64,000 bases of DNA, taken from positions 3,424,001 through 3,488,000 of the forward strand of contig OZ243927.1 in NCBI GenBank assembly GCA_965213925.1, given 5' to 3'. This DNA comes from Trueperaceae bacterium (lineage in GTDB: Bacteria; Deinococcota; Deinococci; Deinococcales; Trueperaceae). The notes beneath the pieces are model-generated. The model was not told the origin of the DNA. It did no database searches and worked only from the letters and a program-made list of their open reading frames with translations. Shown here piece by piece: positions 1-64,000 of this stretch (position 1 is its first letter; each line of letters begins with the position of its first letter). The translations under genes were made by a program, and so were the position numbers.

Positions 1-233
1 TAAGTTGTGCGTAGTGCTGTGATTCCTGCTATTTGCGTATCTGCTTGATTAAATAAAATATTGACGCAGGCATCGGGCACAGCATGAAGATGAAAATCCT
101 CTGGTAATGCAGTATCTGTTTTGAGTTCCCAAAAACAGTGTACCAATTCAGACAAATCACTCGGCAGCTTAACCTCTAGATACTGCACAGCTTGTGCTGT
201 TTTATCTATGCCATCTTAAATTGGACTATACAT
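1..233 (-). pseudogene. AraC-type regulator N-terminal (DUF6597-like) region, runs off the window edge; in-frame TAA at codon 6 or alternative GTG start at 188
   Basis: Manual translation: MYSPI*DGIDKTAQAVQYLEVKLPSDLSELVHCFWELKT...VPDACVNILFN, typical of these regulators; low GC. Confidence 0.5.
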
Positions 234-362
234 AGTTCTACCCAATTATAACAGTTGGGCCCGTGGGGTATTTGGACAATAGAATAACGATTCTGCGATG
301 TCGCTGCGTGAGCTGAGTCGAAAAGTGTCTTCCAGGGTAGAGAACGAACTATCTCTGCCTTG

Positions 363-388
363 AGTTACAGTCGCGCGCAACTCGCGCA
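363..388. repeat. GCGCGC-core dyad site 1 (left arm degenerate)
   Basis: agtt-acag-tc-GCGCGC-aa-ctcg-cgca; accessory dyad at 398-423. Confidence 0.7.
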
Positions 389-472
389 CAAAGCTTCTGC
401 CGCGAAAGGCCCGTAGAGTTGCACAAACCTTTCGGCGAAAGGACGTTTGTCGCAAACCCCGGTCAATAAGCC

Positions 473-1270
473 TCAGGCTTGTTGGCTGGGCGCGTTTTTG
501 CCTATAGCATCGAGCGGTAACATCTCGGTCAGACGCGCTGACTCGGTTAAACTGCTCTTGAGGTACTGTCTCCCCGCCAGGTAAACGAGCAGCCACTGCA
601 CCGACGCGAGGGCGTTGTAGATCATGTCGATGTTGTAAGACTCGGGCAAACGCACGTAAAATAGATCGGCGAGAAACCACGCGAGGGTCGCGCCGCTCAG
701 CAGTAAAAAGGGTCGGGTGAGGCGCAGCTCGGCGCGTGAGAACCAGAGCGCCGCCGCAGGCAACACCAGCAAGGCGCTGAAGTACGTTTTGGCGTTGTCC
801 GCGACCGATATACCTAATTCGAAGTCCAGGATGACGCCGAGCACCAACGCGACGACAAAGGTGACTGAGGAAACCAGTAAGATGAGCTGCGCGATAAGCT
901 CGATGAAGATCGCGCCTCTGAGCCGCCTATAGACGATAAAGATGGCGAGCGACAAGGCGTACGCCCACGGCGCGCATTCGAGCGTCCACAGTGTCGCGCC
1001 CGCTAGCTCTAGCGCGAGTGGCATCTCGCCCGTGACGCTCCCGTAGACCCAAGCCAAGTTTGCGAAGGCAGTGAGCAGCGCCGCGAACGAGAGCGCGTAG
1101 AGTCCGCGCTGCCAGCGCAGCCCCTGCGCCGCCTTGCCAAAACGAAAAAGCGCCAGGGAGCTCAGCGCCATGAGCAGCGTATAGCTCACCTCCCCGAAGA
1201 GCGAAGGTAACAGGCCAGCCATCACCAGAAGACAAAGACCGACAACTAATCCGTAAGCAGCGATCATCAC
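473..1270 (-). CDS. Multi-pass membrane protein, translationally coupled to the upstream GGDEF/EAL gene
   Basis: 265 aa with about 7-8 hydrophobic segments; ATGA overlap at 1267-1270. Confidence 0.7.
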   Translation of the reverse strand: MMIAAYGLVVGLCLLVMAGLLPSLFGEVSYTLLMALSSLALFRFGKAAQGLRWQRGLYALSFAALLTAFANLAWVYGSVTGEMPLALELAGATLWTLECAPWAYALSLAIFIVYRRLRGAIFIELIAQLILLVSSVTFVVALVLGVILDFELGISVADNAKTYFSALLVLPAAALWFSRAELRLTRPFLLLSGATLAWFLADLFYVRLPESYNIDMIYNALASVQWLLVYLAGRQYLKSSLTESARLTEMLPLDAIGKNAPSQQA

Positions 1271-3957
1271 GCCACCCTTTCTGCGGGCTTTCCCGCTCTG
1301 ACCAATTGAGGCGTTTCGGCTAACGTCAACCGGACGACCTCACCTAGAGTTGTGGGCTTGGAAAAGAGGTAGCCCTGCCCGTAAGGGCAGCCGAAGCCGC
1401 GTAAGACTTCGAGCTCGCGTGCGTGTTCGATCCCCTCCGCGACCAGGTCGAGCGACAGCGCCTCGGCGAGCGAGACGATGGTCCTGACGATCTCGAGCGT
1501 GCGCCTGTCCTCGCCCATCTTCTGAATAAAGGCGCGGTCCACCTTGAGGGTGTCGATCGGCAGGTCCTGGATGTAGGTCAGCGACGAGTAGCCGGTGCCG
1601 AAGTCGTCCATAACGATCTTGACGCCTAAAGCTTTGAGCTCCTCTAGGGGGGCGCGCGCACCGCCGGTGCTCTCGATCACGGCAGTCTCGGTGATCTCGA
1701 GCTTGAGCTGAGCGGGGTCGACCCCCGTCTCGAGCAAGACCGCCCTGACGTCGGAGACGAGGTGGGGGTGCAGCAACTGCTTGGCGGAGAGGTTCACGCT
1801 CATGGTAAAAGCGTCCCCGAGTTCGGGGTGCGCAGCGAGCGCGCTGCACGCCTCCTTGAGCACCCACAGCCCGAGCGGGACGATTAGACCGGAGTCCTCT
1901 GTGGCGGGGATAAACTCGGCGGGCGAGACGAAGCCGCGCTCGGGGTGACGCCAGCGCAAGAGCGCCTCTGCCCCGACGACAGCGCCGCTACCTAGCGCGA
2001 CGATGGGCTGGTAGTCCAGGTAGAAGTCGCCGCGCTCCAGCGCGTAGCGCAGGTCGGTCTCGAGGCGGTGGGCGGCGACCGCGGCGGCGAGCATCTGCTC
2101 GTCGTAGTAGAGGTGGGGCGCGCCGCTACGCTTCGCTTCGTACATGGCGACATCGGCGTTTTCTAGCGCTGTGTCAGGACCCGCGCAGCCGAGCACATCC
2201 TTGACGAGGCCGATGCTGAGACTTGGGAAGAGCGTTTCACCGGCCAAGTCGAAGGGCTCGGCGATCCGCCGCTCGAGCCGCGCGACCGCCGCCTCGAGAC
2301 TCTCCGCTGACGTTCCGTTCAACAGCACGACGAACTCGTCGCCGCCGAGCCGCGCGACGAGGTCGTCGCCCCGTACGCAGCTCTGCAGCCTGGCGGCGAT
2401 TTCCCTTAGCAGCAGGTCCCCGACCTTGTGCCCCAGGCTGTCGTTGACGAGTTTGAAGCGGTTAACATCCATAAAGAGGAGGCTCACGCTCTCCCCGCCG
2501 CCACACTCGAATAGCTGCTCCAGGCGCGCCTGGAGCATCAGCCGGTTGGGCAAGCCCGTGAGCGGGTCGAAGACGCCCCGCATCGAGATGTCCGTGAGCG
2601 AGCCCGCGACGCGTTCGGGAACACCCGCGGCGTTACACACCGACTTGCCGCGCACCAGCACCCAGAGGTAGTCGCCGCCCTTCGTCCTGAGCCGGTGCTC
2701 GTCCTCGAAGAACTCGCTTCTGCCCGCGATGTGCTCTTCCAGCTTCCGCCGCACGCGCGGCTCATCGTCTGGATGCACACGCACTTGCCACGTGTCGGTC
2801 GTGCCGACCCTCTCGCCCTCGTCGAAGCCGAGTAGCTCGAACCAGCGCGAAGAGTAGAGCACCTCGCCGCTGCCGAGGTCCCAGTCCCAGAGCCCGTCGT
2901 TGACCCCTTCGGCGACCAGGCTGTAGCGCCTCTCGCTCTGCGTGAGCTGGCAAAAGGTCGTCTGCAAGGCTTCTAACATGCCGTTGATGTAGCCGCCGAG
3001 CTGCGCGATCTCGTCAACGCCCTCGATCTCGATACGCCCGCCCAGATCGCCCTTTCGCGTGATCTGCTCGACCCAGCGGCTGAGACGCGTCAAGCGTGAG
3101 AGGAGCAGGCGTTCGACGAAGACGAGGGTCAGCACGCCGAAAGCGAGGCTGACGGTTATGAGGAGCGCCAGGAGCGCGCCCGCGCCCCGGGCGCTGCTAC
3201 GGTAGAGCGCCCGGGGATGGTTGATCGCCACCTTTATGGGGACGTCCGCGGTGAGGCTCGGCAGGGCGGCGCTCAGCCGGATGTCGTTGCCGCCTATCTC
3301 GGCCGGCGTTTCGGCGGAGGCGGTCGCGGCCTCGCCCCACAGCAGCTCGGCGTTTACGAGCGTATCCGCCGTTAGCTGCTCCATCAAGGCGTCGTCGAGG
3401 TAGCGCACGGCTAAAAAGGCCCCGTTGACTGCGCCGCTGACCTCGTCCGAGACCGGCGCGCTGACGACTTGCGCCGCACCCTTCGGGAGATACAGGTAGC
3501 CCGCTAGATCCACCTCGGCGTCGGGTGTGCTGAAGAGGTTTGGCATCTTGAGGAGCGCCTCGAGCGTGACTTCGTCTAGGGGTACGGCGTCTTCAAGCGC
3601 AGCGTCATACGCCTCCGCGTAGACGGGCTGGGCTTCTAAATCGGTGATGAGCAGGGCGTCGATATCGAACGTTTCGAAAACGTAAGCGCCCAGGTTCTCG
3701 TCGCGGTAGGTGGCGCTCCTCGCCTCCACAAAGTCATAGGTTTCGTCCCAGAACGCCCAGTCGTGAACAAAGGTTTGCGTGGTCGAGAGCGCATTTTGTA
3801 AATTTCTCTCGGCGCGCGCCAAGTCCCGCTCCGCCGCACGCACCTCCGCCTCGGACACGGACTTGACAGAAAACGCCCAGATAATCGCGGCGAGCGTCAC
3901 TACGAGCCCGGCGAGCACCACGCTGACCGCGCCGCCAATATGGAGCCGCAAGCTCAC
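1267..3957 (-). CDS. CHASE4-HAMP-PAS-GGDEF-EAL diguanylate cyclase/phosphodiesterase
   Basis: DWAFWDETYDF (CHASE4), DEIAQL (HAMP), GLWDWD/VHPDD (PAS), RLGGDEF, AEALLRW, DDFGTGYSSL. Confidence 0.93.
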   Translation of the reverse strand: MSLRLHIGGAVSVVLAGLVVTLAAIIWAFSVKSVSEAEVRAAERDLARAERNLQNALSTTQTFVHDWAFWDETYDFVEARSATYRDENLGAYVFETFDIDALLITDLEAQPVYAEAYDAALEDAVPLDEVTLEALLKMPNLFSTPDAEVDLAGYLYLPKGAAQVVSAPVSDEVSGAVNGAFLAVRYLDDALMEQLTADTLVNAELLWGEAATASAETPAEIGGNDIRLSAALPSLTADVPIKVAINHPRALYRSSARGAGALLALLITVSLAFGVLTLVFVERLLLSRLTRLSRWVEQITRKGDLGGRIEIEGVDEIAQLGGYINGMLEALQTTFCQLTQSERRYSLVAEGVNDGLWDWDLGSGEVLYSSRWFELLGFDEGERVGTTDTWQVRVHPDDEPRVRRKLEEHIAGRSEFFEDEHRLRTKGGDYLWVLVRGKSVCNAAGVPERVAGSLTDISMRGVFDPLTGLPNRLMLQARLEQLFECGGGESVSLLFMDVNRFKLVNDSLGHKVGDLLLREIAARLQSCVRGDDLVARLGGDEFVVLLNGTSAESLEAAVARLERRIAEPFDLAGETLFPSLSIGLVKDVLGCAGPDTALENADVAMYEAKRSGAPHLYYDEQMLAAAVAAHRLETDLRYALERGDFYLDYQPIVALGSGAVVGAEALLRWRHPERGFVSPAEFIPATEDSGLIVPLGLWVLKEACSALAAHPELGDAFTMSVNLSAKQLLHPHLVSDVRAVLLETGVDPAQLKLEITETAVIESTGGARAPLEELKALGVKIVMDDFGTGYSSLTYIQDLPIDTLKVDRAFIQKMGEDRRTLEIVRTIVSLAEALSLDLVAEGIEHARELEVLRGFGCPYGQGYLFSKPTTLGEVVRLTLAETPQLVRAGKPAERVA

Positions 3958-4373
3958 GCGAATATCCTTGCGCCCAGATAGCGCTTAGGCAACGCGTCAA
4001 AAGGTTTCTGGTAAGACTCCATATCGGCATAAGGATAGACGAGAGGCTCTTACAGAAATCTTACCGAAAGGTGGTTCGTGGAAGCATCATACAAATTCCG
4101 ATTCATTTTTTATCAGTCTAAACGTAGCGAGTAGGAACAAGTTCGGCGACCTTATTTATCTTTCCCTTGGCGTCGCTACCCCGAACGTCCTCCTTGCCAA
4201 GAGCGCACTCCGCCAGCCGAAGTGATCAGCGTTTCGGTGCAGGCTTGCGCCGGGTAGACCGCTAAGCCGACACCGAGGCGCGTCTGGGGCGAGCGGCTGG
4301 CTCGAGCGGAGCGACGAGCGTCTCGCCGGTGCGCGTCCGTCTTTGGCTAAACGATAAGTGTCTGAGCGAGTAC

Positions 4374-4399
4374 TGCAGCTGTTGCGCGCGTTCGTGACC
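4374..4399. repeat. GCGCGC-core dyad site 2
   Basis: tgca-gctg-tt-GCGCGC-gt-tcgt-gacc. Confidence 0.75.
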
Positions 4400-4456
4400 T
4401 AAAAGAATCTCCTCCTTTTAACACACCAATCCATATGGTTGTGCTAGAATAGCCAC

Positions 4457-4891
4457 ATGGATGCATTTATTCCCCCTCCAGCACAATCGACGGGCGTTTT
4501 TCATACCTTAGGTCTCACAACCCGACCGCATGATCTAATCAAAGTGGTGAAAGGCGGTCTATCTGTTCAAGTCTTTCGCGTATTAGCCGAAACGCTGGGC
4601 GTCAGCGACGCGGTACTCGCGAATTTAGCAGGCATCAGCGGCACAACCTTGACCCGCCGCAAGCGCGCAGGGCAGCTGACACCCGACGAGAGTGAGCATG
4701 TGCTCAGGATTGCCAACCTACTAGAACGCGCAGCACAGGTGTTCGAAGACGTCGGTGACGCAGCGGAGTGGCTCAAAACGCCTAACCTCAGCCTCGGCAA
4801 CGTCACGCCGCTTAGCTATGCCGACACGGAAATAGGTGCCCGCGAGGTCGAGAACCTACTCGGTCGGATAGACTACGGCGTCTACAGTTAA
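4457..4891 (+). CDS. Xre/MbcA/ParS-family antitoxin
   Basis: HTH-like N-terminus, C-terminal AAEWLKTPNLSLGNVTPL...GAREVENLLGRIDYGVYS; directly upstream of a RES gene. Confidence 0.9.
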   Translation: MDAFIPPPAQSTGVFHTLGLTTRPHDLIKVVKGGLSVQVFRVLAETLGVSDAVLANLAGISGTTLTRRKRAGQLTPDESEHVLRIANLLERAAQVFEDVGDAAEWLKTPNLSLGNVTPLSYADTEIGAREVENLLGRIDYGVYS

Positions 4892-4917
4892 ATTGCCCTT
4901 CACCTTACGCAATATGT

Positions 4918-5403
4918 ATGGCTGACGTCCTCACAGCCTGGCGACTTGTCAGACCTAAATATGGCAACCAGGCTGATGCTTTTAGCGGTGAAGGTTCGCG
5001 TCTCTTCGGTGGGCGTTGGAACTCGCCGGGTGTGCGTGTTACTTACGTCAGCTCGAGTCTGTCGCTCGCCACACTAGAGACGCTCGTCCACGCGGACAGG
5101 CGGCGCTTCGAGCGAGACTACGTCGCCTTCAAGCTCTACCTACCTGAAGCGCTCGTGCTCGAGCTGCGCAGTGAGGATTTGCCCGAGGAGTGGCGGGCGA
5201 GGGCCGTGAGCGAGGGCGCGAGGCAAGTTGGAGATGCGTGGCAAGCGGCGCAGGCGAGTGTCGCCTTGTCTGTACCTAGCGTAATCGTGCCTGCGGAGCG
5301 GAACTATCTGCTCAACCCTAGACACCCGCAGTTCAGCGAGCTAACGATTGAAGACCCGCAACCTTTTCGCTTCGACGCACGGCTCGCTGACAAAGGACGA
5401 TAA
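4918..5403 (+). CDS. RES-domain toxin (NAD+-targeting family)
   Basis: AFSGEGSRLFGGRWNSPG, SLATLE, VPSVIVPAERNYLLNPRHP motifs. Confidence 0.9.
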   Translation: MADVLTAWRLVRPKYGNQADAFSGEGSRLFGGRWNSPGVRVTYVSSSLSLATLETLVHADRRRFERDYVAFKLYLPEALVLELRSEDLPEEWRARAVSEGARQVGDAWQAAQASVALSVPSVIVPAERNYLLNPRHPQFSELTIEDPQPFRFDARLADKGR

Positions 5404-5512
5404 AGTCATACTCGCGGCTTTTCATGATCGAGAAGGTACCGCAGTCGCAATGCGTGTGGTCGGGTAGCAGGAGACCGTCACTGGCCTCCCGCCCCTAAGA
5501 GCCGTGCGTGCG

Positions 5513-7948
5513 GTAGGGTAGGATGCCAGCGAGCTGCCTATCAAAGATAGCGCTTTTCCAACATCCCCCCTCCGAACCCCGCATGACCGCTTTCCGTGTC
5601 ACGGGGCTCTCCAGTAATCTCAACATGAAAGTCCTTTCCCGTGGTAGTGCCCTTTATGGATGTCTTGGTGGCAGGTGAGGCAGACCACCAGCGTCTTGCG
5701 TCGGCGAGCCGACATCCTTTGCATCCATTCGGGCCGTGACTTACGCCCTCTTTGTTCAAGGTCTGCCAGTTTTCGGACGTGATGCACTTCGACGTGCTCC
5801 ACCGACCCACAAAGCTCACAGCTTTGCGCTAAAAGGCGGTCCACCACTTCATTACGCCCGTTCCAAATCTTACTGTTCTGGTTGTCGTCCAAGGCTACCC
5901 ATTTGTTCCACCGTAACGGGATGCCGCCAAAGTGGGTGATGAGTGGCTTCTTTTTAGGACCACGGTCCACTTTGACTTGAAGGACTTTATAGCTGCCCTC
6001 CTTGAGGTCGATGGTGGTGCGGTAGCGCCGATAGATTTTCTGGCAACTCGTCCTGAACTTATTCGCCAGCGTTTTCACTAGCGAGAGTTCTGTGACGCGC
6101 TTGAGTCGGCCCAGCGTGTGGAGGTTGTAGGCCATGCGGTAATACTGCACGACCCCGCGGTATTCCGCTTGATATTGGCTGACGATGCTGTAAGCATCGC
6201 TGCTGAGCCTTTGTGGGAGGTGAATGGGCTTGCCGCGTCGCATGTACTTGGCGCAGTGCGCTTTCATGACGTGCGACGGTACCCGGAGTCCGACGCTGCC
6301 GTTGATGCAGCGTTGTCCCCGGTGGTCGTGTTTATCGTCAGCGTGAAGAATGTGGACCTCATAGCCCAGGAAACGCGCTTTCTGCGTGCGCGCGTGGGTC
6401 AGCAGGGTCTTATCCTCGCTAAGCTCAAGCTTGAGTTCGTCGCGTAAGAAGGCGGCAATCTCTTGCTTGATAGCCACGGCCTCGTCTTTTGGCCCTTTCA
6501 GCCCCAGCAGAAAGTCATCGGCATACCTTTGGTACCACAATCGCCGGAAGTTCGGGTCATCGGGGTCGCGCGACGGCATTGTCTGGGCCTGCTGGCTCAG
6601 TTGCCGCGCGGTCTCCCAGTTCCCTGCTTTCCGAGCGTCGTGAGCGGCTTTGGCGATGGCGACATACGGGGGGTAGGTCTTGCGGCGTTCGCCGCGTGTG
6701 TAAGCTGGTATCAGTTCGTGCTCGACAAACTTGTCCAGCCTGTCCAGAACCAGGTTGGTGAGGATTGGACCGACAATCGACCCTTGCGGCACACCGCTGT
6801 AGGTCTGGTGAAAGGTCCAGTTCTCCAGGTAGCCAGCTTCGAGCAGCCCCTTGATAAGCCGCAGGAAGCGGTTGTCGTGGAAGCTCTTCTGCAAGATGTT
6901 CAACAAGACATCGAAGTTAATCTTGTCGAAACACGAGCAGATATCTCCCTCGATAAACCACTTTGTACCTCGACCCTCTTGGGTGACTTTGCGCAAAGCT
7001 GTGTGGCATCCCCGTTTCGGTCGAAAGCCGTGAGAACGGTCGCTGAACCGCGGTTCATAATAGGCTTCCAGGATGGAGCGGATAACTTCTTGAAGAAGTT
7101 TGTCCGACCAGGAAGGCATCCCTAGAGGCCGCATCTTGCCATTCTTTTTGGGAATGTAACGGCGTCGTACCGGCGTCCACCGATACCGCTCTTGGCGTAG
7201 CGCCTCGATGATGGTATCAATTTTCGCTAGGGACATCCCGTCCACGGTTTCGTCCGAGGCACCTGGTGTCAGTGCGCCTTCGTTCTTGTAGAGCTTGGCG
7301 TAGGCGCGCAGGTAGAGGTCAGGCCGGTAGAGTAGGCGATACACCCTTTTAACCGGCAGGCCACGCTGGCCGCGTTCACGTAGGATGGTGAGTACCGTTT
7401 CGGCGGTTCGCATCTCGCGTACCTCACAGTTCCTTTCCATCATGATTACCTGGTCTCCTTCGCCCTGCGAACGGCTCTCCCGCTCTCCCTGGTGGGGCGT
7501 GACGCCCACGACTACTACGAGACCTCCGTTACCTTAGGACTCGCGTCCCTTAGGCAATCCCGTGTTTCGTCACTGAGGAACGTGCTAGAACGACTTAGGC
7601 TCGCCACTCATAGCCTTGGATGAACTCATTGTTCATCGCCCATCAAGCAGAGCGTCATTTGGACGAAACTTGAATCCAAATGTCCTGATGGCGTCGGTGT
7701 ACAGACGTGCTACCGACGGGTGTGCGTGACCACCGCTGGCTATTGGCGTTCAAACAATCCAGTCTTAGCCTTATCATTCAGGCGTTGCAGAGCCGCATCG
7801 TACACGTCTTCCTTTGCGCTCCGCTTTAATGCCATGCTCTTGTCCCCTCCCTCCTTTCGAGCTCAGGTTAGGCATCCGCCTCGGGGTCGTTTGCCCTGAA
7901 CCCCGGCCAACTCCGTTGGCAATTCACTCAATGCGCACCACGGCGCAC
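5513..7948 (-). mobile_element. Inner group II intron (LtrA/mitochondrial-like lineage) inserted in domain V of the outer intron
   Basis: 5' GTGCGCCGTGG at 7948; domain V GAGCCCCGTGACACGGAAAGCGGTCATGCGGGGTTC; 3' ...ATCCTACCCTAC at 5513. Confidence 0.9.
5620..7413 (-). CDS. ltrA: Group II intron reverse transcriptase/maturase with C-terminal HNH endonuclease
   Basis: RPLGMPSWSDK, WFIEGDI, GVPQGS, RYADDF, CELCG..EVHHV..CLTCHQDIH; ATG 7413 follows a GAGGT RBS (ORF track extends to 7509). Confidence 0.95.
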   Translation of the reverse strand: MRTAETVLTILRERGQRGLPVKRVYRLLYRPDLYLRAYAKLYKNEGALTPGASDETVDGMSLAKIDTIIEALRQERYRWTPVRRRYIPKKNGKMRPLGMPSWSDKLLQEVIRSILEAYYEPRFSDRSHGFRPKRGCHTALRKVTQEGRGTKWFIEGDICSCFDKINFDVLLNILQKSFHDNRFLRLIKGLLEAGYLENWTFHQTYSGVPQGSIVGPILTNLVLDRLDKFVEHELIPAYTRGERRKTYPPYVAIAKAAHDARKAGNWETARQLSQQAQTMPSRDPDDPNFRRLWYQRYADDFLLGLKGPKDEAVAIKQEIAAFLRDELKLELSEDKTLLTHARTQKARFLGYEVHILHADDKHDHRGQRCINGSVGLRVPSHVMKAHCAKYMRRGKPIHLPQRLSSDAYSIVSQYQAEYRGVVQYYRMAYNLHTLGRLKRVTELSLVKTLANKFRTSCQKIYRRYRTTIDLKEGSYKVLQVKVDRGPKKKPLITHFGGIPLRWNKWVALDDNQNSKIWNGRNEVVDRLLAQSCELCGSVEHVEVHHVRKLADLEQRGRKSRPEWMQRMSARRRKTLVVCLTCHQDIHKGHYHGKGLSC

Positions 7949-7983
7949 ACTTTCACCGCACACGGCTCAAGCCAATCACGAAG

Positions 7984-8118
7984 CTACCGCGATAAGCTCG
8001 TAGTAGCCCTGAAGATTCGCCCTCTCAGATTGCGAACCCGCCAATTGACAGCTCGCCAGTTCACAGCGTGCCAGTCCGTAGGTCCTTCGGTTTCGTTTGC
8101 AGAGCTTCGGGCTCGCAT
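7984..8118 (-). pseudogene. 44-aa remnant of the outer intron's RT ORF (N-terminal RVT_N-like segment)
   Basis: MRARSSANETEGPTDWHAVNWRAVNWRVRNLRGRIFRATTSLSR*; the W..(I/V).W....V..L..RI..A pattern of chloroplast-like IEP N-termini, located just before domain V. Confidence 0.75.
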
Positions 8119-9060
8119 CTAACTTCCCCTTAGTTGGCAACCTTCAGAACATCTCTCTAGGAGATTGACCAGTCCCACGTCAGCACCCTTTCGGGTTGAG
8201 TATCGGCTCTATCTAGCCCCTTATGATTTCGGGTCGCCTTTCGGCGGCTAGCCTTCGCTTCTTGGGACCTCCTATGCCCGCTGGAGCGTTCGGCGTTCCT
8301 TACGGTTCGCTTACCTGCAACAGGACTCCAACGGGGTTTCCGTGTTCCACTTGTGTGAGCTGCGACCGGGTTAGGCGTGCTCTCTACTCCGGGGTCATGG
8401 TGTCCTCGTGCAGAACGCGCGTACTCTCTGCACCTGTTGAGGCGAGATACCTTATCCTTAGCCTCGACCCGACCATGCCTTATCAACCATCCTTCGACAA
8501 ACCGAACTAACGGAGCTTTGACCGAGCATTCACGTTCGTTCGCCTTACCGGTCTTTCCCTCACCCGAGTCTCTACGATGGTTTAGATTCTCTTAGGCTTT
8601 ACCTCCAGCTTCACACCTTGCCATTACTGGCAACGCATGTGGAAGTCGGGAATGAGCCTGGACACTGGCTCAGAGTTCTTTTCCTCCTTCCTAACTCACT
8701 CACTTCAAGCGACTTCACGTCGCACACGCGCGCGTTAGTCGCACAATGGTTCGTGTGTTGAAAAAGGGTTAAGGGGAAGGTCGAATAACGATGTAATACG
8801 GCTTTCGGGTAACTCCCCTAGGGATTACCTCGAGCGTAGCGAGTAGAAAGAACTACGGATTTCAATGAGTGCGTTCGGACTTCGGTGAAACCCACTGCTC
8901 GTCACTTTGTGGTGTCATGTTGATAGAGCACATAAGAAGCTCAGCTGAGCGCTAGTTCGGCTACAAAGATACTTGTGGTTGTACTTAGCCACATGACGGT
9001 ATACTCTGGGCATCCAAGGTTTGAAGACAAGCCTAGTTCTTGCCGAGCGGAGGGAGTCCA

Positions 9061-11970
9061 ATGGGTAGAGAAGTTTTTCGTTTCCACATCGTCAGACCAC
9101 CAGACGAAAATTTTTTAGAGAAGTTGGGTATTCTCCTCAACCCTGAGGATAGAGAAACTCCTTCTATGAGAGAACTTAGAGAGGCGAAAACACGCGAGGA
9201 GGCGGAACGAGCTGCCACGCGCAACAAAGCTTCAGACGAGTATCTAGACCCTGAGGACGTGCCCGACAATTACAAAACGTTAGCCGAGTGGCAAAAGCAA
9301 AATCCCCACGCACCTCAGGAGCAGGTAGCTAAGGAGGCAAGCATCATCCTCGAGCGCGACCCGCAAGAGGTTGTGGCTAGCGAGGCCTTCCAGTCTCTCC
9401 TCGCTAGGGGAGCAGCTAGCGAAGCCAGCGATTTAATACTAGGTGAACAAGGTTCATCGAAGCAGGCCGTAAAGTATCTACTTGCCGTCAGTAAAGCAGC
9501 TGGCAAGCGTCCCGTCCTCCCCCTCAATCTTAAGTTTGCACCAGGTCCACAGAGCAACACAATGTCTGAGCCTGAGACTTCTAAAATAGATTCGCCGGTC
9601 CCAAGCTTGGTTCAGCTTCAGGCATTGAAGCGGCGTCTGATAAGCTTAAGCCCGTCTAGCCCAACACTCACACTTCAGCAGCAAAGATTCATGCAAGATG
9701 TAAGCCTCCCTCAAGACGACACGACCGGAGATAGTCCCGGCAGAGCAGAACCTCCGCAGCCTGTAGTTATCAGTGACGTCTCCCTCAAGGAGACTGAGGT
9801 CAGCCAACTAAAATCTCTTCAGCTCAGCGCTGACGCATCCATTTCAGAGGCAGTGAATGAACTCGATAGGCAAATGCTGCTTAAGGCCGAGGTCTCAGTA
9901 GCTCCCGCGAGTGCACCTGTGGTCCGGAGTGGGATGCTTGTGATGAGTGCGACCGCATCTGCTGGTGGACCGCAAGCGCTCACTGAATTCAAGGGGGGCT
10001 ACGTTCAAGGGTTTAAGGTCTCTGACCTCGAGGTAGCGGAGCGTGACCTAAAGAGATACGAAGCAGGAGAGATTGCTCACATCGAGAACGCCCTTATGGG
10101 CGAGCGCCGGGTGAGGGAGCATATTAGAAATACGCTACGCGAGGACGTCACCTTTGTGGAGACAAGTATCCTTGAGGCTACAGAGGAGGAACTCCAGACA
10201 GAGGAGAGATTTGGTTTAACGAGAGAAGCGCGTAACGTGCAGCGCTCAGAGGTCGAGAAGCGTGCCGGCTTAAAGCTGGATGCGAGCTACGGACCCTCGG
10301 TAAACGTAGAGACCTACGCTGACTTTTCCTTAACCACGTTTAGTGAGTCTGTCAGCACGACCGCTAGCGAATACGCGAAGACGGTGTCCAGCTTGGCAAC
10401 TGCCCGGATACAGCGTACCTTTAGGGAGCAGCGCCTTACCCGCCGAGTGGAGTCGGTCGAGGAGACAAACTCTCACGAGATTGACAACCGGAACGCTGAC
10501 GGTCACACTGTCGGAATCTACCGCTATGTCGATAAGGTTTACAGCGTCCAGGTTCGTAACTATGGTGTTAGGCTAATGCTCGAGTTTGTCCTTCCTGAGC
10601 CAGGAGCTAATCTCCTGAGGATTGCTAGCCAACCCGTCGGTCAGGTGCTGGTTTTGGACAAGCCGGAGCCGCCGAGGGTGAATGGTAAACCTCTCGAACT
10701 ATCCGATATTGATCCAAATAACGATCTGTGGCGCGTCGTCGCGGCCCGGTATGGTGCCGCGGTCGAACCGCTTCCCGAGAAAAAGGTAGTCTCCCTGACG
10801 CTTAAGTTCGACGAGAAGCCTAACCTCGAGAGAGACGAGGTGAGCCGCCGCGTCGACTCGAATACGGACGAGATCCGGAGCGTTCAGGTCGTTTGGGACG
10901 AGGGCATACTCAAGGTTCCGGATGGTTACGAGGCGCTTAGGGTCTGGGGCACCTCCCTAGGTTTCAACACGACCATAGCTGTATCTTTCGACAAGCATAG
11001 AGCTGAGATAGTTGGGGCAAAACAGCATGTGAAAGTTTATGGTTCAGATTACGTCCGCACCGGCCAAATGCTGGGTGGCTTCAAAGTGCGGGCCGGGATG
11101 GGCCGGGCTGTTGACCTTATAGAGCGCTACGGTGCAGGCGGTGACCTGTACGTTTCGGCTATTTCGTTAGAGACAGAGGAACACAATTATCTCTCCATGG
11201 TAGGTTTCGTCGCCGCCGCTCATGGTCCCCTGGTCATCGAGGCTCTCTGCACACCTACGGAGGAAAGCTGGAACACCTGGCGTTACGAGGTATATACCGC
11301 CATCATGGAGGCGTACAGACAGCAGCAGGCAGCCTACCTAGAAGCGCTGGCTGCCGAAGAGGTGGCGCAAGGGACGAGCATTGACGGGCGCAACCCTGCT
11401 ACTAATCGAGAAGTTGAGAGGGACGAGATCAAGCGGGGCGTGGTCACCTTATTGCGCGGCAGCAAGCCCGACACGGGCTCACTTGCCCAGGATGGCTTTA
11501 GCCCTGACGTCGCGAAGGCCGCTGCACACGGACCCCTCATCAGGTTTTTCGAGACGGCTTTTGAGTGGGAGCACATGGTCTTCGAGCTAGCGCCCTACTT
11601 CTGGGCGAACCCGGATCGTTGGGACCAACTTCTCAAAGCCGACGATCCTGACCCAGAACATAGAAGGTTTCTTCAAGCGGGCTCAGCGCACGTCACCCTC
11701 CCGGTCAGACCTGGGCACGAGTTCTACGCCGCTGCGGCTGTCAGCTTGCTACAGATGACTGGAGGCTCACTTAAGCCTGAGCTATTTACTTCCGAATTAC
11801 CTAACGTCATCCTTCGCGAGTTGTTGGTCGCATCCTTGGAGGCTTCTATCCTCAGAAAGCAGAGGCAAACCGAAGGTCCCGTCGATGTAGGAAAGCCCTT
11901 CGAGGTGACCGTACCAACAAACCTGGTTATCTTGCAGGAGGGCTCGGACCTAAACGAGGCTAAGACGTGA
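9061..11970 (+). CDS. Large uncharacterised protein (~970 aa)
   Basis: Long ORF; blocks YEAGEIAHIENALMGE, GIYRYVDKVY..QVRNYG.RLMLEF..PEPG and FFETAFEW...PYFW; no function assignable. Confidence 0.75.
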   Translation: MGREVFRFHIVRPPDENFLEKLGILLNPEDRETPSMRELREAKTREEAERAATRNKASDEYLDPEDVPDNYKTLAEWQKQNPHAPQEQVAKEASIILERDPQEVVASEAFQSLLARGAASEASDLILGEQGSSKQAVKYLLAVSKAAGKRPVLPLNLKFAPGPQSNTMSEPETSKIDSPVPSLVQLQALKRRLISLSPSSPTLTLQQQRFMQDVSLPQDDTTGDSPGRAEPPQPVVISDVSLKETEVSQLKSLQLSADASISEAVNELDRQMLLKAEVSVAPASAPVVRSGMLVMSATASAGGPQALTEFKGGYVQGFKVSDLEVAERDLKRYEAGEIAHIENALMGERRVREHIRNTLREDVTFVETSILEATEEELQTEERFGLTREARNVQRSEVEKRAGLKLDASYGPSVNVETYADFSLTTFSESVSTTASEYAKTVSSLATARIQRTFREQRLTRRVESVEETNSHEIDNRNADGHTVGIYRYVDKVYSVQVRNYGVRLMLEFVLPEPGANLLRIASQPVGQVLVLDKPEPPRVNGKPLELSDIDPNNDLWRVVAARYGAAVEPLPEKKVVSLTLKFDEKPNLERDEVSRRVDSNTDEIRSVQVVWDEGILKVPDGYEALRVWGTSLGFNTTIAVSFDKHRAEIVGAKQHVKVYGSDYVRTGQMLGGFKVRAGMGRAVDLIERYGAGGDLYVSAISLETEEHNYLSMVGFVAAAHGPLVIEALCTPTEESWNTWRYEVYTAIMEAYRQQQAAYLEALAAEEVAQGTSIDGRNPATNREVERDEIKRGVVTLLRGSKPDTGSLAQDGFSPDVAKAAAHGPLIRFFETAFEWEHMVFELAPYFWANPDRWDQLLKADDPDPEHRRFLQAGSAHVTLPVRPGHEFYAAAAVSLLQMTGGSLKPELFTSELPNVILRELLVASLEASILRKQRQTEGPVDVGKPFEVTVPTNLVILQEGSDLNEAKT

Positions 11971-13493
11971 GCCTGCAAAGCAGCCGCGGGCTTCCCAAAA
12001 AGCGCCGAGGAGGACATCGTCTGAAGGATATCGCTAATATCGCCTTCGGTGGTGGCGGCGCAAAAGGCGTTGCCCACGTAGGGGCGCTCGCTGGACTGGA
12101 GAAAGCGGGTGTGCTTATTTACGGAGACTATAGCTACCGTGAGGGTCACCTTCTCAAACGCCTTAGTAGACTCGTACCGGGGACAATCGGACTCTCGGGC
12201 ACAAGCATCGGTTCGCTCATTGCCGCGCTCACTGCATCGGGTTACACCTCAGCAGAGTTGAAGGCTAAGCTGCTCGACAGCAACGCAATGCTTAAAGCTG
12301 TAGTGAACTTCCAAAGTGCTGCTAGCGCGGGTATACCTACATTGGATCAGAACTTCGCCTACGATCACAAGCCTGCTAAGCGGGAGGGCGCGATATGGGG
12401 TGTTAAAAAATCAGCGCCTCTGACTGTCGATACCCGTAGGCAATACATACGGAAAGGAGGCTGGGTCTTTTTTGGCACACGAGGCAAAGTGGTAGCTAGG
12501 AACGTTGGCTTCTTCGCCCTTAGGTATGCCGTGGAGTCGGAAATACATGATGTGTTAGCTGAACTCTTCCGTGAGAGCTCGCGGCGCGCGCCAAGGGGCG
12601 GTGCGAACGGACTATCTACCTTAGATAAGAACAGGTTGCAAAAACTTGCAGGTGACGCTATACCTGAAACAGTTTATAGATACCTCGGTTTCTTTAAGGG
12701 GCAATCTTTAGTACAACTCGTGAGTCAGCTCATCTATTCAAAGCTGAGGCCTGGTGAGCGTGAGCTGATTCATGAGGACAACCGTATGTATTTCGGAGTA
12801 AAACGGATTGAGGACTTATCAGAAGCCCAGCGAATGAGGGTGTCGTTCGCCCGCCATAAAGAGTGCTTTGGCATCAACCTGAGACTCACCGGGGCCAACC
12901 TCGAGACACAAATGAGCCACGTGTTTAGCGCCCGCACTACTCCTACGATGGCAGTAGCGGACGCCGTACGCATCTCGGCGAGCTTCCCACTCCTATTTAG
13001 ACCGACTCTTATCTCCTTTGAGAAAGCCGAAAAGATGTCTGAGGCAGAGTCTTGGGCGCTGAGCCCCGAAGAGCTTACGGGCATATGGATCGACGGCGGC
13101 ATATACAATAACGTACCTTGGGACGTGTTCGACACCGGCTTAACTCTTGGCTTAGCGCTGGGTGCAACGCCTGAGGAGAAGCGTAGTCCCGCCTGGCAAA
13201 CTGTCCATGACCCGTTCTCTTACCCACCTTTTGAAGAGGATGAAGAGGACCGCCTCAACGCACTACTAGAAACCTATGCGCACAGCAAACTCCTGGACGA
13301 TACGTCGCGGCTCAACAATAGTTACGGTAACGTTAAGTATAGTCGGATTCGCTTAGACGCAACTCCCATTGATACACTCGATATAGCGGGGTATCACAAC
13401 CTCCCACTCCGAGAGCGAACGGCTTTGCTGAATCGCAACCAGACTATTGTTTCGTCACACCTAAAAAAATTTACCTCTGTCGCCCAGCGGTAA
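11967..13493 (+). CDS. Patatin-like phospholipase
   Basis: GGGGAKG glycine loop, GTSIG nucleophile, WIDGG; GTGA overlap with the upstream gene. Confidence 0.88.
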   Translation: MSLQSSRGLPKKRRGGHRLKDIANIAFGGGGAKGVAHVGALAGLEKAGVLIYGDYSYREGHLLKRLSRLVPGTIGLSGTSIGSLIAALTASGYTSAELKAKLLDSNAMLKAVVNFQSAASAGIPTLDQNFAYDHKPAKREGAIWGVKKSAPLTVDTRRQYIRKGGWVFFGTRGKVVARNVGFFALRYAVESEIHDVLAELFRESSRRAPRGGANGLSTLDKNRLQKLAGDAIPETVYRYLGFFKGQSLVQLVSQLIYSKLRPGERELIHEDNRMYFGVKRIEDLSEAQRMRVSFARHKECFGINLRLTGANLETQMSHVFSARTTPTMAVADAVRISASFPLLFRPTLISFEKAEKMSEAESWALSPEELTGIWIDGGIYNNVPWDVFDTGLTLGLALGATPEEKRSPAWQTVHDPFSYPPFEEDEEDRLNALLETYAHSKLLDDTSRLNNSYGNVKYSRIRLDATPIDTLDIAGYHNLPLRERTALLNRNQTIVSSHLKKFTSVAQR

Positions 13494-13614
13494 AGTGCAG
13501 GTCATAGTTCCTAGCAGGTCCATATATCGACGGGAGCGACCTCGGCTACCAATTCTGTAGCTAGATATCGTCGATGTATGGGTAGTTTACGGGTCTTTCG
13601 CACCTTGAGCGTTA

Positions 13615-13640
13615 GGTCGGAGTTGCGCGCGTCCAACGCA
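13615..13640. repeat. GCGCGC-core dyad site 4
   Basis: ggtc-ggag-tt-GCGCGC-gt-ccaa-cgca; accessory dyad from 13580. Confidence 0.75.
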
Positions 13641-13681
13641 TAAAAATATTTTCGAGTAGAGGTTTATCCTACCGTTCAACT

Positions 13682-14110
13682 TTAGTATGGAGGATGTTCT
13701 CCAATACTGCTGAGTACCACACGTAGATTTACCAATCCCGCACGATTAAGTCTAAGCTTCGCCACGGTCGCACGCCCTGTTGATGTCGTGCCGACTATGA
13801 GGCTGTAGTTGTCGCTCCACACGAAGTGCCGAGACCGCTCATCACGGCGGGGGTGAAATAGAGGCACCCGCTTACCGCTAGCGGGGTCAACTGCATCTAC
13901 GGCAGTGTACTTGTGACTGTTGCAGCCCTGGCAGGCAAGCGCCAAGTTGTCAGATTCGTTACTGCCACCTTGAGTGAGTGGGATGATGTGTTCGACCGAG
14001 AAGGGGTCGGGGGAAAAGCGCAGTTGACTCAGGCAATATTCGCAGCAGCTCTGGGCGCGCTCGGCGACTGATTGCTTTAGGGCTGCCGACAGCGTTGTTC
14101 GCGTACTCAA
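13682..14110 (-). CDS. HNH endonuclease
   Basis: CCEYC...SVEHIIP..GGS...NLALACQGCN. Confidence 0.9.
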   Translation of the reverse strand: MSTRTTLSAALKQSVAERAQSCCEYCLSQLRFSPDPFSVEHIIPLTQGGSNESDNLALACQGCNSHKYTAVDAVDPASGKRVPLFHPRRDERSRHFVWSDNYSLIVGTTSTGRATVAKLRLNRAGLVNLRVVLSSIGEHPPY

Positions 14111-14502
14111 AGGAAATTAGGTTGAGTAACGCCCACCTCTTGCATCAACGTCTCGAGCGGTACCTGCCGACGCTTAGCGAGTTCAGCGAGCACGCCCATG
14201 CGTTTGGCATTGGCCTGCTCGAGCCGCTCGCTTAGGGAGAGTAACTCTCGATGTTCTGCAGCGTCTAAGCTCGCCTCTCGCCGCAATTCTACGAGCTGAC
14301 GATAGCGCTCCCACTCGCGCTCGGAAAAGCCTAGCCCTAACCATTGCAGGAGCTGGCTTTCACTCACTTCCTGCAGTTCGCGGCGCTGGGCGAAGGACTC
14401 GAGGAGTTGCGCCGCGTAGTCCTCGGCGCTTACCCCTTGCTGCTGGGCTAGCTCGCGGAGCTGCGCTTCCGTGTGATGAGGCAAAGTAAGCGTAAGACTC
14501 AT
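14107..14502 (-). CDS. Small helical protein coupled to the HNH gene (putative antitoxin)
   Basis: RHH-like start MSLTLTLP..TEAQLRELAQQQGVSAEDYA; 4-bp overlap with the HNH gene. Confidence 0.65.
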   Translation of the reverse strand: MSLTLTLPHHTEAQLRELAQQQGVSAEDYAAQLLESFAQRRELQEVSESQLLQWLGLGFSEREWERYRQLVELRREASLDAAEHRELLSLSERLEQANAKRMGVLAELAKRRQVPLETLMQEVGVTQPNFL

Positions 14503-14609
14503 AGGTTAGTTAAAGAGTAGCACGTTCTGATGTGGGTTAAGGTGCAAAAGCTAAAGGGATAACTTCGACGATTTCTTTAAAGGCGTTCGCTACAGCGTTG
14601 AAAAGTTTG

Positions 14610-14635
14610 TACGTCAAACGCGCGCAACACGCGCC
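14610..14635. repeat. GCGCGC-core dyad site 5
   Basis: tacg-tcaa-ac-GCGCGC-aa-cacg-cgcc; accessory cgca at 14667-14670. Confidence 0.75.
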
Positions 14636-14980
14636 TAGTGGCTCATCCGCCAAATCCCGCACTTTCCGCATGATTAAATTTCATCTCTGACGCTAGGCGG
14701 TAAACGAGAACTTGACAACAAATCTCATAAATGCACTAAGGAGGGCTCTATAGGCTATATCACGTAGTCCGTTTGGTAGAACAAGTGCGCTGAGGCGCAC
14801 TCTGATACCTACACGCTATTCTAGCTCTACCTAAACTGCCGCCGCGCGCTTTACAGTTGGACTCAGGTGAAGTATAAGAGGTGTCAGGTGCACCCGAAGT
14901 TCCCTGCAGAGAGCTTGTTTCTAACCCAGCAGCCCGTTACACTCTCCATAACTCTATGTTGCATCAGAAAGGCGGCGCGC

Positions 14981-15838
14981 ATGATTCCAACTCAAGTTTT
15001 TGGTCGTAGTGAGCACAGGAGCACGCGTACGATCTTCGGTGCCGCCGCGCTCAGCGAGGTCACGCAAACCGACGCCGACAAGACGATGGAACTTGTGGTG
15101 CGCTACGGCGTCAACCACATTGACGTTGCAGCCAGCTACGGTGAGGCGGAGGTGCGCCTGGCGCCTTGGCTCGAGCAGCACCGCGAGGACATCTTCCTCG
15201 CCACCAAGACTGGTGCACGGGATTACGCGGCGGCAAGAGACGAGATCAGGCGCTCGCTCGAGCGGCTACGGGTAGACCACGTCGACCTGATCCAGCTTCA
15301 TAACCTCGTTGACCCCAAGGAATGGGAGACCGCGCTCGGACCAGGCGGAGCCTTAGAAGCCTGCATTGAGGCGCGCGACGAGGGGCTAGTGCGCTTTATC
15401 GGCGTGACGGGACACGGCGTCGAGGTCGCGGCGAGGCATAAAGCGAGCTTAGAACGCTTCGACTTCGACTCGGTCTTACTGCCCTACAGCTACATCATGA
15501 TGCAGAATTCTCGCTACGCCGCCGATTTTGAAGCGCTCGTGTCCCTGTGCGAGGCGCGGAGCGTGGCGGTGCAAACCATCAAAGCGGTGACGCGGGCACC
15601 GTGGGGCGACAAGACGCAGACGCGCGCAACCTGGTACGAGCCCTTGGAAGAACAAGCCGATATTGATACGACTGTGCATTGGGTGCTCGGGCGCGCCGGG
15701 TTTTTCCTCAACACCGTAGGCGATATTCAGGTTTTACCTAAGGTGCTGGACGCTGCAAGCCGCTTTGAGACAAGGCCAACTGACGTAGAGATGCAGGCGG
15801 TGGTGGAGAAGCAGAAGATGGAGCCGCTGTTCACCTGA
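14981..15838 (+). CDS. Aldo/keto reductase
   Basis: [46 protein letters not shown] 14981 with RBS. Confidence 0.9.
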
Positions 15839-15859
15839 GCCTATTTAGCCCACCGTTCT

Positions 15860-16030
15860 CCAGTTCGAGTCCCTGCCCGAAAGGGGATGGTTTGCATCCT
15901 GACTTGTGGCAGACCTTTTCTGCACAGTGTGTAACTGGCTAGCGATGCGGTGAAAGGTTTGGTCGATGAAGAGGATGCGGTGGAGATGACGCGTGAACTG
16001 GCAAAAAGGACGGGTAGTGGCTCAACACGA
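15860..16030 (+). pseudogene. Possible C-terminal relic of uronate isomerase
   Basis: Frameshifted pieces PAR..HPDLW..CNWLA..VKGLVDEEDAVEMTRELAKR resemble UxaC C-termini, from memory only. Confidence 0.3.
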
Positions 16031-16095
16031 ACTGTTAAGCTAAGGTTGGCAGTCTTAGGTGAGCCACCACCAAAGGACGTATAAGTTGTGAAGGG

Positions 16096-16539
16096 TTGAC
16101 GTTGAAATTTGTGGATGTACCTGCTAACAAGTCCGACAAGGTTCGCTTGACGCTTCCCGACATCTCGAGGCGGCTCAAAGCCGCGCTGTTGCAACTATCT
16201 GAATGTGACCTCGTGGTAGGCGTCGCGACAGGCGGTACGGTCTTGGCGAGCTTGGCGGCGTATGAACTCGCGCTACCGCTCAAACTCATCCGTATCAACT
16301 ACCGCGCCGAGGACAATACGCCGCAACGCGTGGAGCCGACGCTACTCCAACCTTTTGAGCTAAGGGGACAGCCGCGCGTATTGCTTGTAGACGACGTGAG
16401 CGTGACCGGCGCAACGTTTCGGGTAGCGACTGCTTTGCTCGGGGTTCGTGAGGTTACAACGTTAGCCCTCAAAGGTCGGGCGGACAGCGTGCTCTACCCC
16501 GAGGTGACGCGCTGTGTGTTGCTACCGTGGCGCGACTAG
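16096..16539 (+). CDS. Type I phosphoribosyltransferase-family protein
   Basis: VVGVATGG and the PRPP loop VLLVDDVSVTGAT. Confidence 0.8.
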   Translation: MTLKFVDVPANKSDKVRLTLPDISRRLKAALLQLSECDLVVGVATGGTVLASLAAYELALPLKLIRINYRAEDNTPQRVEPTLLQPFELRGQPRVLLVDDVSVTGATFRVATALLGVREVTTLALKGRADSVLYPEVTRCVLLPWRD

Positions 16540-16598
16540 AAATAGATATTAGGACTATCTTTAGGTGACCCTACAGGCCTTTCACATTGTAAGCGCTG

Positions 16599-16624
16599 TG
16601 CGTGTGATGCGCGCGTTCGTCGCA
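16599..16624. repeat. GCGCGC-core dyad site 6
   Basis: tgcg-tgtg-at-GCGCGC-gt-tcgt-cgca; accessory dyad from 16564. Confidence 0.85.
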
Positions 16625-16642
16625 CAAAGCCTAGAGCGCCAG

Positions 16643-17122
16643 TCAGCTCTTGTTAACCTGAGCACTCTCCTCCACGGCCTGTGCCATCAAGTTCAAGAAG
16701 CGCGTAATCACCTCTCGTTCCTGCTCGTCAAACGTCTCAGCAGTTTGGTTCAACTTGTCATAGAGCGTTAGCGGGCGCTCCATCCCCTCTGTGTCCTGCT
16801 CGACGTAGTGCATAAGCACCTTGCGACGGTCGCCCGGGTGGGACGCTCTCCTGGCGAACCCTCGAGCCTCAAGCCGGTCCAAGAGCCGCGTCACTGCGCC
16901 TGAACTGAGACCGACGCGCTCACCGACCTCCCTAGGCATGAGCGGGCCGTAAAGCCGCAGGTGCTCGGCGACCAGAATCTCGGTTAGCGTGAAGCCCACG
17001 TCCTCAGCGACCCGCGCACTAAGCGTTAGCAGCATCGCGTTGAGATGTTGAAACGAGGCTTGCATGTCCCCCTCCATACCTCTGCTTTGTGCAACCTCTT
17101 GATTTTGCAGCTTCTTACTCAT
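16643..17122 (-). CDS. MarR-family regulator
   Basis: LSSGAVTRLLDRLEARGFARR..HPGDRRKV. Confidence 0.88.
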   Translation of the reverse strand: MSKKLQNQEVAQSRGMEGDMQASFQHLNAMLLTLSARVAEDVGFTLTEILVAEHLRLYGPLMPREVGERVGLSSGAVTRLLDRLEARGFARRASHPGDRRKVLMHYVEQDTEGMERPLTLYDKLNQTAETFDEQEREVITRFLNLMAQAVEESAQVNKS

Positions 17123-17181
17123 ATAATCATTGTAGCGGATTACCCGGGTCTCCGCAAACTTTGGAGAAGGTAAGGAGCTTT

Positions 17182-18093
17182 ATGACAGGCATAACAGTAG
17201 GCACACAAAAATCGGTCACGACCTCCGTGCTCGAGCAGGTTTACCACGAGTGGGGCACGGGCGAGCGCTCAGTCCTCCTGCTCCACGGCTTCCCGGAAGA
17301 CGCCGCCGGCTGGGGAGAGGTCGGCGAGGCGCTCGCGAAAGCGGGTTTGCACATCTACGCGCCCTACCTTAGGGGCTACGGTCCGACACACTTTCTCAAA
17401 GGGGACACGCCCCGCAGCGGTCAGCTCGCCGCGCTGACGAGCGACGTGCTTGAGTTCGCCGAAGCGCTAGGCTTAGACACTTTCACCCTCGTCGGTCATG
17501 ACTGGGGTGCACGCGCAGCGCAAGTTGTAAGCGCGCTCTATCCTGAGCGGGTCGAGCACCTCGTCTCTTTCGCCGACTACGAACTCGCTTGGGACGAGAC
17601 GGGCTTCCCGCCGCCCGAGGTGCTGCACGCCCTCTGGTACCAGTGGGTGCTCCTATCTGACATGGGCGAGCCGCTGCTGCGGAGCGACGTTAAAGGCTTC
17701 TGCAAATATCTCTGGAAGGCTTGGTCACCCACCTGGGAGAGAAGTCAGGAGACGTTCGAGGCGGTTGCTACGTCGCTCGAGAACCCCGACTTCGTGGACG
17801 TCGTGCTGAGCGCCTACCGCCACGGGCGCGTCCCCGGTGCGGTAGGCGACCCTCGATACGATGAAATTGAGAAGGCGCTCTCTGAAGGTCCTGACATCAC
17901 CGTCCCGACCACGTTGCTCATCGGCAAAGACGACGCTATCGTCATGCCCTGGGAGGGTGACGAGCGCTACAAGGCACATTTCACGGGCGAGGTCAGTCGG
18001 CATCTGCTTGGAGATGTCGGGCACTTTCCGCACCGAGAAGACCCGGAGGCGGTGGTTAGGGCGGTGACGAAACGCCTTGGGGTGAACGCGTGA
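17182..18093 (+). CDS. Alpha/beta hydrolase (epoxide hydrolase-like)
   Basis: LLHGFPE, LVGHDWGA, VGHFPHRE; ATG 17182 with AAGGAG RBS. Confidence 0.9.
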   Translation: MTGITVGTQKSVTTSVLEQVYHEWGTGERSVLLLHGFPEDAAGWGEVGEALAKAGLHIYAPYLRGYGPTHFLKGDTPRSGQLAALTSDVLEFAEALGLDTFTLVGHDWGARAAQVVSALYPERVEHLVSFADYELAWDETGFPPPEVLHALWYQWVLLSDMGEPLLRSDVKGFCKYLWKAWSPTWERSQETFEAVATSLENPDFVDVVLSAYRHGRVPGAVGDPRYDEIEKALSEGPDITVPTTLLIGKDDAIVMPWEGDERYKAHFTGEVSRHLLGDVGHFPHREDPEAVVRAVTKRLGVNA

Positions 18094-18740
18094 GGCGAGC
18101 TGCCAAAGGTCACCCAAAGGAGGCGGGACGCTCCGAAGAAGCGAGGAGAAAGCCCTGGCGCTGGTACCACGCTCCACTGCTACACCTCAGCACCGAAGTG
18201 CTCAGCTACGGGCTGAGCAAACTGACCGAGCGTGTGACTGGAAACGACAGCACGAGAAAGGCGCAGGACGCCTTCTACGAAAACCTGACGCTGCCCGTGT
18301 TCGCCCCACCCGGACCTGCCTTCCCGGTCGTTTGGGCGCTTAACAATGCTGCCCGGACCGCAGGAATAGTGCACGTGCTTAATATGCCGAAAGAGACACC
18401 GGGTAGAAGCGATTACCTTGTCCTCCAGGGTGTTTCGCTCGTCAACTACGCGAGCTTCAACCCCCTCTACTTCGGGTTGCGCTCGCCGACTAACGGCGCG
18501 GTAACGACCCTGCTCGACGCCGGGCTCAATCTGGGCAGCTTGTATGTAGCGACCACCCAGCTCAGAGATGCTAAGACCGCCCTCTCCCTCTCGACCATCC
18601 TCCCTTGGCTCGGGCTCGCCTCGGCGGTGTCGGTGAGCGTCGCGCTGTGGAACGAGGACGCCTTCTACAAAACTCAGCCTTTAGTGAAAGACCCGCAGGG
18701 CTGGACAAAAGGAGCAACGTGTGACGAAGATCGTCGCTGA
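18090..18740 (+). CDS. TspO/MBR-family membrane protein
   Basis: FYENLTLPVFAPPGPAFPVVW, YFGLRSP, LPWLGLA pattern. Confidence 0.75.
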   Translation: MRRAAKGHPKEAGRSEEARRKPWRWYHAPLLHLSTEVLSYGLSKLTERVTGNDSTRKAQDAFYENLTLPVFAPPGPAFPVVWALNNAARTAGIVHVLNMPKETPGRSDYLVLQGVSLVNYASFNPLYFGLRSPTNGAVTTLLDAGLNLGSLYVATTQLRDAKTALSLSTILPWLGLASAVSVSVALWNEDAFYKTQPLVKDPQGWTKGATCDEDRR

Positions 18741-19692
18741 AAACCTCGTCAAGCGCTACGGCAGCTTCACTGCAGTGAATGGCGTTTCCCTAACAATTGA
18801 GCCAGGTGAGGTGTTTGGCTTCCTCGGACCTAACGGCGCGGGCAAAAGCACGACCGTGGCAATGCTCACTACGCTCAGCGTGCCGACGGAAGGGCGCGCC
18901 AAGGTCGGCGGCTACGACATAGCTAAAGAGGCAGCGCAGGTGCGCCGAGTGAGCGGCGTGGCGCTCCAAGAGATCGGGCTGGACCCGCTCATGACGCCGC
19001 GCGAGCTATTGGAGTTGCAGGCGAGCCTGTTCGGGCTGTCTCAGCGCGATACGAAGGCGCGGGCTAGGGAGCTGCTCGAGGTCGTCGGGCTCGCGGAGGT
19101 TACGGATAAGCAGTGCAGCAAGTTCAGCGGCGGGATGCGGCGGCGGCTCGATCTGGCGCTGGCGCTTGTCCACGAGCCCGACATCCTGTTCCTCGACGAA
19201 CCCACGACAGGCTTAGACCCCGCCAGCCGCCGCGACGTGTGGCGCGAGGTCAAGCGCCTCAACCGGGAGCGCGGCATGACCATCTTCCTCACCACGCAGT
19301 ACCTGGAGGAGGCGGACGAGCTGGCTGAGCGCGTCGCCATCATCAGCGCGGGTCAGATTGCCGTTGAAGGCACACCCGCCCAGCTCAAGGCTGAACTCGG
19401 CGGGGAGTCCATCAACCTCGAGTTCGCCGACGAAGACGCGCCGAAGCGTGCTCACAGCGCGTTAGAAGCGCTTACGCACAACGCCGTGCTCGACAGAAAG
19501 GTGCTGAGGCTCTACCTGCCGAACGCCGCCGGAGCCGTTGCTGAGGTCGTGACGGAGCTGAACAGTAGCGGGCTCGCCCCCCAATCGCTCACGCTAACTC
19601 AACCCAGCCTCGACGACGTGTTCCTACAGGTTACCGGACAACGTTTCGAGAACGAAGTCCCTGCAAATGACTCACCCGCGAAAGCCGCTTAG
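18721..19692 (+). CDS. ABC exporter ATP-binding subunit (DrrA-like)
   Basis: GPNGAGKST, FSGGMRRRL, LFLDEPTTGLDP, TTQYLEEAD. Confidence 0.93.
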   Translation: MTKIVAENLVKRYGSFTAVNGVSLTIEPGEVFGFLGPNGAGKSTTVAMLTTLSVPTEGRAKVGGYDIAKEAAQVRRVSGVALQEIGLDPLMTPRELLELQASLFGLSQRDTKARARELLEVVGLAEVTDKQCSKFSGGMRRRLDLALALVHEPDILFLDEPTTGLDPASRRDVWREVKRLNRERGMTIFLTTQYLEEADELAERVAIISAGQIAVEGTPAQLKAELGGESINLEFADEDAPKRAHSALEALTHNAVLDRKVLRLYLPNAAGAVAEVVTELNSSGLAPQSLTLTQPSLDDVFLQVTGQRFENEVPANDSPAKAA

Positions 19693-19700
19693 GAGAAGCT

Positions 19701-20516
19701 ATGAGCATCGCCCTTCCGACCGCAAACCAGACCACAAAGACTCCTCACATGCCGCTCGCCGCGCAACTCGGCGCGACCACCCTTCGTACGCTGAAAGTCA
19801 GCCTCAGAAACCTCTTCCCACTCGTTGTGCCCCTCCTGATCAGCCTCTTCTTTCTCTTCATCTATGAGGGACAGCTCTCCCAGGCAGCGAGCTTCTTTCT
19901 GCAGGGGCAGGACTACCTGGGCTTCATCCTGCCGCTCTCAATCGTGAGCGCGGCGTTCAGCGGAGCGGGTTTAGCAGGACAATCCTTGGTGCGAGATTTA
20001 GAGAGCGGCTACTTCGACAAACTCCAGCTCACGCCCATCAGCCGTGCCGCGCTCGTATTCGGTCCTATTTTAGCGGCGGGGTTAGTGCTGGTCGTACAAA
20101 CGATCATCCTCTTGGCGGTGGGCTTTCTTATCGGACTCGAGGTCGCCACAGGTTGGCTGGGTCTCTTAACCTTACTCGGCTACACCTTACTTGTAGGCGT
20201 CAGTTTCGGCAGCTTTACGGTCGGGGTGGCACTTTTAAGCGGCAACGCCGCTGCGACCGAGGGGGCGTCGTTCCTGTTCTTCCCGCTCTCTTTTCTGACC
20301 GCGACCTTTGTGCCCATCGAACTGCTGGATGGCTGGCTCGCGGTCGCTGCCCGCGCCAACCCTATCACCTACGTGCTGGACGCCACCCGTGCCCTCGTGC
20401 TGACGGGCTGGGAGGAGCAAGCGCTCCGCAACGGGCTTCTCGCCGGGCTCGTCCTCGCTGCGCTTTCCTTCGGGTTCGCACTAAACGCTCTACGTGTGAG
20501 GTCGAGACAGAGGTAG
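19701..20516 (+). CDS. ABC-2 type permease
   Basis: Six hydrophobic segments, GYFDKLQLTPISR, ANPITYVLDATR. Confidence 0.9.
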   Translation: MSIALPTANQTTKTPHMPLAAQLGATTLRTLKVSLRNLFPLVVPLLISLFFLFIYEGQLSQAASFFLQGQDYLGFILPLSIVSAAFSGAGLAGQSLVRDLESGYFDKLQLTPISRAALVFGPILAAGLVLVVQTIILLAVGFLIGLEVATGWLGLLTLLGYTLLVGVSFGSFTVGVALLSGNAAATEGASFLFFPLSFLTATFVPIELLDGWLAVAARANPITYVLDATRALVLTGWEEQALRNGLLAGLVLAALSFGFALNALRVRSRQR

Positions 20517-20543
20517 CGGACCTTAGCAGCCGAAAGGGATGCC

Positions 20544-20585
20544 GAGCCTGCCTCTCCAACTCGATAAAGGCAGGCTCCTTTTATT
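20544..20585 (+). terminator. Probable intrinsic terminator
   Basis: gagcctgcct...aggcaggctc 10-bp stem followed by cttttatt. Confidence 0.55.
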
Positions 20586-20644
20586 CCTCACCTTAGACCA
20601 CTCCTCAGGTTCGGCTCGGGCAACCGGGTTTTATTGGGATCTTG

Positions 20645-20670
20645 TGCGCGTGTTGCGCGCGTTTGCCGCA
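20645..20670. repeat. GCGCGC-core dyad site 7
   Basis: (cttg)tgcg-cgtg-tt-GCGCGC-gt-ttgc-cgca(caag). Confidence 0.85.
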
Positions 20671-20751
20671 CAAGGCTCAGGCTTGGATAAGTGTAGAAAC
20701 TCGAGAACGCTCGTATTGTTCATTGAGGTATTCTGGTCGGCCACCCTTGAT

Positions 20752-21630
20752 TCAACCGCCTTCAGCCCCCTCATTGCTCTCCGCCTCATCCTCGTCAGCG
20801 CCCTGGTCGTCCTGTTCTAACAAATAGACATACTGCACGTTCATGGTCTTGACATGGTTGTATTCGATGACGAGCGAGTCGCCTAAAATAGGATAAAAAC
20901 GCGCGTCGTGCTGCGGCGCTGTTCGCTCATCCCCCTGGGAGAGGTCGCTGGCAAGCGCCCGCCGCTGCGCGTCCCCGAGCACGAGCCGCTCTAAACGGTT
21001 GCCTGACCCGAGCGCATAGTCGAGCAAGATGCCCCAGTAGAGGTACGCCTCGTCTCCTTGCTCAACGCCAACCGTTACGAGAATAAAGTCCGGCGCGTCG
21101 CTCTCTCGACCCTCTACCGGATGGGCGATATACCGGCTTCGCGAGAGCCGCCTCTGATCGGCGGAGAAGAGCGCCCAGTACGTACCCTGCGGATTGATGA
21201 TAGGAAAGCGCAGGTCAAGCGCTTGAGCCCGGACGAAACGGTGCATCCCCAAGCCGATGCCTACAGCAAGCAGAAACAGGCACAGCGTATAGATAAAAAG
21301 CGTGCCGAGGTTCGCCTCGAGCCGCGCGAGCGACGCCGCATAGTCCGGCGCGTTCGTGCCGACGAGCAAGGTGAGTACATCCCCGCCGCTGAGCGGGAAC
21401 GAGGTAGGCGACCCCTGCCGGAGGAGGCGAACAAGCCAAGCTCCCAGCAGATAGCCCGCGACCCCGAGTGCGTGGAGCGGCAGCGCGAACAGCAGATAAA
21501 GAAAAAGGTTGGTCTGGAAGGTGCTCGTCTGGTGCGGCTTATCGTTAAACCCGCGCCGATATGCCGCCAGAAAAAGCGCTCCTGGCGTAGCGAGAAGCAC
21601 CACCAGGAGCGCTGAGAACGCGAGGTTCAC
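20752..21630 (-). CDS. Uncharacterised membrane protein (3 TM plus soluble beta-rich C-terminus)
   Basis: 292 aa, LATPG after TM1, YLYWGIL motif, acidic tail. Confidence 0.65.
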   Translation of the reverse strand: MNLAFSALLVVLLATPGALFLAAYRRGFNDKPHQTSTFQTNLFLYLLFALPLHALGVAGYLLGAWLVRLLRQGSPTSFPLSGGDVLTLLVGTNAPDYAASLARLEANLGTLFIYTLCLFLLAVGIGLGMHRFVRAQALDLRFPIINPQGTYWALFSADQRRLSRSRYIAHPVEGRESDAPDFILVTVGVEQGDEAYLYWGILLDYALGSGNRLERLVLGDAQRRALASDLSQGDERTAPQHDARFYPILGDSLVIEYNHVKTMNVQYVYLLEQDDQGADEDEAESNEGAEGG

Positions 21631-21872
21631 TCAGCAGGGTGTGAGGGCGTGCTCGTCTTCACGACGTAGGTCTTGCCGTCTATCTTGACCGTGCCTCCAC
21701 CGAGCCTCGCTGCGCGGATGAGTTCGGGTCCGTATCCCTGCGCGCGTAACTCATCAGCTCTCTTCGAATGGGCGACTTTTTGATTGGGGCGACGCCAGGA
21801 CGATGAAGCGCGCGTGCTGTTTGTAGTGCGACGTACCGACATAGGGTGCCTCCTAATAGGGACATTATACAC
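21627..21872 (-). CDS. Small basic hypothetical protein coupled to the membrane protein
   Basis: 4-bp overlap; AGGAGG RBS before the ATG near 21843. Confidence 0.5.
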   Translation of the reverse strand: MYNVPIRRHPMSVRRTTNSTRASSSWRRPNQKVAHSKRADELRAQGYGPELIRAARLGGGTVKIDGKTYVVKTSTPSHPAE

Positions 21873-22046
21873 CTTTTAGATGTCCCTGAGTGGCGTTTAC
21901 TCCGTAGATTAGCTGTTCAAAGATGCAAATCCACCTCGCGAGGGCTCCCTGCTTGAGAAAGAGAGAAAAGCCGCACCGACGCTCCTAGCTATTCGAACCT
22001 CTACTTCACTTGGTCATTAAGTCCCTTACACGCCTTTACTGCTGGT

Positions 22047-23024
22047 CTAGCCCAACTCAAAATGCGCCACAACGGGCGCATGGTCGCTCTCCGGATACTT
22101 CGCGTCGGTCGCAAAGGCGCGGCTCTCGTCGTGCAGGAGTTCATTGTGGATCTCTGTGTGGCGGTAATGCGCGAACAAGGCACGACTCACCAGGATGTGG
22201 TCGATCATCTCACCTTGCCCATGATGGATGAGGCTGTAGCGGCGGTCTTTGGAAACGCTCATCGCGGCGAGCGCGAGCGTCTTGTAGGCAAGCGCCGCGT
22301 TGTTATGGTCTTCAACCTCACCACGTAGGGCGCGCATTGCGGGCTCGTCAGCCTGCTCATTGAAGTCACCTGTGAGGGCGACGAGGGCGTCTGGCTCCGC
22401 TTCGAATATCTCGTCGATAAGCGCTCGCAGCTCAACCGCCTGACCGAGCCGCTTCATAGCGCTCACAAACGAACCCTCCGCCCATACCGCCGCCGAGGGG
22501 TAGGCGAAGTCCTCAGGTTCTCGGCCCAGCACATTAACGGGACGCTTGCTCTTGAGGTGGACGTTGAGAACGTGAAGACGGCGGTTCTCAATTGCTAGAA
22601 TGGCATGCAGGATAGGACGTTCCCACCTGATAGGCTTGGGCTCTTGCGGTTTATCTGTCGTTACGAACCCATAGTGCGGCGCGAAACGCTCGTCTTTAAG
22701 CTGACGCCGCTCGGTGATCTCGAAGCGACTCAGAATGACCAGGTTACGCACGTCGTAGACGGACTCAGGTTCGCTCTTGAGCCGGGTGCTGACGCGGTAA
22801 AAGCCTGCGTAGACCGTTTCCTCTAAAAGTTCGTCCAAGGCGAGCAAGGCTCTAGGTTGCTCCGCACGTTCCTGACCATGTACCTCTTGCAAACAGAGCA
22901 CGTCAGCGTCCAAGCGAACGAGTTGCGGGCGCATGAGCCGGATGCGCTCCTCCAGAGCCACATCGTTTCTGTGATTGGCTTCGTCGAAGTTTTCTAAGTT
23001 AAACGTGGCGATCCGTAAACGCAT
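22047..23024 (-). CDS. Endonuclease/exonuclease/phosphatase (EEP) family protein
   Basis: IATFNLENF, LCLQEV, NVHLKS, TGDFNE, IDHILVS, SDHAPV; ATG 23024 with AAGGAG. Confidence 0.9.
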   Translation of the reverse strand: MRLRIATFNLENFDEANHRNDVALEERIRLMRPQLVRLDADVLCLQEVHGQERAEQPRALLALDELLEETVYAGFYRVSTRLKSEPESVYDVRNLVILSRFEITERRQLKDERFAPHYGFVTTDKPQEPKPIRWERPILHAILAIENRRLHVLNVHLKSKRPVNVLGREPEDFAYPSAAVWAEGSFVSAMKRLGQAVELRALIDEIFEAEPDALVALTGDFNEQADEPAMRALRGEVEDHNNAALAYKTLALAAMSVSKDRRYSLIHHGQGEMIDHILVSRALFAHYRHTEIHNELLHDESRAFATDAKYPESDHAPVVAHFELG

Positions 23025-23160
23025 AGTGGGCTCCTTATGTAGCTGTCGGAGGTCAATCAGATTACGTACGCGGGAGACGGAGCAAGACCACGCTAGGCAG
23101 CCTAGCACGGGCTGAACAGTCTACTGTCAGGTGAAGTCGCTACATCTAGGCTCTATGCAA

Positions 23161-23186
23161 CGCGACGAACGCGCGCGTCTCCAGCA
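23161..23186. repeat. GCGCGC-core dyad site 8
   Basis: cgcg-acga-ac-GCGCGC-gt-ctcc-agca; accessory dyad ending at 23221. Confidence 0.8.
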
Positions 23187-23286
23187 ATACCCTTACGCCC
23201 GTTCGGGCTCGTCATCATGCATAAAGACGACCTCTTTTTCGCCTAAGCCCAAGGTTTGAGAACCAGTAAGTCTCTATGATTCGAGC

Positions 23287-24303
23287 TCAGCTATCTGACC
23301 ATGGCTTGAGAACAATCTTCCCGGTCGTCTCCCGTTGCTCGAGCATCCTGTGCGCCTCCGCGGCTTGGCTCAGAGGGAGCACCTGATCCACTTGGACCTT
23401 GACTTGCCCCGAGGCGACGTAGCCGATGAGATCTCCCATAGCTTTCGCGGCAGCCTCCGGTCGCAGGGCGAACCACAGACCGAGGTTGAAAACATGAATA
23501 GACTGGCTGGGCGAGGGATCATAAAAGAAGTCGATGACAGTTTGCTCACCAAAGCGTAAAGGCTGACCGCTCGCCATGCCGTACACGACGCAGCGCCCGA
23601 ATGGCGCGAGGCAACTAAGTCCTCGCGCGAAGGTCTCACCGCCCGTCATCTCTAAGATGATGTCGGCACCTTTGCCCTCGGTGAGGTGGCGTACTCGCTC
23701 AGGCCAGTCGGACTGCGTGTAATCGACTGTGGCGTCCGCCCCTAGCTCGAGCACCTTCTGCCTCTTCGCTTCCGTGCTGACCGCGCCTATGACCTGACCC
23801 GCACCGAGTCGCTTAGCGAGCTGTACGGCGTAACTCCCTACGCCGCCCGCAGCACCTTGGATAAGCACTGTTTCGCCAGTCTTCAACCCCGCGATCTCCC
23901 TCAACAGCAGGAGGGCGGTGGTACCCGCTACTGGCAAGGCTGCCGCCTGGTCGGCGCTCACCCCAGGGGGGATTGGAACGGCGCGGTCGGCGGGCGCGAG
24001 CGCGTACTGCGCGTAACCGTTCGAGCCGCTCCCGACGAGTGCAAAGACCGGCGTGCCTACAGAGGGAGCCACGACCCCTTCGCCGAGTGCTTCGACAACA
24101 CCCGCTACCTCGCTCCCCGGAATAAACGGGAGGGGGGTCGGGAACGGATAGATGGCGTTGCTGCGCCGGGCTACATCCGAGTAGTTCACCGAAGCCGACT
24201 CGACCCGGATTAGCACTTCCCCTGCGCCGGGGCTTAAATCGTCAACCGTTTCATACCTGAGAACGTCCGGACTGCCATACTCGTAGATTCGGGCGACTTT
24301 CAT
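23287..24303 (-). CDS. NADPH:quinone oxidoreductase (MDR family)
   Basis: PFIPGSEVAG, LIQGAAGGVGS, AEAHRMLEQRETTGKIVL. Confidence 0.9.
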   Translation of the reverse strand: MKVARIYEYGSPDVLRYETVDDLSPGAGEVLIRVESASVNYSDVARRSNAIYPFPTPLPFIPGSEVAGVVEALGEGVVAPSVGTPVFALVGSGSNGYAQYALAPADRAVPIPPGVSADQAAALPVAGTTALLLLREIAGLKTGETVLIQGAAGGVGSYAVQLAKRLGAGQVIGAVSTEAKRQKVLELGADATVDYTQSDWPERVRHLTEGKGADIILEMTGGETFARGLSCLAPFGRCVVYGMASGQPLRFGEQTVIDFFYDPSPSQSIHVFNLGLWFALRPEAAAKAMGDLIGYVASGQVKVQVDQVLPLSQAAEAHRMLEQRETTGKIVLKPWSDS

Positions 24304-24374
24304 AGTGACGCTCCTTTAACGACCAACGTACTTAGCAGAAGGTTTGGCTAAGCACCTGCATCATACACCACCTA

Positions 24375-24389
24375 CTTGTTTTTTACAAG
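24375..24389. promoter_or_regulatory. Palindromic operator candidate for the HxlR-type regulator
   Basis: cttgt-ttttt-acaag between the divergent genes. Confidence 0.45.
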
Positions 24390-24416
24390 CTAACGCTTGT
24401 TTATAAAAATAATACG

Positions 24417-25112
24417 GTGCAGATAGGAAATCTGCTCTATAATCAGACTGTGACAAACAAGTCTTACGATCAGTACTGCGCCGTCGCTCACGCTCTCGAT
24501 ATCGTAGGGGAACGCTGGACCCTCCTGGTGATCCGCAACCTGCTCATCGCGCCCAAGCGCTTCAGCGATTTACGCAACGGTCTACCCGGGATAAGTACGA
24601 ACATCTTGGCGGACCGGCTGAAGGTTCTGGAGAGACATGGGGTGGTTACGACGCGCTATTTGCCGCCGCCCGCGGCTTCTACGGTGTACGAGTTGACCCG
24701 TTGGGGCTATGGACTTACAGCTACGCTAAGCTCGCTCGCTCGCTGGGGGAGTCAAACTCTGGGCTCTCCCAGAGAAGGTCAGTCCGTCGTCCCGGAGGGG
24801 GTCACCTTTATGATCCAGGGGGTCTTCTGGCGAGAACACTATCCGGACATTAGCCTCAACTGCAATGTTTATGTAGAAGACAAAGACTATATGCAGACCT
24901 TTGGCGTTCGCTTGTCCCCGGCGGGTGTACATATCTCTGGCTCCTTTGATGCCGCTGAGGTGGAGCTGAAAACGGGGCTCGCGTCCCTCAATCTCTTGAG
25001 CAGCCAGCAGAAGCAGCTTCGGGCGTTGGTAGGCGAGGGCGCAGTGCGGTTAGACGGTGATAGCAGCCGTGTGAAAGACATTTATGCCTGGGTAGACGGC
25101 GGCAACACCTAA
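24417..25112 (+). CDS. HxlR-family winged-helix regulator with SCP2-like C-terminus
   Basis: YDQYCAVAHALDIVGERWTLLVIR, PGISTNILADRLK; the start may be GTG near 24448. Confidence 0.88.
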   Translation: MQIGNLLYNQTVTNKSYDQYCAVAHALDIVGERWTLLVIRNLLIAPKRFSDLRNGLPGISTNILADRLKVLERHGVVTTRYLPPPAASTVYELTRWGYGLTATLSSLARWGSQTLGSPREGQSVVPEGVTFMIQGVFWREHYPDISLNCNVYVEDKDYMQTFGVRLSPAGVHISGSFDAAEVELKTGLASLNLLSSQQKQLRALVGEGAVRLDGDSSRVKDIYAWVDGGNT

Positions 25113-25125
25113 AGATGGAGCGGTC

Positions 25126-25151
25126 TGCGAGAGATGCGCGCAACTCACGCG
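25126..25151. repeat. GCGCGC-core dyad site 9
   Basis: tgcg-agag-at-GCGCGC-aa-ctca-cgcg; contains the TGA stop of the 25145-25870 gene. Confidence 0.8.
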
Positions 25152-25870
25152 GACTGCGCGCCCCTGTCTGCCCTCGAAGCCTTGCTCACCCTGCTCGGCT
25201 GCTCCGAAAACACCTTGACGAGCGAGTAGAGGTGGGTAATTAGAAACAGCGGCACGGCGAAGATAGGGATCATCGTGAAGTAGTTGAGGTCATAGGGCTG
25301 CTGGGTCGTCAACAGGTAGGGCTGGATGAACAGGGGGCCGGTGGTCAGCGCCACCACAAAGTCGGCCAAGCCGAGGACGTTCCAGCCGAGGATCGCCTGA
25401 CGGGCCCGGCTGTGCCCGGTGACGAACAGATAAAGAACGAATGGCACGGCGAGTGCCGTGATCACGTCGCCATAGCCTGCGGGCAGTGCAAATCCTGCGG
25501 GCAGGTACCCCAGCTCCGACAAGATGATGAAGTTGAAACCGATAATCCGCAGCATGTGGGGGGCGATCAGCATCGTTTGAGGTATAGCGGCGACGAGCTG
25601 ACGGAATTCGGGCTGGCTCAGCAGCAGCGCGCCGCCTAAAATAGGGATAAGTAACGGGAAGAGCACGAAGTAGACGGGGGTCGCCTCCGCGAAGATGAAG
25701 TTCCTATGCGATAGGTAGAGCGTGAGAGCGAGCCAAGCCGCCATCCCGACGCCTATACGGACGCCGAGCGAGCGGCGCTTGGCGGCGTACGCCGCATTGA
25801 CGCTCACCCAGATAGCAAGGGTGACGGCGAGGGCGACCATCATGCCGACGGTGGTGGAGGGAAAAGGCAT
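25145..25870 (-). CDS. Membrane protein
   Basis: About 7 TM; LPAGFALPAGYGDVITA, WNVLGLADF. Confidence 0.75.
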   Translation of the reverse strand: MPFPSTTVGMMVALAVTLAIWVSVNAAYAAKRRSLGVRIGVGMAAWLALTLYLSHRNFIFAEATPVYFVLFPLLIPILGGALLLSQPEFRQLVAAIPQTMLIAPHMLRIIGFNFIILSELGYLPAGFALPAGYGDVITALAVPFVLYLFVTGHSRARQAILGWNVLGLADFVVALTTGPLFIQPYLLTTQQPYDLNYFTMIPIFAVPLFLITHLYSLVKVFSEQPSRVSKASRADRGAQSA

Positions 25871-25947
25871 AACTGTGTTCCTTTCGCGAGCTGTGAATAG
25901 CCTAGGATTGCCGACGGGCGTTCAAGAAATGACTCAATACCGTGGTC

Positions 25948-27393
25948 TCATTTCGCGTGCTGTTCGCCGATTGTCCGGTTCCGTCGTCGTGCGACCCTTT
26001 CACCACCTTCAGCGCCTCTCGTCTTCACGCCCAAACTGATGAACGAGGTGAGCATGCCGCCGATCATGAGGACTAAGAAGATGCGGTCAAACACCAGTAA
26101 AGGCGCAGTCGGGACAGACGCCGCAAGTAGCGCTACGACCAGCGCTACACCCAAGACCGAGCCGAGCTGCCGCATCGCCTGGTTGACGGCGCTGCCCACG
26201 CCGAAGCGCTCGGGCGGCAAGCTCGCCACCGCAGCGGCGCTCAGCACGGGCAGCAGCAACCCTACCCCGACCCCCGTGATCAGCGCGACCGGCAGCCACA
26301 AGCCCCAGAAGGCGGGCGTAGGCGTTGCGAACAGGTAGAGCAGGAAACCGCCGAGCGCGAAGATGACCCCGCCCGGCACGAGCAGAGCGCGGTGCCCCCG
26401 CCTGTCCGCGACGCGCCCCCCAATCACCGCAACTGGGATAACCGCGAGGGGCCCTGGGGTGGTCGCCAACCCCGCCTGGAGAACCGAGTACCCCCAGACG
26501 CGGGTGAGGAAGAAGATGAAGCCAAAAAACAGGGCGGTGAACGCCACGCCGAAGACGAGCGTTGCGAGATTGGCGTAGCGGTAATTGGGGTCCCGAAACA
26601 AGGTGACGTCAAGAGCGGGTGCAGTGACATGGCTCGAGCGAACAATAAAGACGGCGAGCAAGATGACGCCGAACACAAGCGCGCCCAGGGTGCGGGCGTC
26701 TGCCCAACCCCAAGCGTCGCTCTGCACGGTGCCAAGCGCGACCAGACCCACGCCGCCAATCAGGAGCAGCGAGCCGAGTAGGTCAGGCAAGGCGGCGGTC
26801 GGTCGCCGAGGCGACCTCGTCAAGATGCGGCTACTCAAATAGAGGGCGACTAGGCCGACAGGTAAGTTGATAAAGAACGCCCAGCGCCAGCTCCCCACCG
26901 CGATAAGGGCGGCCCCAAGCGACGGCCCCGCTGCCGCAGCGAGTGCGCCTACCGCACCCCACAAGCTGACCGCAGACGCGCGTTTCTCCTTAGGGAACGC
27001 GCCCAAAATGAGCGCGAGCGAGGTCGGCGTCAGGACGGCCCCGCCGACAGCCTGCAAGACCCTCGAGCTGATGAGCAGCGCTGGACTCGCCGCCAGAGCG
27101 CAGAGCACTGAAGCCAGGGTAAAAAGTGCGACGCCCGCCATAAAGAGGGCACGCCGCCCGAAGATGTCCGCGAGCCTGCCCGCAGGTACGAGCAGCGCGG
27201 CGTAGACGATGGTGTAAGCGTTTAAGACCCAGGAGAGCTGCTCAGCCGAGACCGTGCTGAAGGTGCTCTGGATGTCGGGAAAGGCGACAAACAAGATGGT
27301 CGCGTCGAGCGAGGCGGCGAACACGGCGAGACTCGTAACACCCAAAACGCTCGAGGGGCTCGGCCGCTTCGGTTCGGGCTGTGACATGGACAT
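25948..27393 (-). CDS. DHA2-type (14-TM) MFS efflux transporter
   Basis: LSWVLNAY, GRLADIFGRR, RVLQAVGGA, WRWAFFINLPVG. Confidence 0.92.
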   Translation of the reverse strand: MSMSQPEPKRPSPSSVLGVTSLAVFAASLDATILFVAFPDIQSTFSTVSAEQLSWVLNAYTIVYAALLVPAGRLADIFGRRALFMAGVALFTLASVLCALAASPALLISSRVLQAVGGAVLTPTSLALILGAFPKEKRASAVSLWGAVGALAAAAGPSLGAALIAVGSWRWAFFINLPVGLVALYLSSRILTRSPRRPTAALPDLLGSLLLIGGVGLVALGTVQSDAWGWADARTLGALVFGVILLAVFIVRSSHVTAPALDVTLFRDPNYRYANLATLVFGVAFTALFFGFIFFLTRVWGYSVLQAGLATTPGPLAVIPVAVIGGRVADRRGHRALLVPGGVIFALGGFLLYLFATPTPAFWGLWLPVALITGVGVGLLLPVLSAAAVASLPPERFGVGSAVNQAMRQLGSVLGVALVVALLAASVPTAPLLVFDRIFLVLMIGGMLTSFISLGVKTRGAEGGERVARRRNRTIGEQHAK

Positions 27394-27410
27394 CCGACGC
27401 TCCTTGTGCT

Positions 27411-27420
27411 TGTATATACA
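27411..27420. promoter_or_regulatory. MarR operator candidate (second copy at 27902-27911)
   Basis: Palindrome tgtatataca upstream of the MFS gene; tgtatatgca upstream of the marR gene. Confidence 0.55.
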
Positions 27421-27440
27421 CGCTTATGGCCAGTGAAACA

Positions 27441-27887
27441 TCACTTGAGCAGGTTAAAACGGTTTAGGTGGTTTAGGAATACACCGTATTCCTCCTCTTC
27501 GAACAGCGTCTTCACCTCCTCTTGCGCCTGCACCCACAAGGGGTACGCCTCGTCGATGAGGCGTTCGCCCGCGTCCGTGATGCTGACGCGCTTTGCCCGC
27601 GCGTCCTCCTGGTCCGCTTTGACGTCGAGTAGCCCCCGTGTAACAAGCGGTCTCAAGTTACGGCTTAGAGTGCTCTGGTCCATCGCCAGCAGATCAGCTA
27701 ATTCTCGGATGGACTGCGACCCCGCGCCCGAGCTTGTGACTAATAGGGTGAACTGGGTGATGTGCAACCCGAGCGGGCTGAGCGCCTTGTCATAGAGCGC
27801 CGTCAGGGTGCGCTCAGTCCGTTTGAGGTTGTAGTGGGCGCAGCTCCGGGCAACGTGGCGGCGCTTCTGCTGTCGGTCGGTAAGCAC
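27441..27887 (-). CDS. MarR-family regulator
   Basis: YDKALSPLGLHITQFTLL, MDQSTLSRNLRPL, DARAKRV. Confidence 0.88.
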   Translation of the reverse strand: MLTDRQQKRRHVARSCAHYNLKRTERTLTALYDKALSPLGLHITQFTLLVTSSGAGSQSIRELADLLAMDQSTLSRNLRPLVTRGLLDVKADQEDARAKRVSITDAGERLIDEAYPLWVQAQEEVKTLFEEEEYGVFLNHLNRFNLLK

Positions 27888-27976
27888 CTCATCACTTTAC
27901 ATGTATATGCAAGTTTCTGTCAATCGTGTTCATTGAGATAGTCGAGCGAGGTGTATGTGTGAACTTAGATTTCTTC

Positions 27977-28002
27977 TGCGACGAACGCGCGCGTTCGCCG
28001 CA
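27977..28002. repeat. GCGCGC-core dyad site 10
   Basis: (cttc)tgcg-acga-ac-GCGCGC-gt-tcgc-cgca(gaag). Confidence 0.88.
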
Positions 28003-28199
28003 GAAGCACCGAGTTTGTTGGAGACACGTTCTGCAAGCTTTTTCAGTCTGGATATCTCCATGCGCTCGCATAACTATTTGAACTCCACTTTAGAAAGATG
28101 GAATTCTTTTTAGAACAGGAACTCGTTGGAGTTCAAGAGTATTCGCAAGTAAGTTTCGGGTGTTGAGTTTGCTTGAAAATGTGGCTAGAAATTGCTGCT

Positions 28200-28455
28200 T
28201 ATAGCTGCAAACAACAAAGGACCATGAACAATGCCAACTAAATACCAGGGAGGGTTTTTGAATCGCCCTACAACTGCCGCGATAAGAGATTAACGCACTT
28301 GTTATGAGAATATAAATACTTGAGCCCATCAACATGAGTTCTCCGAGTCCGAAGGAAGAATTTGCATCCGATGAAGCAATCATGGCTATTCCCGCTAAGA
28401 TCAACACGCTACAAAACCCGAAGTGGGCTATCCAAACTTTCGATAAATTCGCCAT
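28200..28455 (-). pseudogene. Frameshifted tandem paralog of the 28479-28754 membrane protein
   Basis: MANLSKVWIAHFGFC...SFGLG...IYIL, then RRFKNPPWYL in another frame. Confidence 0.6.
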
Positions 28456-28478
28456 TCTCATCCTCTTCGGCATTAACC

Positions 28479-28754
28479 TTAGAAACTGCCTGACCTCCCT
28501 CCTATCATGATAAAAAGGAGAGGTATATGGACAATAATGGCTAAATACCAAGGCGGATTCTTAAATCTTCGTATAGCTAATGCTATTCCAGAAAATATGA
28601 CGCTAATCGCTAAAATATAGATGCCAAGACCAGCCGCAGCATATACTCCAATTCCAAATGAGTAGTCGCTCGAGTTAGTAAGTAGAAGCACTCCCACCAA
28701 CATCAAAATTCCACAAACTCCAAGATGTAATATCCAGGCTACCGACCATTTCAT
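28479..28754 (-). CDS. Small low-GC 3-TM membrane protein
   Basis: 91 aa, hydrophobic, GAGG RBS; RRFKNPPWYL shared with its neighbour. Confidence 0.65.
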   Translation of the reverse strand: MKWSVAWILHLGVCGILMLVGVLLLTNSSDYSFGIGVYAAAGLGIYILAISVIFSGIALAIRRFKNPPWYLAIIVHIPLLFIMIGGRSGSF

Positions 28755-28929
28755 AGCGTCAACCTCTCTATACTTTTATGACAGCTCTGCAAAAACCATA
28801 CCTCGTAAAGTTTAAGTTTAGCCCCTCAACGACCAGGATTCGGCAAATTTCTCATAGCAGCTATCTGTGTTGAAAAAATAGTCGCCCACGATTTGTACCT
28901 TGCTCAATTTTCCAGAATTGACCGACGAA

Positions 28930-28960
28930 GAAGCTAGTGGGTTCGGAACCCACTAGCTTC
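28930..28960. repeat. Perfect 15-bp inverted repeat (terminator or scar)
   Basis: gaagctagtgggttc-g-gaacccactagcttc. Confidence 0.7.
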
Positions 28961-28970
28961 AAACCTACTA

Positions 28971-30158
28971 TCAGAAACTGTCTTTCGCTCGGCGCAACTC
29001 CCTATCGAGGAAGGGCGACTCTAGTGGTTCGAACAGTATCGCTCCTTGTACACTCGTCGTACTCTGAGCGCGAAGCGATTGAGACGACATCCCGCTCACA
29101 CCATTACACTCCGGTTCGGCTCGACTGCCTACCGTATGAACCCACTGCTCAACCCCGTTATAGGTGAACTTCTGGTCGATGAAGCTAGGTGAGAAGCGTG
29201 CGATAAAGACCAAACCGCCGCTGCTGCTCTCTCTAAAGGTCTGCTCATAAAGCGTCTCAAAGCGCATAAGCAGCTCGCCGTACTCTCCAGCCGCGATGTT
29301 GCGGAGGTTCTGCGGCGTATCCGGGCGACCTGCCACGCTTGTAGTGAGAATGTCGAGCGACATCGGCTGGCAAAGAGGCACATCGGGCGCAGTGTCGGTG
29401 CGATTCCAGGTATAGGTAGGCCAGCGGTTGTCGATGTTCTCAAAGGTATCGTAGAGGTTCGCGTAGAAGCCCGTCCCGGTATCTTCATCGCGGTACTCCA
29501 TCACGAAGCCGAGCCGCTGATCAGGACCTTCAACCTCGTTGCAGTTGCGAATCGTCTTCGTCGTCACCTTGAACGGCTCGTTGCTGAGCTTTTCTTTTTC
29601 GAAGATGCGGACGAAAGCGTCGTTGATCGTCATTGCCGAGTTCTCCTCGGTAAGCGGAATGTTCGGCGCTGCACCGTCGAAGAGTCCTCTGAAGTCAAGG
29701 GTAAATGTTCCTTCGAAGCGGGGGCAGTCCTCGAGGGGACCGTTGTAAGTTTTTACGATCTCCGGCTTGAAGTCGATATAGGGTGCCCAGAGCGTATCAC
29801 TGCCGAGTTCGACCTCAAAGGTCTTCTCGAGTTCTAGGACAAGGTAGCCGTCTTCATCAATCGCTTGAATGTAAGCGATATGCTCGCCGACCGGCAGGGT
29901 GTAAACGTGGCGTTGGTAGTCAGGTTCATGTATACGGAAGTAAGGCGCAGGGTCGCCATTGATGAAGGACTGAACTTCGGCTACGTTGGATAAATCGTAG
30001 AGGTCGCGCACCCAGATTTCGATGTCGCCCGAGTTGAGGAGGTTGGGCAGCATCTCGGTGGTGTAGAAGACGTCGCTCCAGATGCCGCGCTGCTCGGCGG
30101 TGTAGGACAAGACTTCCAAGTCGGTCAAGAAGGGCTTACCGTCTTGATTCTTAGACAT
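28971..30158 (-). CDS. Uncharacterised acidic protein, probably 5'-truncated
   Basis: Long ORF without a visible RBS; abuts the S8 fragment head-to-head. Confidence 0.5.
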   Translation of the reverse strand: MSKNQDGKPFLTDLEVLSYTAEQRGIWSDVFYTTEMLPNLLNSGDIEIWVRDLYDLSNVAEVQSFINGDPAPYFRIHEPDYQRHVYTLPVGEHIAYIQAIDEDGYLVLELEKTFEVELGSDTLWAPYIDFKPEIVKTYNGPLEDCPRFEGTFTLDFRGLFDGAAPNIPLTEENSAMTINDAFVRIFEKEKLSNEPFKVTTKTIRNCNEVEGPDQRLGFVMEYRDEDTGTGFYANLYDTFENIDNRWPTYTWNRTDTAPDVPLCQPMSLDILTTSVAGRPDTPQNLRNIAAGEYGELLMRFETLYEQTFRESSSGGLVFIARFSPSFIDQKFTYNGVEQWVHTVGSRAEPECNGVSGMSSQSLRAQSTTSVQGAILFEPLESPFLDRELRRAKDSF

Positions 30159-30169
30159 ATCCGAGGTGG

Positions 30170-31940
30170 GTGTGATCCGAACTATGTACTTAAAGCGTTT
30201 GCCGTACCTAATGATCCTCGCTACAACGACCAGTGGCACTACCCCGCTATCAACCTACCCAAAGCGTGGGATGTGACTGTAGGAAGCGAGGATGTCGTGG
30301 TTGCTGTTGTTGACTCCGGCATCTTGTTCGACTTGGATGATCCCTCAAGGAGCCACCCCGACTTAGCAGGCAAGGTCGTGCCTGGCTTCGACTTCGTCTC
30401 GAGCCTCCAACTCAGTAACGACGGCGATGGACGTGACGGCAATCCCTATGACCCTGGTGATGTCGTGGGAGGGCAAGGCAGCTACCACGGCTCACATGTC
30501 GCAGGAACTGTAGCAACGACGACGAACAATGGTTTGGGTATAGCAGGCGTCGCTTGGAACGCTAAAGTGTTGCCCATTCGGGTTCTAGGTGTTGGCGGTG
30601 AGGGCACACTTGCAGATATCTTGGATGGTATGCGCTGGGCAGCGGGACTCGAGGTCTCAGGTGTACCTTCAAACCCCAATCCAGCAACTGTGCTCAACCT
30701 GAGCTTAGGTGGACGGGGTTCATGTCCAGGTGCATTGCAAGACGTACTGGATCAAGTGGCAGCAAGGGGTGTCAGTGTCGTCGTAGCAGCAGGTAACTCA
30801 GACGAAGACGCAAACAACACCTTGCCTGCGAACTGCCGTGGTGTCATCACGGTCGGGGCAACCGACGCTGTTGACACCCGCGCTCACTATTCGAACTACG
30901 GCTCGGTTTTAGATGTCATGGCTCCAGGAGGTGATATGCGTGTTGACCTCACTGCTGATAGTCAGCCCGACGGGGTCCTGAGTTTAGGCAAGGACGACCT
31001 AACGAACAGCATGACCTACAGCTACGCTCAAGGCACGTCGATGGCTGCGCCGCACGTAGCTGGGGTGGTGGCGCTGATGAAGGCGCTCGAGCCTGATTTA
31101 ACCCCGACTCAAATTCATAGCGTACTCACCGCGACGGCGCGTCCTTTATCGAGTCTGACCTGCCGCCGTAGCAGCGGAGAGGACTGCGGCGCAGGCTTGA
31201 TCGACGCAGTAGCTGCGTTGACGATGGTGCGAGACGGGGAGGTGCCAACATCGCCTCTGAGTTTCAGCCCTGAGGTGCTGTCGTTTGGAACGGACTTAGA
31301 GGAACTCGAGTTGACCCTCATGAATGAAAGTGACGCGAGCCTCTCCTGGGCATTCCTGCGTTTCGAAGAAGATACAGGTAATCCTCAGGCGGTTCCAGAT
31401 GACGCCCTCTCTATTCCTAGCGACCAACCCTCATCGGGCACGCTCGCTACAGGGGAGCAAACGACTACCCGCGTCGTGCTGGACCGCAGCTTGATAGACG
31501 AAGAAGGAAGTTATGCTCTCGAGCTGCTCTTCTCAGCAAATAGTGAAGAGATTTCGTTGCCCCTACGTTTCACGAAGCAAATTGAAGGAGGCACTACTCT
31601 CAACGGTCCGATGATCGTGGCAGCTTTTCTCGAGGACTCGAGTGGCGACCTCATCTTGAGCGGGGCGCAAGAGAATGACGGCATCATCCGCGACTACGCT
31701 TTCGACGTTTTAGCAGGCGAGAATCTACTCATCGCCTGGTCGGATGAGAACAACGATATCGAGATTGATACAGGCGACTACTTGGGTAGCTATCCTGACT
31801 GGGTCAGTGTTAAGGCGCAAGCTACCTTGACCAACCTGGACATGACCCTATCTGAGGTGGTGGAGACGCAGGATATGAACCTGAGGTCAGCGCTGTTGCA
31901 GGAACTGGAGAGGGTGAGGAGAGACGGAAGCGGGGATTGA
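30170..31940 (+). pseudogene. S8 subtilisin-like serine protease lacking signal peptide and prodomain
   Basis: VAVVDSG, HGSHVAG, AAGN, GTSMAAPHVAG; the reading frame begins at PNY..AVPNDP with no credible start. Confidence 0.75.
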
Positions 31941-32001
31941 AACCCCTAAAATGAAGTGAGCTTTTGTGCGTGTGAACGGGCCGAGGCTCGCCTGAGGCTT
32001 T

Positions 32002-32027
32002 CGCAAGAGATGCGCGCAACTCGCGCA
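32002..32027. repeat. GCGCGC-core dyad site 11
   Basis: cgca-agag-at-GCGCGC-aa-ctcg-cgca; accessory dyad at 31967-31992. Confidence 0.82.
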
Positions 32028-32112
32028 CAACTGCTGTAGCACACCCGTAGCGGGTTCCGCCTCTCCCTTCGAGGGCACGTCTCGATTGTTAGGAGCGAAG
32101 GAAACGCACTTA

Positions 32113-33039
32113 TTAGGGCTGCGCCAGCTCGCGCTCCAGCGCCTTCCGGTCCCAGTTCGCCAGCTCAGCCGCCGCCTCGTAGGTGCTCTGCAAGAAGTCC
32201 AAGAGCGCGGCGTCAGGGTCGGTAGCTTTCCGCACCGCCTCATAGGGCAGGATAAATTCGCCCAGCGCGTTATGGTAGTACGCTTCGGCAGGGCGGACCT
32301 CGTAGCTCCCGAAGCCCTCCGGCTCTGGGTAAGCATAAGAATAGAAGGCGGCGCCACCCAGCTCCTGGCTCAAGAAGAAGCCTGCGCTCGAGACCTCATG
32401 CGAGTAGGCTTCCTGCATCACCCAGTCCGCCACGTTAGGCGCGCCGCCCGGGTGTGTAGGCGCGGGTCGCCCGGAAAAGCGGGTCACGGCCAGGTCGAAC
32501 GCGCCCCAGAAGAGGTGAATCGGGCTCGCCTTGCCGACGAAGTGGGCGCGGAAGCGCGTGAACACCCGGTGAACGTGCAGGAGGATTTGCCACAGTTGTG
32601 TAGCGCCTATAGGGTCGTAGGCCGCCTCCCCTTCATGCTCATGGAAGGGTTGGATGGGATGAGGCAGCTCGACCGGCACGGGCCAGATGTCCACCTCGAG
32701 GTTTAGTTCTTTGAGCAGACGAAGAACACCGTAGTAGAAGTCCGCCACCGACATCGAGCGTAAGGGTAGGGTGCGTACCGCGCCCTCCAACGTGCGCACA
32801 ACAAGCTGGTGGTCGTGGAAGTCGAACTCGAGTTCAAATGTGCGTGTTCCATAGGGAATGAGCGAGGTGCTCATTCCCCGCGCGGTGAGGTAGAGGGGAA
32901 CGTGCCAGGAGTGGTTGGTCCAGGGCGTCCGCTCGAGCCGAATCTTCCCGACAATCTGGCTCCAGAGGTGCAGGGTGTCGTAGGTCTCGCCCCAGCGTTC
33001 GAGCGGCAGGGGCGGCCAGACGTTTTTGGCTTCCATCAA
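32113..33039 (-). CDS. DUF5996-like conserved protein
   Basis: TLHLWSQIVGKIRL..W.NHSWHV, FWGAFDLAVTRFSGR, EAYSHEVSSAGF. Confidence 0.8.
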   Translation of the reverse strand: MMEAKNVWPPLPLERWGETYDTLHLWSQIVGKIRLERTPWTNHSWHVPLYLTARGMSTSLIPYGTRTFELEFDFHDHQLVVRTLEGAVRTLPLRSMSVADFYYGVLRLLKELNLEVDIWPVPVELPHPIQPFHEHEGEAAYDPIGATQLWQILLHVHRVFTRFRAHFVGKASPIHLFWGAFDLAVTRFSGRPAPTHPGGAPNVADWVMQEAYSHEVSSAGFFLSQELGGAAFYSYAYPEPEGFGSYEVRPAEAYYHNALGEFILPYEAVRKATDPDAALLDFLQSTYEAAAELANWDRKALERELAQP

Positions 33040-33270
33040 TCTCTCCTCAAACTTTCCTCTAAGCGTGATGGGGGAGGCTTTTACCTATAACGTTGATGCT
33101 CGAAGCTCGCATCTCGATATTTATCTCCCCCTCGATTCTGTTTATGGCATAGGTTAGCGCGACCCCTATGAGCAAGACTAAACGGTGCGCGCGGAAGGCG
33201 CTTTGTACCGTTCTAGCCAGTGCCGCGCCGCCCGAACATCGCCGTCACCCAGGACATGATCTGCGTCCTC

Positions 33271-34809
33271 CTAGTGCAGTGTGACCTCCGCCCCAGCCTT
33301 TTGCAGTATCGTAGCCAGCCGAAGAGCGTTCTCGGTCGGGATGAGGGGATCACGCCGCCCGGCTCCTAAGAACACCGCAACGCCGCTTAGGTCTGGCAGC
33401 TGATTCTCAAGAGTTCCAGGGTCAAGCGGTATCATCGGCCTGAAGAGCACGACTGCGCGGAAGAGCCCAGGGTGACGCAGCATCGCTGCTGAGGCGATGT
33501 TCGCCCCGTTGGAGTAGCCGACTGCGGCGACGCTGTCCGCACTGAAGTCATAGGCAGACGCCGCCTGCACCACGAAGGTGGCAAGCTCATCGGCGCGGCG
33601 CTTCACGTCGTCCTCGTCGAACACGCCCTCCTCCAGGCGGCGGAAGAAGCGGGTCGAGCCGCGCTCGAGCACCTTCCCGCGGGGGCTCAAGAGGTTGGCG
33701 TCGGGGTGGAGCGTCTGACCCAGCGGAACGAGGTCGTTCTCGTCGCCGCCCGTGCCGTGCAGGAGCAATAGGGTCTCGTCCGCGCCTTCTTTAGGAAGCC
33801 AGCGGTGGATGAAGCCGAGCTGCGGTCCCTCGAAGGTCGCGCGCTTTTCAGCTTGTACCGAAGTCGGTAGGTGGAGGGGTGGTAACACTGCCTCGAGCCG
33901 CCCCCTCATCCCTTCGTACTGCGGCGGCAGCTTGAGCACTCCGCCAAGTTCATCTATGGGTTCGTCCACCGTGAAGCCGGGCGGGTCAGTAGCGACCTCG
34001 AAGAGCGCGCCGCCGGGCTCACGGAAGTAGACCGAGCGGAAGTACTGCCGGTCGACCTGTGGGGTGGGGGCTAGCCCGCCCTTAGCCAGGACCTGCCTCA
34101 ACTCGAGCTGCGCCGCGTCGTCCTCCGAGCGAAACGCGACGTGGTGGACCGTGCCTGCGCCCAGTATACCGGGCCAAAAATCTTCAGCCACACGTATATC
34201 GACCACGCGACCCGGACCTTCCCCCGCAACGTATCGGTGGACGAAGCCCTCCTGAGCGTCCTCGCGGAAGCCTAGGTGCTCAGTGAGAAGGCTCGAGGTC
34301 ACGCCTAGCCGGTCCTCCCAGAGCGTCACGCCGAAGATGCCGCGGACAGCGTGCTCGGCGGGAAGAGGCGACTCTCGCCAAGGCGCGGTCGCGCTTGCGT
34401 CCTCGTCAGCGACGAGCTCGAGCCTCAGCCCGTCCGGGTCGTCAAAAGCCAGCACGCGTTTACCGAAGCGCTCCTCGGTATCAAAGCGCAGATTGCGCGC
34501 TGAGAGCCGATCTAGCCAGAACCCCAGGGACGCCTGTGGAATTGAAAGGGCCACAGACGCGAACTGCCCGGTGCCGCGCTGCCCGCACTGCGCCCCGGGC
34601 CAGGGGAAGAAGGTCAGGATCGTGCCGGGCTGACCCGACGTATCTCCGTAGTAGAGGTGATAAGTAGTGGGATCGTCAAAGTTGACCGTCCTCTTGACTA
34701 GCCGCAAACCGAGAAAGCCCGCGTAGAAGTCTAGGTTGCGCTGCGGGTCGCTCGCAACGGCTGTAACGTGGTGGATACCGCTCGTCATAACGCTCTCCTT
34801 CAGGATCAT
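33271..34809 (-). CDS. VOC ring-cleaving dioxygenase fused to a carboxylesterase domain, with a premature stop
   Basis: GIHHVTA, VKRTVNFDDP.TYHLYY, HHVAF, LLHGTGG, GYSNGA; the frame continues past TAG as EDADHVLG to 33178. Confidence 0.85.
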   Translation of the reverse strand: MILKESVMTSGIHHVTAVASDPQRNLDFYAGFLGLRLVKRTVNFDDPTTYHLYYGDTSGQPGTILTFFPWPGAQCGQRGTGQFASVALSIPQASLGFWLDRLSARNLRFDTEERFGKRVLAFDDPDGLRLELVADEDASATAPWRESPLPAEHAVRGIFGVTLWEDRLGVTSSLLTEHLGFREDAQEGFVHRYVAGEGPGRVVDIRVAEDFWPGILGAGTVHHVAFRSEDDAAQLELRQVLAKGGLAPTPQVDRQYFRSVYFREPGGALFEVATDPPGFTVDEPIDELGGVLKLPPQYEGMRGRLEAVLPPLHLPTSVQAEKRATFEGPQLGFIHRWLPKEGADETLLLLHGTGGDENDLVPLGQTLHPDANLLSPRGKVLERGSTRFFRRLEEGVFDEDDVKRRADELATFVVQAASAYDFSADSVAAVGYSNGANIASAAMLRHPGLFRAVVLFRPMIPLDPGTLENQLPDLSGVAVFLGAGRRDPLIPTENALRLATILQKAGAEVTLH

Positions 34810-34893
34810 CGAACGATCCTTTGCATGGCTCGAGTGTAGACGGCGTCGAGGCGATCTCTCAAGACACCCAATTCGCCTCTTCTTGACCGATAT

Positions 34894-35718
34894 TTAGATC
34901 GCCCGGTGTTGTTTGCGGTACTGTAGGGGGGTCATCCCGTGGCGGCCCCGGAATTTGCGGTTGAAGTAGGCGGGGTCAGGGTAGCCGACCCGCTCGCCGA
35001 TAGAGGCGACGTACGTGTCCTCCCGTAAGAGCAACCGGCGCGCCTCAGCCATACGCCGCTCAGCGATCCAGTCATTCACGGTGCGGCCGGTCGCTTCGCG
35101 TACAGCCGTCGTGAGGTAGGCAGGCGTGAGGTGAAGCGTGCTAGCTACGTCCGCGAGGGATAGCGGCTCTCGAAATTTGACTTCGATTACGTCGAAGACG
35201 CGAGCCAGGAGGGGCTGCACCGCGAGCGGCGCGGTGCCGTAGCGCTCGGCGCTGAGCCGAGCGGCGTCGACGAGCAGGAGGCTCAGAAGTGCTCGGCTCG
35301 CCTCCTCAGAGCCAAGGTCTGTTCCTTTTGTCTCGGCTTCGAGCCTGGTCAGGCTCGTTTCCCACTGCGGGCGGTCATTGGGTGGCACACGGAGCGGCTC
35401 GGGCTGCGGCTGTATGAAGGCGAGGAAGAGTGGGTTGCAGAGCCAGTAGAAGAGGACGTGGCTGCGCTCACTGATGGGAACGAGGGGTTCGGGGACGAAG
35501 GTGACGATGTCGTAAGCAGCCTGAGCGAACCTTCTCGGCTCGAGCCGCTCGTTCGGTGCGGCGAGGTAGAGGTCGCCTTCGCTTACAGCCCCGGACGTGG
35601 CAACCTCTCGGATATAGATGAGGCTTGCCAGACCGTTCTGCTGCACTATCCCATCTGAGGACAACTCCCCTTGTGCATGCGTAGCAAGAATTTGGACTAG
35701 CTCAGTTGAAATAGACAC
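34894..35718 (-). CDS. AraC-family regulator
   Basis: LSLADVA..LHLTPAYL, VGYPDPAYFNRKFR..HGMTP. Confidence 0.85.
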   Translation of the reverse strand: MSISTELVQILATHAQGELSSDGIVQQNGLASLIYIREVATSGAVSEGDLYLAAPNERLEPRRFAQAAYDIVTFVPEPLVPISERSHVLFYWLCNPLFLAFIQPQPEPLRVPPNDRPQWETSLTRLEAETKGTDLGSEEASRALLSLLLVDAARLSAERYGTAPLAVQPLLARVFDVIEVKFREPLSLADVASTLHLTPAYLTTAVREATGRTVNDWIAERRMAEARRLLLREDTYVASIGERVGYPDPAYFNRKFRGRHGMTPLQYRKQHRAI

Positions 35719-35822
35719 CTCGGGTATTGTAGCGCCTGTCTAAGCATAAGGTGTCAGTGTCACCTTATCCCGCTCATAAGCTAGTCAGGTAAGTCCCCAA
35801 AGGCCGTAAGCGCGCGGGCTTT

Positions 35823-35848
35823 TGCGAGAGATGCGCGCGTCTGTTGCA
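35823..35848. repeat. GCGCGC-core dyad site 12
   Basis: tgcg-agag-at-GCGCGC-gt-ctgt-tgca(gaag). Confidence 0.85.
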
Positions 35849-35921
35849 GAAGCTTTTACCTTCACCGAGCAACGTCGCCGCCGTGTTAAGCTCCCTCAAG
35901 ACTTTGCTGAGAGGGCACGGT

Positions 35922-36512
35922 TTGACTCCCGCTGACACTGACCTCGCGCTTCTTCGTAGCGCCTTTGAGCGCTTCGTCCCCCTATCAGACGAGGTATGGG
36001 CGGAGGTCAACACGCTGTGGCACGTCCGTAAGGTTGAGCGCAGCACTACCCTCACGAGAGTGGGCGAGACGGAGCAATCGTTCGGACTCGTCCTCGAGGG
36101 CGTGCAGCGCCTCTACTTCACCACGCTTGACGGCGCTGACGTCACCGTCGCCTTTGCCTACCCCCCGAACTACACGGGCGTCCCCGACTCATTCTTTCTC
36201 CAAGCGCCCTCTGCTTATGCGCTCGAAGCGCTTACTGACGGGCGCATGCTTTGGATTGATTACGCAAGCTTGATGTGGCTCATGGACCGGCACCGCGAAC
36301 TCGAGCGCTGGGCCTGGCGGCTCCTTGCTGCCGCCGGAGCGGGCCGGGGCAAACGCGAACGCGAAGCCCTCACGCTCTCAGCAGAGGAGCGCTACGCCCG
36401 CCTCCTCCGTGAGTCGCCCCACCTACCTGACCTTGTCGCACAACACCACTTGGCCTCGTACCTCGGCATGACCCCGGAGACGCTGAGCCGCATCCGCGCC
36501 CGCTTACGCTGA
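35922..36512 (+). CDS. Crp/Fnr-family cNMP-binding regulator
   Basis: LSAEERY, QHHLASYLGMTPETLSRIR; start uncertain (ORF track 35844). Confidence 0.85.
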   Translation: MTPADTDLALLRSAFERFVPLSDEVWAEVNTLWHVRKVERSTTLTRVGETEQSFGLVLEGVQRLYFTTLDGADVTVAFAYPPNYTGVPDSFFLQAPSAYALEALTDGRMLWIDYASLMWLMDRHRELERWAWRLLAAAGAGRGKREREALTLSAEERYARLLRESPHLPDLVAQHHLASYLGMTPETLSRIRARLR

Positions 36513-36526
36513 ACGTCTTGACGCCC

Positions 36527-36540
36527 TTGATATAGGTCAA
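36527..36540. promoter_or_regulatory. Crp/Fnr-type box
   Basis: TTGA-tatagg-TCAA, 35 bp upstream of the hydrolase gene. Confidence 0.6.
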
Positions 36541-36575
36541 TGCGCTCGGTGCAGGTTATCCCGTAGCCTAGCGGT

Positions 36576-37448
36576 ATGACCCACAACATCCCTACTTGGC
36601 TCGACCGCGACCTCTATCCGTTCGCACCTCACACGTTCGAAACTGAGTACGGCAAGATGCGCTATGTGGACGAGGGCAACGGCCCGCCTATCGTCCTCGT
36701 CCACGGGACGCCGACCTGGTCGTTCTTGTGGCGAGGGCTGATTCGGACGCTTGCCAAGACGCACCGCGTCGTCGCACCCGACCACCTCGGATTCGGGCTG
36801 TCCGACAAGCCGCCTGGCGCGCCTTACCGACCCGAAGACCAAGCGACGCGGCTAGAGGCATTGATCAAACATCTTGGACTCCGCGACATCGTGCTTGTCG
36901 TGCACGACTTCGGCGGGCCAATCGGTCTTTCTTACGCCACCGAGCACTCCGCAAACGTGCGCGCACTCGTCCTCTATAACACTTGGCTCTGGTCGCAAGC
37001 CGACGACCCAGCGGCGGTGCGGGCTAGCCGCCTGCTTGGGGGCTCCTTAGGTCGGTTCCTCTACACCCGCTTCAACCTCTCGCCGCGCGTTCTGCTGCCG
37101 ACCCTCTTTGCTGACCGCTTGAAGCTCACTCGCGCTGTGCACCGCCACTACCTATGCCCCTTCCCTAACGCACGCAGCCGATACGCACCAGCTGTGCTCG
37201 CCCACGAGCTCATCGGCTCCAGCATGTGGTTCGATAACTTATGGAATAGGCGGGCTGTGCTTGCTGACAAGCCTGCTCTGCTTGTGTGGGGCGAGAAAGA
37301 CAGGGCGTTCGGACTCCAGGACTTGCAGCGCTGGCAGGAGGCGCTACCCAGAGCAGAAACGGCGCTGTATCCCGAAGCGGGTCACTTCGTGCAAGAGGAG
37401 GTACCTAGCTCTGCGGCGCGGGTAGCCTCATTCGTGCGTAAGCTTTAG
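36576..37448 (+). CDS. Alpha/beta hydrolase (haloalkane dehalogenase-like)
   Basis: HGTPTWSFLWR, PDHLGFGLSDKP, VHDFGG, AGHFVQEE. Confidence 0.88.
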   Translation: MTHNIPTWLDRDLYPFAPHTFETEYGKMRYVDEGNGPPIVLVHGTPTWSFLWRGLIRTLAKTHRVVAPDHLGFGLSDKPPGAPYRPEDQATRLEALIKHLGLRDIVLVVHDFGGPIGLSYATEHSANVRALVLYNTWLWSQADDPAAVRASRLLGGSLGRFLYTRFNLSPRVLLPTLFADRLKLTRAVHRHYLCPFPNARSRYAPAVLAHELIGSSMWFDNLWNRRAVLADKPALLVWGEKDRAFGLQDLQRWQEALPRAETALYPEAGHFVQEEVPSSAARVASFVRKL

Positions 37449-37576
37449 GACGAGACATCCCGTCGAGCCACCTCATAGGCAATCTGAGTACAGGGCTTTC
37501 GCCTCAATGTATTAGCAATGACCCACGCACACCTCACCACTCGTGCTGCGCTGGAGGCGCAGGTCACGAAGTCTTC

Positions 37577-37602
37577 TGCGCGAGTTGCGCGCAACTGTGT
37601 CC
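37577..37602. repeat. GCGCGC-core dyad site 13
   Basis: (cttc)tgcg-cgag-tt-GCGCGC-aa-ctgt-gtcc. Confidence 0.8.
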
Positions 37603-37633
37603 TTGAGGAATAGGCGAAGGCTTTATAGTAAAT

Positions 37634-38350
37634 GTGCTTATGAAGAGGATTATCCTGATCGCCGCCGGACTCGCCCTCATCACTGTGGCTGCTGCCGCTA
37701 TCTACTTCTACTTTACAGACCCCGGTAGGTTGACGACATCACCTGAATTCGCCGAATTAGAAAAATCTGTGTCAGCCGGTACCCTTACCTCGCGAGCCGA
37801 CCCCGCCATGAACATGATGTTTGACGAAGACTACGAGTACATCGGCGGTCAAACGTTCGAACTCTACGGCACCGCTGATGTTGAACAGCATTTCTTCGTC
37901 GAGGAGCATCCGGACGGAAGTTTGAAAAGCCTTTTCTGGCTGCAGTTTGAAGGCTTTTTGCCTAGCAACGACTACGCCTATGATTACACTGACTCTCCGC
38001 TTCGAGTCGAAATAGACGGCCTCAACTTCTATACGGACACAGCAGCAGGCATTGACGTTAGGTTCTGGCGGCTTGGCTCACCAGGAACGGACGGCTACCT
38101 CGTGCGCAAGTTCCTTGCTGGCAAAGGCTACAGCTACCCTGACGAGTATTTCTACGCGCGGCTCGTTCATATCCCGGACTCGGCCCGCCGCAAAGAGCTC
38201 CTCATCATTTTTATCGACGACCTAAAGCCCTCGGGCTTCGCTGCGGCGGAGCTGCGCGAGGGCGGAGAACGTGAGGAAAGCTGGCTGGAGGTCGAGGCGG
38301 CGCACCTGGAAAAGATCAGGAACGTCATGACGCTGAGTCAGCTTGAGTGA
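37634..38350 (+). CDS. Hypothetical exported or membrane-anchored protein (single-gene module)
   Basis: N-terminal hydrophobic segment, 238 aa. Confidence 0.7.
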   Translation: MLMKRIILIAAGLALITVAAAAIYFYFTDPGRLTTSPEFAELEKSVSAGTLTSRADPAMNMMFDEDYEYIGGQTFELYGTADVEQHFFVEEHPDGSLKSLFWLQFEGFLPSNDYAYDYTDSPLRVEIDGLNFYTDTAAGIDVRFWRLGSPGTDGYLVRKFLAGKGYSYPDEYFYARLVHIPDSARRKELLIIFIDDLKPSGFAAAELREGGEREESWLEVEAAHLEKIRNVMTLSQLE

Positions 38351-38420
38351 GGCACCGCCTGGAATCGGTATTCAGCTAAGTACCGGGGCAGAGTTCGGGC
38401 GGAGATTTGCATAGACTTCG

Positions 38421-38446
38421 TGCGTGTGATGCGCGCGTCTCTCGCA
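38421..38446. repeat. GCGCGC-core dyad site 14
   Basis: tgcg-tgtg-at-GCGCGC-gt-ctct-cgca(gaag); accessory dyad at 38386-38411. Confidence 0.88.
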
Positions 38447-38459
38447 GAAGCACCATAGT

Positions 38460-38912
38460 TCAACCGAATAGCTGTGCTGGCATCTCGACCTGCGCGCCCA
38501 TCGCCTTAGCGATCCGCTCGAAGTCCTGCGGGCTGATCTCGAAGAGCCCGCGCCGGAAGGGGAAGCCCCACTTCCGTTTATCAGTAACGAAGGTAAGGTC
38601 TTCTAGTAGAGGACGTACCGGTGCTTCTTTCACCCCTTTGAAGCTCACCTTACGTCGCCAGGGATGAAAGTCGGACGTCATCTCGACTTGATAGGGCTCG
38701 TTGTCTATGACTCTGCCCAGGGCGGTGAATGCCTGCAGCACCTCCCCACCCCTAAAAGCAGTTCTAGGAGAGTAGAAAATCAGCATGTCCCCCATTCTTA
38801 GACGCTCGAGGCGTGTGCGCTTGCCGTGATCCGCTTGGGTGAAGCCGCCCTCGACCCCCGCCCGTACGTGATCGCGCGACACTGTGTTGACCCAGTAATG
38901 CGCCTCAGCCAC
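38460..38912 (-). CDS. EVE-domain protein
   Basis: YWVNTVSRDHV..G..GGFTQADHGK, GD.LIFYSP, WGFPFRRGLFEI; GTG start overlaps the upstream stop. Confidence 0.85.
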   Translation of the reverse strand: MAEAHYWVNTVSRDHVRAGVEGGFTQADHGKRTRLERLRMGDMLIFYSPRTAFRGGEVLQAFTALGRVIDNEPYQVEMTSDFHPWRRKVSFKGVKEAPVRPLLEDLTFVTDKRKWGFPFRRGLFEISPQDFERIAKAMGAQVEMPAQLFG

Positions 38913-39279
38913 GGTCGTGAAGGGTGATGAGGTAACCCTTAGGGTCCCGGACGGAAAAGGTCTTGCCAAAGGGACCGTCTACTAGGTCCGACGTGACCTC
39001 AACCCCCTTGTTAACCAGATGGTCACGTAGCTTCGCGCTGTCGTCTACCTTGAACCAGAGTGCCACGCCATGACCCCGATGTGGGGTGAGGTCTAGATTG
39101 ACGAGCGGCGTTCGCACGGCGAAGGCGATAGGCTCGGTAGCGAAAACAACTGCACCGGGCGGGCTCTGCGGGGCGAGTGCTAGCCCTAGCGTCTCGTGGT
39201 AGAAGCGTTTGCCAGCGTCCAAATCGCGCCACTGCAGCGCAATGAAGTCGGGACCGTCAACCTTTGTTTTTACATTCAT
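38905..39279 (-). CDS. VOC/glyoxalase-family protein
   Basis: RDLDAGKRFY..LGL, DGPFGKTFSVRDPKGY. Confidence 0.85.
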   Translation of the reverse strand: MNVKTKVDGPDFIALQWRDLDAGKRFYHETLGLALAPQSPPGAVVFATEPIAFAVRTPLVNLDLTPHRGHGVALWFKVDDSAKLRDHLVNKGVEVTSDLVDGPFGKTFSVRDPKGYLITLHDRG

Positions 39280-39293
39280 TCTTGACCTCCTAT

Positions 39294-39341
39294 TTATCAG
39301 TACCCTGATAACTTGTAGCTAGATTATCAGCACCCTGATAT
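39294..39341. promoter_or_regulatory. Two palindromic MarR operator candidates
   Basis: ttatcag-tacc-ctgataa (39294-39311) and ttatcag-cacc-ctgatat (39324-39341) between the divergent genes. Confidence 0.7.
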
Positions 39342-39352
39342 AATGTCAAGCC

Positions 39353-39790
39353 ATGAAACTGACCTCTGATCCTCTCGGCTATCTCCTCAAGCGCGCTCAG
39401 TCGGCGCTGCGCAGCAACATGGATGCAGCGCTCGCGACACTAGACCTTACGACCCCGCAGTACGCCGCGTTGGGCGAGCTGGTGAAGGAGCAGGGGCTCT
39501 CAAATGCCGAACTTGCTCGCCGCTGTTTCGTAACACCTCAGACTATGTACCAGATCGTGATCGGGCTCGAGCGTGGCGCGCTGCTAGAGCGCTCGCCGCA
39601 CCCCGAGCATGGACGTATTCAGCGGGTGAAACCGACTGCTGAGGGGCAAGCGCTCTTGGAACATGCTCACAGTTTAGTAGCTGAGGTTGAAAAGCGGATG
39701 ACGCGGGAGCTGACACAAGTGGAGATCGAGCAAGCGTGTGCGCTGCTAACAAAATGTTACAAGGGGCTGGAGAGTAAAGACGGAGCCTAG
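39353..39790 (+). CDS. MarR-family regulator
   Basis: LTTPQYAAL, LSNAELARRCFVTPQTM. Confidence 0.88.
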   Translation: MKLTSDPLGYLLKRAQSALRSNMDAALATLDLTTPQYAALGELVKEQGLSNAELARRCFVTPQTMYQIVIGLERGALLERSPHPEHGRIQRVKPTAEGQALLEHAHSLVAEVEKRMTRELTQVEIEQACALLTKCYKGLESKDGA

Positions 39791-39821
39791 AACCTATCGG
39801 CGAAAGCTGACCAACGGCTTC

Positions 39822-39847
39822 TGCGCTTAACGCGCGCGTTTGTTGCA
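39822..39847. repeat. GCGCGC-core dyad site 15
   Basis: (cttc)tgcg-ctta-ac-GCGCGC-gt-ttgt-tgca(gaa). Confidence 0.85.
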
Positions 39848-39989
39848 GAATGGATCATCCGCTAAGTTCTGCATCATTCGCTCAGCCAGCTTCCCTCGTC
39901 TTCAACGCATAGCAGCGACAGAGGATTTTGCGACGAATTTCCTGGACAAACCAAGAAACTCTTTGCAACCCTCCGCCATGCGCTCTGAC

Positions 39990-40390
39990 AAGTGGGCGTC
40001 GGTATGCTACTGGATGAGATAGGGCAGCAGCCAGCCCCCCAGGAGCTGGCCGTCGTCGAGGACGCCGAAGTGCCAACGCAGGTCGCCGCGGCTCACAGGG
40101 GTAGCCTCGCCTAACGAGAAGGGGGTGCGCGCTTGCAGCGCGGTGATGTCCGGGGTGTTGACTACCCGAGCGAGCAGCTACGGCTGCCGCGCCAGCCGGA
40201 CCCGCAAGAAGGGGTCGTCAATCCCGTACCAGCGCGGCCTCACGAGTGCGGGCGCGTCGGGCCGGGCGCGACACCTCCAAAAAGACCTCGCCGCCGAGCC
40301 GCATCAGGTGGTTGTAGGTGCCCACCGCAGGGTGCTTCCCACCCGCTGGGATGTCGATCCCGAATTGGTCACCGCTACAACCTAGGGCAA
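39990..40390 (-). pseudogene. Glyoxalase-like (VOC) pseudogene
   Basis: Frameshifted FGIDIPAGGKHPAVGTYNHLMRLGGEVFLEV..RPRWYGIDD..RGDLRW. Confidence 0.6.
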
Positions 40391-40443
40391 GTAACCATTA
40401 ACTCGGTGATGAGCCGCTACCAGAAAAGGAAATAGTACCTGAA

Positions 40444-41163
40444 TTATGCTAACACCGTCACAACTTCCTCAAGCAAGTCGCTAAGCTCACGCGGTTTGGA
40501 GACCATCGGCCAGTGACCCGCCTCGAGTTCTCTATATCTCCAGGTCGGCTCGTCACGAAGCGCCGCCACGTCGCTGGGAAGCTCAAACGAGCAGAGAATG
40601 TAGGTGGCGTTTTGTTGATTCAAGGCTTGCTCCAGCGCTGCAGGCTCGCTGAGGGTGCGCCCTGGGTGATCAACGAACCGTTCGACAAGCCACTGTGCTT
40701 GCTCACGCGATAGCCCATGACCGTCAGCTGCTCCCTCGACGTTAGGAGCAGGCCAGCGTCCGCCGTTATCCGCAATTTGCTTCCGCTCGTCAGCTCGCTG
40801 CGCTTCCGGAAACGCCTCGAGCATAGATTGCCCGTCATGCGGTAAGAAGGCGTCGACGTAGACTGTATGTGCGACACGTTCAGAGGCGCGCTCAGCAACC
40901 TGACCTACCACGATCCCTGAATAGCTATGTCCGACTAGAATTACACTGTGTAAATCGTTCGTTTCCAGAACCGCCAGCACATCGCTCACGTGCGTTGCCA
41001 ATCCGACGCTAGCGCTGTCTATATCCTGGTCAAGACCAGAAAGGGTGAGCGGATAGACCTCGTATCCTCTCGAGCGCAGGTCTTGCGTCACGGGTTCCCA
41101 GGCCCACGCGCCCATCCAGGCACCTGGAACCAAGACAAAGGCTAGCTTTACCTTGTTCTTCAT
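40444..41163 (-). CDS. Alpha/beta fold esterase
   Basis: VLVPGAWMGAWAW, LVGHSYSG, AGHWPM. Confidence 0.88.
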   Translation of the reverse strand: MKNKVKLAFVLVPGAWMGAWAWEPVTQDLRSRGYEVYPLTLSGLDQDIDSASVGLATHVSDVLAVLETNDLHSVILVGHSYSGIVVGQVAERASERVAHTVYVDAFLPHDGQSMLEAFPEAQRADERKQIADNGGRWPAPNVEGAADGHGLSREQAQWLVERFVDHPGRTLSEPAALEQALNQQNATYILCSFELPSDVAALRDEPTWRYRELEAGHWPMVSKPRELSDLLEEVVTVLA

Positions 41164-41442
41164 CGTTTAGCTCCTTTTATAACGGCTGTTTATAACGGCT
41201 GTTTTTGGGATAAAACCGAAAGGCTCTATGCCGCAATGCGTCACCACTGGACCCAGCAACAGCGATAAGTTCTGTTCCAAAATCGTCCGCTAGGCTGAAA
41301 CCTTTGACGTACTGGCTTACCTCTCCATGTTGTTTTTGCAGCCGTCACCCTTATAATGTTAGCGTGCCTTCTTCCCGAAAAGAAGGGGCACTTAGGGGCA
41401 AAACTGCTCGTTTTCTTTTTAGTTGAAAGGGGTTTTGGCTTT

Positions 41443-41952
41443 TTGACCTTACAAAACGAAAAGACACTCGATAACCTCAGTTGGCAGATTTTGCGCGAGC
41501 TGCAAAAAGATGCCCGTCTTTCCTACAACGAACTTGGCAGGCGCGTCGGGCTCTCAGCGCCCTCGGTAGCCGAACGCGTGCGCAAGCTCGAGGAGGCGGG
41601 CGTGATAGGCGGCTACAAAGCTCACATAGAACTAGCAAATATCGGGCTGCCAATTACAGCGTTTATCCACCTGCGCTGTACCTTGGGTAGGTGCTTACTC
41701 AATACGGCGAGGATGGAGGACTATCCAGAGATTTTCGAGGTGCACAAAGTGAGTGGGCGTCACTGCACTATGCTGCGTGTTGCTGCCGCCTCGGTCAAAC
41801 ACTTGGACATTCTCATGGACAGACTCAGCCGTCATGGTGAGGTGGAGATGGAGATTGTGCTCTCGAGTCCCTTGCCCGACCGGGATGTTGACTGGGAGAA
41901 GGGACACGAAACTCTCAGGGCAATTACCGAGTTTCGCTGGGATGAAAAGTAG
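41443..41952 (+). CDS. Lrp/AsnC-family regulator
   Basis: ILRELQKDARLSYNELGRRVGLSAPSVAERVRKLEEAGVI; start uncertain. Confidence 0.88.
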   Translation: MTLQNEKTLDNLSWQILRELQKDARLSYNELGRRVGLSAPSVAERVRKLEEAGVIGGYKAHIELANIGLPITAFIHLRCTLGRCLLNTARMEDYPEIFEVHKVSGRHCTMLRVAAASVKHLDILMDRLSRHGEVEMEIVLSSPLPDRDVDWEKGHETLRAITEFRWDEK

Positions 41953-42254
41953 AGGCGTACAGCAACCCTACTCCATTTTGTAGAGGTCACAAAGGCCGCC
42001 CATTTCATTGATGATTACTTCAAGGGTACTACTAGCAGAGTCAGAATCCTTTACCGTAGGTGGAAAATTACAAGGCGACTTTGCCCGCCGCGAGATTGAC
42101 AAACTGAAGAATAAAGGCGAGGAAGAACAGAGCTGCTTTTGAATTAAGTACATTCGTCACAACCCTCTGACGAAACACAACAAATTTCGTGAAGGGTCTG
42201 ACCTGCAAGTCAGTCGCCCTTTCATCGCGCTCGAGCAAGGTGCGGATGCCTAGG

Positions 42255-43125
42255 TGCGCTGTCCTACACCTTTACCGACCCTATCGCCGGACTCCTAATT
42301 CAAGGCGTCGCGCTCGAGGCCGAGCGAGCGGGCTACGGACTATTACTGATAAGGGGTGAGGCGGAGACTGAAAACTTCAAACGGGACCGGGCACGCTCCC
42401 TCGCGGCTACAGCTCATGTGGACAGGTTCATCCTGCACAACTTCCCTGGCGACACACCGACCTTTAACGAAGTCTTGCAGCGCCGCTTGCCGAGTGTATT
42501 GGTAGATCACGCCAAGACAGAAGACTTACTGTCGGTCACGGTGGATAACGAGCAGGGGGCGTACGAGGCGGCTAGGCACCTGCTCGAGCTGGGTCACAAA
42601 CGCTTAGGCGTCATCTCCTTAGAACTCACCTTAGACACAAAAGGCGGTGTTATCGGTGTAGAGCGGCAGAAACAGGCGATCTACCTGCCGACAAAAAGGT
42701 GCTTGCAAGGCTACGCCAGAGCAGTAAAAGAAGCGGGCTTGACCTGGCAAAAGTCAGTGACCGTATATGAAATGGCCGACAACACGCTCGAAGAGGGAGA
42801 ACAGGCAGCGGCTACCCTCTTGAGTCAAGCGCACACCCCAAGCGCCGTCCTTGCCATGAGTGACCAACTCGCACTTGGGGCGTTGCGATATGCGAAAACG
42901 AAGGGTGTCGCCGTGCCCGAAGTGCTTTCGGTTGTCGGTTATGACGATGCTACTGGGGCGGCGCAGGTGACGCCCGTGCTTACCACGGTGCGTCAGCCGC
43001 ACACAGAAAAGGGACGAGTCGCGGCGGCACTTCTTATCGCGCAGCTTCGCGGCGAGGAGGTCAGCTCAGTCAAGCTGAAGACCGAACTGGTGGTAAGGAG
43101 CTCGAGTACAAAACCCTGGCGTTAG
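42255..43125 (+). pseudogene. LacI-family regulator lacking its N-terminal HTH
   Basis: VTVDNEQGAY.AARHL, LSVVGYDD, LTTVRQP, TELVVRSS; no HTH upstream. Confidence 0.7.
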
Positions 43126-43478
43126 GCGAGCACTTCCACAGTAAACCCGCCCGGCGCTTTGCAGTAAAAGGTCCAGGAGCCGTGAAAATGACGAGGCGCT
43201 TTCACGTCGAAGCCGTCGTCTTTAAGTCGCTGATTGATTTCATTGACCTTTTCTTCGTTCGCCTGAATAAAGCCGACGTGAAAGCTCGCCGGATACTTGA
43301 CGTCGCCTGCCTTGCCAACCTTCATCAGGGTGAGTACTAAACCAGCGTCGTCGAACAGCACGTCGAAGCTGGCGTCGCTCTCGACGCCTTCAGCGCTCTG
43401 GAGACCGAAGTATGTTTCTAGAAAAGCCTTGGTCTCAGCAACATCGTTGACGGTGAGATTTAGGTGGTTCAGTTTCAC
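43122..43478 (-). CDS. VOC/glyoxalase-family protein
   Basis: LNHLNLTVNDV, FHVGF, TFYCKAPGGFTVEV. Confidence 0.85.
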   Translation of the reverse strand: MKLNHLNLTVNDVAETKAFLETYFGLQSAEGVESDASFDVLFDDAGLVLTLMKVGKAGDVKYPASFHVGFIQANEEKVNEINQRLKDDGFDVKAPRHFHGSWTFYCKAPGGFTVEVLA

Positions 43479-43641
43479 GGCGCGTCCTCCTGTTCGGAGT
43501 AGATTAGCTCACAGCTGAAACTTAACTCTGATTCCTCATGCGCTGAATACTCTCTAACATTGAGAAGAATTGCCGGACTACTCCTCTAGCTTGCCTTCAG
43601 CGTCAACCCACACTTTATCAGGTTCGGTAGCTTCGGGTTGG

Positions 43642-44094
43642 TCAGCACCGGTGTTTGTCGCGGCTATGGGGGCTGCATAGAAGTTCTCGGGCGGTATCGG
43701 GGCACCCGCCAGGCGGCGCAAGCAACATTGCGAGCTGACCTGCGTGGGTCATAGCGTCGGCAAAGGGTCCCTGCAGAAGTTGCTCTGCGCTCGAGCTACT
43801 AAAACTTGCGCTTTGTTCCAGATGGTGACTGAGTTGCTCGAGCGAATCGTGAAACCGCGCCTGCTCTTCCGCTAAGGTATCCAAATCCTGAAGTGGCGTG
43901 TTAACGCTAGCGGCGTGACTCAAAGCGTAGTTGAGAACGCCGTTCATGTGCCTTACTAACTGCTGAAGTGTTCTGACGCTAGCTTGAATGCTAAAGGAAC
44001 CAAAGCCAGCGGGCGCACCCTTCAGAGCTTTTCGAGTACGGTAAGCAAGGGACGCCAAAAAGTGTCTTAGAAGCTGTCTTTCGGTATTGTTCAT
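43642..44094 (-). pseudogene. DinB-like protein with a C-terminal frameshift
   Basis: LRHFLASLAYR, LLQGPFADAMTHAGQLAML, then a frameshift. Confidence 0.6.
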
Positions 44095-44176
44095 TATGTG
44101 CGTATCCTCAGAAAGCTTTGCACCTATTTGAAGCGCGACGGTTCTATTTGTTTGATAACATCTGTCGCAGAATAGC

Positions 44177-44500
44177 TCAACCCCAAGCTTGCAGCAAAAT
44201 CGTCCATGGTTGGATGGCTTTAACCTCGAGAAGACCTAGATACGTCCAGGGGTCGCCTGCCAACTGCCTTCTAATCTCATCTTCGTTCGTCGCATCAACT
44301 ACCAGTATAATATTGTCACCCGCACCTACAGGTTTACCTAAAACGACGAAACCGGAAGCGGTCAAATTGTCCATGAACTGAGCGCGTTCGGTCCAGTGGG
44401 CTTGTTTGCGCATCGGCAGGTCTGGATTCCAGGCGCTACCCCTACCTCTCGTGATGACGAACAGCTTTTTTATAATTTCGTCTTCGGCAGCGAAGCCCAA
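44177..44500 (-). CDS. YciI-like small protein
   Basis: FMDNL..SGFVVLG.P, LAGDPW, IQPWTILL; start unclear. Confidence 0.55.
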   Translation of the reverse strand: MGFAAEDEIIKKLFVITRGRGSAWNPDLPMRKQAHWTERAQFMDNLTASGFVVLGKPVGAGDNIILVVDATNEDEIRRQLAGDPWTYLGLLEVKAIQPWTILLQAWG

Positions 44501-44984
44501 TCCGGCGCATTATCAATACGCTGACGTAGCAGCAAGTTGAGCTGCGCCGCGTGGTGCTAGACATGCCGCGTGTTATAGATGGTCAGTTCATGCAAGGAGA
44601 ACGTCTTGTACTCCCCGGCGAAGGGCTGTTTCGCCTTTTCAGGAATCAGGCTTTCGATAAACGTGCGGCTTTTGACCCATACCAAAGCGAGATAGTCGAG
44701 CAGCTCTTCTTTTGAGTATATCCGCTCAGGCAGAATACCTTCCGCATCAAACTCTCCTTTGGTGAAAGGTGTAGGAAGTTGAAAATCTTTCTCAGTCGTT
44801 TCCGAAAAGTAATAGTCAGTCCAGAACAGGGTGTGATAAGCCAGGTACCAGAATGCCTGGGGGTACAGCTCGTCGCCCAGACCTCTGCTGGACAGGCGAC
44901 GATAGCGTTTTCCAACATCTGCAAGGCTCCGCCGAACTGATTCCAGAGGAGTTCGGGTAAGTCAGTGGTCGTGGACTCGAGCAT
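44470..44984 (-). pseudogene. DinB-family pseudogene
   Basis: LWNQFGGALQMLENAI.ACP / FWYLAYHTLFW / YNTRHV*HHAAQL in different frames. Confidence 0.7.
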
Positions 44985-45049
44985 AGCAGGTTGACCTTGG
45001 CGTGGCGCATGGAGCCAGGGACTTTGGTGATGTGGCGCATAGCGGCAGG

Positions 45050-45349
45050 CTAAGCCAATACCTCGTAGTACGTCACCGTAGGCTCAAATTCTAAAAGGTA
45101 GTCCTCATCTTTCGGATAGTACTTAGCGCGGTCAACGTCATCACCCGCAAACGCTTTAATAGCATCCTAGGGTACCCAAAAGGTCAGGAGGAGAAACTGT
45201 GCTTCATCATCTTGGATATTGCGTAAAACGTGAACTCCGCGGTTGCCTTCGGTGGACTTGTAGTCGGTAACGCCTGTCTCGAGCAGATACTGGTGACAAG
45301 CGTCTGCTTTGCCGGCAGGGACACGGTCCCGCCAAATACGTGCAATCAT
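45050..45349 (-). pseudogene. Antibiotic-biosynthesis-monooxygenase-like protein with an internal TAG
   Basis: MIARIW...LLTFWVP*DAIKAFAGDDVDRAKYYP. Confidence 0.7.
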
Positions 45350-45870
45350 AACGTCTCCCTGGCAGATGGAAGATAAAACAGCAGGTCGAGCGAGGGTGGC
45401 TTGATACCTTGCGAACGCAGCATCACCACGATTTGTGCTGTATGGCGTATTTCGTGAATCATCGTGTGCCACAGAACGCCATCAACCACAAAATGGGTGT
45501 CTGGTTCATCGTGCGGGGTCATGACGCGTTGTCATTCGTCATCAGTTAGGGTGCCGAGATAGTCCAGCGTACTTTTTTCCACGGCTTTCCAGTAGTCCAG
45601 CAAGGTCTCGAGTCTGAAACCACAAACAGCCCCCTCTTCAACGTTGCATAACGCGGGAAACTGCTCGAGCACGGGTTCTTGGCGCAAGATATCCATGTTT
45701 AACCAGCCATCTTCAACGGTAATTATGTGAAACATCAGGTCTTTTAGACAGGGAAACCAGGTGTCGCCCAGTAAGGGGCGAGACAGAGCCTCGTCCGGTA
45801 CCTTCTCGAGCGCTGCCCATAGCTCTCGATAGGTACGCACGAGGTAATCATAGGTGTCAAGTAGGTTCAC
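45346..45870 (-). pseudogene. DinB-family protein with an internal TGA
   Basis: LKDLMFHI..VEDGW...DDE*QRV...LWHTMIHEIRHTAQI. Confidence 0.7.
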
Positions 45871-46094
45871 GGAAACCCATCCCCCTTATCCTGTGTCGTA
45901 CCTGAGCGAGTCGCATAGTCACTAGGCGCGAGCCGCTCGGCGAAAGCGACAAGCGACCCCGCCAAGCTCTGCCTGAACGAGCGACGAGACCGCCTCAACT
46001 CTCGAAGCGCATCCTCCGCAGCCGCTCGAGCCTCGTTCATTCGCATCATTCTGTGAACGTCTCGGAGCATAAACCCCTCATTAAACCGGTGCAT
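45867..46094 (-). CDS. Small hypothetical protein
   Basis: GAGGAGG RBS; 4-bp overlap with the dinB-like gene. Confidence 0.5.
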   Translation of the reverse strand: MHRFNEGFMLRDVHRMMRMNEARAAAEDALRELRRSRRSFRQSLAGSLVAFAERLAPSDYATRSGTTQDKGDGFP

Positions 46095-46150
46095 GATGCC
46101 TCCTCGCCAATCGAATTAGCAAGTGTGTTTCAGCGGGTTCCAGGCAGAAC

Positions 46151-46667
46151 TCACGAAAGAGTAACAAGAAAGGCTAAGGTTCGTTTCATGACAAGCTTGG
46201 TTGCGGCTGGGTCGTAGGCGTCCAGAGAGCTGTCCGTAAACAAGTGAGCGTCGCCCTCATACAGAAACAGCTCGCCGCCCGCTTGACCTGCAAGATCTTC
46301 AAGCACGTCAACATCACCCAGTTCATCGTCCCGCTTCACGTGCGCCTGAAAGGCTACGCCGTCTGGCCAGGCGTCCGCCGGGGCGCTGCTGGGCAAGTTG
46401 CTGCGCGGGCATCACACCTAGCGAAAACCCGCCCTAGACCATTTCATCCGGGAGACCGTCGGCAACAGCGACCCCAGCCTCAGCGAGCGCCCCAAAGCCA
46501 ACGCTCTTGGCATAGGCGAGTCCTTCATCCAGCGTCGAAAACGTATGACCCTCGTAGAGGTCGGGTTGGGTCACGCTGTGACCGGCAGCGCGCAACTCGT
46601 CGGCAAAGGCGCGCATTCCTGCGGTTAAGCCTTGGGCGTGATGAAATAAAAGAATGTCAGCTATCAT
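46151..46667 (-). pseudogene. Dienelactone hydrolase-family pseudogene
   Basis: LFHHAQGLT.G and LYEGDAHLFTDSSL in separate fragments. Confidence 0.7.
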
Positions 46668-46860
46668 TGGCTCCCTTTAACTACTTCCGAATGGGCGTAA
46701 ACTGCTCGGAGACGGACGGACTACGGTTGCTCTGGCTTCGAGTAGGGGCGTTGGGCACAGAAAAACCTCCGTTTGCGTGTACAGAAAGGCGTTACACCCT
46801 CTCAGCATGCCTCCTCACTCACCAGGGTAAGGGCATATCAGGCTAGAATCGGTCCTAATT

Positions 46861-47826
46861 ATGTATCACCCTAGCACTCGGCTCTTAACGATTCTCGAGC
46901 TATTGCAAGCGTGGGGAAGAATGAGCGGACCAGAGCTTGCCAGAAGGCTCGAGGTGAGCCCGCGCAGCGTGCGGCGCTACATCGCTATGTTCCAGGACAT
47001 GGGCATCCCCATCGAGGGCGAGCGGGGGCGCTACGGGCAGTACCGTTTGTGCCCCGGCTATAAGCTGCCGCCCCTCACGTTTGACGATGACGAGGCGCTC
47101 GCGCTCACGGTGGGGCTCCTGCTCGTCCGGCGGAGCGGCGGCTTGGTCGAGCCTGCCACGACCGAACGTGCTTTAGCCAAACTCAACCGCGTTTTGCCCG
47201 AAGGGGTACGGGGGCAGGTCCTCACGCTGCAAGAGACATTGGTACTCGACGCCTATCCCGAACAAGTTTTGCCCGACAGCGCCAAGCTGACGCTACTAAG
47301 TCAAGGGGTAAAAACGCACCAGCGGGTGTGGTTGCATTACCGCAATGAGCAAGGAAGCGCGACCGAGCGCGAGGTTGACCCCTACGGCGTGGTGCAGCGC
47401 GGCGGGCGGTGGTACGTGGCGGGCTATTGTCACCTGCGGCAAGACTTACGGGTGTTTCGCGTGGACCGGATGGACGAGGTTAGGTTATTCACCATTGCCT
47501 TCGAGCCACCCGAGGACTTTGATGTGTCCACCTACGTCGGCCACGCCGTGGCAATGGTCCCGACAACCTATACCGTAGAAGTGCTGCTCAAAACCAGTCT
47601 GGCAAGGGCACAGCGCGAACTTTACCCCAACTTCGTGACCTTAACTCCTGACCCGGACGGGGTTCTCCTACACTGTACGACCGACACCCTGGCGTGGATG
47701 GCGCGGGTGATAGCTGGGTTCAGCTTCGCCTGGGAGGTGCGCGAGCCGCCTGAGTTGGAGGAAGCACTTCGGGCGCATGCCAGTAACCTCTTGGAACAGC
47801 TCAAAAAGTTAGCGACCTCCGAGTGA
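46861..47826 (+). CDS. YafY-like HTH-WYL transcriptional regulator
   Basis: LARRLEVSPRSVRRYI, REVDPYG, WYVAGYCHLRQDLRVFRVDRM. Confidence 0.92.
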   Translation: MYHPSTRLLTILELLQAWGRMSGPELARRLEVSPRSVRRYIAMFQDMGIPIEGERGRYGQYRLCPGYKLPPLTFDDDEALALTVGLLLVRRSGGLVEPATTERALAKLNRVLPEGVRGQVLTLQETLVLDAYPEQVLPDSAKLTLLSQGVKTHQRVWLHYRNEQGSATEREVDPYGVVQRGGRWYVAGYCHLRQDLRVFRVDRMDEVRLFTIAFEPPEDFDVSTYVGHAVAMVPTTYTVEVLLKTSLARAQRELYPNFVTLTPDPDGVLLHCTTDTLAWMARVIAGFSFAWEVREPPELEEALRAHASNLLEQLKKLATSE

Positions 47827-48052
47827 GCTACGCACAACTCTGAAAGTCTACATACCCCTTAGCATAAGGTCCAGTCCGATGATCTCGAGCGTTTGGATGA
47901 GGTGAGCGCTTTGCCGACAGAATATCCGCAGTGGATGGTGGAGAGTCAAGTGGCTGAGCGGTTACCTAAAAGCGCTCAGTAAAAGCGCGGCATAACGGAC
48001 TGAACTCTTCCAAACTGCTTTGCTGTGAGAAATCGTAATGGTAGTCGTCTGA

Positions 48053-48679
48053 CTAGCGAATGAGTCCTACAGCTTCCATCGCCTGCTCGAGACTGCTTAC
48101 CGCTTCCGATGCGCTTAACTGACCAATCAAGACGCGCAGCGCGAGTCCGTCCGCCGTAGCGAGCAACTTGCGGACGACAACTACGGCGTCAAGGTTCTCG
48201 CTAATCTGCCCGACCTTCTGAGCCGCCCCCAGAAGGCGCTCGCCCTCCTCCTGCTCGCCACATTTAGCCTCACGTAAGATAGCGGCGATCTTGGGATCAC
48301 CGACACTCCTGGCTAAGTAGGCGTACCAAACAGTCGCGCCGACCTTCATGTCCTCAGTTTGTGGGATGGCGTGCGTGAAGAGTTCACGCAGCACCTCTAG
48401 CGGACGGTCTGCCGGTGCCCTCTGCTCAAACGTCTCAGAGGCCACGTCGATCAGCGCCCGGCAACCGTGCCGCACCATCTCCTCTTTCGTTGAAAAGTAG
48501 TGCTGAATTCGACCTACCGAGATACCCGCTGCAGCGGCGACGGAGCGCATGGTCACCGCCTCGAGTCCACGTGTGGCGGTGACCTGCCAAACAGCCTCGG
48601 CGATCTCGCGGCGGCGCTTGTCGTGATTAACGATGCGAGGCACCCTTCTAGTCTTAACAGCTTGAACGTCTTTTAGCAA
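48053..48679 (-). CDS. TetR-family regulator
   Basis: GLEAVTMRSVAAAAGISVGRIQHYFSTKEE; operator-like palindrome aatac-aaac-gtatt at 48708-48721. Confidence 0.88.
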   Translation of the reverse strand: MLKDVQAVKTRRVPRIVNHDKRRREIAEAVWQVTATRGLEAVTMRSVAAAAGISVGRIQHYFSTKEEMVRHGCRALIDVASETFEQRAPADRPLEVLRELFTHAIPQTEDMKVGATVWYAYLARSVGDPKIAAILREAKCGEQEEGERLLGAAQKVGQISENLDAVVVVRKLLATADGLALRVLIGQLSASEAVSSLEQAMEAVGLIR

Positions 48680-48748
48680 TACATAGATACTGCTTTACCT
48701 TCTTTACAATACAAACGTATTTCTATATATCGAGTTAGGAGGGAGATT

Positions 48749-49753
48749 ATGTGGGGTCACAAAGCACGCCGCAGGTCAAAGCTGGGGATGAGAACCGGTC
48801 TAACTTTAGGGGTCATTGTGGCTCTGGGTCTCTGTGCTCTCGCGAGCGTTTTGTACAACTCTAGCCCGGTCGGTCACTTCCGCACCAATGAAGGATACCG
48901 GATATACGCCGCCTCTTACGCCGCCGCGATGGAACAGCTACCCAGACCTACCCGAAGTATGGACGTAAAAACCGACTTCGGGACGGTCCGGGTTTATGAA
49001 TTTTCTTCTTCCCGGACGCGGGCGTTGACGCCACTCGTGCTTCTTCCCGGACGCGCTTCCGGAACACCCATGTGGGAGGCTAACCTTGCAAGCCTCGCCA
49101 AAGAGCGAGACGTTTATGCGCTTGACGCTCTGGGCGACGCGGGAATGAGCGTGCAAACGCGAGAGATCAAAGATGCCTCCGACCAAGCCGCTTGGCTTGA
49201 GCAGGTTTTTGTCCAACTCGACCTGTCCCAGGTGCATCTGGTCGGGCATTCCTTCGGCGGTTGGTCTGCCGCCAACTACGCGGTCCGTTACCCCGAGCGT
49301 GCGGCGTCACTTATGCTGCTCGAGCCCGTGTTCGTCTTTCAGGGTCTGCGATGGCAGGTTTACGTTAAATCTATCCCGGCGTCTGTGCCGTTCTTGCCGC
49401 AGAGCTGGCGAGACACCATGCTTAGCAACTTTGGTGGCGTCGAGAAAGTTGATCACGACGACCCTGTCACCCGCATGATCTCCGATGCCGCAGAGCACTA
49501 CGCCGCAAAACTTCCGCTACCTCAGCGCCTTTCACAAGCGCAACTCCGCAATTTGCCCATGCCCGTCTACGTTGCGATGGCTGCCGAAAGCTCTTTGCAC
49601 GACGCAGCTGCCGCCACGCAGGTCGCTCGCAACAGCGTTCAGGACCTTCAGATTCGGAACTGGTCGGGGGCTACGCATTCGCTGCCGATGGAGTTTCCGG
49701 AGCGGCTCAACCGGGAACTCCTGAGTTTTATAGCGGCGCACGACCTGGAGTAG
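48749..49753 (+). CDS. Alpha/beta hydrolase (carboxylesterase-like) with N-terminal anchor
   Basis: LVGHSFGG, ATHSLPME. Confidence 0.85.
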   Translation: MWGHKARRRSKLGMRTGLTLGVIVALGLCALASVLYNSSPVGHFRTNEGYRIYAASYAAAMEQLPRPTRSMDVKTDFGTVRVYEFSSSRTRALTPLVLLPGRASGTPMWEANLASLAKERDVYALDALGDAGMSVQTREIKDASDQAAWLEQVFVQLDLSQVHLVGHSFGGWSAANYAVRYPERAASLMLLEPVFVFQGLRWQVYVKSIPASVPFLPQSWRDTMLSNFGGVEKVDHDDPVTRMISDAAEHYAAKLPLPQRLSQAQLRNLPMPVYVAMAAESSLHDAAAATQVARNSVQDLQIRNWSGATHSLPMEFPERLNRELLSFIAAHDLE

Positions 49754-50300
49754 TACGCTGGTTGGCACAAAACGTGGCGCTAGGCGATTTTCTTTGCTCC
49801 AAACAGCCTTGGTTGCTCAAAATGACTTAGAGAAAATAAGCTCGGAAGGGGCAAGGCGGCGCGCATCTCGGTAAACGACCGTTTTTGCAATCTGTTCAGC
49901 GTCTGGCTGTGACTGGTTAAACCACCTACGCTCATTGCAACCGAGTTTCACTGTCAGATTTATCGTCTAATTCTATCCACAGGGCAGGTCGAATACCGCC
50001 ACTATCTTTAGGTCTGCCATAGACACCATCGCCACGAACATAAATACGTCCGTATCTATTTACACTGGCAGCAGTGCGACCATAATAGCCTGGTGAGCGA
50101 AGTCGCCACCAATAGAATTTACTTTATCTTCTTTAGTGACCCCGACGGCAACAGTTAGGCAGTGCAGCAAATCTCGAGCCGCAGTTGAACGAGGTAATTT
50201 TTATACGTGTGAACAGGCCGAGGCGTGCGTAAGTCTTCTGCGTGTGGTCGGGTAGCAGGAGACCGTCACTGGCCTCCCGCCCCTAAGAGCCGTGCGTGCG

Positions 50301-52736
50301 GTAGGGTAGGATGCCAGCGAGCTGCCTATCAAAGATAGCGCTTTTCCAACATCCCCCCTCCGAACCCCGCATGACCGCTTTCCGTGTCACGGGGCTCTCC
50401 AGTAATCTCAACATGAAAGTCCTTTCCCGTGGTAGTGCCCTTTATGGATGTCTTGGTGGCAGGTGAGGCAGACCACCAGCGTCTTGCGTCGGCGAGCCGA
50501 CATCCTTTGCATCCATTCGGGCCGTGACTTACGCCCTCTTTGTTCAAGGTCTGCCAGTTTTCGGACGTGATGCACTTCGACGTGCTCCACCGACCCACAA
50601 AGCTCACAGCTTTGCGCTAAAAGGCGGTCCACCACTTCATTACGCCCGTTCCAAATCTTACTGTTCTGGTTGTCGTCCAAGGCTACCCATTTGTTCCACC
50701 GTAACGGGATGCCGCCAAAGTGGGTGATGAGTGGCTTCTTTTTAGGACCACGGTCCACTTTGACTTGAAGGACTTTATAGCTGCCCTCCTTGAGGTCGAT
50801 GGTGGTGCGGTAGCGCCGATAGATTTTCTGGCAACTCGTCCTGAACTTATTCGCCAGCGTTTTCACTAGCGAGAGTTCTGTGACGCGCTTGAGTCGGCCC
50901 AGCGTGTGGAGGTTGTAGGCCATGCGGTAATACTGCACGACCCCGCGGTATTCCGCTTGATATTGGCTGACGATGCTGTAAGCATCGCTGCTGAGCCTTT
51001 GTGGGAGGTGAATGGGCTTGCCGCGTCGCATGTACTTGGCGCAGTGCGCTTTCATGACGTGCGACGGTACCCGGAGTCCGACGCTGCCGTTGATGCAGCG
51101 TTGTCCCCGGTGGTCGTGTTTATCGTCAGCGTGAAGAATGTGGACCTCATAGCCCAGGAAACGCGCTTTCTGCGTGCGCGCGTGGGTCAGCAGGGTCTTA
51201 TCCTCGCTAAGCTCAAGCTTGAGTTCGTCGCGTAAGAAGGCGGCAATCTCTTGCTTGATAGCCACGGCCTCGTCTTTTGGCCCTTTCAGCCCCAGCAGAA
51301 AGTCATCGGCATACCTTTGGTACCACAATCGCCGGAAGTTCGGGTCATCGGGGTCGCGCGACGGCATTGTCTGGGCCTGCTGGCTCAGTTGCCGCGCGGT
51401 CTCCCAGTTCCCTGCTTTCCGAGCGTCGTGAGCGGCTTTGGCGATGGCGACATACGGGGGGTAGGTCTTGCGGCGTTCGCCGCGTGTGTAAGCTGGTATC
51501 AGTTCGTGCTCGACAAACTTGTCCAGCCTGTCCAGAACCAGGTTGGTGAGGATTGGACCGACAATCGACCCTTGCGGCACACCGCTGTAGGTCTGGTGAA
51601 AGGTCCAGTTCTCCAGGTAGCCAGCTTCGAGCAGCCCCTTGATAAGCCGCAGGAAGCGGTTGTCGTGGAAGCTCTTCTGCAAGATGTTCAACAAGACATC
51701 GAAGTTAATCTTGTCGAAACACGAGCAGATATCTCCCTCGATAAACCACTTTGTACCTCGACCCTCTTGGGTGACTTTGCGCAAAGCTGTGTGGCATCCC
51801 CGTTTCGGTCGAAAGCCGTGAGAACGGTCGCTGAACCGCGGTTCATAATAGGCTTCCAGGATGGAGCGGATAACTTCTTGAAGAAGTTTGTCCGACCAGG
51901 AAGGCATCCCTAGAGGCCGCATCTTGCCATTCTTTTTGGGAATGTAACGGCGTCGTACCGGCGTCCACCGATACCGCTCTTGGCGTAGCGCCTCGATGAT
52001 GGTATCAATTTTCGCTAGGGACATCCCGTCCACGGTTTCGTCCGAGGCACCTGGTGTCAGTGCGCCTTCGTTCTTGTAGAGCTTGGCGTAGGCGCGCAGG
52101 TAGAGGTCAGGCCGGTAGAGTAGGCGATACACCCTTTTAACCGGCAGGCCACGCTGGCCGCGTTCACGTAGGATGGTGAGTACCGTTTCGGCGGTTCGCA
52201 TCTCGCGTACCTCACAGTTCCTTTCCATCATGATTACCTGGTCTCCTTCGCCCTGCGAACGGCTCTCCCGCTCTCCCTGGTGGGGCGTGACGCCCACGAC
52301 TACTACGAGACCTCCGTTACCTTAGGACTCGCGTCCCTTAGGCAATCCCGTGTTTCGTCACTGAGGAACGTGCTAGAACGACTTAGGCTCGCCACTCATA
52401 GCCTTGGATGAACTCATTGTTCATCGCCCATCAAGCAGAGCGTCATTTGGACGAAACTTGAATCCAAATGTCCTGATGGCGTCGGTGTACAGACGTGCTA
52501 CCGACGGGTGTGCGTGACCACCGCTGGCTATTGGCGTTCAAACAATCCAGTCTTAGCCTTATCATTCAGGCGTTGCAGAGCCGCATCGTACACGTCTTCC
52601 TTTGCGCTCCGCTTTAATGCCATGCTCTTGTCCCCTCCCTCCTTTCGAGCTCAGGTTAGGCATCCGCCTCGGGGTCGTTTGCCCTGAACCCCGGCCAACT
52701 CCGTTGGCAATTCACTCAATGCGCACCACGGCGCAC
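50301..52736 (-). mobile_element. Inner group II intron, copy 2
   Basis: Same boundaries within domain V of the outer intron. Confidence 0.9.
50408..52201 (-). CDS. ltrA: Group II intron RT/maturase/HNH, copy 2
   Basis: Protein identical to 5620-7413. Confidence 0.95.
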   Translation of the reverse strand: MRTAETVLTILRERGQRGLPVKRVYRLLYRPDLYLRAYAKLYKNEGALTPGASDETVDGMSLAKIDTIIEALRQERYRWTPVRRRYIPKKNGKMRPLGMPSWSDKLLQEVIRSILEAYYEPRFSDRSHGFRPKRGCHTALRKVTQEGRGTKWFIEGDICSCFDKINFDVLLNILQKSFHDNRFLRLIKGLLEAGYLENWTFHQTYSGVPQGSIVGPILTNLVLDRLDKFVEHELIPAYTRGERRKTYPPYVAIAKAAHDARKAGNWETARQLSQQAQTMPSRDPDDPNFRRLWYQRYADDFLLGLKGPKDEAVAIKQEIAAFLRDELKLELSEDKTLLTHARTQKARFLGYEVHILHADDKHDHRGQRCINGSVGLRVPSHVMKAHCAKYMRRGKPIHLPQRLSSDAYSIVSQYQAEYRGVVQYYRMAYNLHTLGRLKRVTELSLVKTLANKFRTSCQKIYRRYRTTIDLKEGSYKVLQVKVDRGPKKKPLITHFGGIPLRWNKWVALDDNQNSKIWNGRNEVVDRLLAQSCELCGSVEHVEVHHVRKLADLEQRGRKSRPEWMQRMSARRRKTLVVCLTCHQDIHKGHYHGKGLSC

Positions 52737-52771
52737 ACTTTCACCGCACACGGCTCAAGCCAATCACGAAG

Positions 52772-52906
52772 CTACCGCGATAAGCTCGTAGTAGCCCTGA
52801 AGATTCGCCCTCTCAGATTGCGAACCCGCCAATTGACAGCTCGCCAGTTCACAGCGTGCCAGTCCGTAGGTCCTTCGGTTTCGTTTGCAGAGCTTCGGGC
52901 TCGCAT
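52772..52906 (-). pseudogene. 44-aa remnant of the outer intron's RT ORF, copy 2
   Basis: Same as 7984-8118. Confidence 0.75.
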
Positions 52907-53699
52907 CTAACTTCCCCTTAGTTGGCAACCTTCAGAACATCTCTCTAGGAGATTGACCAGTCCCACGTCAGCACCCTTTCGGGTTGAGTATCGGCTCTAT
53001 CTAGCCCCTTATGATTTCGGGTCGCCTTTCGGCGGCTAGCCTTCGCTTCTTGGGACCTCCTATGCCCGCTGGAGCGTTCGGCGTTCCTTACGGTTCGCTT
53101 ACCTGCAACAGGACTCCAACGGGGTTTCCGTGTTCCACTTGTGTGAGCTGCGACCGGGTTAGGCGTGCTCTCTACTCCGGGGTCATGGTGTCCTCGTGCA
53201 GAACGCGCGTACTCTCTGCACCTGTTGAGGCGAGATACCTTATCCTTAGCCTCGACCCGACCATGCCTTATCAACCATCCTTCGACAAACCGAACTAACG
53301 GAGCTTTGACCGAGCATTCACGTTCGTTCGCCTTACCGGTCTTTCCCTCACCCGAGTCTCTACGATGGTTTAGATTCTCTTAGGCTTTACCTCCAGCTTC
53401 ACACCTTGCCATTACTGGCAACGCATGTGGAAGTCGGGAATGAGCCTGGACACTGGCTCAGAGTTCTTTTCCTCCTTCCTAACTCACTCACTTCAAGCGA
53501 CTTCACGTCGCACACGCGCGCGTTAGTCGCAGCAGGATAGAGATTCTAAATGTCCGGAGAGCAACCCCTTTCCAAAAGAAAAGCCGTAGAAAATATCGAA
53601 CAAAGCTGAGCTTCAACGCGCCTTAGAAATCGGAAAACTATGAAAAATTTCCTCAAAGTCAAAGTGCTTCTTTTTACCCTTCACCACCAACAACTTCAA

Positions 53700-53990
53700 G
53701 ATAATGAGGCTGTTCTCGCGGCGCTCGAGCGTCAAGGTTAAGCCTACGGTTCAGAGTTAGCCGCCTACACCCACGAGGCCACGAACGGTGAGGTTAGCCT
53801 CTCCGCTAGCAGCCTCTACACCGGGTTGCACCGGCTCTGAGGCGAAGGGTTCGTCATGCGTCAGCCGGGCAGCGGTAAGAAGGGTCGGCGTGTCGACCTC
53901 TATACGCTAACCCCGAGTGCTCAGGAGGAACCAGAGAGACGACGCGTCCAGGACCAGCGTTTGATGAGCGGTATCGTCCGCTTGATCAGA
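53700..53990 (+). pseudogene. PadR-like regulator pseudogene
   Basis: VLAALERQG*AYGSEL...SSLYTGLHRL*GEGFV...RRVDLYTLT. Confidence 0.6.
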
Positions 53991-54005
53991 AAGGAAACAG
54001 AAACT

Positions 54006-54731
54006 ATGCTCGCCCCTATCTACTTAGACACACAGAAAAACCTCTTCAAAGTCACCTCCATCGCCGAACTCGGTATCGACCCGCAACTCACTGACGACCT
54101 CAAGCCGAGCTTCGAAGCTCTGTCGCCGGACGAGTACGACTTAGAGTTGTACGGTTGGGACAAACCCAAGCGCTTTAGGGCGCAGACGAACGCGGAGCTT
54201 ACGCTCACGAACGAGGGCTGCGACGTGCGCTACTTGCCGCAAGAGGCATTTATCCAGGATTCGGGTGACCAACGCACCCGTGAACGGTGGTTTGACATGA
54301 TCGCGCCGGAGGTCTTAGAGCACCCTGGGTTCAAACAGCTCTTGGGCGCGGGTGCATTGATGGTCAAGGAATACTTTCCCTACGTGACGAGGCTCAAACT
54401 AGGCGTTCATCAGATGCTCGTCGTGACGACAGACCAGCAAGACCCCGCCACGAATAGCCCAGAAGGGATGCACCAGGACGGTTGGTCGTGCCCCTTTATC
54501 ATCTCAGCGATCCCTATCATTCTGGAGGACGTGCAGCAGCGCACCGCCGAGTCGGTCATCTACGCCAGCGACAAGGAGACCGTGCTGTGGCGCGGGCAGC
54601 TTCAGGAAGGACAGATCATCTTCCAAGACGACACCTACTTGTGGCACCACGTCACCCCTGTGGGGAGCCAGAACGAACACATTCCGACGCGGCGCGGCAT
54701 CTTAGGCATTGACTTTTCGATCCTCGAGTAG
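54006..54731 (+). CDS. 2OG-Fe(II) dioxygenase-family protein
   Basis: NSPEGMHQDG, LWHHVTPV, RRGIL; ATG 54006 with RBS. Confidence 0.75.
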   Translation: MLAPIYLDTQKNLFKVTSIAELGIDPQLTDDLKPSFEALSPDEYDLELYGWDKPKRFRAQTNAELTLTNEGCDVRYLPQEAFIQDSGDQRTRERWFDMIAPEVLEHPGFKQLLGAGALMVKEYFPYVTRLKLGVHQMLVVTTDQQDPATNSPEGMHQDGWSCPFIISAIPIILEDVQQRTAESVIYASDKETVLWRGQLQEGQIIFQDDTYLWHHVTPVGSQNEHIPTRRGILGIDFSILE

Positions 54732-54847
54732 CCCTACTCATTCCTACATACCCCTTTCCACGTACTTAGCGCCGCCGAGTTCGTCGGGGGAAGCGACCTG
54801 CGGCGCGCATGTGACTTCAAGCCCTCTCGCCTACCCTTGGAGGTACC

Positions 54848-56506
54848 GTGAACGCTCGTCTCTCCCTCATCTTCTTGTTCCTCTTCTCAGCCGCCTTCGC
54901 CCAGGTCGGTCCTGCCACGCCCCTCGAGGCTGTTCCTTTAGTCGAGCGGATTCAAGCGCAAACGCCCGCCCCCTATGACGGCACGCTCCGCTGCCACACC
55001 ATCACTTGGGGACCCGACTTCGTGCCTTGGACTTTACAGGAGGAGGGCGCGTTCGCGGCACGTGGCTTAGACGTTACGCATACCAACGAGGACGTCATCG
55101 CCGAGCAAATCGAGGCTTACCTGAGCGACCACGTCTGCTTGCGCGGCACGGTCGAGCAGGTTGTGCAGGTCGCGGACGCCCTCCACACGGCGGGCTTGGA
55201 GGCTTACGCGCCCGTCGTTAGCCTCATCCACTCCTTTAGCGCAGGCGGCGACGTGATCGTCGGCGGCGCGGAGGTGAACCGGGTCGAAGACCTCTGCGGG
55301 GCAACAGTGGCGGCGCAACGCGACGGACCCTCGCTTGCACTACTCGTGAACGTGGTGGCGGACGCTTGTCCCCAGGGATTTGCCGACCTGAACATCCTCT
55401 GGACGGAAGACTTCGTCGGCTTTCAAGGGGTGAGTAGCCCAGGCGCAGCGCTCTTAAAAGGCTTAGCGGACGCTGCACTCGTCATCACTCCTGACGCACT
55501 TGCCCTCACAGGCGAGGGTGAATACGCCTTGCCAGGTGCAAATATCGTGATCGGTACGGACACGGCGCGGCGGGCGGTCGCGGATGTGGTGGCGTTTCGC
55601 AAGGACTTCATCGAGACCTATCCTGACATTGCCCAAGCGTATGTTGAGACTGTTCTCACAGGTCACGAGACCGTGGCGCAAGCCCAGCGCGGCGCGGCGT
55701 ACGAGACGCTTTTAGAGGTCGGCGCGGCGCAGGTGCTCGACCTGCCCGGCAACTTGGAGGAGGCTGAACTGCTCCTTAAAGACGCAGAAATCGTCCGTAT
55801 GCCTGGCAATGTTACGTTCTTTACGCAGCCCAGTAATCCCGTAGGCTTCGAGGGGGTGGCGCAGCGGGCGCAGGCGAACTTGCGGCAGCTCGGGCTTTTG
55901 AGCGGGGCGGACTTTCGCCTCGAGCAAGCGAACTGGAACTACCAGACCTTTTCGCCCGATCTCTTAGCGGTAAAAGGCGTTACACTGCCCGAAATTGACC
56001 CTACACAAGCCGCCGCAGCCGTACAAAATAGCGACAGGCTCTTCTGCTTCGCGGTGACCTTCGCACCCGAGCAGACCACATTTCCCATTGAGGTCTACCG
56101 CGCGGACTTCGACCGGGCGATTCGGCAAGCCGCCATCTTCCCTAACGTGCTCTTCACTTTGGAGGGCAACATGAGCGTCAACCGCTTCGTGCGCCTCTAC
56201 CGCGAAGGAGCCGAGCAGCCCGTGCTAACGCGGATGCAGCAGCAAGCCCGCTCGACCTCGTACGCGAGAGCCGAGAGTGTATTGGAGGGGCTCAACGCCC
56301 ACGCTGAGGCGCAAGGGGTCGGCAGCTTCAGACCGGACCAGTTCGTCATCATCGGCAATGGGATAGAGAGCCCCCAGCGCGGCTTCGACGCGAACGGCGT
56401 TCCTGTACCCGCTGCCACCGAAGCCGAGTGGAACGCAGACCGCAACGTTTCGGTCTGCGCCACCACCATTCAGGTCGAGGACGAGACCTTCGTCCCCTTG
56501 GACTGA
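54848..56506 (+). CDS. Exported substrate-binding (NMT1/SsuA-like) protein with OmpA-like C-terminus
   Basis: Signal peptide, SFSAGGDVIV, C-terminal SYARAESV..GNG..NADRNV. Confidence 0.7.
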   Translation: MNARLSLIFLFLFSAAFAQVGPATPLEAVPLVERIQAQTPAPYDGTLRCHTITWGPDFVPWTLQEEGAFAARGLDVTHTNEDVIAEQIEAYLSDHVCLRGTVEQVVQVADALHTAGLEAYAPVVSLIHSFSAGGDVIVGGAEVNRVEDLCGATVAAQRDGPSLALLVNVVADACPQGFADLNILWTEDFVGFQGVSSPGAALLKGLADAALVITPDALALTGEGEYALPGANIVIGTDTARRAVADVVAFRKDFIETYPDIAQAYVETVLTGHETVAQAQRGAAYETLLEVGAAQVLDLPGNLEEAELLLKDAEIVRMPGNVTFFTQPSNPVGFEGVAQRAQANLRQLGLLSGADFRLEQANWNYQTFSPDLLAVKGVTLPEIDPTQAAAAVQNSDRLFCFAVTFAPEQTTFPIEVYRADFDRAIRQAAIFPNVLFTLEGNMSVNRFVRLYREGAEQPVLTRMQQQARSTSYARAESVLEGLNAHAEAQGVGSFRPDQFVIIGNGIESPQRGFDANGVPVPAATEAEWNADRNVSVCATTIQVEDETFVPLD

Positions 56507-56509
56507 GCG

Positions 56510-57310
56510 ATGAAGACGCTTGTCAAAACACTCGTTATTGTTGCGATGGGGTTTGGTCTCATCACGCTTCTACTCGAGACTGAGCCAGAAGAGACGGCGG
56601 TGCGCTCAGCGGACCAGACGATCTTGAGCCGACATTCACGTGGACTCGTCGCCGCGTGGCCGCTAGAGGACGAAAGCGTGCAGACCTCAGCGGTAGAGGC
56701 CGTGCACCCCACCGCTGGCAACTACCTGGTCATCTTCGACGGCTCGGGCAGCATGAAGGGCGCGAAGCTGCGCGACGCCAAAGACGCCGTCGCGATTTTA
56801 AGTGAGACCGTGCCTGAAAGCGACCACCTCGGGCTTATCGCCTTCACGGACGAAGGGCTTTTTGGCAGCGACAGCGTAGAACTCCTCACGCCGCTAGGTC
56901 GCGGCGCGGCGAACCGCGCCGCCTTTAAGGAGGCGCTAGAACGCATCGAAGCGGGCGGGGGGACGCCTTTGGGTGAAGCCCTCGAGCTAGGCGTCACCAC
57001 GCTCTCGCGGATGGCGCAGACGCAGCGCACGTTGGGCGCACACTACACGCTCCTCATCGTCACCGACGGCGAGGCGAGTGACGGTGAAAGGTTGCGGCGG
57101 GTACTCGCGCAGATGCTTCCAGCCGACGCGCCGCCGCGCTCGCCCATCGTCTTCCAGACCGTCGGCTTCGGTATCGACGAGCGGCACGTCCTCAACCAGC
57201 CGGGGCGCACGCTCTACGCCTCTGCGCGGGACGGCGCGGCGCTACGTGAAGCGCTTAGGCGCGTCGCCGTCGAGGAGCAGAACTTTGCCGCGGACACGCA
57301 ATTTCAGTGA
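56510..57310 (+). CDS. Membrane-anchored VWA-domain protein
   Basis: MIDAS motif DGSGSM, GGTPL, VTDGE. Confidence 0.88.
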   Translation: MKTLVKTLVIVAMGFGLITLLLETEPEETAVRSADQTILSRHSRGLVAAWPLEDESVQTSAVEAVHPTAGNYLVIFDGSGSMKGAKLRDAKDAVAILSETVPESDHLGLIAFTDEGLFGSDSVELLTPLGRGAANRAAFKEALERIEAGGGTPLGEALELGVTTLSRMAQTQRTLGAHYTLLIVTDGEASDGERLRRVLAQMLPADAPPRSPIVFQTVGFGIDERHVLNQPGRTLYASARDGAALREALRRVAVEEQNFAADTQFQ

Positions 57311-57574
57311 AGCAATTCGCCCAAGTACTGATAGCACTTCCAAGATGTACTGAGACAAATGAGCGCAGGTATCATCCCGGAACGTGCGTGCTGAACTGTG
57401 TTTTCTACAGTGAGAGTGTTGCTTCGCATAACTTCGTTCACTCAAACCAGATGATACCTGCTATGAGTTGGAATAGCGCAAGTCTCATTTTCAAGCGTAT
57501 GTGCTTAGCAGTGTTCCATTCAGTGAGCGCGTTCCAAACCAAATGATACTTGCTACGAAGGAGGCGAAGAAACC

Positions 57575-59113
57575 GTGAGACGCACCACCCCTCTTCTCCT
57601 TGGGCTTTTCGCCCTCTTCGCCTTAGGTGCGCTGCTGACTAAAATGCTCGGACCGACCCTCGCCCACTCGCGCTGGCTGAGCGGGAGCGACGCGCAAGGG
57701 CTCGAGCGGGTGACCGTCGCCTGCGACCCCTACTTCGCGTACGGGGCGCTCTTTGGCGATACGAACCGCGCCCTGCTGCGGGCTCGTGGGTACAGCTTAG
57801 AATGCGACAACGACAATGCCGACTACGCCGCGCGAAGTGCCGCGTTATCCGAAGGTCGCGTGCCCTCCGCCGTCTTTACGAGAGGCGCGTATGTCCAGGT
57901 CGGCGGACCCGCCTGGGACGCGGTCGAGGTTGCCGTGTTGAGCGAATCGCGAGGGAGTGACGCGCTCGTCGGGCGCGGCGAGTTGAACACCCTCGCGGCG
58001 TTGCAAGGGGCGCTCTCGAGCGGCAAACCGCTCAACATCGCAGTCACGCCCGCTTCGCCCTCCTGGACACTCCTTAAAACGGTGGAGAACACCTTCGGTC
58101 TCGAGCTTAACGACGCCAACATCGTCTTCGCGGAAGGCTCGAGTGACGCCTACGAGAGGTTGGCACGCGGCGAGGTCGGCGCTGCCGTCCTCTGGCAACC
58201 CGACCTGGCGCAGGCGTTCAAAGACCCGGGCGTCCACGAACTCATCAGCACCGCCGACACGCGCAACCTGGTCGTAGACATCCTCTTGGTCAACCGCAGC
58301 TTCGCCCAGCGCCGCCCCGAGGTGGTCGCGGCGGTGGTTGAAAGTTTCTACGAGACGCTCGAGCTGTACCGCCAAGACACCGCCTTGCTCGTTCGCGACG
58401 TTCGGCGCTTTAGCCGCACCTTCGGACACCGCCTCTCGGACGATGAGGTGCGCACGATGCTTGCAGGCGTAGACTTTCAATCTTTAGCGGACAACGCCCT
58501 GACCTGGTACGGCGTCGCCGACAACGACAAAGGGCTGCGCACTTACGCCGCCGCCGAGAGCTACCGCTACTTAGAACGCACCTTTGTGGACGTCGGTGTG
58601 TTGGCGCAGCCCGTTCTACCCGCTGCCGGAGGTGACGCGCTCACAAGCAGCCGCTTCGTCGCTCAGGCGGCGCAGGGCAAACCGCTGGCGCAGCGCCAGG
58701 CGACCTCGTTTGCGGCGCTTGCGGGAGATGAATGGGCAGCGCTGGAGGTCGTCGGTACGCTTCGGGCGAGACCTATCGGCTTCAGCGCGTCGCGCTCAGA
58801 CCTCTCGAGTCGGGGCAAACGCGCCCTCGCTGAGGTCGCCGCCGACCTCTCGGCTTTTGGCAGCTTCCGGCTGCTCATCGAGGGACACACGAACGCGGTG
58901 GGCGACGCAGAGCGCAACCTCGCCCTGTCGCGTGCCCGCGCACAGGCGATTGCCGACTACCTCGCTGAGCGCCACGCGGTCGACCCCGCTCGCTTACACG
59001 TCGTCGGCTATGGAGGTGCAAAGCCGCTCCCGTGTCCGCCCGGAGACTCTGCCCGCGCCTGCGCCTCGCGTCAGCAGCGCAGCGTCCTCACCTTTTTGAG
59101 CCCCGACCTATGA
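57575..59113 (+). CDS. Substrate-binding domain plus OmpA-family peptidoglycan-binding domain
   Basis: SESRGSDAL, VLWQPD, IEGHTNAVG..NLALSRARAQAI..VGYG. Confidence 0.8.
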   Translation: MRRTTPLLLGLFALFALGALLTKMLGPTLAHSRWLSGSDAQGLERVTVACDPYFAYGALFGDTNRALLRARGYSLECDNDNADYAARSAALSEGRVPSAVFTRGAYVQVGGPAWDAVEVAVLSESRGSDALVGRGELNTLAALQGALSSGKPLNIAVTPASPSWTLLKTVENTFGLELNDANIVFAEGSSDAYERLARGEVGAAVLWQPDLAQAFKDPGVHELISTADTRNLVVDILLVNRSFAQRRPEVVAAVVESFYETLELYRQDTALLVRDVRRFSRTFGHRLSDDEVRTMLAGVDFQSLADNALTWYGVADNDKGLRTYAAAESYRYLERTFVDVGVLAQPVLPAAGGDALTSSRFVAQAAQGKPLAQRQATSFAALAGDEWAALEVVGTLRARPIGFSASRSDLSSRGKRALAEVAADLSAFGSFRLLIEGHTNAVGDAERNLALSRARAQAIADYLAERHAVDPARLHVVGYGGAKPLPCPPGDSARACASRQQRSVLTFLSPDL

Positions 59114-59123
59114 GCCGCAACTT

Positions 59124-59894
59124 ATGAGCCGCAGCAGCAAATTCAGTTATGGGCGTCTGCGCCGCGAAACGCTCAGCCGCGACGTGCTGCAAGACCCGCT
59201 GGGGCTCGGAGGTCTACTGAGCAGCGCGGCGTCTCTCGTCGTCAGCGCACTCTGGACTAGCCCGCTCGCGTTAGTGGTCGGCGCAGCTCTCGGCGGGCTC
59301 GCGCTGGTACGGTTTCTCGTCCTCTATATTCGCCGGAATGAACTCGTCGAGCGGCGCTTACATGCCCACTTCGAGGAAGAGAAGCGGCTTAGCGAGCGGG
59401 AGAACGCGGAGACGTTGGACGCACTCCAGCGCAGCTTGAACGCCTTAGCGCCGGAGAACGCCCGGCAGCTTGAACGGCTCGAGGAGGCGTTCTCCGCCCT
59501 GTCGCGGGTGGTCGAACAGCGCTTCCCGGCCGGCAGCCTCTCAGCAGAGCGCTACTTAGGTGGCATCTTAGAGACTCGGCGCGTCGTGCTTCACAATCTG
59601 CACCAGGTGACGCGCTATCTGCAAGCCGCGCAGGTTACAACAACCAATCACGAGCGCGTACACGAAGAAAAAGAGGTGCTTTTAGAAGAGGTGACGCGCT
59701 TCACTGAGCAAAACGAGCTGCTTATCGGTGAGCTGCACGCGCTGAGGCTCAAACTGGTGCGCGTGCCCCTCGCCGGGTCGCACGCCCCGCTGAGCACGCT
59801 GGATGCACCGTCAGACGAAGAGGTCAGCAGGCGCTTGGACCAGCTCGCCCAAACAACTGAGCGCATGGTCACAGAATTGCGGAGACATCCGTGA
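59124..59894 (+). CDS. 2-TM coiled-coil protein upstream of the TelA-family gene
   Basis: Two TM segments then a long helical region. Confidence 0.65.
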   Translation: MSRSSKFSYGRLRRETLSRDVLQDPLGLGGLLSSAASLVVSALWTSPLALVVGAALGGLALVRFLVLYIRRNELVERRLHAHFEEEKRLSERENAETLDALQRSLNALAPENARQLERLEEAFSALSRVVEQRFPAGSLSAERYLGGILETRRVVLHNLHQVTRYLQAAQVTTTNHERVHEEKEVLLEEVTRFTEQNELLIGELHALRLKLVRVPLAGSHAPLSTLDAPSDEEVSRRLDQLAQTTERMVTELRRHP

Positions 59895-60005
59895 AGACCG
59901 CTCGAGTTTTCATATCGAGTCTCTCCGCGGTGGATTTTGCAGCGGATGTAGACGCAGTGCGACCTTTTATCACCACAAACTCCAACCGTAAAGAAAGGAC
60001 ACCCC

Positions 60006-61238
60006 ATGCCCGACTCCCTCCAGCCCCCGCAAGTTGAGATGTTAGAGCCTCCTAAGCCCGTTCAGCCCGTCGAGAAAGCGCACGCCGAGAGGATGATTCG
60101 CCTAAATGAGGTGACGCAAAGCGTGTTGGACGAGAAAGTCCGGGGCTTTGTCGAGAGCGTCATCAGCTCGCCGCCGCAGAGTGACGCCTTCCAGAGCAAG
60201 GTCGCCGCAGTCCACAACCTCGGCAACGAGGACATACGCGCCGCCTCCTCAGTCTCCAACCGCTTTTTGGAGCGCCCGGCGAGCGCACTTTCGGGCGGGC
60301 TCGACAGCAAGTCGAAGGTCTCCAAGACGCTCATCGACCTGCGTAAGACCGTCGAAGACCTAGACCCCTCGAAGCAGGGTGACCTGTTCGCGCCCAAAAA
60401 GCTCTTTGGTCTCATCCCGGTGGGGAGTAATATTCGCGACTACTTCCTCAAGTACCAGTCCTCGCAGCAACACTTGGGCCAGATTTTGACCTCGCTCTAT
60501 AACGGTCAAGACGAGCTGCGCAAGGACAACGCGACTATCGAGCAGGAGAAGGTCAATTTGTGGGAAGCGATGGAGAAGTTGGAGTCGTATATCTATCTGG
60601 CGCGGAAAGTGGACGAAGCGCTCTTAGCACGTGCGGACAAACTCAAGCGCACCGAGCCCGAAAAAGCCCGCGTGGTTGAAGAGGAGATGCTCTTTTACTT
60701 GCGGCAGAAAGTGCAGGACTTACAGACGCAGCTCGCCGTCTCTATTCAGGGCTATCTAGCGCTCGACATGGTCCGCAAGAACAACTTAGAACTCATCAAG
60801 GGTGTGGACCGCGCCTCGACCACGACGGTGTCGGCGCTGCGCACGGCGGTCATGGTCTCGCAGGGACTGGCAAATCAGAAGCTCGTCTTGGACCAGATAG
60901 ACGCGCTTAACGCGACTACAGGCAATCTCATCGCGTCCACCTCGGCGCTCTTGAGAAAGCAATCCTCGAGCGTACATACGCAGGCGGCTGGAGCGACCGT
61001 GGATGTCGAGCAACTCCAGAAGGCTTTCAATAATGTTTACGCAGCGGTGGACGCGATTTCTGAATACAAGCAGGCAGCTCTAGGCGTGATGCAGCAAACC
61101 GTAGACACGCTCGAAGCGGAGATTGGCAAGTCGAAGACGTATCTGGACCGGGTACGCAATGAGCAGGTGGCGGGGGCGACAGCGGATTTGACGCTCGAGG
61201 TTCCAGACAACGCAGCGGATAACGAACTTAGGCTTTAA
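60006..61238 (+). CDS. Toxic anion resistance protein (TelA family)
   Basis: LRKTVEDLDPS, YQSSQ, QDELRKDN, RKNNLELIKGVDRASTTTVSALRTAV. Confidence 0.9.
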   Translation: MPDSLQPPQVEMLEPPKPVQPVEKAHAERMIRLNEVTQSVLDEKVRGFVESVISSPPQSDAFQSKVAAVHNLGNEDIRAASSVSNRFLERPASALSGGLDSKSKVSKTLIDLRKTVEDLDPSKQGDLFAPKKLFGLIPVGSNIRDYFLKYQSSQQHLGQILTSLYNGQDELRKDNATIEQEKVNLWEAMEKLESYIYLARKVDEALLARADKLKRTEPEKARVVEEEMLFYLRQKVQDLQTQLAVSIQGYLALDMVRKNNLELIKGVDRASTTTVSALRTAVMVSQGLANQKLVLDQIDALNATTGNLIASTSALLRKQSSSVHTQAAGATVDVEQLQKAFNNVYAAVDAISEYKQAALGVMQQTVDTLEAEIGKSKTYLDRVRNEQVAGATADLTLEVPDNAADNELRL

Positions 61239-61393
61239 GGTTTGACAGAGAGATGAGGGTAAGGGGGATAGGGAGAAAAAGCGTTGCCGCCTCTCCCTTT
61301 TCCCTGTCCTTTCAGAAGATACAGTGCAACGCCTTCTTTCTAACTCTCGCGCTCACATCACTTTTAACGAGCTGCGGATAGGAAACAAACACC

Positions 61394-61597
61394 ATGCGCG
61401 TCTTGGCAGGCTCCGAACTCAAGGATTTGGAACCGCTTCTTAGCGACACCAAACGCGAAACGAGGGTGGCGCTCGAGCTTCCCGATAACGAGATGAAAGA
61501 GTCCGTTCAGAACTTTAGCCGTAAGAATACAGATAAGCGCTTGTCGCACGTCAGATTTCGGAGGAGAAATTTGGGAGGAGAAATTTGGGAGGAATGA
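61394..61597 (+). pseudogene. Fragment of a solute-binding/VWA protein typical of TelA loci
   Basis: RVLAGSELKDLEPLL, then degenerate. Confidence 0.45.
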
Positions 61598-61709
61598 CCT
61601 ATTCGTGCAGTAAACTTCTATGACAATATGTACTGAACGGTCAATAGATTGTGGTTCCTTTGATCTCTGCGGAATAACTGCGTATTTCAGCCTAATTTGA
61701 CTATTGATT

Positions 61710-63401
61710 GGCTCTTACGAAAGTTGTGTGGTCAGGCAGCCAGCAGCACCTTTTGCCTGAGCAGGTCAAAGCTAGCGCGTCCATACATCTGCCGCTTGAG
61801 CAACTTGAGCTTAGTAATTTTACCCTCGGTCGGTCCATTGCTCCACGGCAGAGTTAATGCCACTTCGATAGCCGCCTTATCGTTGCTGAAACCTTTCGCC
61901 AAGCGAGCGAGTTCATCAACGCCGCTCGCTCTTTATGGTGTCGCTGAGCCAGCGTTGAAACGCCGCTATAGTTTCATGGGGTGCTCGTTCCTTGCACCTG
62001 AATAGCGCGACGAAGCGTTGCACCAGGTCGTAGCAACGCTCCGCTTCTTGCGCACCCTCGAAGAGCCGCTCGAGTCGTTTGAAATCGTGCTGAGTTAGCG
62101 CCCCTTTTGAGCTTGTAAATAAGCGCGTCGCCTCATACGCCGAATAACGCATGACCCTTTGTCTCTTGTCTGCCCTCGAAAAGTCAATGCCCGCTTCCAA
62201 CTCGGCAAAGTAGGCGTAGACGAGACCATAAGCACCGGTGAAGCCCCGCGCCGTGATCTCCCGGTAGAGCTGCATCTTGTTGCCGATGCCCGCATCCCAT
62301 CTTTGTTTGAGATAGGGTTCGTAGGGCGCTAAGATGCGATTTTTCTGTCTATCAGGATACGTACCCCGAGCAAACCAACGGCTCAGCGTGCTCCTGCCGA
62401 CACCGAGCTTGGCAGCAATCTTAGGAAGACTAAAGCCGTCCGCTTCTAAACGCTTGGCTTCTTCGAAGATGGCTCGGCGTTTGCGGCGCGTCTCGAGCTT
62501 CGCTTGCAGCGCCCTTTCGTAGCTGGTGCGGACGTGAATCTGCTGAGGCACATCGCCGCCAGATTCGTGTCCATCATCAGAAAGCTCAACCAGATACTTT
62601 TTATGGCGCTCGCACCAGCGTTTCAAGAGGTCGCTGAAGTTTTTGAGCAGATGCCAACGGTCGGCGACCTGAACCGCTTGGGGTGCGCCCTCGTCGCAAG
62701 CGGATTTGTATTCCTGAGAGCGATCGCGAGAGATGGTTTCGACGCTAGGATGCGCCTTTAGCCAGTCCACCAGGGTTGCTGAGCTTCTGTCGGGTAGAAC
62801 GTCGACCACTTCGCGTTTTTCCAGGTCAAGCAACAGGGTGCCGTAACTTTCCCGTTTCCGAATAGCAAAATCGTCCACACCCAGCACGCGCGGTGTTGCT
62901 CGTGTCACTAAGCTCTGGGTTCGGACAAGGTCGAGCGCGCTATCGTGGCTCACAGGCATCTCTAACTGTCCGAGCAGGTCTTCGCTCGCTTTAGCGCTTA
63001 GAGAGGTCGCCACACGACGTTGCGCGTCGCTCAAGCGTTTGCTTCTATGTGCGTAACGCGCCAGCCAGGGGTCGAAAGACTCTGCGAACGTTCTTCTCTC
63101 ACAGCAACGATTTAAGCAGTAGAACCGTTTGTCTTTGAGACGCAACTGAACTGTGTGATCAGCCAGGGGCAAATCAGCAGGATGGCGTTGGTAGTAACCA
63201 CTTACCTTGTTTGATAGCGCCTGGCAGAGCGGACAATTCGCCTCCGTTTTACGTGAGCCGTGAGCACCAAACCACCTTCGCGAACTTTGAACGCTTCGAT
63301 GACACACGCTGGAAACAGGATATCGAGCATCCTTCATGCTGTTCGCTAGCCCTTCAAGATGCAAGACCCAACCCAGTTCCCACAATTCTTTCGTAAGAGC
63401 C
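61710..63401 (-). mobile_element. ISL3-family insertion sequence (degenerate)
   Basis: Terminal inverted repeats GGCTCTTACGAAAG at 61710 and 63401. Confidence 0.85.
61732..63330 (-). pseudogene. ISL3 transposase with frameshifts near 63250 and 61925
   Basis: CPLC, VLGVDDFA, QVADRWHL, WSNGPTEG..TKLKLLKRQMYGRA. Confidence 0.85.
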
Positions 63402-63464
63402 ATCAAGTGCCCAAATTAGATGGTATACGCAATAATGGAAAGGCTCGGGTGCGTAGCGTCCTTG

Positions 63465-63490
63465 TGCAACGAACGCGCGCGTTAAACGCA
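63465..63490. repeat. GCGCGC-core dyad site 17
   Basis: (cttg)tgca-acga-ac-GCGCGC-gt-taaa-cgca(gaag). Confidence 0.85.
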
Positions 63491-63492
63491 GA

Positions 63493-63538
63493 AGGGTGTG
63501 CGCTTGGCTGGAAAAGTATCCAGCCAAGCGCACACCCT
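63493..63538 (-). terminator. 20-bp stem-loop downstream of the SDR gene
   Basis: agggtgtgcgcttggctgga / tccagccaagcgcacaccct. Confidence 0.65.
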
Positions 63539-63562
63539 CTTCAAACTTTTCGGTCTGCTAGC

Positions 63563-64000
63563 TTAGAGCTGACTCATCCCACCATCCGCCGCAATTTCGG
63601 TGCCGAGGATGAACGAGGCGTCGTCCGAGGCTAGAAAGGTGACGACCTTAGCGATCTCTTGGGACGTGCCAAAGCGCTTCATCGGAATCTGCTCTAAGAT
63701 GCCTGCCGCCATCCCTTGTATTTGCGCCTCATCCATACCCAGCTTGCCGTAGAAGGGCGTTTCCACAGGACCGGGGCTTACCGCGTTCACCCGGATGTTT
63801 CTAGACAGGAGTTCCGCCGACACGGTGCGGATGAGGCTGAGTAGCGCGGCCTTGCTCGCGGCGTAAACCGTGGTCATGGGCATCCCGATATGAGCGTTGA
63901 TCGAGGTGTTGAGCACGATGGACGCGCCATCGTTCATGTGGGGAAGCGCTTTCTGGATGGTGAAGTACGCGCCTTTGAAGTTGACGTCCATGATCCTATC
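63563..64000 (-). CDS. Short-chain dehydrogenase/reductase (5' part outside the window)
   Basis: YAASK, IRVNAVSPGPVET, FLASDDASFILG. Confidence 0.9.
   Translation of the reverse strand, partial: DRIMDVNFKGAYFTIQKALPHMNDGASIVLNTSINAHIGMPMTTVYAASKAALLSLIRTVSAELLSRNIRVNAVSPGPVETPFYGKLGMDEAQIQGMAAGILEQIPMKRFGTSQEIAKVVTFLASDDASFILGTEIAADGGMSQL

Follow-up and report, generated by a model that had tools for sequence, protein, structure and literature searches.

A polar second dyad beside the module junctions of a Trueperaceae genome as a candidate subsite of a composite Xer-like recombination site

INTRODUCTION

The 64-kb stretch of Trueperaceae DNA analyzed here (64,000 nucleotides, contig C1:3424001-3488000 of genome G000), referred to below as the window, contains 16 copies of a near-palindromic sequence with the consensus TGCR-N6-GCGCGC-N6-YGCA. 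These main dyads, each composed of two 10-bp arms around the palindromic spacer GCGCGC (10+6+10), separate single genes or small gene groups with unrelated functions, among them regulators, hydrolases, a toxin–antitoxin pair, and a subtilase. A palindromic spacer has no direction, and therefore the cell cannot tell excision from inversion. A first-pass annotation of the window had noticed, next to some of the main dyads, a second, degenerate dyad at a period of 35 bp, and had compared the pair to a resolvase res site, in which a crossover subsite is combined with an accessory one. The question raised by this locus is what the second dyad is, and whether it could give a direction to junctions that are otherwise symmetric.

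RESULTS

Main dyads as borders of gene modules

A half-site matrix located 76 main sites in the 4.75-Mb genome G000, concentrated at 0.8–0.9, 2.6–2.7, and 3.2–3.5 Mb. When both arms were good, the spacer was GCGCGC in 61 of 69 cases in this genome and in 73 of 82 in its relatives, while the N6 parts of both arms were often non-complementary. Sequence blocks common to G000 and five related genomes start or stop at main-dyad centers; as at dif and pdif sites, the module borders have the form of arm, 6 bp, and arm, with the exchange placed at the central region. Most homologous flank pairs without a second dyad stayed homologous to or beyond the main center, and the ends of homology in such pairs peaked at position +16, just past the GCG-CGC midpoint (11 pairs). 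The modules occur in both orientations in the chromosomal arrays. In this Trueperaceae genus, the main dyads would be the junctions for the cutting and rejoining of gene modules, and the enzyme that acts on them is most likely a dedicated Xer-like tyrosine recombinase.

One of the modules (window positions 4457-5403, flanked by a degraded dyad, at ~4384, and by the dyad at 5451) is formed by a pair of Xre-type antitoxin and RES-domain toxin genes, and a 79% identical copy of it is present in another array of G056.

A second dyad at a fixed offset and in one orientation

In the window, a CGGGCC-like center (at most one mismatch) was found exactly 25 bp before the main arm in seven of the 32 flanks of the 16 main dyads, which corresponds to a period of 35 bp, while ~0.1 would be expected there by chance. 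As the background for this word with the same tolerance is only 0.54 per 152 flanks per offset, the probability of finding at least seven in 32 flanks is 2e-11, and the presence of a second degenerate dyad beside main dyads was in this way confirmed. The element spans 26 bp from position -35, and a linker of 9 bp separates it from the main arm (Table 1). Its seven centers in the window are CGGGCC and CAGGCC, each found twice, CGGGTC, CGAGCC, and CGGGCG. The first-pass annotation had listed eight instances; seven of them were placed correctly, but the eighth, read in reverse from 14670, has the center GCGGGA and belongs to another flank family, GGATGnnCCAyTn.

Table 1. Second dyads, the associated linker and main dyad, and group II introns in the window
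Feature	Position	Strand	Remarks
Second dyad TGCG-TGTGAA-CGGGCC-GAGGCT-CGCC	31967..31992	+	26 nt behind stop of subtilase gene 30144-31940
Linker tgaggcttt, 9 bp	31993..32001	+	class consensus TAAGCnyTS; overlaps outer flank motif common to all main sites
Main dyad CGCA-AGAGAT-GCGCGC-AACTCG-CGCA	32002..32027	.	crossover site of module system
Second dyad TGCA-ACTCTA-CGGGCC-TTTCGC-GGCA	398..423	-	toward main dyad 363-388; behind stop of ORF 473-1270(-); top matrix score, 28.1 bits
Second dyad GGGT-AGTTTA-CGGGTC-TTTCGC-ACCT	13580..13605	+	before main dyad 13615-13640; behind patatin gene 11967-13493
Second dyad GGTG-ACCCTA-CAGGCC-TTTCAC-ATTG	16564..16589	+	before main dyad 16599-16624; behind phosphoribosyltransferase gene 16096-16539
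Second dyad TGCA-TGATGA-CGAGCC-CGAACG-GGCG	23196..23221	-	toward main dyad 23161-23186; behind alcohol dehydrogenase gene 23287-24303(-)
Second dyad GGGC-AGAGTT-CGGGCG-GAGATT-TGCA	38386..38411	+	before main dyad 38421-38446
Second dyad TACG-TGTGAA-CAGGCC-GAGGCG-TGCG	50204..50229	+	before intron-split main dyad (50239-50246 and 53514-53531)
Group II intron, 3267 nt, with 629-aa RT/maturase/HNH ORF	50247..53513	-	2 nt past GCGCGC center of main dyad
Identical group II intron copy	5459-8725	-	splits another main dyad; 2 of 16 window dyads are split

The annotation had also staked its reading on an enrichment at this offset in a larger set of sites, and such an enrichment was found. In G000, the center was located at -25 in 10 of 152 flanks, against the background given above, and at -26 in two, with at most three at any other offset. 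Among the relatives, represented by 99 sites in the fetched arrays of G056, G035, and G003, it was at -25 in 14 of 198 flanks and at -26 in four. Hence, the center is at -25 or -26 in 30 of the 350 flanks of G000 and its relatives, and always in the same orientation. The period is 35 bp in about four fifths of the instances and 36 bp in about one fifth, so that the exact 35-bp period claimed before describes all the window cases but not those elsewhere, and a composite of 61–62 bp exists, in agreement with the proposed unit of about 61 bp. When a pattern with a variable gap was run on five whole genomes, it gave 28 matches, 12 with a gap of 19, six with 20, one with 18, two identical ones with 27, and seven scattered. 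A pattern of the same kind in unrelated GC-rich genomes produced gap lengths spread evenly over 14–24 among at least 114 stretches, which gives a picture of noise only, and a stricter pattern applied to metagenome contigs found four stretches, none resembling the system.

The polarity that the first-pass annotation had ascribed to the sites is seen in the fact that the center always reads CGGGCC toward the main dyad. The reverse complement of this word had no peak of its own, the apparent peak at -24 being due to the same motif read with a shift of one base, and GCGCGC was essentially missing at the second-dyad offset (two of 350 flanks). The element is a minority feature, present at seven of the 16 window sites, at ~12 of the 76 sites of G000, and at 18 of the 99 sites of the relatives, that is on ~9% of flanks and, outside the window, at ~17–20% of sites. 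As most sites do not have a second dyad, it is not needed for recombination at the main dyads.

At ~11224 of G000 contig C6, a perfectly palindromic main dyad, TGCGACAGAC GCGCGC GTCTGTCGCA, has a second dyad on both sides. This contig is 15.9 kb long and may be a plasmid or an unplaced piece.

A good outer arm and a poor inner arm

To score the arms, instances were chosen on the center alone, and the main half-site matrix was applied with the center left out. The outer arms scored -5.3 bits and the inner arms -5.8 bits on average, as compared to -24 to -26 for the controls, which were flanks without the element and genomic CRGGCC words (Mann–Whitney p 1e-10 to 1e-15). The outer-arm scores were bimodal, with 12 of 27 being positive (between 3 and 15 bits), while the inner arm was a poor half-site, which reached 5 bits in one of 27 cases. 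The outer arm is often a good half-site of the form TGCRnnnnAA/AC, and the other copies mostly have GGTn at -35. A guanosine at the second position of this arm is present in 21 of 22 unique instances, and the TGCR expected at -35 by the first-pass annotation was indeed found in six of these 22, against a background of 0.9%. The inner arm has YGCR in nine of 22 unique instances, and it recurs in two forms, GAGGYT-YGCR and TWTCGY-nnCn. The classes of outer and inner arms were found in all four combinations, according to a tally over instance lists that make up a small sample. The main arms behind near-identical inner arms and linkers are different, which is not accounted for by exchange at the two centers alone.

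The linker is 9 or 10 bp long. The earlier description of a 9-bp linker resembling TRAGNCTTS holds in so far as TAAGC is sharper at flanks with a second dyad than at others; however, since the conservation of positions -8 to -1 extends to all main sites, the linker in part represents the flank outside the main arm. None of the CGGGCC dyads passed the filter for two good arms, for which the spacer was GCGCGC or its one-letter variant in almost all cases; hence, the second dyad is not evidently a complete crossover site of the kind usually found here. In terms of its sequence, the second dyad repeats the geometry of the site in degenerate form: Its outer arm is good, its spacer is asymmetric and constant, and its inner arm is poor.

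The second dyad marks the tail of a module

Six of the seven window elements are located 24–86 nt behind the stop codon of a gene running toward the junction, and the seventh follows after 450 nt. In the de-duplicated flanks of G000 and its relatives, analyzed with a crude longest-ORF rule, 24 of 28 elements faced a gene 3′ end, as compared to 185 of 307 other flanks (one-sided Fisher p=0.005); in this respect the second dyad resembles the polar site at the 3′ end of an integron cassette ORF. These data agree with the earlier suggestion that the second dyad is carried by one end of a module, which is the end behind the stop of the last gene, and they explain why the element lies left of some sites and right of others, as its side follows the orientation of the module. 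The element is registered strictly to the main arm and not to the stop codon. Among the 13 best genome-wide matches of the matrix, 12 were beside a main or degraded main dyad, two of these at an altered distance, and the sole free-standing match among these 13 was at C1:3388220.

The long words CRGGCCGAGGYTYGC and CRGGCCTTTCGY of the element occur two and three times in the genome, respectively, two of each at listed sites. A dispersed small repeat was considered and rejected, because such long words are almost confined to main-dyad flanks. A conserved RNA or single-stranded DNA fold of the second dyad was not detected on either strand, with a mean z of ~0 and no consensus structure, which led us to reject an RNA element, a terminator, or an attC-like fold. 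An integron attC was likewise rejected, given that there is no single-strand fold and no IntI-type integrase in the genome.

Homology of module ends stops at the second center in two module families

An orthologue of the subtilase module, with 72% identity, is present in G056. Within the weakly conserved sequence that follows the stop codon, GAACGGGCCGAGGCT is an unbroken run of 15 identical nucleotides, and TGCR and YGCS are also kept, with the center and inner-arm halves being the best-conserved stretch of this pair. The same element is found in genus g4 (G003, G038), and is thus conserved across two genera.

Two module families show breakpoints at the CGGGCC center. The phosphoribosyltransferase module is 82%–91% identical in G000, G056, and G035 through CTAC-RG-RCC, and from the next base on, the three orthologues carry unrelated inner arms, linkers, and main arms. 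For the subtilase module, a variant contig from one sample with this genome (runs X1 and X2) agrees with the window as far as 31988. This is six bases beyond the center, and these six bases are common to this inner-arm type. The match is followed by 13 other letters, composed of YGCR and a consensus linker, and then by the main arm at 35823, with 3.8 kb omitted. This variant is known from assembled contigs of a possibly mixed sample, and the length of the contig's sides is not shown; the 13-letter word was not found in the assembly or the fetched loci. As the contigs join 31988 to 35823, three modules (window 31989-35822) are missing in the co-occurring variant. The missing modules encode a DUF5996 protein, a glyoxalase–hydrolase fusion, and an AraC regulator.

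Since the homology of orthologous module ends stops at its center, the second dyad behaves as a junction, and the ending of homology at an alternative spacer in two module families is what heterospecific sites would give. The description of the second dyad as accessory to a crossover dyad thus has to be modified in two ways: The element is not merely accessory, and it is not a general requirement. At C1:847702, a CGGGCC dyad is present exactly where paralogous copies of the flank have a GCGCGC dyad. In the 247-aa module with the element at 38386, the whole composite is kept in three copies (the window, G000 C1:896498, and G056), which diverge at the main center, and homology in a G056 duplicate likewise runs through the second dyad to the main center.

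Two further comparisons were uninformative. In G035, the copy of the 8726-13565 module breaks off 15 nt short of the second dyad, and the unrelated DNA that follows has no site; a 69% identical G035 paralogue of ORF 37634-38350 has no site behind it. In a homologous flank pair without the CGGGCC element (G056 C8:44609 and G035 C4:19455), homology is lost ~18–22 nt before the main arm, beside a main-arm-like word, which hints at further nested or decayed sites.

The recombinase associated with the main dyads

Genome G000 has two paralogous tyrosine recombinase genes of the 288-aa type, at C1:883816-884679 and C1:3232342, each ~100 bp from a main dyad, and recombinase genes adjoin main dyads in G000, G035, and G056. 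Orthologues with at least 80% identity are found only in G035, G056, G003, and G054 among 60 sampled genomes of the family, and in none of the other 56; all four of these genomes hold main dyads. An exception to this co-occurrence is G038, in which nine perfect main dyads and one composite are present, yet no orthologue was detected at E<=1e-30. The recombinase scored below every curated Xer cut-off (XerC 207 bits, cut-off 335; XerD 200, cut-off 330; XerA 197, cut-off 220), and can be described as Xer-like without being assigned to XerC, XerD, XerA, XerH, or XerS. Its nearest solved structures are XerA and XerD (E ~1e-33). A genome-wide search for an IntI-type integrase was negative, as TIGR02249 reached 112 bits against a cut-off of 265 bits, and its best matches were split, skipping model positions 180–216. 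A plasmid collection contained no relative of the recombinase with more than 60% identity, the best one having ~41%.

The serine resolvase genes of G000, at C1:2620434 and 4516002 (the latter broken), are not beside the arrays, the intact one being 48 kb from the nearest array. Serine resolvase orthologues were not found at E<=1e-20 in G003, G038, and G054, while G003 and G038 have composite sites. Hence, a serine recombinase neither adjoins the sites nor is distributed together with them. In contrast, the tyrosine recombinase gene lies next to main dyads and its orthologues track the genomes with sites, which argues against the resolvase reading of the first-pass annotation; the enzyme of the module system is most likely an Xer-like tyrosine recombinase rather than a serine resolvase. 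The res-site comparison is therefore an analogy of logic and not of family.

Main dyads are located ~100 bp upstream of recombinase starts at G000 C1:883697 and C1:3233296 and at G035 C4:389580. The enzyme may thus bind to the region of its own promoter, and its gene is itself a module.

DISCUSSION

The explanation that we prefer, and to which we would give about an even chance, is that an Xer-like tyrosine recombinase acts on a composite site, in which the second dyad is a polar subsite, serving as an accessory element and probably also as a second junction with a spacer class of its own. According to this explanation, in about one fifth of the sites the module on one side ends in a second 10+6+10 element behind its last gene. 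Extra recombinase protomers would bind there and would confer a direction on the otherwise symmetric main site, in the manner of DR1-DR2 for TnpI at the Tn4430 IRS. The CGGGCC spacer would in addition define a second compatibility class, in which the ends that carry it could be exchanged, and the 35 bp between both centers would then act as a swappable adaptor. The element most likely functions as part of the recombination site; the accessory role and the second-junction role both appear compatible with the data and are not mutually exclusive. The breakpoints favor the second-junction role. The accessory role is favored by the poor inner arm, by the strict coupling of the element to a main dyad, and by the fact that near-identical inner arms are followed by different main arms. 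A bolder form of this explanation, which we regard as possible rather than probable, would have two orthogonal kinds of junction served by one Xer-like recombinase: GCGCGC, joining any site in either orientation, and CGGGCC, joining its own kind in one direction and at gene tails only. In such a two-channel cassette system the 35-bp adaptor would be the smallest module.

An alternative is that the element is purely accessory or architectural, binding extra recombinase or a host factor and steering synapsis or the order of strand exchange, with CGGGCC never being exchanged and the adaptors diverging in another way, e.g., by short-patch homologous recombination between conserved words. This fits the fixed offset and orientation, the near absence of free-standing copies, the lack of a canonical half-site in the inner arm and of any CGGGCC dyad with two good arms, as well as the near-identical inner arms and linkers before different main arms, as expected for a constrained binding sequence; there is also the precedent of DR1-DR2 for TnpI (PMC2847244). 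Still, the phosphoribosyltransferase orthologues lose homology exactly at the center, the variant contig has the same pattern, the outer-arm and inner-arm classes assort freely, and most sites do without the element, which makes a purely accessory role unlikely, though worth keeping in mind. It is more doubtful that the element is an inert relic, i.e., a former tandem main site with a mutated spacer that is passively carried with module ends and has no present function. The 10+6+10 geometry is the same, some arms are identical to main-arm classes (ACGAAC and GTTCGC at 847702; GTTCGCTGCA at 3388220), and the inner arm and the outer TGCR are degenerate in many copies, as decay would leave them. 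However, the same spacer word in the same orientation stands behind unrelated genes in two genera, on which independent decay would not converge, the center and the inner-arm halves are the best-conserved part of the 72% identical orthologue pair, and there are no tandem GCGCGC-GCGCGC pairs at this spacing that could be the source. A dead relic is thus improbable, given the single spacer word, the single orientation, and the conservation across genera.

The location between stop codon and junction, together with two sharply defined inner-arm types that are unlike recombinase half-sites, could also suggest an operator or roadblock for another DNA-binding protein, which would insulate neighboring genes from read-through at module 3′ ends and be unrelated to recombination. 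This we consider similarly improbable, as no fold was detected, terminator-like or otherwise, and as the element copies the recombination site in its outer arm and geometry. It is also in register with the main arm and not with the stop codon, which in the six clear window cases lies at distances ranging from 24 to 86 nt. The reading that was already disfavored above, a res-type site with a crossover subsite and accessory subsites bound by dimers of a serine resolvase, could draw on the one intact and one broken resolvase gene of the genome, and on the palindromic center of the main dyad, which would suit a 2-bp serine crossover. It is hardly credible in view of the distance of the intact gene from the arrays, the failure to find orthologues in G003, G038, and G054, the tyrosine recombinase genes abutting main dyads in G000, G035, and G056, and the presence of only two subsites of equal geometry.

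The preferred explanation, a polar subsite of a composite Xer-like site, has partial parallels in several known systems. In integrons, a polar site is located at the 3′ end of each cassette gene, and attI has extra integrase-binding repeats (DR1/DR2) beside the crossover site. The attC site folds as a single strand with paired R″/R′ and L″/L′ boxes, and group II introns home into it. The system described here is similar in having a polar element at the gene 3′ end and group II introns that home into the sites, while it differs in having near-symmetric double-strand dyads and modules in both orientations, with no IntI-type integrase and no single-strand fold. Heterospecific variants of lox and FRT have the same arms and a different spacer, which makes them an orthogonal site class, and in FRT a third 13-bp repeat serves as an extra recombinase-binding repeat beside the core; these variants are engineered, and the third repeat is dispensable. 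Here, in contrast, the variant spacer is natural and is paired with a standard site 35 bp away, and the inner arm is non-canonical. The res sites of Tn3 and gamma-delta consist of a crossover subsite with a palindromic center and accessory subsites at a fixed spacing that supply direction, with three subsites in all and a varied half-site spacing. This is different from the two subsites of equal half-site spacing found here, where the element is not at every site and a different class of enzyme is indicated.

The closest parallel to the composite site is the IRS of Tn4430. Like the main dyads, its core consists of two inverted recombinase motifs around a short spacer, and further motif copies are present on one side only (PMC2847244), as are the second dyads, at a fixed spacing and in a fixed orientation. 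According to that paper, both deletion and inversion result from symmetric cores alone, whereas the accessory motifs on one side restrict the outcome to a single one and set the order in which strands are exchanged (PMC2847244). Those accessory motifs, DR1 and DR2, are, as far as described there, two direct single motifs present at every IRS, in a transposon, whereas here a single degenerate dyad is found at a minority of sites (PMC2847244). Compared with this description, the second dyad is also distinct in its own constant asymmetric spacer, its location in chromosomal gene-module arrays, and its coincidence with homology breakpoints. The dif modules of Acinetobacter plasmids, recombined by XerC/XerD at pdif (xrs) sites, are similar in that accessory-gene modules are bounded by Xer-type sites of arm, 6 bp, and arm, and compatibility is set by the central region (PMC11705084). 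According to that paper, the sites recombine only if their central regions are closely related, and for FtsK-independent sites it states that no accessory sequences were found nearby (PMC11705084). The polarity of pdif comes from its unlike XerC and XerD arms, and no neighboring second dyad is described for it (PMC11705084). The system described here further differs from pdif in its separate Xer-like enzyme, palindromic spacer, and chromosomal arrays.

Composite tyrosine-recombinase sites with accessory motifs, as well as spacer-defined compatibility classes, are already known. A full-text literature search did not link Truepera to cassette arrays, and it returned no chromosomal Xer-type module arrays outside Acinetobacter. 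What is new is that a site with a symmetric spacer is naturally combined with a degenerate copy whose spacer is asymmetric, at a constant distance of 35–36 bp and at gene tails only, in a chromosomal module system that was not found described in this search. Among the features found at the junctions, only the second dyad is consistently oriented, and its presence marks a module's tail. A role in steering the recombinase, or as a junction class of its own, would explain how order is kept in an integron-like gene shuffling that uses plain double-strand Xer-type sites. In that case, a single enzyme would also have a compact and natural pair of orthogonal sites.

A second polar flank family abuts main arms in ~16 flanks of G000 and its relatives, with the sequence ...TGCRnnnRAyTTnnnGGAyGnnCCAyTn. 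In the window it is found at 14636-14680 and 39848-39880, both read on the minus strand. The family has an extra half-site-like TGCR 26–28 bp before the main arm, and it is the source of the strongest offset-specific signal genome-wide, which is GATG at -12 in 12 of 152 flanks. Some of its copies extend to ~70 conserved bases, and one is located on the far side of the dyad next to a recombinase gene (C1:3233296).

The group II intron that splits two main dyads in the window (Table 1; Rfam RF00029, RF02012) has further copies at C1:290593-293225 and C1:2670202-2672103 of G000, and near 2494795 of C2 in G038. In every copy with a readable flank, it is inserted 2 nt past GCGCGC; the 5′ flanks read ...ACGCGCGCGT in three copies, and the 3′ flanks complete the dyad arm in four. 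The Rfam match of domains V/VI stops 54 nt short of the end of the repeat. This homing is parallel to that of the attC-targeting introns of integrons, with the difference that the intron found here has an endonuclease domain.
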